Shown one piece after another: positions 1 to 51,770 of a stretch of 51,770 bases of DNA; positions within the stretch are counted from its first letter, which is position 1, and each line of letters starts with the position of its first letter. The position numbers and the translations under genes are program-made. Location of the stretch: contig JBNGIO010002463.1 of assembly GCA_049999805.1 (NCBI GenBank), positions 1 through 51,770 on the forward strand. The letters are read 5' to 3'. A model generated the notes under the pieces. The model ran no database searches and had not been told where the DNA came from. It saw nothing but the letters and a program-made list of their open reading frames with translations. The stretch comes from Folioceros fuciformis (taxonomy: Eukaryota).

Positions 1-1151
1 CCGCACGAGCCGCAGTTGTAGTTGTCCGAGCCGGTGGAGATGCACTTCCCGCTGCAGCAGCTCTGGCCGTCCGCACACTTGTTACCGCACGACCCGCAGT
101 TGTAGACATCAGAAGCGAAGCTCACGCATTTCCCTCCGCAGCAGTAGGTCCCCGCAGCGCATTTGTTCCCGCACGAGCCGCAGTTGTAGTTGTCCCAGCC
201 GGTGGAGATGCACTTCCCGCCGCAGCACGATTGCCCGACCGCGCACTTGTTGCCGCACGAGCCGCAGTTGTAGACATCGGAAGCGAAGCTCACGCACTTC
301 CCGGCGCAGCAGTAAGTCCCCGCAGGACACTTCTTCCCGCAGGAGCCGCAGTTGTAGCTGTCGGAGCTGGTGGAGATGCACTTCCCGCCGCAGCAAGTCT
401 GGCCGGCCGCACACTTGTTGCCGCACGACCCGCAGTTGTAAGCATCGCTGGAGGTGGAGATGCACTTCCCACTGCAGCAAGACTGGCCCGCCGCGCACTT
501 GTTGCCACAGCTGCCGCAGTTGTACACATCAGACGCGAAGCTGATGCACTTTCCGTCGCAGCAGTGCGTCCCGGCCGGGCACTTCTTCCCGCAGGAACCG
601 CAGTTGTAGGAATCCGACTTGGTCTTGGTGCATTTGCCGCTGCAGCACGACTCCCCAGCACCGCACTTGTTCCCACACGACCCACAATTGTACACATCAG
701 ACGCAAAGCTGATGCACTTCCCTCCACAGCAGTAGGTCCCGGCCGGGCACTTGTACCCGCACTTCGCGCAGTTGTACGAATCCGTGCCCGTGTTGGCGCA
801 CTTCCCTCCGCAGCAAGACTCTCCGGCCCCGCATTTGCTCCCGCACTTGCCGCAGTTCTTGACATCGGAATTGGTGTCGGAACAGGCACCGTAGCAGCAC
901 TGGGATCCCTTGGCGCAGGCCTTCTTGCAGGCTCCGCAATTGTAGAGGTCCACCAAGGTGTCGACGCACTTGCCGCTGCAGCAGGTCTGCTTGATCTTGT
1001 CGCAGTACGCCGTCACCTTGGGGGTGCAGTAGTCGTAGCCTTTATGGTGCCCGCCGTCTCCGAATGCAGCTGGAGCGGCGGCCAGCACCAACAGAGCGGC
1101 CAGCAGCACCAGAATCTGTGCTGCTGGCTGCGACGCCTTGGACTTCGTCAT
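1..1151 (-). CDS. Secreted STIG1-like Cys-rich tandem-repeat protein, copy 1 (3' end outside window)
   Basis: ATG at 1151 gives MTKSKASQPAAQILVLLAALLVLAAAPAAFGDGGHHKGYDYCTPKVTAYCDKIKQTCCSGKC, then 28-aa repeats YNCGxCGxKCxAGxxCCxGKCxSxxSD. The frame is open to position 1. Missing from the ORF track because it has no stop in the window. Paralog of 21895-24057. Confidence 0.9.
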   Translation of the reverse strand, partial: MTKSKASQPAAQILVLLAALLVLAAAPAAFGDGGHHKGYDYCTPKVTAYCDKIKQTCCSGKCVDTLVDLYNCGACKKACAKGSQCCYGACSDTNSDVKNCGKCGSKCGAGESCCGGKCANTGTDSYNCAKCGYKCPAGTYCCGGKCISFASDVYNCGSCGNKCGAGESCCSGKCTKTKSDSYNCGSCGKKCPAGTHCCDGKCISFASDVYNCGSCGNKCAAGQSCCSGKCISTSSDAYNCGSCGNKCAAGQTCCGGKCISTSSDSYNCGSCGKKCPAGTYCCAGKCVSFASDVYNCGSCGNKCAVGQSCCGGKCISTGWDNYNCGSCGNKCAAGTYCCGGKCVSFASDVYNCGSCGNKCADGQSCCSGKCISTGSDNYNCGSC

Positions 1152-1294
1152 CGTCACTCGAGATCTTCTCGATCGCCTTCAGCACTGAAGAAGCTCCGTT
1201 GGCCTTGCGGAAGCTCGGTTGATCGGGTGGCAGTGCCTGCTCGGATCTCTCTCTGTTGTTCCCCACTCCGATCTGATGAAGCCAAAGATCGAGG

Positions 1295-1330
1295 ACTGCA
1301 TTGGCCTGCTGCCTGCCCGCCTTTTAAACC
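1295..1330 (-). promoter_or_regulatory. Putative core promoter (TATA-like) of STIG1-like copy 1
   Basis: Minus-strand GGTTTAAAAGG...GCCAATGCAGTCC aligns with GGTATAAAGAG...GCCAATGCAGTCC upstream of copy 3 (24175-24212). Confidence 0.5.
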
Positions 1331-1948
1331 TGCCCGCCCGGCGCCCGTCGACCCGGTCGTGTGTACCCGAGTGGTCGCGTGGTCTTAAGACGGTCCGACG
1401 TGTCCTTCCCCAGATCTTGCGTCTCTCTGCTCTCCACCTTGCTCGTGCTGGATAGATAGCCGGTACCGGAGTTAACTGGATATGTATAGGCATGTTGCCT
1501 GGATTGTCGCTGGTGCCAGGTGAACCCGCACTACCCGCTCTTGCCTCGGACGCCAGGCGCTATTTGTCACTATAAAGTAATTGCAGGCACGAAACCCGAA
1601 GCGCCTGGTCGTCATGGTGTCTTTGTTTGCATATGCCAATGCCAGGTTCCCATGTAACCCGTACCCGGAGGATTTCCAGCCACGTTGTACAAAAGACAAC
1701 GAACATTAATATTTTACGGCCGGGTTGAGGGCTCCGGGGCCGGAGGTTTTGGATTTCTCCGACCCAGAGTACCCGCCATGCCGGTTGGCAGGGTCTGAAA
1801 TAAAGGAACAGCGTTATATACAATCTGGGTTGGATGTCATATGGGACCAGGAATCGCCCGTTTTTTTGCCATTTCCATGATAAGCTGCAAGTTGCCCTCT
1901 TTACATGAATCGTTCTAGGACAGGGAGCGTGTGCATTGTACAGATGGA

Positions 1949-2018
1949 CTCTTTTGTTCTGCTATTGACTTTAGCAAGACCTGGCTCTTTTGTGCTGCTA
2001 TTGACTTTAGCAAGACCT
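1949..2018 (+). repeat. ~36-bp tandem duplication
   Basis: CTCTTTTGT(T/G)CTGCTATTGACTTTAGCAAGACCT occurs twice. Confidence 0.85.
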
Positions 2019-2153
2019 CCAACTGGATTCAATGTGCCAAGCATATGTGGTAGGTATCAAGTGTGAAGCATGCTACAAATTGTGAAGACATTGCTAATAG
2101 AAACGTGTATCAATCTCAACATTTGTCTTTATGGTGTAGCTCCAGGTTTGAGC

Positions 2154-3239
2154 ATGAGCGAGGGAGGAGGTCCTTTGCTCCTCCAAACCCACATTGGGGA
2201 TAATGTAGCAACACACTTACAAGGTCCTGGCTATTCTGCAGCTTGGATGCCACAATTTCAGACTGAGCTGGAAAGCCAAGGTCCTCAGAACCCGTCTATG
2301 AATCCCCGAGGGCAAGAAAAGGTCTAGGGTTCAAGCTTCAAATCAAGTTGATTCATCACTCATTGACAAAGATAACACAAGGAAAGGTGGGACGAATCTG
2401 AATTGCTCATATTGGTTTCTGTACGGAAGGATGATGTTATGAAGCACAGGGACAGCGGTATGAAAGAAAAGGTGACTCTTGCCAACACAAGATGGGCTGT
2501 AATTTCAACTTCATGTGCAAGCCATAAGGTTTACAGGACGGCGAAGCAATGCCACGATCGCTAGGAAGCTCTCATGACGGATTTCAATAAGGTCCAAGAT
2601 TGGGAGCGACCTGGTCACAATTTAAGACGGAGCAGCTATTGAAATATGGAGAAGGTTGAGAGAATTGCTCAAAAGCTGCCCAAAGCCTTCCTCCGTACCA
2701 TGTATGAAGCCATGTATGTGTTATGCTACAACAAGGCAGTCAATGCCAATGGGACTTTTGATAGCACTAAACTAAACAATGGTATTGGGAGCTCGGGTAA
2801 TATCAGACAAGTAGATTCTAAGTGTTGCCTTGAGCTGGACCCCCAAGTGCAAGCATAACTATTTGGAGACGACGGGGAGCAAGAACATGCCTCAACCTGG
2901 AAAGGTAAAAAGAGGAAAACATCGAAGGACTCCACCATCACTGGATTGGTGCCCATGATGAAGGAGAATCATGCTGCAAAACTGGAAGCCATGAGGGAAG
3001 CTAAGGAGCATCGGAAACAACGGCATAAGGAACTCTTAGACTTAGAGCGTTACAAGATAGCATCCATTACAGCAATGGAGCAAAGGAAACTTGAGGTGTA
3101 TGAGTGTACCGAGGAGAAAAGATTGCAAGCTAACTCTGAATTTGGGCATGGAGTGGTCCAGGCAATGACTGACATATCTCTTGGGATCCGAAGTCTTAGT
3201 TCAGCTATCATAGAGGTAGCCCATATCAAGAAAGGGTAG
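2154..3239 (+). pseudogene. Harbinger ORF1, Myb/SANT-like trihelix DNA-binding protein (disrupted)
   Basis: Reading through stops: RWDESELLILVSVRK...RWAVISTSCASHKVYRTAKQCHDR*EALMTDFNKVQDWER...SY*NMEKVERIAQKLPKAF, then a coiled-coil tail (2946-3239). Confidence 0.8.
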
Positions 3240-3391
3240 GTAGAACTTACACAACATTTATTTCTCAACAACAAAGGACTGAACGTATGGTTTCTAGTTC
3301 ATCAGTTCATTTCATTGCTCCATAACATGTGCATCAACATGTCTCTAAACTTGTGACCTTCGACACTACCGGGGCCAGTTGCTATGAAGTT

Positions 3392-4679
3392 TCAATGCAT
3401 GCCATCTTCTTCATCGTCGTCCTCGCCTGCCAACAGTCTTGGATTTATCTCATCACCACGATCTATCCAAATGTTGTACAGTAACACACACGCATAACTC
3501 AATGCATTGAAGTAGTTGATGTTGCCTCGCCACACTTTCCTACCTAGTATCCGCCAGACCTTTTTCAGTGCTCCGAAAGCGTCCTCAATGACCATATGAG
3601 AAGAGGATAGCTTGAAGTTAAAAGACTCTTTATCTGCCATCAAACCTCGACCAGGAAAAGGGATGATCAACCATGGAAGCAAGGGGTAGCCAGCATCTCC
3701 GATGATATACTCTCGCACTTCCTCGTTATCCATGAGCATGGATGGTTCATTCAACCGTGCACCTGCATTGACTTGGTGATAGAAATATGAGTTGTATAGA
3801 ATTCTCGTATCATTTGCAGGTCCTTGCCAACCTGTTACTACATCTAAGAACTTCTTATTAGGGCCTACGATACCTTGCATTGCGATTGTGAAATCTTTGT
3901 ATCTTCCTCGATACTCCCATTGGTTTTCTCCTACAAGTAGTTCTAGCCGGAAATGGGTCACATCGATGGCACCATAACAGTTCATGAAGCCATGTCGTTC
4001 AAAGAATCCTGCCTTCACTTCCTCCAATTGACTAGCTAATGGCCAGGCAAGGTGATGCCTAGCCTTCTGTATGATTGCTTTGACAAAAACGGTGAGTAAT
4101 TGTGCAGGCAGTTGATTGTCCCACTCCAAAGCTTTCACCTAAAGAGACAAAGCTATCACATGTGGCCAGTCTCCTTAAGGCAATGACAACCTATTTCTGC
4201 ACAGAGATAATTCTCCCAGGGATGTTCACAAATCCAGGAACTGGAGTCGGGTCAAGAACGTCATGAACTAGATTGCAGATGTACGTAAAGGTTGCCCATG
4301 GGAATCAATAGAAACAGGCAAACCTCTTTGGATCCTCTTGTGCCACTTGAAGGTATAAAGTCCACATGCCCTGCATGTGGGGTTTCACATAGTACGTTGA
4401 TAATTGAATGCCTGTTAGAAATCCCCTTGGTAATTGTCCTATGCGGGCTACAATTGCAAGAGCAGCCTCCAATTGTTGACATGACAGAACAGTGTTATCA
4501 AGAGCATCATCTAGAAGTCTTTGGTCATCCATGCTCACAGATCTTAAAGATAGCCCGCAATCGGTGATGGCAGCATCACTACTCCCCTCAAAGTAATTCA
4601 GTAAATAAAACAAGTCTCGAACTGCACTTAGTGTAGCAAGGGCTATGCCGTAGACGACCATTTGCTCCACATTGGCCAT
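3392..4679 (-). pseudogene. PIF/Harbinger (HARBI1-like, DDE_Tnp_4) transposase, N-terminal part disrupted
   Basis: Motifs GAIDVTH, IIGDAGYPL and FNFKLSSSHMVIEDAFGALKKVWRIL in ORF 3392-4138. Likely N-terminal remnant at 4305-4679. Confidence 0.9.
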
Positions 4680-5245
4680 AGATTGTCAATCCCTGAGCTT
4701 CAACCTAAAACGTAGTTGCTTGCTTCAACCTCAAAAGTAGCTGCTTGTTGAGCATGAAACTTGCTGAGCTTTGTCAAAGTCCATAGCGACACTTGAGTTT
4801 GATCGCGAACAGCCCAAGCCCAGCCCGTTGTATTGAACCAGTGATGAACCATTTTAGGCACTTGGCAGCTGTCGGCCATGAGTTCTGGTATGGGATCATT
4901 CACATGTAACCGGGAAAAAAGTCCTCGGAAAAAACGCTTAGGATCCGGGCTACATGGGAACCTAGCATAAGGGCAAAGTCACCGTGGTGTCCATGATTTG
5001 AGCTCTAACAACAGAGTACCTGGCCATAATGCATGCCGTTCCGGATCACTGTAATCTCACTGCAGCGTAACCTGCGTGCAAATTTGAAGAGGAGACAGCA
5101 CAAATACCTTGCGGGGGTTACTTGACAACGCCTTATACCTCACAACGCGTATCAAGTTACATTGCCTTGTTGCTTGTGTTTTGAAAGGATAGCATAGCAG
5201 TGCGCACTAGAAGCAAGCTTCGTAGTTCAGGCTCCATAGTGCACG

Positions 5246-5635
5246 ATGAGGATTGATCTCTAAGCGGTGATTGCCTAGTTGGAAGAAGATGAACCTATAA
5301 AACTCGGTTATGTGCCGCTGCGCATTGTTGTTGAGGATTATGATGCAAGATCACATATGTATCGAGCGTGTGTTACTTGTTTCACAGTGATCTCCTCCAA
5401 ATGGTTGGTGCAAAAAATGTAAGGAAGTTGTAAGTGGCAAGCTGCACTATCGTTTAGTGCTGCTGCTTGCAGATCCAAGTTCCAAGATATGAGCAACCGC
5501 TTTCACAACTAGAAGGGATTTTATGAGGTTGACTCCAGAGGAGCTCAATATAAAAGAAGTGAGAGGAGAAGCCTCAACTTTGCTTAAAAGGGTGCAAGGA
5601 AGGCATTTCTTTTGCCTCTTCGCCATTACGAGCTT
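5246..5635 (+). pseudogene. RPA70 C-terminal OB-fold/zinc-ribbon-like remnant
   Basis: Manual translation across two frameshifts: MYRACVTCFTVIS/PNGWCKKCKEVVSGKLHYRLVLLLADPSSKI*ATAF/EGIFMRLTPEEL...LLKRVQGRHFFCLF. This follows the YxACxxC..CxxC..YxL..D..TxF..EL pattern of Rep_fac-A_C. Confidence 0.6.
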
Positions 5636-6058
5636 CGCTATTCGCTATTACGAGCTTCGCTATTAAGAGAGCCATTGTTCGCCACCTTGTAAGCATTATT
5701 ATTTTATTATTTTACGAACTGTATGTGCAACACTCGTTTCCAACCAGTTGTGCTAACAACCCAAGAACACCAAGCATTGAAGGTCTGCCCTTAGGTGTCT
5801 TGGACTTACCCAAATGGCAACATGAATTTACAACTAGCAAACAAGCCTTTGCTTATCATAAGTAGGGACTATAGTGATAATGTCCCTCCCAACGTTTGAG
5901 TGGTGAAAGGCGCTGATGCGCAACACGTGCTTTGTGGCTCACATTTTGGTTTCAATGCTCCTCGGTTTTGCGATCTGCAATGAGAACGCTCTCCACAAGA
6001 TAACCAAGATTAGACCATCTACTTCAGCTAGACTGAGCAACATCGATGGTGTTAATCA

Positions 6059-7210
6059 ATGAACAACTGCGGGTCTTGCGGGAACCAGTGCGGTGCCGGG
6101 GAGTCGTTCTGCAGCGGCAAATGCTCCAAGACGGTGTCGGGTTCTCACAACCGCGGGAAGTGCGGGTACAAGTGCCCGGCTGGACCCTTCTGCGTCCGAG
6201 GGAGGTGCGTGAGCCTTGCTGATGACGAGTACAAGTGCGGGGCGTGTGGCAACAAGTGCGGCGCCGGGCAGAATTGCTGCAGCGGGAAGTGCGCCGACAC
6301 GGTGTCCCACTCCTACAACTGCGGGGCATGCGGGTACGAGTGCCTGGCCGGGACGTACTGCTGCGGTGGGAAGTGCATTAGCTTTGCGTCTGATGTGTAC
6401 TGCTGCGGTGGGAAGTGCATTAGCTTTGCGTCTGATGTGTACAGCTGCGGCAGCTGTGGCAACAAGTGCGCGGCGGGCCAGTCTTGCTGCAGGTGGAAGT
6501 GAATCTCCACCTCCAGCGATGCTTACAACTGCGGGTCGTGCGGCAACAAGTGTGCGGCCGGCCAGACCTGCTGCGGCGGGAAGTGCATACCCACCAGGTC
6601 CGACACCTACAGCTGCGGGTCCTGCGGCAAGAAGTGTCCTGCGGGGACTTCCTGCTGAGGCCGGCCAGACCTGCTGCGGCGGGAAGTGCATATCCACCAG
6701 TTCCGACACCTGCAGCTGCGGCTCCTGCGGGAAGAAGTGTCCTGCGGGGACTTCCTGCTGCTGCTGAGTCTTGTGATGTCTACAACTGCGGGTCGTGCGG
6801 CAACAAGTGCGAGGCTGGGCAGTCGTGCTGCAGCGGGAAGTTTCTGTCCACCTCCAGCGACGCTTACAACTGTGGCGCATGCGGGAGCAATTTCGCGGCC
6901 GGCAAGTCCTGCTGCAGAGGCACTTGTGCTTGAGCTTCGTGGACGACGCTACAAGTGCGGCAGCTGCGGCACCAAGTGCGGGGCTGGCCACTCGAGCTGC
7001 GGAGGCAAGTGCGTGAGTTTCTACGACGAGGAGTACAACTGTGGCGCCTGCGGGAAGACCTGCGCCAAGGGATCGCTTTGCTGCAAGGGAAGCTGCCTGG
7101 ACTGCTCCAGTGACAACAACAACTGCGGCTGCTGTGGCAACGTGTGCCCCGTCGGGAAGTACTGCTCCGGGGGCGAGTGCGTCCCCAAATACTACCATAA
7201 TAAGCCCTGA
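6059..7210 (+). pseudogene. STIG1-like repeat gene, copy 2 (5'-truncated, frameshifted)
   Basis: Same 28-aa Cys repeats, but with no signal peptide, with stops (6500-6502, TGA near 6656, 6931-6933) and frameshifts. It ends ...CVPKYYHNKP*, matching copy 3 (...CVPKYYHKKP*). About 160 bp of 3'UTR (7211-7365) is homologous to 21740-21894. Confidence 0.85.
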
Positions 7211-9524
7211 ACAATGTTGGAGTAGTTTACCATCTGCCGCATTCTGGCTGCGATCTCACATTGCAGGCAGTGGAATGCGTGGATGTCCGGAGTCTTGGTG
7301 TGCCTGGATAAGTGAATCCGCTTCGTTCAAGAGAGCTTGTTGAACGTTTGTTGTCACATTGTTTGCTGTTTGTCATCTTTGCTGAACGTGTCTCAGTGTT
7401 TGCTGTTCCCCTCAGTTCGGTTCAATTCTCTTCTTGTAATCGATTTCTGCTTCGATTGCTGCTGCACTCTCGCAAATCTGCTCCTGTCGCCTGTTCGAGC
7501 TCGCTGTACGAACTCTGCAAATTGCAGATCATGATCGACACCCCTTTCGAAACACAAACTTCTTTCACGAACCACACAACCTCTGCAAGCTGTTCTCCTT
7601 TGGAGAAACCGAGACCGAGGCAGCCACAGCCTTGCCGTCCTCAGTCCTCCACCGATAAGCAAAGAACTATCGGGAATCGGATTCGAACCCCGTGCCATCG
7701 TGGCAAGAGGCCGGAACCGACGCCGTTCGACCCGACCACATGGGGCCGTCCTCGTACCGGACAAAATCACCTGGCGTGCGCGCCGTCCTGTATCCGTTGT
7801 GTCCGATTAGGTGACCGACAGCGTCGACGTCACAGCTGGGTAGCAGAACCGCAGCTGCTCCCTGTTGCCGCAACTGCCTAGTGCTGCGTTGATAAGTCAA
7901 GCGGAACTAGCCACAACACTTCTAAACCCACGCCTGACACAAGTTCATCACGATCCCACTCCGACCGAGTCCAGCCGGTCCCGCAACACACGGTGTTAAG
8001 AGCAGGCTGTCATTTTGACCGAGTACTATCTCAGTCCACGGGATCCTACCTACTCACTGCTCTCACCAGCCCTAGGGGCCTTGCGCCACATCACTGTCCA
8101 GACGTGGGACTGACCAACCGTCCCTTTGGGAATTTCCGGCCACATCGGCACTGGCCAGTTTTATTGACCTGCCAGGCAGATGGATTAATTGTCTATCCAC
8201 CATCTCTTTCCAGCATAGAGATTAGCTCCTGCAACTTTCCACTAACGCTGATGCTACGTTTTTTCTGATTCGAAATTAACTTATTTTAGGTTAGTACACC
8301 ATTTGACTATGAGTTAATATATCTACTGACTAGAGGTCAGTAAACTAATTTTTGGAATTGAATGATGAGTCCAAGGAATTGAAGGATTGTTAAATGGGAT
8401 GGCCGAGAGACAATTGTTGTGGGAACTATTGGAGGTGGTTGTTGGTAGAATAAATATGATTGTGTGGGGATAGGGCATATTGACAGTGGGCCAGTGGAAA
8501 GAGAAAACTAAGAAAGCAACCTCTCTCTACAGCTGTGTCCACAACATCTAAGAAGATTAGCCAACATTCGCTACCTTAGAATAGTTTTATAGTTTCAAGA
8601 TCCTTGTGGTAGTAGGCTCAATTGGTGGTATGGCTCACTCATTAATACTAATGGTCGGTAATAATACATTAATTTAGTGAATTATTAAAGTAGTAATTAT
8701 CCTACAAGAGAGAGAGGTTAGATAGGAGAAACAAGGGCTCCTCTAAGGTGGAATGAATTTGTAGGATTCACCTTGGCATGTCGCACTTGGCTATTCTGGT
8801 CTATCCTTGATTGCTCTTGCGCAAGTAGTGGTGCCGGCTATGTGTGTGCACAATTCTTGGTGGGATGGGGAGTGTGGTGTGGTGGCCAGGATTGAGGGGT
8901 TTACATTTCCTCTTGATTGTAAAGGGTGCATCTTTTTCTTGACCTGTTCGCTCTTGTTTCTGGATGGTTGAGTAGGGACTTGGTGCCGGCCATGTCACGT
9001 GGTGTCTAGTAAGGTTGAGGGGTGGAGGTATCCGAGGGGGAGTGTGTTTCCCTCTTCATCTTTCTTAGGGTTAGCCTAGTTAGGAGGCTCTTGCCCAATG
9101 GGGGGAGTTAGTAGGACGAGTAGTGTGAGGAGTGTAGTTGGTTGCCGAAGGAAAAGCACCAAGAATAGGGTCTGCGCCTAACGGTCGTATTCCATGAAGC
9201 TCGTTTGGTGCACTTTTAAATTTACACCATCCTAGGCACATATCCATCTTTAAGCTGGTTTTAAAAAGCCGTATTGTTTGGACGTGTGTTGGACATAACC
9301 CATAATCATAAATAACTAAAACACCACATGCGTACTGAAACATGAAGTAGAAGACTGAAAATTTTTCGACAAAAATCCAAATCGCCCTAGACCGGCGCAC
9401 GAAACAGTGTGTTTCACTAAAATCAATCTGGCTATGTGCATGCTCTGAATAAAAAACCTTTAGCAGTCAAATTTAAATAAAGGCATATTGTACCACAAAC
9501 TGCAAGCACTTTCAATCTACTTCT

Positions 9525-12500
9525 TTAGATCAAGTCATGGACGTCCTGGATGGCCTCAGAATCGACAACTATCTCTACATCTCTAAGACGTTGGCCCTCT
9601 GTGTCGCCGAAGTCGTCTCCTTCCACCTCCAGTACCGAGAAATGTGGATCGTCCACTGTCTGAGGTGGAAGCGTGCCATTCTCATCCCAAATAGTCAGCG
9701 CATACAGGTCTTCAGCTGGTCGGTCGTCTGAGTGCGTAATAACTTCACCTTTCTTTCCCAGCGGACTGTAAACCTGCATCTGTCGATCCACGCTACCGTC
9801 TGCGCATACTTCCTTGGCCCAAAACTTTGTGGGCCCATGAGAGAAGGGGCCTGTGCTGATCTCTTCATCAGCGTCTGGCAAAGATCCAAGGCCATTCACT
9901 CTCTGCATCATGTAAGTCGTGCATCGTATATCGACGTCCATCGCGACTACATGCCTCCCTCTCTGAATAGCAGCTTGAAGGAATGATCCGGATCCTGCAC
10001 AGGCATCCACTACCCAGTTCCCTTCAATCGAAAACATGTTCACTAGCATCCCCATAAGCCCCAACGGCTTCTGGTATGGGGAGATGACCATCGAATCTGC
10101 CGAGTGAAAAAGGTGCTTTTTCACAACAGCACCATGCCTTATCACTCTCGGCAGTAGAAAACCCTGATTCGCGAATAAGGCTGCTTTGGTGGTCTGAGCT
10201 TCCAAGTGGACTGCACTGCCAACTGTTAGGTACTCAACAGTCTCCACTACCCCTGCATTCGGCGGAATATTCGTCTTTTCCCAAACCATTGTCTATATAG
10301 TGCCTTTCTTGCACCACGGCCTAAGTGCCTCTCTCGCTTGTGAGATCAAGTCAACTCCATGCATAAGCACCACTCGATAAACATTGCTAGTCTTGCATTC
10401 CAAAAACCCCTTGATCATATCTTCAAGTTCCTCGTTAGTCAACTGCCTGTCGTAATCATGTCGTTGAAGCCCACGAGGCAAATCAGCGAACAATAGGGTA
10501 TAGGGTCTCTTTACTAAAAAACCACTCATCTCGAGAACGCTTCGCTGTATCACTTGATACTTGGTTTTTTGGTTGCTATTGGACACTTTGAACTCTGACA
10601 ACCCAGCATCCATGTCAGCGTCCGCTAGCTTCTGCTTCTCCTCTTCTAACCGTTTCCAGTTCCGTGCTGAGTACATGTAATCCTGGAACGGCTTGGGCAA
10701 CGATTCCAGGTCGTTTATATCTGCAAGTTTCCGCCAACAAATACATTCGTTAGCAAACTATGTAGCATTCATTCTTCAAAATGGTTAGACTGCGCCGTTG
10801 CCTTGGTCAATAGCAGGAGTGCGCCGGTCGACCGGCGCACTCTAGCCCATATGAACGGCAGAGGCCAAGCGCAGGCTGGAGTGCGCTGGTCTACCGGCGC
10901 ACTCCAGCCACACGCTACGTGCAAGCAGCCATTCAAGCTGGAGTGCACCGGTAGACGGGCGCACTCCAGCCACACACTGCCTCCAAGCAGCCACTCAGGC
11001 TGGAGTGCGTCGATAGACCGGCGCACTCCAGCCACTAACCAAGCCAATCCGGTGAGTGTCCAAGGTTAGTCGAGATTGAAGAAGGAAATAAAAGGAAACT
11101 TACCACTTTCGCGAAAGCCGTCTAGAATCGAAGAAGATTCGCGTCATCGGTGTGCTTGGGGTAGATCTGTTCGGCTTCTTCGAAGGTCGTGCACTTCAAC
11201 ACTATGCGGAATGCGTGCTGTATCAGATGCATCTTCTTCCTCTTGCCCACCTCTGCGTCCATATCCTTTAGCTGGAGCTTCCCCTGTATGACCTTCTGCG
11301 TCACTGTGATCAGCATTTCTTCTCCTTTTGCCCCTGCTGGAACCCCTTGAAATGCCCTCCAAGGCCTGCCCTACATTGTCGTTACCTTCTTGGTGGACTC
11401 GTCAGCGACCGGAGTGCTACTGGAAGCTATGCCAGCTTCCTCTGGCTTCCTCTTCGCTTTCGCCCGCTTCTTTGTGCCTATGCTCCCTCCTGCTACCTGT
11501 TCCGAAAGCTCGCTCCTCTCCCACATCTTGAAGATCCTGTCCACGTTCTCCCACAGGACTCTACTGCACCTTGCCACGCGATATGGCAGTGTCTGTCTAT
11601 CCACCATCTTCTGGACCCAGTCAGTATCCCTTGGGTCACCTGCCTCATCAGTCATCCCCAACAACCTGTACAGATTGAATTTCCACTTCATTGGTGGCTT
11701 CTCGTCCAGGCCGTGGCTCCTTTAGAAAATATCCAACTCGTCATGGATATATCTTACTTGTTCGATGAAGCCCATCCTCTTCCATTTGTCGACAAACACA
11801 TTGTGATCAACAGCGAGGACTCGCATTTCCTCATCCGTGAGGCCTGCATAAACATGCCCTTCCATCCACTCGTACTTGTCTTCTCCTGGGTACATCTGAT
11901 GCAGCTTCTGCATAGCTGCGAAGTAGTGGTTGCCCCTGCGCTGGTACCCCTGCACTGTTATCTTCTCGAGCGAAACATCCTCCTTCTTGGAAGCCTGTTT
12001 CGGATCAATCATGCATAGGAGAGGTAAAATACCTTCCTTCACAGACCCTGTCTGCATCTGCCTGACCAGGCACTTTGTCCAAACTTCGTCAACCTCACGA
12101 ATCTGGGCATCTGCTGTGATATAGCTTGCAGGGTGGAGGATATCCACATGAAGATCGAACGTGGTCGACCTGATCCTTTTTGCATGGGCTCTTCTACGAC
12201 CAGCGTTGAGGTAGTCCTCATCCTGCGCAACCCTATCCATTCTCTCAGCATCGGTCTCAACTGTTCGGGGCAGCTCATCCTCGAAAGTAGGCCCTTTAGC
12301 CTACCGCCTCTGCTTCCGCCTCGCAGAAACCTCGTTGGCAGGCCCTACCGACCTGCTCTTCCTCTTCTGCGGTGAAGCTGCAATGACACCACAACAATTG
12401 TTGCAACAGATATTCATGACAAGAATCCAGACAGTAAGGAAACCAGACCCGACCACATTGCAGACCGATTAGCAAGATACCCACCTGTGGCTCTTTTTCG

Positions 12501-12768
12501 AGACCTCACAGGAGAGGTCGTGGCCATCTTCTTCTTCTTCATGACTGGGGCACCGGTAGGCCGGCGCACCGTCTTCTGCTTCTTTCTGGGGGGCGTGACC
12601 TCCACCGGCGATTCCTCCTCTTCTTCCCGGTCAGGCTGTGAGCCTCTTCCACCTTCCATGGCTGTCTTCTGTCGAGGAGTAACCTCCCATCTCCTTCTCC
12701 TCATCTGAGCTCAGCTCCTCAACCACCCGCAACTCCTCTTCAGACAGTTCTAGTTGCAGGCGTGGCAT
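9525..12768 (-). pseudogene. ParB/Srx-like domain + beta-class amino (N6-adenine/N4-cytosine) DNA methyltransferase, multi-exon, with in-frame stops
   Basis: Acidic/basic N-terminus with PPRKKQK and KKKK. ParB-like segment IREVDEVWTKCLVRQM...PLL...GNHYFAA...VYAGLTDEE..LAVDHN. MTase motifs in beta order: LLFADLPRG (IV), MVWEK, SPYQKPLGLM (X), VVDACAGSGS (I), GRHVVAMDVD. Introns at about 12372-12484 and 10722-11103 (phase of the second not resolved). Start ATG uncertain. Confidence 0.8.
10817..11033. repeat. Array of 4 GC-rich palindromes (GGCTGGAGTGCGCCGGTNNACCGGCGCACTCCAGCC-like), ~60-bp period, intronic
   Basis: Copies at 10817-10842 (perfect 26-bp palindrome), 10874-10909, 10937-10970 and 10998-11033. 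Confidence 0.9.
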
Positions 12769-13050
12769 CTCCACTTGCTTCCTTGTCACCCTTCCTGCGC
12801 TGGCAGTAAAATCTGCGATTGTCGCAATTCGCTGGCGCTCCCCGGCGATCCTGGATGCAAGCGCGCGGTTCTTGAGGACGCAATTGGCACAAAATCGCAA
12901 GACAATTCGGCAGAACTGTTCGCCTCCCTGTTACACCCACAACAAGCCAGTAATTAGGGTTAGGGTTTGCTCGGGTATTTAGCCAAAACGAATAAGCAAC
13001 ATCATGATGGATAATAAACTGCTGGGTTAATAAACAGAAAAAAAAAATGA

Positions 13051-13812
13051 TTAAGCTAAGCATATACTAACATCTTGCACACTCAGAAAATCTTTCAAAG
13101 CCGTTTTTAGCCACATCGGTTCACATTGCCGTGGCACAGCTTTCGCAACATTCACCACAATTAGGCTGTGGCTATTGTAGTCATCGGTGATATGGCTTGG
13201 TGGGTGCCGCGTGCAAATGAAATTGACGTGTGTTTCGTCTTCCACGCCATCAACGGATGCACAGAGAATCCACCCAGGCCTCCCTGCCTCATTGTTCGGC
13301 AGGCCTTGGAAACCGTTAATCCATAGAGCCATGAGCGGCACCCACGGCAAACTGTAGTCTTCTGGCTCCTCTTCGATTACTAAAAACCACTCTTTGTCTG
13401 TGTTGAACCTTTCAGCAAGCATGTCTTCAAGTTTCTTTAGCTTCAAGCGCTCAACGAAGTTGTACGCATTTGGAATATTGTGGTTCTCACTACCACCAGT
13501 GCTACCACCCTGAGTCACATTTACAGGCACCTGGTTAACATGAACCTCGCTAGCTTTGCTATTCGAGGCACGAACGCTTCCTCCTGAATTGTCTTTCCTC
13601 AATGCAAGAGCTGTTGGCTAAGGTGTAACATCTCCTACTGTGATCGATGGTCGCCGTTGGTTCTCTCTCTCGATGATGGGGTCAGATGCAGCGCGAGCTA
13701 AGACTTTCACCCCCTGTCTTGGTTTCCTTGGCCGTGATGGTGCCTCCAATACTTCCAGATCAATAGCTGCATTCAGATGCTTGTTGCTTCGCCAGCCTGC
13801 TGCCTTTTTTGC
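13051..13812 (-). pseudogene. Third transposon-internal ORF, unknown function
   Basis: The 183-aa ORF 13051-13602 extends upstream in frame through a TAG at 13618-13620 to an AG acceptor near 13812. Possible GTTAGT donor near 13071. No recognised motif. Confidence 0.5.
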
Positions 13813-14426
13813 CTACGCGAGAGGAAGCGAATGAGAAAACTTCAAATGACCAGAGCTGATGTAGAAGCAGTCAGCAACGACTAAAGCTTTGAACGAAAAG
13901 ATTTGAAGTCAACTGTGAAGTTGAATGTGTGTTGCCTGAAATAGGAAGCGTGTTTGAGCAACGTCTTCTGCATTTATGTTAGAACAACGATTAAAGGCGC
14001 CGTTCCCGATAAACAACAGCTACTTGTTTTAGTGATCAAACGTTCATATCGAAAAGGCGGCTTAATTATGTCAGCGTAACCTGTATTCAATGAATCGGTG
14101 AGTGACGGTAGAATGCATCCTGCAAGGAAGCTCCTTTGCGGTTAATCAGTGCGACATTGGCATGGATTGGCAGGCTTCTTCCTCAGGCGACATGGTGCCT
14201 ACGAAAGCATCGGAGTTCATTTCTCAAGGTAGGCCATGACTTCGGTTGAAGACGGGCTTTCGTTTGTTGAAGTTGATTAGTCTGATCTTCGCTGTTCCCG
14301 TCTTGCTGCTTTGTTCCCGATGATTCTGAAGGAATCGACATCGACTTCTGATAGTCTCCTGTACGTCTGAGTCTTCTCGATGGCATCCATACGCCGGCAA
14401 GCCCTTTGCGAAGCCAGTATCCTTTC

Positions 14427-17400
14427 ATGCCAGCGACCATGAAAACAACACCTCTGAAGCAGAATGTAGATCGCACAATCTTGCGCGGGGACTTTGCTGA
14501 TTCGGATGCAGAAGGAATTGCGAGTGGACATGGGGTACCAGGAGAATCGACCCGAGAGCGCTTCCAGCTCGAAGCCGAAGCAGGGGATGTCTTGGCCGTA
14601 GACGCGGTAAGGACGACGGGCACATCGTCGCGAAAAACATACAATCTAAAACCATCATCCGAGTCCTTGATTGAAGTTCCTGGAGATCATCGACGTAGTC
14701 GGAAGAAAAAAATCTCGACTGTACCTGAGGAAAAGTGTTTTGAGATCCGCATTTCTGCAAATTACCGGAGACTATGTTGTGCAAAGCAGTGTCTCAGATC
14801 CTTAGGCAAACCAGGCTTTCGGGATTTGAGATATCGATTTCTAAACTTGTGCAGGACAGAGCAAGAAATGTATTTGCAGACCCTGTTTGATGTCAAGCGC
14901 GCTTCGGATGGACGCTCAATCGTGGTGGCTTTTCTCATTGGATCTGTAAAGATACGTTGTTGTCGGGACGCGTTCAGACGAGTTTTCTGCATCGGTGCGA
15001 ACAGGTACGAGGCAGCAAAAGAAAGAGCTTTGGATAACATTATGTGGGTGGGCTCTGTCCACGCAGAAAAGCGCACCTGGGATCACGCTATGGCTGCTTG
15101 TGTTTGGATGGATCAATTGTTCTGCCTCCTTGCAGAACGCATGCCAAACATTGAAGTGTACCATCTTCCCGACTCATATACAAAAGGGGAAATTTTTAGG
15201 GAGTACAAGCAGCAAATGCAACGAGCGGAACAGTACATTGTGTCTCACTCTTATTTCTGTTAATTGTGGGCTTCACATTTCTACAAGGTGTGAATTCCAA
15301 AGACAAACAAGTTTTCGCTCTGTACAACCTGCGATTACCTGAAAAGGAACATCAGAGCCGAGTCTGATAAGAAGAAACAAGGTACGGTAGCGTGTTTTTT
15401 CAGTTACGTTTCACGTAGGCATATGAAGTGCGCTGGTCGACCGGCGCACTGCATTCCATCATTCCCTGGTAAGTGCACCGGTTGACCGGCGCACTTTTTC
15501 TTCCCAATGATGTTGTAAGTGCGCTGGTAGACTGGCGCCCTGCCCTTGTTTCGAACCCTTCAGTTGTCATGGTGATTGCGCATTGCTGGGTGTGCGCCAG
15601 TCTACTGGCGCAAACCTTCCTCTCCTACTCAAGAAATGAAGGGATTGGCTGCTTTGTGGCGGGTGTGCGCCGATCTACCAGCGCACACCTGTCTCTCCTA
15701 CTCAAGAAATGAAGGGACTGACTGCTTTGTGGCGGGTGTGCGCCGGTAGACCGGCGCACACCCACCAGGTCGCACACTTTTTCCATATTCCAATGTAAAG
15801 TATTTGATGTTTTTTGTAGAGGGCTTTGAATCTGACTTGAAGCTCCATCGAAATAGACTGAAGGCAGAGCTCGAGAAGAGTATAAAACGTCGGGTCAAAT
15901 GTTATGGCGACCCCGGAAAGTACATTGGAATATCAGTGGATGGAATGGATCAACAGAAGACTCACTTGCCCCATTTCGTACGAGTGCCCAAAGATTTAGC
16001 GGATGATGATGGCCTCATTGATGTCCATGTAGTAGGGTGTATGGTATACAACAAGACTTTGACACCAAAGCTCTTCATCGAGTTCGGCAACACTCGAAAT
16101 GATGCGAACTTAACAATATCAATTATTCAGCGCGTGATTCACGAGTATGAAGGCTTGCTACCTGGAGTACTTTATTTGCAGCTAGACAACACGGCACGCG
16201 AGAACAAAAACGCGTTGTTGTTTTCTTATTTGAATATGTTAGTGGAAAAGCGGGTTTTCTTGAAGATAAAAGTCGGATTCCTGCTAGTAGGGCATACGCA
16301 TGACCAGGTTGATCAGATGTTTTCCAGGTTTTCAACAGCACTCGGTCGGAAAGAAGCTTTGACTTTACCAAAATTGATTGCACTTATGCAGGGCGCTTAT
16401 ACCCCCGTGCCAGATGTTGAAGAGGTGAAGGAGGTTCCAGACTTCAGAAAGTTTGTTTGGCCTATACCCTATGGGAAAGCAGGATATCAGAGTGTTGCAG
16501 TGGTTCATCACCTGCATAATATATCGTTTCAACACCAGTTCAAGATCACAAAAGAGAGTCGCGGAGATCGTGGACCTGTTACAGTTATGAGAGGAAAACA
16601 GTATTCCACTGATCAATACTGGTCGCCTGATGAAGGGATAGAACTCCTGAAAGCAGTTCCGGAGAGGAATATGAAAGCCGCTCCACAGATGCATCTGCAG
16701 GTGAGGAGTAGGAAACAAAAGAGTATTATACACGATGTCCCAGGATATAATCTGTGCTAGATTCAATCAAGATTGGAGTTCAAATTACGTCAGCACTTAG
16801 GTGTGGGTGAAGACATCTGGTGGGATTCATTTTGGGCCGAGCAAGAGGCCATCGTTCAAATTATTAATTCGGGTGTAGAGCAAGACCATGACTGGCCATG
16901 GCCATGGTATAATCGCGATGAGGCAAAGTTGGTAAACACCCCGTTACTCGTGCCAGATGCTTTGGTGTTGGAAAACCCACAAATACGAGAAGTTCCTAGA
17001 AGAGATATGTATGTGGGGCCATATAGAAAAGACGCACACGTTGGGAACGATGTTGACAGCTTCAGTGGAGATGTATCAGAGATCGAAGTAGGGCACATGA
17101 TTGCTGTCCCATGCGAGACAAACGTAGACAACAAGCCTTTTTGGATCGCGAAAGTGCCGGACACACAGAAGGAAAATGACACTCAAAATATCACAATCCA
17201 TTGGTGGGTCACGAAATGTTCAGATGCATTTGAAGGCCGTTATCAAGAGGAGATGATATTGCCGAATGAAGACCCAGCCATGGGTTCTACACGACGACGT
17301 AAGGACGGCCAAGCAGAAGACTTCGGAAACATATTGACACAATATCTGTCACGAACACTTTTATTTTTGCGTATGGATTTGAGTTGACTCGTCAAAAACA

Positions 17401-17500
17401 ACTGCACGCTCGCACTCGAAATCTTATCAGAAAGAACTTGTACATGCTTAGGCAAGATCAAGAAAACCATGTACATAAACTTGATGACGACCTCGCATGA
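14427..17500 (+). pseudogene. DDE (RNase H-fold) transposase of Sola1/DUF7869-like type, 2 exons, with stops and a frameshift
   Basis: Cys-rich N-terminus (CCAKQC, CCRDAF, FSLCTTC) and core ISVDGMDQQK...LYLQLDNTARENKN...FLLVGHTHDQVDQMFSRFS. A phase-1 intron 15382-15819 (G|GTACGG...TTTGTAG|AG) restores the frame. C-terminus ...IFAYGFELTRQKQL...DDDLA* follows a frameshift near 17300. Confidence 0.85.
15427..15762. repeat. Array of 6 palindromes GTGCGCCGGTMGACCGGCGCAC inside the transposase intron
   Basis: Copies near 15428, 15471, 15517, 15589, 15662 and 15735. The last three sit in a ~74-bp tandem unit that contains CTACTCAAGAAATGAAGGGA. Confidence 0.9.
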
Positions 17501-18829
17501 CTACTTGATGAAATGTAGACTATATTGGTTAAGTACTTTCATGTATTCCACACTTTATATATATGAACACTGTTGGCAAAGAGCTGTGGTTGGCTATTCA
17601 TAAGCACCCTTGTGGGGGTGCGCATAGAGAAAGGCTATCTCGCCCTAACTGTGCGTTGGCCTAACCCTAACTCATTTTGAATAGTTTTGATGCACTTTCC
17701 CTAGACCCGATCTGAGTGTTCACCCGCTACTCATTGCTTCATCGGAAGGAGTGCGCCGGTAGACCAGCGCACACCTACCGTCCAGGGTTAAATGAATGTT
17801 ATTGAAAAAGCTTTAACATTTTACAGTTTCAAGTAATTCTAATTTCAAAAAAATATCATTCCGTCTACATGCAGGCGGTAGTGTCAGACCAACCGTGGAA
17901 TTGGATAAGATCAAAAAGTTTTATTGTTGGTAACCCGCTAGATTCTAGGTAAACATGACGATTAAAAAGTTTTTCGTGACCGTTTTTCCATAGATTTGGG
18001 GGTAATCCACACCAAATAGCATGATTTCTGGATATATGCCACGGAAAATGACGCCGAAAATGACCCGAAGCCCGATTTGGCAGAATACGACCGTTAGGCA
18101 CAGACCGTGTTCAAGGGGTATTGGACAAACAGTTTGTCCTTTGCTTGATAGGGGTTGGAGGGGAGCCCTCGAATTCGTCACAACAGTGTGTGAGTTGTAC
18201 AAGTGATAAGGAGGTATGTCTTGGTGATAGAGCATAGTCTTTGGAAGATGCTCTTGAGATATGGCAGACTGTCCTAGGTTGTTGATGTGAGGATTGACTG
18301 TGAGAAGCATTTGATGCGGCATCGGTTTGTGAATTTTGTCTATAGGTTGGTAGGGAAGTTGACCCAACTATCTGTCTAACTGGCTGTGACATAGGGACCA
18401 AGGACAGGATAAGGAGTTGAGGTAGCAAGAAAGGTAGACCCTCTATCCATCCATCCAAGAGAAAGGGAGGTTGTCGTTCCTTCGTGGGAATCAAACCCAA
18501 CGTCTCGACGACAATGGGATAAGTGTGGTCACTAGAAGGAGCCCAAGGCCCCCCTCCTGGACGGTGAGGTGCCCGAGATTTTGCAACCACAAGGACGAAG
18601 CCAAGGTCAAGTCCAGGGAAGGAGGAGGCAAGTCAAGGACCAATAACATGGAAGGCATAGCAGCTTATAAAAGCCTAGCCTACTAGGGGTAGTTGAAATC
18701 TGTATTTGCATACTTGTGTGCCATCTTGTTTTAAAAGTGTGCCCGGTACCAGGCCCACATATGTCCAATATTCTGTGAAGAATATTGTATGCCCTTTCTA
18801 TAAAGGCCTATATCCTTTAATGCTAACAC

Positions 18830-19112
18830 TTTCTGCTATGGAGTTCTAAGCCTGTGCCACGTGGCTACAGGTGCTGGCTGACTAATCACAGTACATTATG
18901 TGCATTGACAACCAGACCTGTTTGATCCTCACCTGTCTCTTCACCGGCCAAGAACTTCAAGAAACGATTTATACCTGGCGGTGCTGTGTTGGGATGCAGG
19001 CTTTGGATAAGCTAGTGCGTTTCGGGAAGGCGGGCTTCCACGAGTTCCATTGCTAGTCGATGACAGCCATGTAGTATGGTTTTCTTTTCACTCATTTGAG
19101 CGGAATATCTCA
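18830..19112 (+). pseudogene. Degraded inverted copy of CDC6 3' exons and intron
   Basis: TCTGCTATGGAGTTCT..GGTGCTGGCTGAC, ACCAGACCTGTTTGATC, GCCAAGAACTTCAAGAAACGATT and GTGCTGTGTTGGGATGCAGGCTTTGG..AAGCTAG.TGCGTTTCGGGAAG all match the reverse complement of 33745-33990. Confidence 0.8.
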
Positions 19113-21238
19113 GAATATCCACGAAATATTCTATCAGATTCCGAGATTCTATGCGTCCCAAATCGAACGCATCCCGTGGGTGGCTCTGCCAAAACCGCCG
19201 ACGCACCACAGCGAACACGGGTGCATGTTGATTCTTTCTTCGCTGCGTCCGGGGCCAAGAAAGAAAGTACAGGCACTAGGCCAGGCTCGGAAAGATATTA
19301 TTTCTTCAAGGCCAGGAAGTAGTGGGAAGAGAGAGTGGAGGGTACATGTATTCGGGATCCAGACTTCGTGAGTGTAGCGTTTTGTCTCTATACGACGACC
19401 TGGTTCTATCAACTTGAATTCTCCCACCGCTTGCACCGCCAGTTGCTCTCATTGGCACCAGAAGGCGGTGATCTGACAGTAGTGGTTCTGGTGATCTGAC
19501 AGTTGATGACATCAGGAGGCGGTCATGTATTTCTATGTTATATTGCAGGAATTCTCTTGGTGGAGGTGCGAATGCAGCCACTTCCACCGTAGAGAATTGC
19601 AATGAAGGGGTGGCTGCTAGGTCTGCTCTCTCGCCGAATTCATACCGTCCCAGGCCTCCAAAACCCGATCCAAGCCATTGGTAGTAACGGCAATATGTAT
19701 CATTGTTGCCAGTGCCCCTACTGCTGCAGCAGCTACTCGCATGTCCAGAGAGGCTATCAAAGTAGCGACGTGACAAGTGACGATCATGAAATATGATCTT
19801 GCAATGCTTGCACGTTCAGCATTTTCATTTTTGGAACAACGAAGGGTTTGGAGTGGCCCCTACGTACAGGGTACGCCCGCGTGCATCACGCTCCGACGCA
19901 CAGCGGCTTGCTCCACTTGCCATCATGCTCAGAATGCCAGATGGATGGGCGGACACACGCTGTTGATCCTGCGTAGGGATAAGACAAGAGGATGCTGTAG
20001 TTTTCTTGATCCTCGACTGACCCTCTGTTATGGGGAGCACAGTACGGATAGATGAATTCTTGTTAGGAACCATCATGTCATAAGGCATTACTTTGCCACA
20101 GTGGCTTGCGTGTACAAGTGTAGGTCGGAGCCACAGATTCCGAGGCTCCAATCCCAACCTGAAGTCAATACATTCAACGTTCAACCTATCAGGATATTCA
20201 TTACCAGCCTGAAACGACACCCAGTGCACAATCAGCAAGACAAGAAGACGAGGAAGTTCACGCTACCCACCTAGCTCTTAAGACAACTGGCATCATCATC
20301 CTGTCCAGGGTAAGCGGTTTCCCGTTTCCTAAGCAGCCACTGGCACACAAACAGGCCAGATTTTGACAGGCAGTCGCTTGGCTGGCAAAATTAGATCTAC
20401 AGACGTCAGGGCTGGGAATTACACCCGTCGTCAGGGCAGGTGACCTAGAACACGTTGTCTCCCAGTCTTGAATACAGTACCCCGGACGTTGCGGGTCAAA
20501 CTCACAGCTCGCTGCCACCTGCAATCGGAAGCTCGCTTGCTGGCTTCCCATTGCTGACCTTGGCATGCAATTATCCATCAACCGGATACGACTTGAATGT
20601 GCCTTCAAGATGGACGAGAGCAACCTAGGTTCTGACGCTGCTGCGGAAACGGCTACTGGTCGCTGCCTCCATTCTGTTTCAAGCCCCCCACGTACAGTGC
20701 TCTGCTACTACACTCTTCTATCTGGCAAGCGGGGTTCACGCGTTGTCTACAGGAGGAGTACAGTTCTCCTAAATAAAGCTGTTGCGGCTGCTGGTGTTGG
20801 TCCAGTGGGTGAGATCTCCCTGTGGTCAGCATTAAGTTTCAGATCAAAATCCCAGGGGCTGTTTCCGAGCATGCCTCGACCGGTCTTACAACCCCGGTGG
20901 CGGAGATGTCGGAATTGTAGTTCCATCTTCTTGGCTTCTTGCAATCCATATACTGTGCAGTAAAGTATAGGGCCGCGACAAAGCGGAATGTGAGGTGTGG
21001 TGACAGGAGCGCGCTTGGCGGACGGCCATGAAAGCATGATCTTCTGTTTTGGCCAGCGCACGCGTCACAAAGCCCAGCATGCTCCTCAAGTTCCTTTTGA
21101 CACCGTGTGTTGCGGGACCGACTGGACTCGTGGGAGTGGGATCGTGATATCTCAAATGTGGGTGTTTTCAGGCGTGGTGTTACAAACCTTGAGGCTTGAG
21201 GGCGCTTCAAGCGTACCGGAAACAGAATAAGAAGTAGC

Positions 21239-21284
21239 CAGGACTCAGGACTCAGGACTCAGGACTCAGGACCCAGGACCCAGG
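21239..21284 (+). repeat. 7-bp tandem repeat (CAGGACT/CAGGACC)n
   Basis: About 6.5 consecutive units. Confidence 0.9.
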
Positions 21285-21894
21285 AATAGGCAGCCGTAGG
21301 AAAGATCTGTTGTTCCAAATTCCACCATGTGTGTTCGTGTACGACGAGAGACTTGCAGCAACTGTGAGATCTGGTGCTGCTGCTCCATTCTTCAATGATA
21401 GCCGACCACTCTGTCGTGAAAGAACGCAAAGGCTCCTTCAGAGGAGGATTAGGTCAGATTGTTCAGAGGTGGACAGCGATCTGTTATCATAACAGATCTC
21501 TGCCCAGCTCTGACCATCTGATATAATGTCAGAGCTGGAAACAAGACTAGTTGCCTGTTGCGGTGAAGGACTGCACTGACAGAAGCCCTCCTTGCGCACA
21601 GGAAGTGAAACAGTGTAGTACAGTTTGATGCAAGAATTGAGATAAGCTGAATCAGATTAACTGGCACACTCTGTTACAAACAGATCAGCCGCCAACCGCT
21701 GTGACGGCGATGCTTTCATGCATACATACAATTCAGACCCACCCAACACTGTGACAAGACCGTTCAACAAGCTCTCTTGAACGAGACAAAGTCACTTATG
21801 CAGACACACAAAGACTCAGGACGCACGCAATCCACTGCCTGCAATGTGAGATCGCAGCCAGACTACGGCGGATGGTAAACTTCTACAGCATTGC

Positions 21895-24057
21895 TCAGGG
21901 CTTCTTATGGTAGTACTTGGGGACGCACTCGCCCTTGGAGCAGTACTTCCCGGCGGGGCAAACGTTGCCACAGGAGCCGCAGTTGTTGTTGTCATTGGAG
22001 CAGTCGAGGCAGCTTCCCTTGCAGCAAAGCGATCCCTTGGCGCAGGTCTTCCCACAGGCGCCACAGTTGTACTCGTCGTCGTAGAAGCTCACGCACTTGC
22101 CTCCGCAGCACGAGTAACCAGCCCCGCACTTGTTGCCGCACGACCCGCAGTTGTAGGCGTCGTCCACGAAGCTCACGCATTTGCCGCTGCAGCAGGACTT
22201 GCCGGCCCCGCACTTGTTCCCGCACGCGCCGCAGTTGTAAGCGTCGCTGGAGGTGGACAGACATTTCCCGCTGCAGCAGCTCTGCCCGGCCGCGCACTTA
22301 TTGCCGCACGACCCGCAGTTGTAGACGTCAGAAGCGAAGCTCACGCATTTCCCCCCGCAGCAGTAGGTTCCCGCAGCGCACTTGTTCCCGCACGAGCCGC
22401 AGTTGTAGTTGTCCGAGCCGGTGGAGATGCACTTGCCGCTGCAGCAACTCTGGCCAGCTGCGCACTTGTTGCCGCACGACCCGCAGTTATAGGCATCGGA
22501 AGCGAAGCTCACGCACTTCCCACCACAGCAGTAAGTCCCCGCAGCGCATTTGTTCCCGCACGAGCCGCAGTTGTAGCTGTCCGAGCCGGTGGAGATGCAC
22601 TTGCCGCTGCAGCACGACTGCCCGGACGCGCACTTGTTGCCGCACGACCCGCAGTTGTAGACATCATAAGCGAAGCTCACGCACTTCCCGCCGCAGCAGT
22701 AAGTCCCCGCAGGACACTTCTTCCCGCAGGACCCGCAGTTGTAGGTGTCGGAACTGGTGGAGATGCACTTCCCGCCGCAGCAGGTCTGGCCGGCCGCACA
22801 CTTGATGCCGCACGACCCGCAGTTGTAAGCATCGCTGGAGGTGGAGATGCACTTCCCGCCGCAGCAAGACTGGCCCGCCGCGCACTTGTTGCCACAGCTG
22901 CCGCAGTTGTACACATCAGACGCAAAGCTAATGCACTTCCCACCGCAGCAGTACGTCCCGGCCGGGCACTTGTACCCGCATGTCCCGCAGTTGTAGGAAT
23001 CGGACACCGTGTCGGCGCACTTCCCACTGCAGCAAGTCTGCCCAGTGCCGCACTTGTTACCACACGCCCCACAGTTGTACTCGTCATCAGCAAAGCTCAC
23101 GCACTTCCCTCCGCAGCAGTAGGTTCCAGCCGGGCACTTGTACCCGCACTTCCCGCAGTTGTAAGAATCCGACATTGTCTTGATGCATTTGCCGCTGCAG
23201 CACGATTCCCCGGCACCGCACTTGTTCCCGCAAGACCCGCAGTTGTTCACATCCGACGCAAAGCTGATGCACTTGCCTCCACAGCAGTAGGTCCCGGCCG
23301 GGCACTTGTACCCGCATGTCCCGCAGTTGTAGGAGTCCGACAGCGTGCTGGTGCACTTCCCGCCGCAGCAAGACTGGCCAGCAGCGCACTTGTTCCCACA
23401 CGCCCCACAATTGTATACATCAGACGCAAAACTGACGCACTTCCCCCCACAGCAGTAGGTTCCGGCGGGGCACTTGTTCCCGCACTTCCCGCAGTTGTAG
23501 GAATCCGACACCGTCTTGATGCATTTCCCGCCGCAGCACGACTCCCCAGCACCGCACTTGTTCCCGCACGATCCACAATTATACACATCATCAGCGAAGC
23601 TGATGCACTTCCCCCCGCAGCAGTACGTCCCGGCGGGGCACTTGTACCCACACTTCCCGCAGTTATACGAGTCCGACACCGTGTTGGCGCACTTCCCGCC
23701 GCAGCAAGACTCCCCGGCCGTGCATTTGGCGCCGCACTTGCCGCAGTTCTTGACGTCAGAGCTGGTATCGGAACAGGCACCGTAGCAGCACTGGGATCCC
23801 TTGGCGCAGACGTTCTTGCAGGCCCCACAGTTATAGAGGTCCGCCAAGGTGTCGACGCACTTGCCGCTGCAGCAGGTCTGCTTGATCTTGTCGCAGTACG
23901 CCGTCACCTTGGGGGTGCAGTAGTCGTAGCCTTTGTGGTAGCCGCCTCCCCGTTTGTGCCCTCCCGATCCTTTGTAGTGGCCGCCATCACCGAATGCCGC
24001 TGGAACAGCGAGCAGCACCACCAGAGCCAACAGCAGCTGCGCTTTCTTTATGGTCAT
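21895..24057 (-). CDS. Secreted STIG1-like Cys-rich tandem-repeat protein, copy 3 (720 aa, intronless, ~23 repeats)
   Basis: Signal peptide MTIKKAQLLLALVVLLAVPAAFG, a G/H/Y-rich linker, then 23 NCGxC-containing 28-aa units with 6 Cys each. TATAAAG lies at 24204-24210 on the - strand. Confidence 0.92.
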   Translation of the reverse strand: MTIKKAQLLLALVVLLAVPAAFGDGGHYKGSGGHKRGGGYHKGYDYCTPKVTAYCDKIKQTCCSGKCVDTLADLYNCGACKNVCAKGSQCCYGACSDTSSDVKNCGKCGAKCTAGESCCGGKCANTVSDSYNCGKCGYKCPAGTYCCGGKCISFADDVYNCGSCGNKCGAGESCCGGKCIKTVSDSYNCGKCGNKCPAGTYCCGGKCVSFASDVYNCGACGNKCAAGQSCCGGKCTSTLSDSYNCGTCGYKCPAGTYCCGGKCISFASDVNNCGSCGNKCGAGESCCSGKCIKTMSDSYNCGKCGYKCPAGTYCCGGKCVSFADDEYNCGACGNKCGTGQTCCSGKCADTVSDSYNCGTCGYKCPAGTYCCGGKCISFASDVYNCGSCGNKCAAGQSCCGGKCISTSSDAYNCGSCGIKCAAGQTCCGGKCISTSSDTYNCGSCGKKCPAGTYCCGGKCVSFAYDVYNCGSCGNKCASGQSCCSGKCISTGSDSYNCGSCGNKCAAGTYCCGGKCVSFASDAYNCGSCGNKCAAGQSCCSGKCISTGSDNYNCGSCGNKCAAGTYCCGGKCVSFASDVYNCGSCGNKCAAGQSCCSGKCLSTSSDAYNCGACGNKCGAGKSCCSGKCVSFVDDAYNCGSCGNKCGAGYSCCGGKCVSFYDDEYNCGACGKTCAKGSLCCKGSCLDCSNDNNNCGSCGNVCPAGKYCSKGECVPKYYHKKP

Positions 24058-24860
24058 GGCTCCCTCCGCGCCCTCGCCCGCAAGATACGCTCGATCGACG
24101 ACTCGATAGATGTGTCTCTAAATCACGACGATGATCGATCTCTGCTGCGGGCAGGCGGAGTACGTGGTGAGTCGGGACTGCATTGGCTTGCTGGCTGCTC
24201 ACTCTTTATACCCGTCTAGCCGGGTGACCGGTTCCTACCGGCGTGGCCCTTCGCCAGCCCGATAGGTCCTCGGGTACAGCGCGCCTGTGCAGGATAAGTG
24301 GTACAATTGGCGGTAAGTGTTGACGGGGTAAAGATAGGCTTGTGGCCTGGCTTATCGTGCCAGGTGATCCGCACTAGCTTCCAACCAGCTCTAACTGTGT
24401 GTGTGCCGACATAGCTACTCTTCTTCCATCGTCGGATAAGGTGGTGACGTAACCAACACCCAGCCATTTGACAATTTCCACGCACCCCGTTCACAAACGT
24501 ACTGTATACCACCGATCACCAAAATGAACTGTCAATCACCCACAATCGCAGCTGGCCATGGGTTGTGAGGTCGACGAGTTGCCGCCAACTCTGACAGCTT
24601 TTGCTAGGCTAGCTTTGCCAAGGAAAAAGCCTCTCAGATAAGGACGCAAACATATTGTATTGTTGTACACTGGAGTGATCAAAATGCTTCTACCCAATGG
24701 CAACCTCCCTCTGTCACCCATCCGATCGAGAAACACTCCTGGACCAGTGCTCTGTGCAAGAAACAGTGATCGACCGCCAGGGTGTGTTCTTGACTGATTC
24801 TTGTCCCAAGCAAGTTGGCGCACGCGGACACCTGTCCGGGCATATGCTAGCTGTTCCAAA

Positions 24861-24925
24861 GGCCGGGCCCCAAATCTATGCTGTGTCGTGAGGCTCACCA
24901 CACAGCATAGATTTGGGGCCTAGCC
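24861..24925. repeat. Near-perfect 65-bp fold-back palindrome
   Basis: 24866-24886 GGCCCCAAATCTATGCTGTGT is the exact reverse complement of 24900-24920. The inner GTGAG/CTCAC also pairs. Confidence 0.9.
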
Positions 24926-25674
24926 CAGTTTTCTTTCAATTTTGTTTTCAAGAAAATAAAATTCCTTCTTTTTTTTTAAGGTAAAATTACTTTACCCTCC
25001 AAGTTTAGACTAAAAGTGTATTTTTAAACCCGCAAGTAAAAACTATTTGCCCGAGGTCTGGTGCTGAGGATCGGTGTGGTCTGGAAAAGATTGTGTGATT
25101 GGAAGAATACCATGTTTAGAAAGTGAAGAGCTGTCTCGACGTTGACTGACTTTGACACACCTCTCCCTAATTGGCTGCCGAGGCCCAGCGTCCTAGGTAG
25201 CTAGCCCTCGGTAGCAAAAAATGAGCTTACCGTATTATGAGGTTTCCCATGCGAGCTTCTTGCTGCTTGACTGGCTTCTGCTCAATTTCTCAGTGTGTGC
25301 TTCCTTCGGTTAAGCGTGTGGAAACAGTGTCGAGTCCTTTTAGAATGCCAGACCGGTCCCGCGCTACCAAAGGGGAACTGGAAGCATTTCTGCTGCATGT
25401 TCTCATCGACCTATGAGCAGACTGAGATGGGTGCGCACAGATAACAGCACTGTGTTCCATTGAATGTAGCACGATATAGAAGTCGTCCTTGACGGAATGC
25501 ATCAAACGTGTGTACAGTGCACCCTCGGGACAAGGTTCTTGAACTAAGCCATAGTTTACAATGGTCGACACCTATGTTCACAGCAGTGGCGTGCAGCATT
25601 AGCACGCTCTGTCAGCAGGAACCTCAAACCTGGCAATGCCCGTGGCCAGACCATGGCACGTCTAGCTCGGAAGG

Positions 25675-26224
25675 CTAGAGAACGCACACGCCCCTGAGGC
25701 AGCTCTCGTTCGCAGCGCACTTGATGCCGCAGGCGCCGCAATTGGCAGTGTCCCTGCCTTCCAAGACATCGATGCAGGTGCTCCCGCAGCACAGCCCATC
25801 CTTGTCACAGATGCTACCGCATGTGCCGCAGTGGTTCTCGTCGTCCACTAAGCTCACGCAGTTCCCGCTGCAGCACGCAAACCCCGTCCCGGCCCCGCAC
25901 GCACCGCAGTTGGAAGCATCGCTGGCGGTCCTGGTGCACTTGCCGTCGCAGCAGGACTGGCCGTCCGTGCACCGGTTGCCGCAGCTCCCGCAATTGTGCA
26001 CATCAGTTGCGCAACGGGTGCAGTTCCCGTCGCAGCAGGACGTGCCGGCCAGGCACTTGATCCCGCACTTCCCGCACTTCCCGCAGTTGTGAGCATCAAT
26101 CATCAAACCTCCCGAAGCTCGAACGTGGGTGATGGTGGAGGTTCCCCGAGCCCTCCTGGATCCCGACCAGCAGGAACAGGGCCAGCATGAAGGTCGCCGC
26201 GGCCGACGCCTCAGTCTCGGTCAC
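25675..26224 (-). pseudogene. STIG1-like gene, copy 4 (short, divergent, frameshifted)
   Basis: About 5 Cys repeats at 25675-26106. A signal-peptide-like VTETEASAAATFMLALFLLVGIQEG lies upstream in a different frame (GTG at 26224), and no intron reconciles the two frames. Confidence 0.7.
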
Positions 26225-27232
26225 ACGGAAAACGGAACCAGAAGCTGTTCGAGTGGACTGGACTTCTACAATGAGAACGCGGACTACGAAACACAGTTCG
26301 TTTTTGCGAGCCCGCACCGCGTTCAACTGGGCCGGCACGACCCAGTCGGAATTGGATCGGGATGACGTTGAGACTGTGTTGTGTTACGCGTGGTCGGGGA
26401 TCCATGTTCCAAAGTTTGACCAATGGAAGACCTGAACATGACGTAATACACAGTATTCTGCATGCTAGAAACTTGCGAGCCTAGCCTGCAGATCGTGGCC
26501 ACCAACTTTCAGGCATCGGGAATCGGGAATCAGGACCAAGCAACTGTACCAGCGTGCAACAACAAGGCTGCTGCTTCCCAGATCTTGCTCACCGCCTTCT
26601 CGGAAACAGGTTCCAGGAAGGGCCTGCCGCTTGGGAGGACGGGATAGGACTGGCGACAGGTGCCGGGCATGCTTCCAAATGTGAAAAGAGCTGTCAAAAA
26701 TCCACTGTACAGCTTCTCGCTTCACTCGCCAACTTTTACGCCTCCCCAAGTGGAGGGAAAGGATACCAGTCGGTAGGGCAGCTCGGTCCCGAGCAGTTAC
26801 TTGATCGATCAAGTGTCGCCAGCCAGCAGCTCGCTCACCTTGTAGATAACAGCGGGGTCGGATATGGCAGGCCTCCATGAGTGTTGTATTTGTGTCCTTG
26901 TTTGCTCTTTCGTTTGCAGAGTCAAGCTTCGAACGCCATTCCTGCACCTTATCCAGGAGCTGCTACTACGGTGGGTAGCCCGACAGTAGCACCTGCGTCC
27001 GTAATCGATGAGTCAAGGTAAGGCCACAACGGGAGCCTGTAATAAGGAGTAGAACGTCCGTTCTGGCAACTAGAAAGTAACGGATTGTGTGCATCGCCTG
27101 TGCAGCTGTGCAAGGGTGTGAACTGAGGTGGACCAGTGCCTAGAGTACTACATCACTTGGTCTTCCAAGTTACTGTTCCATGCCAAAAGCCATGTTCCCC
27201 CCAGGCCTGAGGACTTGAGGGAACAAGGAGGT

Positions 27233-27297
27233 CTGCCCTTTTAATCCAAGGCTGCCCTTTTAATCCAAGGCTGCCCTTTTAATCCAAGGCTGCCCTT
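27233..27297 (+). repeat. 19-bp minisatellite
   Basis: CTGCCCTTTTAATCCAAGG x3.4, perfect copies. Confidence 0.95.
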
Positions 27298-28518
27298 GCG
27301 AAAGTCCGTTCGGACACCATCCAGATCAGGACTCAGGATTAGGTCAGACTTGTTGGATCTGCTGTCGGTTTCGATGGGACGAGCAGCAGCTCGACAGTTC
27401 TGACAATTTTCTCTTGCATAGCATTAGATTGACTCAGACAGATCTGTTCATCTTTGCATCATCTGAAGGTGAGTTCATGTTGCCTTCTTCTGTCCGCTCT
27501 AAGGTTTTCGTTTTTATTTTGCGTATCTTTTCTCTTCGCTTGAACAAGTAGTATTAGACCTGAGGAGCTCGGTAATGAGGCTGCAGCGTCCCTAAGATGT
27601 ATGACGGCTGGATGCCATGACTGTGTGTTTTGGAGCTCCAAAGACGCGAGTGCGTCGGCATCGAAGACATCCTCCCGTTCAAGTGGACTCGTGTAGACTT
27701 CCTCTTGCTGTTCCAGGTTAGGAACTGCATGAATAAAGCCCAAACGATGGTGGGACATCCGTAATAGTTGAGGAAGGTGGTCCTTGCCGACAACTAAGGT
27801 CATTGCGCTGGCTAGGATGGGCCTGTGAAAACGGAAGCACAACCGGCTCACTTTCCCAATAGCCTCTCACAGTTCGTGTTAGAGATCGAAGCGAAGCACG
27901 GCTGCTAGGTTGTTTTGAGACAGCACTCCCCTGCTTGTGAAGGTCAAATGCCTTGCACAACATCATTGCCTCAAGTAGGAGCGTCAGCCAGTTTGGTAGT
28001 GCTTCGGTTGCCCGAGACTAAAAGAATGTATTGCGCCATCCTGCTGTGGACACATTCTGAACACATTTACAACACCTTGCAACCCTCACTCAAAGCACTT
28101 TTCCCAGCATTTGGTTGCACAAGGACACGTCCAACTCGTGAAGACCCTCTCCCACTGGAAAAGCCCGCACATGTCGACCCCTTAGGAGCGTGTGAGAGGT
28201 TTGAAAAATGGTGTGTGCATACTGGAAGTCTCGTACCTCACGATACTCCCTTGCCACTTGCAGGCTTCGAGCCCCAGCTAGGCCATAACATCGGGGAAGA
28301 CGTTGCCTTGTTGTCTGGTAAACAAGGATGGTAACAGGGTTACAGCGCAGTTACGAGGATGGTAAACCCTCTTGAAAGCGAAATGGAGGAAGAAATGGGC
28401 ACGGGTGATGAGATAAGGTCACACCTGCGCCACGAAACAAACAAACAACGACCAGTCTTTCAACTTCCAAGTGGCACTGGAGAATTCCTGAGGAACAGGA
28501 GGAGCTAGAGCAGAAGAA

Positions 28519-29857
28519 ATGGCGGCAGCAATCTGTGGGTCGGCATTGGGGCGGAAGGAGCTGCTAGGCCAGGCCCTTGCTGCTGGCCCCACACCCAAGT
28601 CCAGTTCTCGCTCCCCTCAGCATCACGCCGTCGCAGCATTGGAAAGGATAAATGTGGTTCAAGCCGATGCTCAGCTCACGAGATCCCGTGGTACGAGCTC
28701 TGCAGCAAGGTGTTTAACCAGGCGATGCATGAATCCGACAACCATGCTGGCCCAAGTGTCTGCACTGAATGGAAGCACATGTGTGTTGGAACAGATCCTG
28801 TCTCCAGTTTGTCCAGGCGCCAGGTGGTTACAGGGACTGGAGCCCTACTAGCAGCTCTTCCTCTGTTGGAAAAAGCCGCCCTTGCTGAAAGTAAGTGCTA
28901 CGGGGAATTCTTGTCGGATTCACCTCTTCTGTGCAGTTTGGGATGAGTGAAGAGTTGTGATCAGGCTTGGTATATATCCCGTCATTTGGATGACTTTTGG
29001 TGTGGCGTATGGACACAGGGGCGCCAAAGGGGTACACTGCAGTTCTGGACAACATCGATGGCTATACATTCTTCTATCCTTTTGGGTGGCAGGTGGGCCT
29101 TTCTGCAGAAGCTGGTGGGAGGAGAGACCGATTGAAGCACAAGTGGTATTTGAAGTTTAGTTAATTTGCTCAGGGGTGCAAACCTTCATTCGGTGTTCTC
29201 AGGAAGTGGTTGTCCGGGGCCAAGATGTGGCCTTCAAGGATGTGATTGAGCCATTGGAAAGCGTGAGCGTCAGCATCATCAAGACGGACAAAACCAGCCT
29301 GCAGGAGCTTGGCTCTGCAGATGAGGTGCAAGAACTGTCCTTCTCAAAACACATGTACTTCATGTGCCTGGCACATGGATGACATTTCTGGTGAGGATGG
29401 TGGGTGTAACAGGTAGCCAAGGCTCTGGTGGAAAAGGTTTTGGCCTCACCATCTCAGAAAACACAACTTTTAGAGGCCAAAGAGGTAGAACCATGTCCTG
29501 CTCCATTTTTTTGCCTAGGTTGGTCAGAAACAGCAGGGCACTGACTTTCCTTCATGGTTTGGGACTTTTGGCAGAGATCTGCCGAGGGGAAGACATACTA
29601 CACATTTGAGTTTCTTGCCAAAGCCCCGACATACACGCGGCATGCTCTTGGAACGGTTGCTATTGGGGATGGTACGTACTCTTGTGTTGCCTAGTGTGGT
29701 TGCATCCTACTTGGTGGGTGGGCTGTATATCTCAGTCTCGAAGTTTTCTGTCGCAGGGAAATTCTATGCTTTGACGACGGGGGCAAATGAAAGGCGATGG
29801 TCGAAGATGCAGGATAAGCTCCGGGTCGTTGTAGATTCATTTGCCCTGTTAACCTGA
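28519..29857 (+). CDS. PPL1: PsbP-like protein 1, thylakoid lumen (multi-exon)
   Basis: Twin-arginine SRRQVV...AALA. Exons give DGYTFFYPFGWQ|EVVVRGQDVAFKDVIEPLESVSV...|...TYYTFEFLAKAPTYTRHALG...|GKFYALTTGANERRWSKMQDKL. Introns are GT-AG. Confidence 0.92.
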
Positions 29858-30402
29858 AAACGACAATCGCCACAGACCATTTTTCGACTTTTCTTCTTGC
29901 AACATGTGTATAAAACACATGCAACGATGGCATGACACAGCCCTTCGAAGAGCATGCGTGATTCTTTCAGCTATATCGACAGTAGAGTTCTTCAGTCTAC
30001 TGATTTGTAGGGACTCCATCTACGATTGTGACACGTGATGTCTAGTTTGTGAATGCGAAGGCGATGGCTGGCTTTTACTCTTCGAAGATTCTCTTTCACT
30101 TGCTTGTACGTAAACTTCAAACCTATATACAAGTGACCGGATTACAAGCGTTGTTTCCCTCACCTATGCACCAGTTGGAAATATGGATGTATGCCCTACT
30201 GTCTCGCAGCCTGTGCCAGCTCTGAGATTTGTTTTCACCACAATCGAAGGCTGGCATCCCCAAGACCGGCTGCGGATCAAGGGTGGGGATTCACAAGTGT
30301 GCATCACAAGATACAAACGCGGATGGGGTTAAGTTGGGCGATCACCACATTGCAAGCATCTTTAAGTAGTGATGCTTGCAGTTTTGTAATTAGTTTACCC
30401 TC

Positions 30403-32856
30403 TTGCAGGCCATGGCTGCATCGAGCTGCGCTGCAAGTGATGCATGCATGTGGCAGCAGCATTCCTCCTCGTGGGGAGAAATTGTGTGGAACAAACAACG
30501 TGGTGGATCAACAGGTATTCCTGCACGAGGTCCGGACGACGTGATTCCAAGGAGTCAGGGGTTGGCAAACAACGAAGCCGCGAGTTGGTGCACCTTGGCA
30601 AGAACCCATGAATTGGATATGGAGATGGGTGTACGAGCCCCCTCACTCCACAGGACTATTCCATACCCGGACCCCCGCGACCTTGGCAGGAATGCAGGAC
30701 ACGACGGGGGCATAAAGGCCGAAACCATAAGACAACGATGTCAGGATGGTCAGCTCACTGAGGCTGTTGAGGCACTGGGCATTTTGGTGCACACAGAGTG
30801 CCAAGTTTCGAGATTTCTCTTCTACCAGGTCCTGAAAGAGTGTGTGGCAAAGAAGGATCTTGTATTGGGTCGCCAGGTTCACGCTCTCAGCGTGAAAAAG
30901 GGGTATCAATCCGACACCTTCTTGTGCAACCACATCCTGCGAATGTATGGCTCTCATGCCCGGTTGCAAGAAGCTGTGGATGTATTCAGTATGGTTCCGG
31001 AACCAGATGCCTTCATGTGGTCTTCTATGATATCTGCGCATGTTAAACACGGTCACGATAAGGAGGCCATCCAACTATATCACCAGATGCGCCGGTCAAG
31101 TGTGAAGCCAGATAGCCATGTGTTTGTAGCAACCCTGCAGGCTTGTGCGAGAGGGGGAGCATTGAAGTCCGGGCAGAAAGTGCATGCTGATGTGTTGGCT
31201 TGTGGTGCTGACAAAGATGTGTTTGTTTGTAGTTGCTTGGTGGACATGTATGCCAAGTGTGGCAGCCTGCAAGAGGCTCAGAGAGTGTTCGATGGGCTTT
31301 CTGAAAAAAATGTGGTGACATGGAGTGCTATGATAGCAGGATACTCCCAGCAGGGCATGGGCCAGGAGGCCCTCAAACTCTATAAGGCTATGCAAGAAGA
31401 GGGCATTGTCACACCCAATTCGGTGACGTTTGTGGGCCTCCTGCAGGCGTGTGCATGTATGGGTGCTCCGGCATTGGATCAGGGGAAAGACCTTCACGCA
31501 CAGATTAGGCAACAAGGACTTAAGGCTGATGTTGTTGTGGGAGGGAGCCTGGTAAACATGTATTCAAAGTGTGGCAGCCTAGAGGATGCTCGAGCTGTGT
31601 TTGACAGTCTTGCCCAAAAAACTGTTGTCACCTGGAATGCCATGATAGCAGGATATTCCAAGCATGGCATGGGACAGGAAGCCCTTATCCTGTACAGAGG
31701 TATGCAAGGAGAAGGCATGGCTGCACCCAATGCCGCCACGTTTGTGTCCCTCTTGCAGGCATGTGCCAATGTGGGCGGCCAGGCTTTGGAGAGGGGGAAG
31801 GAGCTTCATGCAAAGATTAGGCAAGGAGGATTCCAGCTCGATGTAGTTTTAGGCGGTAGCCTGGTAAACATGTATGCAAAGTGCGGCAGCCTAGAGGATG
31901 CTCGAGACGTGTTTCACAGGCTTGACGAAAAGAATGTGGTCACCTGGAATGCAATGATAGCAGGATATTCCCAGCAGGGGATGGGGCAAGAAGCTCTCGA
32001 CCTTTACCAGGCTATGCTAGAAGAAGACAAGGCTGCACCAAACGCGGTGACATTTCTATGCCTCCTCCAGGCATGTGCCAGTGTAGCAGCGTTGCATCTG
32101 GGAAGACAGCTTCATGTACAGATAAAGGAACAAGGGTTTCAAACCAATGAGCTTGTGGCCGGGAGTTTGATAACCATGTATGGGAGCTGCTGCTCCATGG
32201 TTGACGCTAAGCAGGTGTTTGACGCATTGCCTAAAAGAGATGTTGTTATTTGGAATGCATTGATTGCAGGGTACACCCGCCAAGGAGACAGTGATGAGGT
32301 GTTTTCTTTGATCCACAGAATGAAGGATGATGGTATACAGCCAGACAGCATCACATTCCTTAGTCTACTAACAGTGTGCAGTCATACGGGTTTAGTGTAC
32401 AGGGGGCAAGAGTACTTCAAGGCCATGAGCAGGCAATACGCCATCTCTCCGACCGCAGCCCACTACACCTGCATGGTAGACCTCCTGGGTCGTGCAGGCC
32501 AACTGGACGAGGCACTAGCCTTAGTAAGGACAATGCCTGTACCTCCTGATGCTGCAGTTTGGCGAACTTTACTGGCCGCTTGTCAAAAATGGGGCAACAT
32601 GGCGGTGGGACGCCATGCATTTGATGAAGCAGTGAAGCTAGACAAGAACCATGCTGCAGCTTACGTGTTGATGTCAAACATTTACAAAGATCCCGATTTG
32701 ATGGGCGAGCAGCCACACCAGATGCAGGCAAGGAGGACATGTGTTGGAGCATGGAAGCAGCCTGGACAGACCTGGTGGACGGATATGCACGGATTGGTGC
32801 ATAGTTTTTCAGTTGGGGATAATCAGCGAGGGGGTGAAGAAATTCTGTACCCATGA
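30403..32856 (+). CDS. PLS-class PPR protein with E domains and a truncated WW-type PG box (organelle RNA-editing factor)
   Basis: Repeated P/L/S motifs (LVDMYAKCGSL, VVTWNAMIAGY) and HYTCMVDLLGRAG. The E region ends KQPGQTWWTDMHGLVHSFSVGD and then stops. Exact start codon uncertain. Confidence 0.93.
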   Translation: MQAMAASSCAASDACMWQQHSSSWGEIVWNKQRGGSTGIPARGPDDVIPRSQGLANNEAASWCTLARTHELDMEMGVRAPSLHRTIPYPDPRDLGRNAGHDGGIKAETIRQRCQDGQLTEAVEALGILVHTECQVSRFLFYQVLKECVAKKDLVLGRQVHALSVKKGYQSDTFLCNHILRMYGSHARLQEAVDVFSMVPEPDAFMWSSMISAHVKHGHDKEAIQLYHQMRRSSVKPDSHVFVATLQACARGGALKSGQKVHADVLACGADKDVFVCSCLVDMYAKCGSLQEAQRVFDGLSEKNVVTWSAMIAGYSQQGMGQEALKLYKAMQEEGIVTPNSVTFVGLLQACACMGAPALDQGKDLHAQIRQQGLKADVVVGGSLVNMYSKCGSLEDARAVFDSLAQKTVVTWNAMIAGYSKHGMGQEALILYRGMQGEGMAAPNAATFVSLLQACANVGGQALERGKELHAKIRQGGFQLDVVLGGSLVNMYAKCGSLEDARDVFHRLDEKNVVTWNAMIAGYSQQGMGQEALDLYQAMLEEDKAAPNAVTFLCLLQACASVAALHLGRQLHVQIKEQGFQTNELVAGSLITMYGSCCSMVDAKQVFDALPKRDVVIWNALIAGYTRQGDSDEVFSLIHRMKDDGIQPDSITFLSLLTVCSHTGLVYRGQEYFKAMSRQYAISPTAAHYTCMVDLLGRAGQLDEALALVRTMPVPPDAAVWRTLLAACQKWGNMAVGRHAFDEAVKLDKNHAAAYVLMSNIYKDPDLMGEQPHQMQARRTCVGAWKQPGQTWWTDMHGLVHSFSVGDNQRGGEEILYP

Positions 32857-33620
32857 CGTCCATGGTAAGCTGGTATTCAGTAGTCTCCTGTATTAAATAC
32901 TTCCTCTTGCTTATCAGCTCCAGCAGCTGCAACCAGACGGGGGAGAAATTCAGGATTACTTTTCAGTGACTGCACAAACAGGCGAGGCTTAAGGATGAAG
33001 TTCAATAAAAAACGAACACCCAAACACCGCGTACGAGCCAGACGTTATCATTTGCTAGGGAGAAGGCATCGGAACTTTTCTTGTACAGGTGATCTGGCGA
33101 AGGGCGGCCTTCAGGGCGGACAGGTTCTTGACTTTCCAGCGGCTCCAAAGAAGGTATCCGGGAACTGTTCCTCGGGTTGCTTGAGGGTCACGCGAAGCTT
33201 CCACAAGCCCACATGTAATCAACGAGCAGGGCGATCTCAGTCAGCTGACGTCCGATGGCAGGTTATCATTGGCAGCTTGTGGGGTACGGTGGACTGTGTT
33301 AGGGTGTCGCATCCAATTGGGGACAGCAGGTAGTTAACCACCGAGACCGCGTCTTTCGGGCAGCATACGATGCCATGGCCGAGGTTTGAAAGATTCTTTT
33401 CCGCGCTTAATTCATGGCTTTCGCTGGTGGCCGCATATTCGACTGCACAGGCGGTGACGCTCCGCACCTTGGAAAGGAGGAGGTTTCGTTGGGCATGGTG
33501 ACAGGGTGGAGAATAGAAATTGAACATGACTGGACAACCCCCATCAGAGGTAAAGGTTGAGGGAATACCCTTCCGCTTCACCCGTTGTCGATGACCACCG
33601 TACGCACCATATGCGGCATC

Positions 33621-36445
33621 TCACACAAGTATATTTCGGAAGAAGCGCACCCCCTGACACCCAAGACAGTACAGGTCTTTCAGTCGCGTCGGCTGAGATA
33701 TCGACCAGACTCAGATACTGATCAAACACGGGACATGACCTGCAAGGCAAATACTACATCGCTTTCGTCGACTTGCAATGAAACTCGTCGAAGCCTATCT
33801 TCCCGAGACGCACCTAGCTTCACCAAAGCCTGAGGCATCCCAACACAGCACGGTCACATCCAATCGGTTCTTGGAGTTCTTGGCAGACTTTCGACTATCG
33901 ACTGCCTGGTTCAGATCAAACAGGCCTGGTGGAGATACCTGGTCAGCCAGCACCCGGCAAAGGCTTGAGAACTCCATGGCAGAGAGAGCAGAGATAGCAG
34001 TGGTTTTACAGAACTCTACATAAGATGCGTGCAACTGTTGACCAAAGAGAACAGAAATATTTCTTAGCCCTCTCGCTTCCCAAGAAAGCAACTGGTTGAA
34101 AGGCGCAATGCATTGAAACTCGTCACGAGACCAACCATAACGTCTACCTGCCCGAGAGTGCTGTCTTTCTTGGCCCTCCGAAATAGACGGACAGCCGCGC
34201 ACAGAACCATCTGAAATATAATACAGGGAAAGTCGTGAGCCCAAAAACAGTGTCAGTGAAAAGATCAGCGCCAGAGCCGACGTACAATATGACCTGTTGG
34301 TGCTGAGGTAAAGCCTGTATGGTTGTAACGGCCGGGGACCTAAACGTTCTTGCCAAAGCCTTCGCCATGTCACCGATCATAACCTGCAACACACAGCACC
34401 CAAAACTCAGATCCCTCGTGCCAACCTCGTCACGCAGATAGCATGAGGTTCTCTTTCCTGGCATTTCCTACGAAGGCATGAGCATACCCGCTTTAGGGCA
34501 AGCACAGACAAACACAAACCCACACGATGCTAAGAACTATATCCTGCTAAGGAGACGACCATTCTGATTCTTGCCCCCACAGACTGTATAACCAGGCACC
34601 TTGTAGCCAGTATGACCCGACGGTGCTCCACGCCCAGGGCTTCCGACTTGGTCATGAACTGCATCACTTGTTGAGCACCCAGGTTCCGTGCATGTCTGCC
34701 CCATCCTTTCCCGTTCTTCCTCCACAGACTCGATTGCAAGTCTGCATGAGTCTAGTTTGGTCAGTTATGCAATCATCAAAACGGAGAAGATAATAATCCA
34801 TCGCACATACACCCGAAATACGAAGGTGCAGACATAACAAAAACAGTGCAGCTGATGCAAGAAACTAGCACCTGCAAACATGGAGTGCTTGTCTCATATC
34901 CCCTGATGCAGCCGCAACTCTCTGCAAGTTTCTACGTTACTAAGTGATGCCTTGTCACATTGCCATTTCATACAAAGAACCAAGTCAACGTGAATTCAAC
35001 AAACCCTGGCACAACATACTCTGGCACAAAGCTCCAGGGACGCTGGGTCGAAGTACGTTACCGGGAGATCCTGCATCCAGCAATTACCCAAAACAACCTT
35101 CAGCTGGGCTGCAAGTACAAGAAGAAATATTCCATGCAAGAAATGTCTGGAAACGGAATCCCAGCGGATACAACCCCGAACAAGTTACAAATTATCACAA
35201 ACCGTCCTTTGAGAAAATCATTCGAACGAAGAACTCACCTCAAGCCTTTGTTTCAATACAGTCAATATCTGATCGCTGGTGTAAGCCGAGAAAGTGATCA
35301 CAACAGGATTGCCTACAAATACAAAACCCATTTAAAATCAGCACGAATAACATCTAAAAAATTCAAACCACCAGACATGACAGTCTATAACAGTGCCCAC
35401 ACTCACATTCAAGGGCACGAAGATCGGGGAGAAACCGTTCAGTCAAGTCAATAGCATTCGCAATACCTGTTAAGACGAGAAATGCTTTAGTGTGAGCCAC
35501 GAATTCCCTCTGAACAGAATGTAGTCAGTCCAACCCTAGAGCTGTGGATTTCTCTCATCAAAATTCATGGATATAGCCAGCTCACTAGCTTACCAATCAA
35601 AATGCAGCGAGAATTGACAAGAGTTGACAAACGGAAAAGATCATAAAGTACCGATTGATCTTTTGTGATAAGGTAGTCAATCTCATCCAGAATTAAAAGC
35701 CTGTCAGGACAGTTGAACGCATGTCAGTTGATGTCCGAAGTATCAATTGCTCTAATAAGTGATCCAATGGAAACTTCACTTACAGCATTCTTCTTTGGTG
35801 GTTGTGTGCAGGTGCTTGAAATGTAGACAATCTCCGTATCTCTTGCAGACAAGAAGCTGCACAGCGCTGTGATTTCGCATTCCTCATCTTTTTCAGAACC
35901 TGAGAACCACAAGATAAGAAACCAACCAAAACGCCAGGAGCTGAAAGCTGACAGGCAGTCTAAGGCAGACAATATCGAGATGCTTGACGTACCAGTTCAA
36001 AAATAAGCTCAGGCTTTGATATAGAGGTGCAGTTCAGAGACACAATTTCTGGGGCTCCAGTTGCAGCCTGAGGGGCAATTTTTTCAACCGACAAAAGTTA
36101 TTACTAGCATCAATGGCCAACCCTGAACAACCAGAGAGATTCAAAGGCCAGGACGAACAGCACACTTCACCATACCTCATCGGTCCACTGGCTGCATTCT
36201 GCCATTAGTTTGTCCACAGCAAGAGACTTCCCGGTTCCTGGGCAGCCACTCACATATAGACTCCCAGAAATTTGTTGCAGGATGCACTTCTTGCAGAACG
36301 TAGTGAGTTTTTCCTGCTCCAGCTCCCGACACAGAATTGTGCGTGGAACAGTTGACAGATGCAACGCTCTTTTGACGGCCTTGCTATTAGAGGTAGCACC
36401 ACATCCCATCCCTGCCGAGCTGCGAGATTCTTCCCATCCCTTCAT
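33621..36445 (-). CDS. CDC6: Cell division control protein 6 (multi-exon)
   Basis: Walker A GSLYVSGCPGTGKS, Walker B LILDEIDYL, IANAIDLTERFLP, RVAAASGDMRQALHVCR, TIQALPQHQQ, and C-terminal exon GVRFFRNILV* (TGA at 33621-33623). Confidence 0.92.
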
Positions 36446-37025
36446 GAAGGCGGGGAGTAATACATCAGGCTACGAAAGCCATATTAGCTTCTCAAGACTT
36501 ACAGAACTAAGAACTTCAAAATCCACAGTCCTAGCATGACTGTACAAGACAGAGAGGGAGCTGCAAGAACATCACCACACAGAAAACACAGATTAGATAA
36601 ACTGCGGCACATCAAACTGCAGGGTGTTCTGAAAAGCAATTTCATCTACAACTCACTGGGGGTGTGATGCATACAACAGTCTTTTTTCCCGAAGACTAGG
36701 GACTGTAAGGTGTGCGAGAAATTGAGGACTACACCAGAACCACATTGCACTAAGCCATTTATAAATATATTGTCACAGTGTGCACTTCCAAGAGCTTGGT
36801 AGGGCCCTCGATTGTAAGCACAACATACAGAGCAAGTGTCACAGACAATGATTCTGTCCAGTAAGGACCCCTGCAGGCATCTCTGACTAACTGTTACACT
36901 AGTATGCTTCACAGACATTCAGAATCCTCAGTGCATATCCAGAAACCCACAGAGCACTAAGCTTTTGTACAGGCCCGACCAAGATGCCTTCTTTGCAGAA
37001 GGCACTTGCAGGCTCACACTGTTAT

Positions 37026-38201
37026 TTAGGTGTTTATACCAAGAGGTTCGGCTGATTGGGGGACTTCTCCTTCATGGCTCTTCTTCACCCCAAACTGTGG
37101 CAGCTCATCAGCCTTAGGACCAGCTTTAACCTCGGAGCTTTTGTCATCTACATCCACTCCGTTAGCTTCGGCTTTAGGCAAGCGTTCAATCTTTTCACCG
37201 TTATTGGTTACATGTGAGTTGAAGTCAGTTCTAGGTTTTGCTGCCCCCACATCATCAGTGTCTACGTCTGTCGGGTTACCCGCTCTGCTCACATCCAGTT
37301 CAACATTTCCCCCAAAAGCAGGTTGTTCTACAGGTTCTTTATCAATCACCATATCTTTAGCCAATTCCCCAAACTCATTCGCCAGCTTAGCTGCCTCTTC
37401 CTTCAAATCAGCACTCTCCACGACCTTGCCCTCTTCCTGCTTCTCACTCGACTCCTTGTGGCCCGTCCCGTTCACTTCCTCATGAAGGTGCGGGGCCTGC
37501 GCTTCCTGCACGGTCGCACCGTCCTTCACACTGTCCGCTGCTGCGTCATCCTTGTCACCCTCCTCCTCGCAGGCCTCCTCAGTCTTATCATGCATGAGCA
37601 CATCATTTTCTTTGCCCTCGCCCGACTCGCGCTTGGCCCGCTTCCCCACCGGCTCGGCGTCAGTGCTGTCTCCCGACAGCCTCGTCTGCGTCTTAATCAA
37701 CCTTGCCGACCTCCTCGGCGTCTCCCCTGCAATGCCGCGTCCGTGAGCGAACAGGAGAGCAAGAAAAAGAAAAAGCAGTGGTCCAGTCGCTATCGACGCC
37801 GCCACCGTACCGGTAGTCCAGTCAAAGTCGGAGCTTGCCGGACCTCCGGGATGCGCCTTCAGGTACTTCTCCAGCTGCCTCTTGGACTTTATCTCCTCCC
37901 CGTCGGGGGCCACATACAGCACATCCTTCCTCTTGGGCGTTTTCTTCGCCGGAACCAGCTGGAATGCAGCACCGAGAACGCTCCAGGGGTTGAGCCGGCA
38001 AAGAACCCAACCAGGAGAGACGCGCAAGGAAAAAAAAAAAAAAAAAAGAGCTTGCAAGACAGCGCCTGCTCCCACTCTCCCTACCTTCTTCGTCCAGCCT
38101 TCCGGGGCCGAAAGCTCCTCCCCTCCCGCCAGCGGCTTCTCCCCGGTGGGTGTGGAGTGCAGCTCCACGGCGGGGGCCACCCCCGCACCGGGACTCGACA
38201 T
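37026..38201 (-). CDS. Methyl-CpG-binding domain protein (MBD10/11-like), 3 exons
   Basis: ELSAPEGWTKK|LVPAKKTPKRKDVLYVAPDGEEIKSKRQLEKYLKAHPGGPASSDFDWTTG|ETPRRSARL followed by an acidic tail. Introns at 38084-37959 and 37810-37727. Confidence 0.9.
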   Translation of the reverse strand: MSSPGAGVAPAVELHSTPTGEKPLAGGEELSAPEGWTKKVGRVGAGAVLQALFFFFFSLRVSPGWVLCRLNPWSVLGAAFQLVPAKKTPKRKDVLYVAPDGEEIKSKRQLEKYLKAHPGGPASSDFDWTTGTVAASIATGPLLFLFLALLFAHGRGIAGETPRRSARLIKTQTRLSGDSTDAEPVGKRAKRESGEGKENDVLMHDKTEEACEEEGDKDDAAADSVKDGATVQEAQAPHLHEEVNGTGHKESSEKQEEGKVVESADLKEEAAKLANEFGELAKDMVIDKEPVEQPAFGGNVELDVSRAGNPTDVDTDDVGAAKPRTDFNSHVTNNGEKIERLPKAEANGVDVDDKSSEVKAGPKADELPQFGVKKSHEGEVPQSAEPLGINT

Positions 38202-38946
38202 GCGGCCCAGTTTGTGCGCTCCGGCTGCGAACTAGCAGGAGACGGGAGCTGCAATCCTTCCACCAGGCCTGGGCGAGAGCAAAGAGTGTCCGGGAGCAGC
38301 GCAGGCAGGCCGACAAGACAGACACACCAGAATTGTCCTTCTTGGTGATACAATTCAAGAAAGAAAAGCGGAGGCAGAAGCGGGCCTGGTGCAGAGGCGG
38401 GAAAAAGCGCCCACAAAGAAACACCCCACCCTCAAACCAACCGGTTCCACCGACCGGTCGCTCACCCACGGAAAATTCCAATCCCTCAACACCCACCCCA
38501 CACACTTACTTTCCGCATTTTTCAAATCCTCGCCTGCTGTTCAGTATCTACGTTCACCGACTGCTACATGCGCATTCGCATTCGCACACGATACTTATTT
38601 GGGACATACATACATACATACACACACACCCACAGTAAAAAGCGCTGGGTTTGCATTACCACCAAAGTAACCCGTGCACGGCATATGCTTCCACCACTTC
38701 CTGCTCCAGATGAGAGAGAAAACAAGGCCACCCGATATTTTATCCAAATATGTCCAAAAAAAATCGAAATTCGACAAGAGTCCTCAGGGCAATCTCCCTC
38801 TATCTTGATCTGGTCCTCTTGTTCCCCCTTGTCACGGCACGGCACAGCACGAGGTAGCACATGTACATCGTTTTTAGAATAAGGCCCAAAACTCCAGAGG
38901 CTTAGGTTACAGGCGTCGTCCTTGAACGGGTGGCCGTTAAGCATTC

Positions 38947-39003
38947 CACACACACACACACACACACACACGATACGATAGCGATAGCGATAGCGATAGC
39001 GAT
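38947..39003 (+). repeat. Compound microsatellite (CA)n-(GATAGC)n
   Basis: Read directly from the sequence, in the divergent MBD/ceramidase intergenic region. Confidence 0.9.
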
Positions 39004-39545
39004 CCCTAGGCTTTCCTGGTGCGCTCGCGGACGAAGGAGTTGGGGCTGGCTCTAGCTAGCTAGTTAGCTAGCTACAATAGCTAGGCCTGAAGAACGGACT
39101 CCTCGGGCCTAGGGACTTGCCTGACTCTGATCAGGGTCAGCTGAGTCAAGGATGCGGCCAGAGCGTGTCACGGCGAGCTGCGTACCTCGGGGGGGTTTGG
39201 TGCGGAGAGAGGGAGCCTCATCCAGGCCGGAAGGGCGGTCGTAAGATCTAGCTAGGGAGGGAGAATACTTTGAGGTGTTAAGGGAGGAGGCCAAAATTAG
39301 GGTGCCTCCGCTACCGCTAAACTTGATCCCAAGAAAAAGGGGAGGGGTAAAATGGCGACTTGGGATGGGGTTAGAGTGTGGGTTTTGCAATGAACAGATT
39401 TGTGCATTAGGAGTGACACGACGACGGACCAAGGTGAAGTGTCCTCGGACCCGGACCGGGACCTGGACCAGGCAATGTTGCAGGGGCCCAAGGGAGGCTT
39501 CTTGTCTGCCTTTGAATGAGTGTTTCCAGGGGCTCAGCTGGGGGG

Positions 39546-40438
39546 ATGGCGGATTTTCAAGCACAGGACGGGTACTGGGGCCCGGTGACGTCCAGCACGG
39601 AGTGGTGTGAGCAGAATTATGCTGTGTCGCAGTACGTTGCGGAATTCTTCAACACGGTGTCGAATGCCCCTGTCATCTTGCTCTCCCTTATAGGTCTCAT
39701 CAACTCCATACGGCAAGGGTTCGAGAGAAGATTCAGCGTGTTGCACCTGGCCAACATGGTGCTGGGTGTGGGGAGTATGCTCTTCCACGGCACGCTGCAG
39801 CATGTGTAAGTCTTCCGACGACTGGTTGCTGCCGTCCTCACCGTTTTTGTGCCAGCTCCCAGCTCCTGCTGGATCTTTGCGTTGAGGTAATAGCTGATTA
39901 GGGTACGTCGTATTTGTGTGGTGGCAGTCAACAGCAGAGCGATGAGACTCCAATGGTGTGGGTGATGCTGCTATATATTTACGTCCTTTACTCTCCCGAT
40001 TGGCATTACACCAGCACCATGCCAACCTTCCTCTTCCTCTATGGCACAGTTTTTGCGATTCTCCACTCGCAGTTTCGCTTCGTCTTAGGGTTCCAGCTAC
40101 ATTATGTGTTTTTGGGTCTGCTCTGCCTCCCCCGGATGTATAAGTACTATATGCACACCACAGATCCTGCTGCAAGGCGCTTGGCACATCTATACATTGT
40201 CACCACAGTTTTGGGAGCTGCGTTTTGGCTTGTGGATCGGACCTTGTGCAGGTTTGTGCTGGCATTGCCGCTCAACCCACAAGGGCATGCGTGGTGGCAT
40301 GTGCTCACAGGCTTCAATTCCTACTTCGGGAACACTTTTTTGCAATTTTGCCGGGCTCAACAACTTAATTGGAATCCAGAGCTCCGGAACTGTTTGGGCC
40401 TCCCCTATGTCAAGGTTACCAAGCCTAAGGAAGAGTAA
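39546..40438 (+). CDS. Alkaline ceramidase (ACER3/CES1-like), 2 exons
   Basis: GYWGPVTSSTEWCEQNY...AEFFNTVSN, GSMLFHGTL, QQSDETPMVW, NPQGHAWWHVLTG. Intron at 39806-39927. Confidence 0.93.
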
Positions 40439-41405
40439 AGACAGAAAGCAGCTTCGACCGCCTTGTATAGTTTCTCTATTGGGATCCATTATTTGAGCTA
40501 CCATTGATGTTTCTTCGTGGGGTGAAAGCGAGCTACTTCCCAAGGACACCACCAAACGGCAGTGCCCTTGGCTTCGTTGCAAAGAAAGGAAAAAAATACC
40601 TCTCCACACCTTCGGGATGGATTGATGTCATGTAGACTGTCTGACGTGAGAGCTCCTCAATGAGTACTATTGTTTTGTGGAGAGCAGATGGTCGTCTCGG
40701 TTTTGAAAAGGGTTTTTTTCTTTTTTTCTTTTTTTGGTTAGAGCAGAGCATAGCAGAGGCTATTCTGTGAGTTGCGTGTTTCTCTCTTGACTAACCATGT
40801 CAGCTGCAGCAGTTCTGGTAGGTAGTGAGCTAGTCAAATTGGTTGCAGCCGTAAGGTGACAAGGTCAACATGTTGTGGCACCAACGACAGATATTGCTGG
40901 TTTGTATGTCAGAGAGTGTCCAGGATTTGACTGACCTTGGAGGCAATAAAAAAGAGACCAGATCTTTCGAAGGGTAGTGTAAAAGGGTTGCTTGACGGTC
41001 TTCAGAGTGTCACGGAACCATACCCCGAAGCTGCTGCCCCTTCTGCTTAAGTGTAAAACATCCCGGACTGCTCTCGATGTGAAATCGGCAATGCCTGCCT
41101 CCATGAGAGACGGTCGCACCTAATAGCTTAAACATGTTGTATGGTAGTCTCCATCAAGCTCGCTTCTTCAGGTGGGAGCCACCACTGAAATGCACCCATC
41201 CATGACTCTCGTTTGCTGTGGCTGCTTTTTCATACAACCCTGTCTGGACCACAATGACAGGCGGAAGGCAGAGGTGTGCACCATTCCTTGAATTGCCGGA
41301 CACTGTAATCCAGCTTAACAAACCCCTGCTGGCTGAATATGCAGTATGGATGAGATGAGCAAAGAATCTCACTAACACGCTGAGAAGGAGAATCCGTCGG
41401 TGACC

Positions 41406-42626
41406 ATGTCTGCAGCCTCAGGGTGGGTTTGCGCGCCGCCCACCTGGGAGCCACGGCTAATCCGGGCTTCCTCATCCCGGGGCCACTGCTCTGGCCCTCA
41501 CCTTGTTTGCTGTAGGTTGAAGGTTAGATGTGAGGGAGATGGAACCCCATCCTCGCAGGAGCAGACTGCGGTGCGGAAAAAGGTGTTGCGCCGCACCTCA
41601 GCTCCCGCTCCTCCAGCCTCTGCGGCAGCTGGAGACTCAGCACCATCTCCGCTGAAAACGATTGGCGTGGAGGAGGAGGGCGTGTCCTGGGAAGGTGTTG
41701 CCAAGGTGGACAGAGCGCGAGCCGAAGACGGAACCAACTGGGGGTATTGATGTTTGTGTCATGGCCAATTTGGCTGCTGGGGGCGGACTCTTCGTGACGG
41801 GGAAATTGTGTGGGAACGGTGGCATGTGCAGTCGCGTTGCAGCGCTGGCAGCGGGTGACATTACCGCCCTGTTGCTCTTCTCAGGAGTAGGACGGGTCAG
41901 CCACGGTCTGCCCCTCGATTGGGAAATTGTACGAACAGCGGATCCCTTCATTGCAGGTGCATTCTGTCACAAGGTTGCCTTCAGAGAGAGATGCTGTCAT
42001 GTGCAGTCGCATGAGCTGAGTCCTAACCCGGCGCCCTGTCCATCTGCAAATCCTATTCGCAGGCTGGCTTTTAGGATCATACTTCGTGGGTGGCTATGGT
42101 CCAGAAGGCCAGGGTGAACAGGGCCTTCCGTCTGCAAGCCTCTCTGCTGTTAAATCTTGGGCTGTGGGGGTCCCTGTAAGTGTGACCGCAATCGTTTCAC
42201 CGCGTTGAGGCTGTGCATGGAATCAAGTAGATAGCAGGCAGTTTTGTAAACCCTAACGAACTGTCATTCCAGCTGGGATTGGCTATCAGGACTTACACCA
42301 CGGGTCATCCTCCTGCCCAACCTTTCATTCTAGTTTCCCTGGCCAGCATTTTTGTGCTCCTCACTGGCTGGCGGGCTGCGTTCACGGCGTTGTTTCCAAA
42401 TGACGTAGCGACTGGAGTTCTAGAGCAAGGGGATAAGAAGGGGAGCGTGCTCGAGCTTTTCCAGGTTTGCTTTCAGCGTTATGTTCGAAATTCGTCAGCT
42501 GCGATGTCGACTCTTTTTCATCACCCTTCCTCGTGACATAACAACAGTTTGGCAGGCTAACTGACTGACAGTTTGGCTACGCGCTGTCTGATACAGCTCT
42601 TGGGGTCACTTGTTCGCCGATGGTAA
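41406..42626 (+). CDS. DUF3054-family plastid membrane protein (5 exons)
   Basis: Transit-like N-terminus, then AGDITALLLFSGVGRVSHG...TADPFIAG|WLLGSYFVGGY...KSWAVGVP|LGLAIR...VLLTGWR...GSVLELFQ|LLGSLVRRW*. Confidence 0.85.
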
Positions 42627-44784
42627 GCGGGACGTAAGCATGTTGGGGCGAGCAAGTGACATTTCTGCGAGTAACGCGAGATTATCATAGTTGCCTATAA
42701 GGTCGATTCTAGATACGATGAAGCTATCGGAGCGCATGAGAGGAAGTAGTTGAGAACCCGTGTAGCGTACTAAACTATGATACGAATGCACAAACGTCAA
42801 CGAAGGCCCCAAAATCTCCAGTGTACACCAACACGGAAAAATCCTCGGAATCCTCGGAAAAATCCAGTGTATACCAACACGGAAAAAATGGCGTAACGAG
42901 GACGTTTCACATTGTGGCCAAGATCGGTAGTGCATGACCGGGACAGTTTACAAATATGGCCAACTCGAAGAGTTAAAGCGTCGTAATCAGAGAAATGAAA
43001 ATAACACCGTACGAAGTTCACACAACCTGCTGTCTATAACGCCTTATCACTCAGCAACCTTGCTCCCAAAAGCTCAGTCCAAACCTGCCAATACCATATG
43101 CTCCCTCCACAATTAGTGTTTCGTGGTCCTGTCTGGAAGGTCCAATACAAGACGACACTCCTATTATTTACATGAACCAGTGGCTCGCCGCTGACCCCAG
43201 CATCCTGCAGGAAGAAAAATTCAAAACACGATCACCAGCCCTATCAAGTCTTGCCAGATGACAGCTCCTGATAACAGCCACCATAAGTACCGCACACCGT
43301 CGTAGCTTTAAAAGTATGACAGCTCCAACGCTCTAGACAGAAATTCACATCCTCAATCTGCTGTCAAGATTCTTGTCAACAACCTGACAGAATCTCCGCA
43401 GGTACATATTCCTCCTGTGTTTGCATGAGAACTCCTTCTATGGGTTTTTCTTGCACCTGTTCAAACTCCACCTGAAGCACGCTCTTCAACACATTAGTCC
43501 TACAGTGCCACAACATTACATCCTTGCTACGAGTGGCACTGCACAACACAGAAATTCAAGAACCACACCTCGAGAGACGACTGTACTTTCGTGTGGACTC
43601 CTATCTGGGGCAGACTTTTCTCCTGCAAGCAGTCATGATTGCACACAATCTCACAACAGAGAGGGCAACCATTAGCTGCTCAGAAGTTAGGACCCATGAG
43701 AACCAACCCAACCATGAATGATTGGGGAATGGTGAGAGTCCTCAAATCTACAGAAAAACCTTCAGCCTTGTATTCACTCTCAGTGTAAAGAGAGCAGTAT
43801 CCCGCCATCCTCATTCAGGAACCCCGAAAGGTAGATGCAGGAACCACAAACTCTGTGGTGCACTTGCAGCAACTGTTCCTCGAGGGAACAGATCTTGAGG
43901 CATCACACAGCCGATATAACTAGAAGGCCAGCCCAGAGGAGCTTGTAACTCGTGCTCCTGCAGCCAACAAGCATAGTCCTCCCTGAGCTGTAGTGGCTCA
44001 GGCCACCCCTCCAATCAGCTGATGCAAAAGACTTTGGCAGACCACCCACAGGTCCTTGAACAGGTTCTCAATAGTAGTACCCCAATCCCAATCCATGTGA
44101 ATCTTGATGGAACAGTTAGAGCGTTGCTGCTCACGACAGGTGATAAAAAAACTACCCATCACGAGTTAGACACTCCACTTCCATGGGGAGACAGAACTAT
44201 ATACAATCTACAGACCTAAGTGATAAGCTCCCGCTGTCTGAGAAAGGTCACACCTAAGACCTAATTCAAAGCCTAAAGAATCCAATACCCATCGATACAT
44301 ACTACAAAATGTGACTTCATACTGCGCAGGTCTAAAGGGGACAGAGACAAGCTGTCAACAACTGGGATAGCACAACATCCCTTGGGCCAGTACCTACAAG
44401 ACTTCAGGAGAAGTTCAAGTGAGGATTCGCTTGTTCATATACTAAGTTCAGTATTTTCTCTTTTTTGTCCTTTTCTTTCTTTCACCTTTTTTTAATTTTT
44501 GTGTGATTTTTCCGCTGAACCCACAATTCCCTGCCATGTCACGTACCCCTGGAAGCAACATATATTTCTTGGTTTGTTGACATGCCATATTCTTCAGCAA
44601 CATACTCTTACCCGTTGCGCAGGCATGTTCGAAATGCCTGGATTCAGTCGGAGGGGCAGGACTGCCATTGAAACCGTATCCTAAACAGTTGGCTTCACGG
44701 TTTGGTTGACATAATCTCCAGGTCTTGCTACTTGATGTCGTCAATGACAACAAGCGAGGACCGATGAAGATGGCCTCTTACATA

Positions 44785-46629
44785 TCATGCACAAATATAG
44801 TTAGGTATTTGAATCCCTGTGTCCATACTGGATCGCACAACACTACCATTCTTCTTGGCTGGCTTAGCCTCTAGGTCTTCCGTTGCTCTTTTAAAACCCC
44901 GTTCGCCTTTCAGAGCTTCCCCCTCCCTCCCACCTCCATCCGCCTTGGAGCTGCCATATTTCTCAAGTTCAGGGGAACCTTCCCCATTGTTCACCCTAGC
45001 ACCTACTTCACCTTCAAGGGTACCGTCCTCCCCAAAATCTTCACCCTGCCTCCCACATTTGACATTACGTTCGGTACCAACACCTTCACCTGACCTTTTT
45101 TTTGAGCCACCCTTGGACCTGTCAGGAGGCGTTGATCCAGTTTGCCCTGGCAACCTTCTTGGAGGGCGAGCTGGACGTACTCCTCCCGGAAAGACATAGT
45201 CTGGAAGTTGCCTCCGCTGCACATGAGAGACAGAGATATCCATGCCATGCCTTCTCATGGCATACAAGTTGACTGCGTACTTAAACTCGTCCACCGTTGT
45301 GGAAATGTCGAAGCGCTGACCCTCCAGTGGTACACTTTGTTTCCGCCGGAGACCCATGAAGAACGATGAATGTCTCCCTCGCTTCGATTCATCCACAAAC
45401 GTACATGGATGAGGATGACACTGAAGCTCCCCGTACGTGTACCGCTCAATTTTCAGGGTAAGCTGCCTCAGCCGAGACTCAACCCACCCTTTCCAAGGCC
45501 GAAGGTCATCTGCGTGCTCCGCCAGTATGTCAATCTGCAGGTAGTTCCTGTAAGCATCAAAGAAAGGGTAAGGCTCAAACAGCGTCCTCCAGTCCGCTTT
45601 GGTCACCTCCAGGCCCTCACAAACATCATTGCCACGCTGGAATTCTTCAGTCATCACACGCAAAGTACTCGTTGAAACAGAATAACTGGAATTCATGCAA
45701 GGATAGGCAGGAGTAATTATGGGCATCAGGTGAGTTCTGTCCATGGCATTCTTGCGGGGATCCCATACAGGGAGACCTAGAGTGCCCTCCTCAATAGAAC
45801 AAAGCATAACAGGATTGGGCCATCTCCACTGAGTGAAGACACGGAAAAACCGAGAAACTAGCATGCTAGGGACAGCACAGGGATATAGCTGGCAGATACG
45901 AGCCACAAGCAGGGCCCAGTTAACTCCTCCCAAAAACCCCATCACATTGGAGTAGACACCACGGCGCCTCGCCCACAACTTCATGCAGCGGAGGGTTGTT
46001 CGGAAGTTAGGGATATTCGGAACCAATCTCAAAATTTGATCTGTCACCCTACATCCATTGAGACTCCTCACGCTCTGCTCGTCCACATTTCTCAAAATAG
46101 ATTCTTGAGATATGTCAAGATCCTCGGAGACGACCCAGTGATTCAGCCTGGCATACAGAAGATCGATAGAAATGTTGTTGAACTTGAACTTCATGACAGG
46201 TACGTGAGCGTCTGGAACTGGATGGAGCTCGGTCACTTCATGCATTTCAGCTAGCATATCATGCAAGTGGCCAAAAAAATCCTCTTCACGGGTGGCAAAG
46301 CGAGGGCCGACACAGAGGGTATCGATATCATCCCGGGGTCCATGTACTCCAAGCCGGTACGAACCGAAGGTGAAAATCCTTGCATTGGCAGACTGCACCA
46401 TCTCCTCATTGTAGCCCTTGTCCCTGCTTATATTCTTCACCCAAAGCTTAACGGCCTGATCCAGATGGCCCAGCACCTCCTCCCTCCGAACCGCCTCCTC
46501 CTGACTCTCGTACAGTCCAGCGGACGCCAAGTAGTTTTCCAGCTCCCTAGTTCTGGTGAGATCCTGCTCCGTGGGACCGGCAGTAGAGATGGGCTCGGTA
46601 ACCCCTAGATACGGCACGGCATTCTGCAT
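44785..46629 (-). CDS. Canonical nuclear poly(A) polymerase (PAPS family), uninterrupted CDS
   Basis: GVTEPIS, IFTFGSYRLGVHGP..DIDTLCVGP, SIDLLYA, RSLNGCRVTD, GFLGGVNWALLVARICQLYP, MPIITPAYP, GWVESRLR. ATG at 46629 follows a probable 5'UTR intron (about 46727-46653). Confidence 0.93.
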   Translation of the reverse strand: MQNAVPYLGVTEPISTAGPTEQDLTRTRELENYLASAGLYESQEEAVRREEVLGHLDQAVKLWVKNISRDKGYNEEMVQSANARIFTFGSYRLGVHGPRDDIDTLCVGPRFATREEDFFGHLHDMLAEMHEVTELHPVPDAHVPVMKFKFNNISIDLLYARLNHWVVSEDLDISQESILRNVDEQSVRSLNGCRVTDQILRLVPNIPNFRTTLRCMKLWARRRGVYSNVMGFLGGVNWALLVARICQLYPCAVPSMLVSRFFRVFTQWRWPNPVMLCSIEEGTLGLPVWDPRKNAMDRTHLMPIITPAYPCMNSSYSVSTSTLRVMTEEFQRGNDVCEGLEVTKADWRTLFEPYPFFDAYRNYLQIDILAEHADDLRPWKGWVESRLRQLTLKIERYTYGELQCHPHPCTFVDESKRGRHSSFFMGLRRKQSVPLEGQRFDISTTVDEFKYAVNLYAMRRHGMDISVSHVQRRQLPDYVFPGGVRPARPPRRLPGQTGSTPPDRSKGGSKKRSGEGVGTERNVKCGRQGEDFGEDGTLEGEVGARVNNGEGSPELEKYGSSKADGGGREGEALKGERGFKRATEDLEAKPAKKNGSVVRSSMDTGIQIPNYICA

Positions 46630-48279
46630 CCTGGCAGCGCTCCACGGCACACCTGGACAAGCTCACAACTGCTAAGGATAGAACACGGTAAGCAGAACGA
46701 CAATAGAACGAAGGGCACCTCAACTCACGCCCACCATGGCAGCCCTCCCATACCATGCACACACCACACCGCCGCAAGCAATAGCACACACGAGTAAGAC
46801 GCAAACATCCATAAACAGAGAGTGAAAAAGCACACGCACAAGACACCGAGCTACGCACCTTCCACAACCCTTGCGGCGCAGTCAAAAAGCACCTGAAAGT
46901 AGAGGCAGAGGCGGACGGAACTCGCGCACCTCCCACCACGCCGGCATGCACCTCCTCCACTCCCCGAGAGCTGAGCAGCGGTCGCGAGAGCCTGCCTGAC
47001 CTAAACCAAACGCGTGAGACACCACACGAGAACCGGGCAGGCAGGCAAAGCGAGCTTCAATCCAAGAGTTCCCACTAGCCGCCTCCTCCAGCCGCGGCGA
47101 AGTGAAGGCCGGGCTTCGCCTCCCCTCGCCTGGCTGAGCGGAGGCCCAGCCTATGTCGACGCCGGGGAGCAGCAACCACCTTCCCGGAGCGGGGGTACAG
47201 CAGGCCCTGGCACCGTCAGCCGCACAGCATGCAGGCGCGGGCGATCGAGAGGCTAGGAGGAGGGGACCCGACAAGGAGACGCCTGGGTGTCGCCGTGAGC
47301 GAATGTGGGAAGGCACATGCAGCCTCCTACACAGGCCAACGACATGCAGCAAAGCCCCACGGTCCGAGAAGAGGAAACAGAGCCGAAGACAGACAAGCGA
47401 GGCAGAGGAGACAGTGCAGCCGGGCAGAAGCGGAGAGAATGCACTTGCGCCCGGGCCCAGTCACCCGCAACCCTAATGAGATTTTGCCTCTGATGTCGAC
47501 TTTGTACACACACCCACCAACAAACAGACATCCACTTACCAATGGAGACCCCGTCTCATACATATATACCAGTAAGCTAAACATCAAAACCTCTCCGGTC
47601 TCGCTCTCACTTCCTCGGTCAGACTTTCCTTTCCATATCTCTATTTTGTTGTTGACTAGCTCGCCCCGACCGGACTCCCACCATTTATGTTTTTAGCCGA
47701 TTTATAATACTTTTGAAGCTCACGCGGTGTTAAACTCAAGAACAATGCCAACAAGTTTTCTTCAACCTCCTCATGTTTGTCCATAGTTTGTTCCTTCGGA
47801 GTGGATCTTTTTTCCATCTTGATACCAAGCTTACATACAAGAAAGCAAAGGAGTCCAAGAAGTCTATTAGCGTCTACTTAGACCCACTAAAGAAAGAAAA
47901 AAAATATCCAAAATTACAAAAAATAATTTAGAGGCTTATGTGGAGGAAGGAAGAACAAAAGAGATCCATTACAATCCATTTGCAGGAACAAGAAGAGGAA
48001 GACATGAAGGCTTACGTTACATGAAAAGATCTTTACCCTACTCCTTTTTACATCACAAAGCATTCAACTAACATGCAGCATATCACTTGTTAGCAGGACA
48101 ACACATGTATTATATTTTTCATATTTAAAGCCACATTATTAGCATTTAAATTACCAAGTGTGTTGTCCCATAACCATCTCCATGGTGGAGATGAACAAAC
48201 CCATGAATAAACATGTAGCTTTTAACACAAGGAATCATTGTACCCAAGTTCATTCTACAATTCTAGCGCACCTACCTAG

Positions 48280-49930
48280 AGCTGCATCTTGAAGTCATGC
48301 ACGCCTAATGTGGGTAATACCTTAAAGCCAAGTAGGCTTCTTGTGGTTCATCTTAAAGCCAAGTACACCTACTGTGGGTTCCATATGAAAGCCAAGTACA
48401 CTGGTTTTGAGATCCATGTGAAAGCCATGTGGGCCTTTTGTGGGTTCCATCTTAAGGGTGAGTACATCTACTCTAGGTTCCATCTTAATGTGGAGTACAC
48501 CTACTATGTGTTCCCTCTTAGAGTTTAGTACACCTACTCTAGGGTTCCATCTTAAAGTCGAGTACATCTATTCAAGGTACTATGGTTCTTTCTCAAAGTC
48601 GAGACAGCTATTGTGGCTTTCGTCTTACAGCCAAGTACACATGCTCTAGATTCTTTCTTGAAGTATGTACTACTGTAAGTTCTTTCTTCAAGGCAAGCAC
48701 AGCTATTGTAGCTTCCANNNNNNNNNNTACTGTAAGTTCTTTCTTCAAGGCAAGCACAGCTATTGTAGCTTCCATCTTAAAGCCAAGTACACCTACTCTA
48801 CATTCTTTCTTGAAGTATGTACTACTGTAAGTTCTTTCTTCAAGGCTTGCACAGTTATTGTGGGAAGGTTCCACATTAAAGCTTAGTACACCTACTTGGG
48901 TTCTTTCTTAAAGTCAAATATGCATTTGTGAGTTTCATTTGACAGCCAAGTACATCTACTCTAGGTTCTTTCTTTAAGTGAGGTCCGACTATGGGAGGTA
49001 CCATCTTAGAGTCAAAAAACATCTAGTCATGCTTCTTTCTTCATTAGTCAAGTACATCTACTATGCATCTCATCTTAAAGCTAAGTACACCTACTACAGG
49101 TTTCATCTTAAAGTGGTTGAGTACACCTATTCTAGGTTCTTTCTCGAAGTTGAGTACATCGATTATGGGTTCCATCTTAAAGCCAAGTACACCTAGTTAA
49201 GATTTTTTCTTGATCATTCAAGTACATCTATTGTCGCTTCCACCTTAAAGCCAAGTACACCTATACATTTTGGGTTCCATCTTCAAGTTGAGTACACCTA
49301 CTCTATGTTCTTTCCTAAACTTCGATACACCTAACGTCATTTCCATCTTAAAGCCGAGTACACCTACTACAGGTTTCATCTTAAAGTGGCTGAGTACACC
49401 TACTCTAGGCTCTTTTTTGAAGTCAAGTACATCGATTGTGGGTTCCATCTTAAAGCCAAGTACACCTAGTCAAGATTTTTTCTTGATCATTCAAGTGCAT
49501 TTATTGTCGCTTCCGCCTTAAAGCCAAGTATACCTATATATTCTGGGTTCCACCTTTAAAGTTGAGTACACATACTCTATGTTCTTTCCTGAAGTTCGGT
49601 ACACCTAACGTCATTTCCATCTTAAAGCCGAATACACCTGTCCTAGGTTCTAGCTCTAAAGTGCAATACACCTAACCCTACTTTCATCTTAAAGCCGAGT
49701 ACACCTGTTCTAGGTTCTAGCCCTAAAGTTCAATACACCTTCCCCTACTTTCATCTTAAAGCTGAGTACACATACTCCAAGTTTTAATCATGAAGTCCAT
49801 TACAAGTCCAATACACCTAACGTCAATTCCATCTTAAAGCCCAGTACACCTACTCTAGTCCCTTTCTTAAAGTCGAGTACATCTACCGTCGGTTGCATCT
49901 TCCAGCCAATACACCTACAACATGCTTCGT
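48280..49930. repeat. Degenerate ~33-bp satellite array containing an assembly gap
   Basis: Monomer approximates CCATCTTAAAGCCAAGTACACCTACTCTAGGTT. N run at 48718-48727. A 273-bp higher-order duplication spans 49071-49617. Confidence 0.9.
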
Positions 49931-50847
49931 CTTAAATTCACATGCACCAACTCTTTAAAAACTTGCATATTGTCGTTTGCACGTCACATTCATAAACAGA
50001 AGCTAGGTCCACATAAGTACTCTAACACCATATTTATAAGTAAGAAAGGTCAAGGAAGTGGAAAAGTTAGCATAGGTACTCTTGCTAACACCTAATTATC
50101 ATGATATTATAAAAGAGTATATACCAAGCCTTAATAGCCTTTTGTTTGGTCTTGAATTTCAAGCAATTGAGTTCACGTGTCCATAAAATTATTTTCAACT
50201 TCTTTCCACCTTTTTGTGGCTATTAGAATTCAAGATTGGTTCTAAAATACAAAAATAATTAATATTTTAATACTCTTTTGTATTATTTTTATATTTTATG
50301 TATTTATTTTTTAACCATGATATTTTGGGTTTAGGGTAAGGAGCATCCTATTGAATAGCAATTTGCTGATCCTTCCTAGCCCTATTATCTCACCCACTAT
50401 ACGAAAATGAGGCCTTTAATAACCAAAACTACACTACATTTTATTGTAAAATCATTGTATAATTGTATCATCTTATTGTAAAATTTCTCAATTCCACCAT
50501 TGTGAACTGAGAGCTTCATTATGTTGTAAAATTGCTCATTTGGCACTACATTAGTAAAGTGATGATATGAAGCCACATCACTACCACATCGTTAAGTAAT
50601 GACATGGTATGACGTGAACTTTGAGGATGATTATCTTATGAAGATGCAAACTTGGGTGATACTTCACAAGTGGAGAATATTGTTGTAGAGCCTCTTGTTA
50701 AATAGCAATTGGCTGATACTCTAGAGCCCTATTATCCCACCACCAAGCGTCATCCTCAAGATTAATAGGTCGAACCACACTAGCATTTCATTCATTTTCG
50801 GTTGTTTACAAGCTCATGTTTCTCAGTTTCATGTCTCTAAGGTTCAT

Positions 50848-51052
50848 CTTGATCCTCATAGCTATGAAGAAGTCATCAATGGACATGATGATCTTCACTA
50901 TTGGACATCCATTAGTAATGAGTACAATAATCTCATTATGAAAACTTAGAAGCTTTCATGGTAAAGGGTAGAAACTCATTAGTTGCAAGTGGGTGTTTAA
51001 AACCAAACTTAAAGCTAATTGTACTATTGCATGTCATAAATCTTGCCTAATT
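50848..51052 (+). mobile_element. Ty1/Copia reverse-transcriptase N-terminal remnant
   Basis: DPHSYEEV...YWTSISNEYNNLIMKT*KL/..KGRN/ISCKWVFKTKLKANCTIACHKSCLI resembles EPxSYxEA..W..AM..E..TW..GRK.IGCKWVFK.K..DG.I.RYKARLV. Confidence 0.75.
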
Positions 51053-51770
51053 TTGCCGGAGGTCGGAAGGTGGTTTTTTTGGGTGTACATAATTGTTGTC
51101 CAATTTGCACCAAAGGCAAAAGATGCATGAACTCCATGTTGAGATGTCACCCCCGCCATGCTCAAAGGAGGTTAAAACAAGTTAGTTGAAGCAAGATGCA
51201 GAATCCCAAAACTAAGAGCACTATAACAAGGCTCTTAAACTCAAATAAAAAAGGAGAATTACAAAAACAACACAATACAAGTGAAGAGGGAGTTAGACTG
51301 CCTATACTAAGTGGGTTCATCCCTTCTTTTATGGACCTATGGGTGGCACTCTCATTTCGTGCCCAATATGGGATAAATGACCCTACAATACTTCTTTTGC
51401 CCAACATAGCAAAGTCTAATAAGCTATATATATATATATATATATCATAACCTTAATCACTCTTACCACTAATTAGTACAAACTCAATAAGCTGGATTAG
51501 CACTAATTAATATCAACGTTAATCATGCTTAACACTCCACACGAGACCCCACCATTAATATGGCATCATTGGGTTACTACAAGTTTGGTCTAGCCCAAAG
51601 AGGGCGGATTGCTCGATGAGCACTGGATTCGCCGAAGGAAAGAGTCTTACATCCAAGCCTCCACCTCTTGCCAAACCTCTCGTGCAACTTGCATTGGAAA
51701 AACATATGTTGGCTTTTGTGAGAAGCCCCACTCTTGCACAACCTACATGTTTCCTCCCCTGCTCCTACTA

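What the first reader, a model, noticed from the sequence alone, without database searches (positions are those of the whole stretch)
9164..18111. Complete TIR transposon packaging a DDE transposase with a prokaryote-type amino-DNA-methyltransferase gene
Seen in the sequence: 29-bp TIRs (26/29), an exact 4-bp TSD (CAAG), a two-exon DDE transposase on +, and divergently a ParB-like/MTase gene and a third ORF on -. Known: 4-bp TSDs and DN..NKN / GH(T/S)..D motifs fit Sola1-like transposases. Amino-MTases are rare, horizontally acquired genes in eukaryotes (Marchantia DN4MT1, bdelloid N4CMT, DIRS-borne MTases). Inference: this is a cut-and-paste element family that carries its own 6mA/4mC writer, possibly for self-marking, anti-silencing or control of transposition, and may be a route for such enzymes into land-plant genomes. 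I am not aware of this combination being described, but I could not search.
Basis: partly seen in the sequence, partly recalled or inferred. Interest (0 to 1): 0.9.

Follow-up and report, generated by a model that had tools for sequence, protein, structure and literature searches.

The report
Plant transposon carrying ParB-methyltransferase gene
This is a real but mutationally dead copy of a multi-copy cut-and-paste transposon in a land-plant genome that carries, next to its transposase, a gene for a bacterial-style DNA-binding and DNA-methyltransferase fusion protein; the same pairing was already published for a brown alga, so it is a new member of a known kind.

Summary
There are 29-bp TIRs (26/29) and a CAAG duplication. 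The + strand carries a two-exon DUF7869 DDE-type transposase. The - strand carries a divergent gene for a ParB/sulfiredoxin-fold domain fused to a beta-class N6/N4 amino-methyltransferase.

The cargo is not a one-off capture. Contigs of the host's DNA runs cover the whole element, including the MTase part, at multi-copy depth. Two complete TIR-bounded relatives in metagenome contigs (L006, L013) carry the same two genes in the same divergent order.

- **Prior publication.** Dinatale et al. 2025 describe the Ectocarpus Sola1-1_Ec32 element with a ParB + DNA-MTase gene opposite its transposase.
- **This copy is dead.** It has 3 premature stops in the transposase and 5 in the ParB-MTase gene.
- **Doubtful catalysis.** Motif IV reads DLPRG here, against DIPYG or DPPY in relatives.

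One addition: arrays of a 22-bp palindrome lie only inside the element. Analogous arrays sit beside the ParB-MTase gene in 12 of 26 related loci. They are candidate parS-like sites for self-targeting.

Sola1 membership is likely but was not tested against reference transposases. The two duplications seen do not fit the reported AWWT preference. Interest is modest.

The parts
9160..9163 (.). Left target-site duplication CAAG
   Evidence: Read directly; identical to 18112-18115
9164..9192 (+). Left terminal inverted repeat (29 bp)
   Evidence: (pair I12); 26/29 complementary to the right TIR
9525..10720 (-). Last exon of the ParB-MTase gene: beta-class amino-MTase domain. Motif IV is DLPRG; QKP and motif I (DACAGSGS) are present. 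In-frame TAG at 10295-10293; natural stop at 9527-9525.
   Evidence: Pfam PF01555 E 1.2e-7; 161 homologues, the best spanning the TAG; alignment A1; tblastn
10721..11103 (-). Approximate intron of the ParB-MTase gene. The GTAAGT donor at 11103 and the AG acceptor at 10722-10721 disagree in phase (0 versus 1). This may be a further lesion or a mis-set splice site.
10812..11035 (.). Palindrome array 1: 3.6 units of 62 bp, each holding the 22-bp palindrome GTGCGCCGGT-nn-ACCGGCGCAC
11104..12380 (-). Exon with the basic N-terminal stretch, the ParB/Srx-like domain (about 12189-11725) and the linker region. In-frame stops at 12303-01, 11724-22, 11373-71 and 11124-22. The 5' limit is approximate.
   Evidence: tblastn of P0012 residues 97-497 in one frame; alignment A2; AF2 model and Foldseek hits to sulfiredoxin, Noc, PadC and ParB
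13051..13617 (-). Third open frame (188 aa). It has no relatives. It could be a further 5' exon of the ParB-MTase gene, a lineage-specific gene, or non-coding.
   Evidence: no hit. The region is multi-copy.
14427..15381 (+). Transposase exon 1, with premature TAA at 15261-63 and TGA at 15291-93
   Evidence: Every X1 and X2 contig laid at 15261 reads C, giving CAA; in X3 only part of the depth does.
15382..15819 (+). Transposase intron (GT..AG, phase 1)
   Evidence: absent in the intronless relative L006
15428..15760 (.). Palindrome array 2: six copies of the same 22-bp palindrome, including 2.4 units of 73 bp, inside the transposase intron
15820..17387 (+). Transposase exon 2 with the DUF7869 catalytic core (about 16014-16568). 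Motifs are DGMDQ, LDNTARENKN and GHTHDQVD. Premature TAG at 16758-60.
   Evidence: Pfam E 5e-50; 38% identity to the intact L013 transposase over 506 aa
17751..17772 (.). Single copy of the 22-bp palindrome near the right end
18083..18111 (-). Right terminal inverted repeat. Its outer end reads AACACG, as in L006; L013 has AACACC.
18112..18115 (.). Right target-site duplication CAAG

Best explanation
The stretch 9164-18111 is one decayed copy of a multi-copy DDE/D cut-and-paste DNA transposon family in a land-plant genome. The family has a DUF7869-type transposase and is most likely Sola1-like.

Its ancestral gene set has two divergently transcribed genes. One is the transposase. The other is an accessory protein made of a ParB/sulfiredoxin-fold N-terminal domain, a conserved linker and a beta-class N6-adenine/N4-cytosine DNA methyltransferase domain.

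Inferred mechanism: the ParB-like domain recognises the arrays of 22-bp palindromes that lie only inside the element, much as ParB or KorB recognises palindromic parS or operator sites. This brings the methyltransferase domain to the element's own DNA. The result would be to mark that DNA or to regulate the element's own promoters and transposition.

This copy makes neither protein, because it has 3 and 5 premature stops. It could move only in trans.

Shown: the anatomy, the repeated family, the conserved gene pairing and the palindrome arrays. Inferred: binding, methylation and its purpose.
For: - **Ends.** TIRs and TSD are present.
- **Transposase.** DUF7869 at E 5e-50; 38-47% identity to intact transposases in L013, L006 and L019 and 40-46% to Riccia and Ceratopteris proteins.
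- **MTase class.** The MTase region has 161 homologues at E<=1e-3 and 28 at E<=1e-10. The family profile hits the beta-class adenine MTases DpnA-type, CcrM, RsrI and MboIIA at 2e-15 to 2e-14. N4C enzymes score weaker, at 2e-7 to 8e-6.
- **ParB fold.** The top Foldseek PDB hits are all ParB/Srx-fold proteins: sulfiredoxin 3.8e-3, then Noc, PadC and ParB. The profile's best PDB match is sulfiredoxin at the GGSH motif, although E is only 1.
- **Repeated family.** 1964 (X1) and 1790 (X2) contig pieces were laid on 8000-19500, at every level of likeness. Summed depth on every bin of the element (99-827 in X1) exceeds the flank bins taken as least repeated, about 35-68. The MTase part shows 4-8 variant contigs per listed site.
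- **Conserved pairing.** Of the 80 metagenome loci encoding a ParB-MTase relative, 4 also hold a DUF7869 transposase. L006 and L013 are complete elements with both genes divergent inside 33-37-nt TIRs.
- **Shared termini.** L006 has a 4-bp TSD, TGTT. TIR outer ends read AACAC in 5 of 6 termini.
- **Palindromes in the window.** There are 12 sites within 3 mismatches, all between 10819 and 17772, against 0 in 100 shuffles. None of this class lies in the other 42.8 kb.
- **Palindromes in relatives.** Analogous 23-bp palindrome arrays (TCGAT-type) occur in 12 of 26 related loci, 35 sites in all, mostly just upstream of the ParB-MTase gene. All palindromes total 67 against 21.7 in shuffles.
- **Literature.** Passages in PMC12477816 and in preprint 10.1101/2025.02.11.637652 propose the same self-binding and self-modifying idea for algal elements.
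Against: - **Motif IV.** It is DLPRG in this copy and in its three nearest relatives (P0002-4). The other relatives have DIPYG, DIPHG, DPPYG or SPPYG. The aromatic residue expected there is missing, so methyl transfer may be lost in this subclade.
- **ParB assignment.** It rests on a moderate model (pLDDT 65.8) and modest Foldseek E-values. Pfam finds no ParBc domain in this protein or in the 8 MTase homologues scanned.
- **Transposase neighbour.** Only 3 of the 8 loci with at least 2.5 kb of flank on one side show the transposase. In 4 of the other 5 the long flank is on the 3' side and says little. L029 has 4.8 kb upstream with a short-chain dehydrogenase ORF and no transposase.
- **Gene order.** In L019 the transposase lies downstream on the same strand, so the order is not fixed.
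- **TSD in relatives.** L013 has no TSD: ATTG against GCCA.
- **Palindrome role.** In L011 palindromes lie on both sides of the gene. They could instead be transposase-binding sites.
- **No functional data.** No binding, methylation or expression data exist here.
Confidence: 0.6

Rival explanations
1. In this subclade the accessory protein no longer methylates DNA. It acts as a sequence-specific DNA-binding factor. It could be a KorB-like repressor of the element's promoters, or a tethering or assembly factor for transposition, with the MTase fold kept only for SAM or DNA binding.
For: Motif IV is DLPRG in the window copy and in P0002, P0003 and P0004, which are only 34-44% identical to it. 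The change is therefore conserved and not a private mutation. Of 31 related loci, 22 have DIPYG, 4 DIPHG and 2 DPPYG. Motif I and QKP are kept. Palindromes lie between or within the two genes. A passage in PMC4738411 states that DIRS1-borne MTase domains are likely inactive, which is a precedent.
Against: Only one catalytic-motif position is changed. Non-canonical motif IV variants can still be active, and no assay was done. Most of the wider family keeps an aromatic residue.
Confidence: 0.3
2. The MTase gene is a one-off capture or a nested insertion in this single copy. It is not part of the transposon family.
For: Summed contig depth is lower over 12224-12991 (99-123 in X1) than over the transposase (300-830). 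More variant contigs cover transposase sites (10-24) than MTase sites (4-8). Some copies may therefore lack part of the accessory gene.
Against: The MTase region is itself multi-copy. The same pairing lies inside the TIRs in L006 and L013, with a transposase 44-47% identical and a ParB-MTase about 26-28% identical. It is also published for Ectocarpus Sola1-1.
Confidence: 0.03
3. The palindrome arrays are unrelated to the ParB-like domain. They are transposase-binding subterminal or internal repeats, or a foldback/MITE-like repeat that colonised the introns.
For: One palindrome lies 340 bp from the right end (17751) and a half-site lies near the left end at 9385-9400. In L011 the arrays flank the gene on both sides. 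Contig joints link palindrome units across the element (tables 5 and 5c).
Against: In L006 and L013 the palindromes are central, between the two genes, and not subterminal. They accompany the ParB-MTase gene in 12 of 26 loci. ParB-family proteins classically bind palindromes (established knowledge). The same idea is published for Plavaka PAG3.
Confidence: 0.25
4. The element is not a Sola1 member. DUF7869 transposases would form a separate superfamily that merely shares a 4-bp TSD.
For: The reported Sola1 hallmark is an AWWT/AWDT target (passage in PMC3845634). The two TSDs seen here, CAAG and TGTT, do not fit. No comparison with reference Sola1 transposases was possible.
Against: Features that fit: a 4-bp TSD and a DDD/E-like core. 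The accessory gene in the same position matches the curated Ectocarpus Sola1-1 element. The broad eukaryotic spread of DUF7869 clusters (Arthropoda, Mollusca, Oomycota) resembles the reported Sola1 range.
Confidence: 0.2

Closest known systems
Sola1-1_Ec32 of Ectocarpus (Dinatale et al. 2025, PMC12477816; passages read)
   Same: It is a TIR DNA transposon classed as Sola-1. [quoted passage not shown] The authors propose that it binds and modifies its own element.
   Different: The Ectocarpus element is 21.5 kb with a 1104-aa protein. This one is 8.9 kb, sits in a land plant, is decayed, and has motif IV DLPRG. No sequence comparison was possible because the TE library is in supplements that were closed.
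Plavaka (CACTA-type) elements of the red alga Bostrychia with accessory genes PAG2 and PAG3 (preprint 10.1101/2025.02.11.637652; one passage read)
   Same: Accessory genes bring DNA-modifying domains. A ParB-like N-terminal domain and tandem arrays of inverted repeats next to the ParB gene are proposed as its binding sites.
   Different: The transposase superfamily is different. There, ParB is fused to a 2OG oxygenase, and the N6A-MTase is fused to a SET domain on a separate protein.
Bacterial, phage and plasmid ParB-fused or ParB-linked amino-MTases, and the ParB-family regulator KorB (recalled knowledge; the phage ParB-Tls loci are mentioned in PMC4738411)
   Same: The domain combination is the same: ParB/Srx fold plus a beta-class PF01555 MTase. 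Palindromic recognition sites are shared. The nearest solved MTases are bacterial: DpnA-type, CcrM, RsrI and MboIIA.
   Different: Here the gene is eukaryotic, with introns, inside a DDE transposon. Pfam ParBc is not detectable and motif IV is non-canonical.
Marchantia MpDN4MT1a/b (preprint 10.1101/2021.02.12.428880; passages read) and bdelloid N4CMT (recalled)
   Same: These are prokaryote-type amino-MTases working in eukaryotic nuclei.
   Different: They are host genes with a TSPPY motif and shown 4mC activity. The passages found by a search for 'ParB' gave no mention of that domain (0 occurrences). No sequence comparison was made here.
DIRS1-type retrotransposon MTase domains (passage in PMC4738411)
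   Same: It is an amino-MTase-like domain carried by a mobile element and is likely catalytically inactive.
   Different: It belongs to a different MTase group (PCIF1-derived). It is embedded in a retroelement polyprotein and has no ParB domain.

Membership tests
Pfam DUF7869 transposase family | Match to PF25273 above the gathering score | tested here: met
   170.1 bits against a cut-off of 26, E 5e-50. Relatives L013, L019, P0158 and P0160 also match.
Sola1 group of the Sola superfamily | Transposase homologous to reference (Repbase/Dfam) Sola1 transposases | not testable with these tools
   No reference Sola1 protein or profile was at hand. Bao et al. 2009 is not held. DUF7869 appears in 0 papers.
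Sola1 group of the Sola superfamily | 4-bp target-site duplication | tested here: met
   CAAG here and TGTT in L006. L013 shows none. That is 2 of 3 complete elements.
Sola1 group of the Sola superfamily | AWWT/AWDT target preference, called a hallmark in PMC3845634 citing Bao 2009 | tested here: not met
   Neither CAAG nor TGTT fits AWWT. With only two sites this is weak evidence.
Sola1 elements with a ParB-MTase accessory gene (Ectocarpus Sola1-1_Ec32 type) | ParB-like + DNA MTase gene on the strand opposite the transposase, inside the TIRs | tested here: met
   for the window; for L006 and L013; the description is.
Beta-class N6/N4 amino-MTase (PF01555) | Motif order IV ... QKP ... I, with an FxGxG-type SAM motif at the C-terminal end | tested here: met
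   DLPRG at residue 92, YQKP at 228 and DACAGSGS around 255 of P0001. Pfam gives 32.4 bits against 26.7, on profile positions 163-212 only.
Beta-class N6/N4 amino-MTase (PF01555) | Catalytic motif IV (D/N/S)PP(Y/F/W) | tested here: not met
   The motif is DLPRG. The first proline is replaced, as in most of this eukaryotic family (DIPYG). The aromatic residue is also replaced by Arg, which is seen only in this subclade.
ParB/Srx-fold N-terminal domain | Sequence match to Pfam ParBc | tested here: not met
   No Pfam family up to E 10 for the window ORF. None up to E 0.01 in the 8 MTase homologues scanned.
ParB/Srx-fold N-terminal domain | ParB/sulfiredoxin fold | tested here: inconclusive
   The AF2 model has pLDDT 65.8. 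The top Foldseek hits are all ParB/Srx proteins but E is 3.8e-3 to 0.1 and TM about 0.35-0.56. The profile hit to sulfiredoxin at the GGSH motif has E = 1.
Autonomous transposon | Uninterrupted transposase reading frame | tested here: not met
   There are three in-frame stops: 15261, 15291 and 16758.

The most novel reading that the evidence does not exclude
The ParB-MTase gene and its palindrome array form an ancient self-addressing epigenetic module of DUF7869/Sola1-type transposons across eukaryotes, land plants included. The element would write or read a non-5mC mark on its own DNA to control its transposition or to escape host silencing. Copies of this module would be the source from which host lineages domesticated amino-MTases. 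Examples could be the ParB-MTase-like 'hypothetical proteins' annotated in Chara, Ginkgo, ferns and Riccia, and conceivably enzymes like DN4MT1.
Probability: 0.12. Interest if true: 0.75.

Novelty: new member of a known kind. Interest (0 to 1): 0.35.

Why it matters
The finding extends a recently described kind of transposon, Sola1-type with a ParB + amino-MTase accessory gene, from brown algae to land plants. My literature searches found no report of it in land plants.

It also shows that the pairing is conserved in independent complete elements. Two testable details are added. First, palindrome arrays travel with the ParB-MTase gene and are its likely binding sites. Second, one plant subclade has lost the aromatic residue of the catalytic motif.

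Practically, several 'DNA methylase N-4/N-6 domain-containing' or 'hypothetical' proteins in Chara, Ginkgo, Adiantum and Riccia gene sets are relatives of this transposon-borne gene, so they may be transposon genes rather than host genes. This matters when 6mA or 4mC 'writers' are inferred from plant annotations.

Tried and rejected
- **Whole genome.** None is held for this window, so there was no census of copies, no consensus and no TSD logo.
- **RNA.** No RNA holder was listed by the look-up of sequencing runs. X4 is only guessed to be RNA and laid 7 pieces at the edges. Nothing can be said on expression.
- **Word-index protein searches.** The search for the MTase region at near length gave nothing; the exhaustive HMMER search then found 161 relatives. 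The same search for ORF3 gave nothing. ORF3 also had no tblastn hit in 80 loci and only sub-threshold Atlas scores of 0.78.
- **ParB region by sequence.** Pfam found nothing. phmmer against PDB gave only chance-looking hits to a designed repeat protein and others.
- **Rfam.** 0 families across the window.
- **Self-BLAST of the window.** No second copy of the element or of its immediate flanks.
- **Empty site in the window.** The contig joints 9123>18137, 9094>18158 and 8955>18478 look like copies of the flanking repeat without the element. They do not end at the TIR boundaries and the letters between are unknown, so they are not counted as empty sites.
- **L013.** No TSD.
- **Papers not held.** Bao et al. 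2009, Iyer et al. 2011 and the journal version of Petroll et al. 2025. These are known here only through citations in other papers.
- **Supplements.** They were closed, so the Ectocarpus TE library could not be compared.
- **Iyer et al. 2016 (PMC4738411).** Section 8 and passages were read. The ParB-fused clade it describes is a Dam/DpnM-type family in chlorophytes and chytrids. That is a different MTase group from the beta-class family here.
- **Earlier notes of this scan.** They held only prokaryotic ParB/MTase systems and none was used.
Full report
**1. Observation**

The inverted repeats are real. Positions 9164-9192 and 18083-18111 pair at 26 of 29 positions. Their 24-nt core occurs nowhere else in the window and in none of 100 shuffles. 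CAAG flanks both ends.

On the + strand, the frame 15750-16757 matches Pfam DUF7869 at E 5e-50.

On the - strand, the frame 9528-10292 matches the C-terminal part of PF01555 N6_N4_Mtase at E 1.2e-7.

The window comes from a land plant. It holds an 820-aa PLS-class PPR gene with an E motif.

**2. Gene models and state of this copy**

An intact 890-aa relative, the L013 transposase, aligns to the window in two blocks. Residues 99-302 cover 14736-15344 and residues 314-797 cover 15816-17303.

- A start codon lies at 14427.
- A GT donor follows 15381 and an AG acceptor ends at 15819.
- Both are in phase 1, so the join reads ...KKKQ-E-GFESD.
- In the intronless relative L006 the two blocks abut.

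The two-exon model is therefore sound. The frame nevertheless holds TAA at 15261, TGA at 15291 and TAG at 16758. At 15261 every X1 and X2 contig laid from the host's DNA runs reads C (CAA), so that stop is private to this copy or a minority of copies.

For the - strand gene, full-length homologues such as P0012 (789 aa) align in one frame over 12189-11044. After an intron of about 380 nt they align over 10700-9825. That reading crosses TAA at 11724-22 and TAG at 11373-71, 11124-22 and 10295-93. A further TAG at 12303-01 precedes it, inside the basic N-terminal stretch.

The best homologue, P0002, aligns straight across the TAG at residue 155. That TAG is therefore a nonsense change and not an intron edge.

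Six of the eight stops are TAG. Differences between copies are mostly transitions (table 1). I read this as ordinary C-to-T decay of a methylated repeat, which is an inference.

The copy is structurally complete but cannot encode either protein.

**3. What the accessory protein is**

The exhaustive search found 161 relatives at E<=1e-3, 28 at E<=1e-10 and 2 at E<=1e-30. Named relatives come from Chara braunii (three proteins), Ginkgo biloba, the fern Adiantum nelumboides (three proteins in two of the clusters looked up) and the liverwort Riccia sorocarpa. All are annotated as hypothetical or 'DNA methylase N-4/N-6 domain-containing'.

A profile of 20 family members (A1) hits solved beta-class adenine MTases at 2e-15 to 2e-14: DpnA-type, CcrM, RsrI and MboIIA. 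N4-cytosine enzymes score more weakly, at 2e-7 to 8e-6. 'Prokaryote-type amino-MTase' is therefore right.

Motif I and the QKP motif are intact. Motif IV is unusual.

- Among the 31 related loci whose match covers the motif (of the 71 loci the MTase query hit), it reads DIPYG in 22, DIPHG in 4 and DPPYG in 2.
- P0089 has SPPYG.
- The window copy and its three nearest relatives (P0002-4, 34-44% identical) have DLPRG.

Loss of the aromatic residue is thus conserved in this subclade, and it puts catalysis in doubt.

The N-terminal domain gives no Pfam match. An alignment with 15 metagenome relatives (A2) shows a conserved GG(S/N)H..A..L block. Its best PDB sequence match is the GGSH motif of sulfiredoxin, though E is only 1. 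An AlphaFold model (pLDDT 65.8) retrieves only ParB/Srx-fold proteins at the top: sulfiredoxin at 3.8e-3, then Noc, PadC and ParB. I take the ParB-like call as probable, not proven.

**4. Is the cargo integral to the transposon?**

Yes, on two lines of evidence.

*Host DNA runs.* Contigs of two DNA runs of the same organism cover the whole element at all degrees of likeness. The counts in X1 are 322, 466, 716 and 460 pieces at >=99, 95-99, 90-95 and <90%. Summed depth is above the flank bins taken as least repeated in every bin, including the MTase part. The tool warns that this depth is not a copy number. I use it only to say 'repeated'.

*Related loci.* A scan of metagenome contigs with A1 gave 591 pattern matches, 87 confirmed relatives and 80 loci kept. 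tblastn with the window's proteins found the DUF7869 transposase on 4 of the 80 loci.

- **L006:** 44% identical, on the opposite strand, head to head.
- **L013:** 47% identical, same arrangement.
- **L019:** 45% identical, downstream on the same strand.
- **L002:** a 31-aa fragment at the contig edge.

Most contigs are too short to judge. I selected 26 of the 80 loci as having long matches. Eight of them have at least 2.5 kb on one side, and three of these eight show the transposase. L029 has 4.8 kb upstream with a dehydrogenase ORF instead.

L013 and L006 are complete elements. L013 has 37-nt TIRs at 97% and L006 has 33-nt TIRs at 79%. L006 has a TGTT duplication. It sits inside a Ty3-type integrase frame. 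Its length plus one duplication is 7728 nt, a multiple of three that keeps that frame (and arithmetic). L013 shows no duplication.

The outer TIR bases read AACAC in five of six termini. The window's left end, AATAG, is the exception.

**5. Palindrome arrays**

A 22-bp palindrome, GTGCGCCGGT-nn-ACCGGCGCAC, occurs at 12 sites within three mismatches. All lie between 10819 and 17772, and none appeared in 100 shuffles.

- Four sites form a 62-bp-period array inside the ParB-MTase intron.
- Six sites lie in the transposase intron.
- One site lies 340 bp from the right end.
- The twelfth site (12548, three mismatches) lies in the N-terminal coding part of the ParB-MTase gene.
- None of this class lies in the other 42.8 kb.

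In the related loci a different 23-bp palindrome, of the type AATTCGATGCA-n-TGCATCGAATT, forms arrays in 12 of the 26 loci, 35 sites in all. Most lie just upstream of the ParB-MTase gene. In L006 and L013 they lie between the two divergent genes. All palindromes total 67 against 21.7 in shuffles.

ParB-family proteins bind palindromic sites. That is established knowledge, as is KorB's use of such sites as operators. The preprint on Bostrychia makes the same suggestion for arrays next to a ParB-oxygenase gene in Plavaka elements.

I therefore propose that these arrays are the address for the accessory protein. The rival reading is that they are transposase sites. It is not excluded, because L011 has arrays on both sides of the gene.

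**6. Comparison with what is known**

Passages in Dinatale et al. 2025 (PMC12477816) describe the 21.5-kb Sola1-1_Ec32 element of Ectocarpus. It carries, opposite the transposase, a 1104-aa protein with a ParB-like domain and a DNA MTase predicted to make 4mC or 6mA. [quoted passage not shown] They suggest that such proteins bind and modify their own element.

My searches found no report of it in land plants. A review table lists Sola1 in Physcomitrella without mention of cargo.

Sola1 membership of the DUF7869 transposase could not be tested against reference proteins.

- The 4-bp duplication fits.
- The reported AWWT target preference does not fit the two sites seen.
- Atlas clusters with DUF7869 come from arthropods, molluscs and oomycetes. 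Close relatives are abundant in Riccia and present in Ceratopteris.

**7. Verdict**

It is wrong about novelty and over-confident about enzymatic activity.

This is a dead copy of a known kind of element in a new host group. Two modest new leads came out of the work: the palindrome arrays and the DLPRG subclade. Still open are expression, activity, target base, the role of ORF3 (13617-13051) and any link to host enzymes such as DN4MT1.

Noticed in passing
window 8000-19500 as laid with run X3: Run X3, from the same sample as X1 and X2, shows a strong excess of C>T (300) and G>A (281) changes over all other kinds (14-79). It looks like a bisulfite- or enzymatically converted library. It could be mined for cytosine methylation over this element family.
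   Followed up: no
window 18368-18751 and 8768-9151: The sequences flanking the element are themselves high-copy repeats. Summed contig depth in X1 is 4125 and 438, against about 35-68 in the flank bins taken as least repeated. The element sits inside another repeat. Contig joints 9123>18137, 9094>18158 and 8955>18478 may be copies of that repeat without the insertion.
   Followed up: partly
window 10841-17774 (tables 5 and 5c): Several host contigs join one palindrome array to another, for example 10845>15738, 11027>15738 and 10841>17751. This hints at deletion derivatives or rearranged arrays in other copies, or at assembly jumps across the repeats.
   Followed up: no
window 3395-4138 (-): An open frame with PIF/Harbinger-type DDE_Tnp_4 (E 2.6e-22) and Plant_tran domains marks a second, unrelated DNA transposon upstream.
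   Followed up: no
window 30394-32853 (+), 44788-46662 (-), 37029-38231 (-): Three apparent host genes, each in a single open frame: an 820-aa PLS-class PPR protein with an E motif, a 625-aa poly(A) polymerase that may be intronless or a retrocopy, and a frame with a methyl-CpG-binding domain.
   Followed up: no
window 21850-24219, both strands: Long overlapping open frames on both strands (789 aa and 740 aa) lie in a GC-rich stretch (about 0.61-0.63). The + strand frame has no Pfam match; the - strand frame was not scanned. These are probably compositional open frames, but the region is unexplained.
   Followed up: no
L006 2-757 and 8360-8809 (-): The related element in L006 is inserted into a Ty3-type retrotransposon integrase frame (Integrase_H2C2, rve). 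Removing the element and one TGTT copy (7728 nt, a multiple of 3) would keep that frame open. This amounts to a natural empty-site check.
   Followed up: partly
L019 989-3063 and 4012-5964: In this relative the DUF7869 transposase lies downstream of the ParB-MTase gene on the same strand instead of head to head. Gene order in the family is therefore not fixed.
   Followed up: no
L001-L017 contig starts: Many metagenome contigs begin or break inside the palindrome arrays. These arrays probably fragment short-read assemblies and hide the neighbouring transposase gene.
   Followed up: no
window (whole): The window contains 10 N characters. Their position was not looked up.
   Followed up: no
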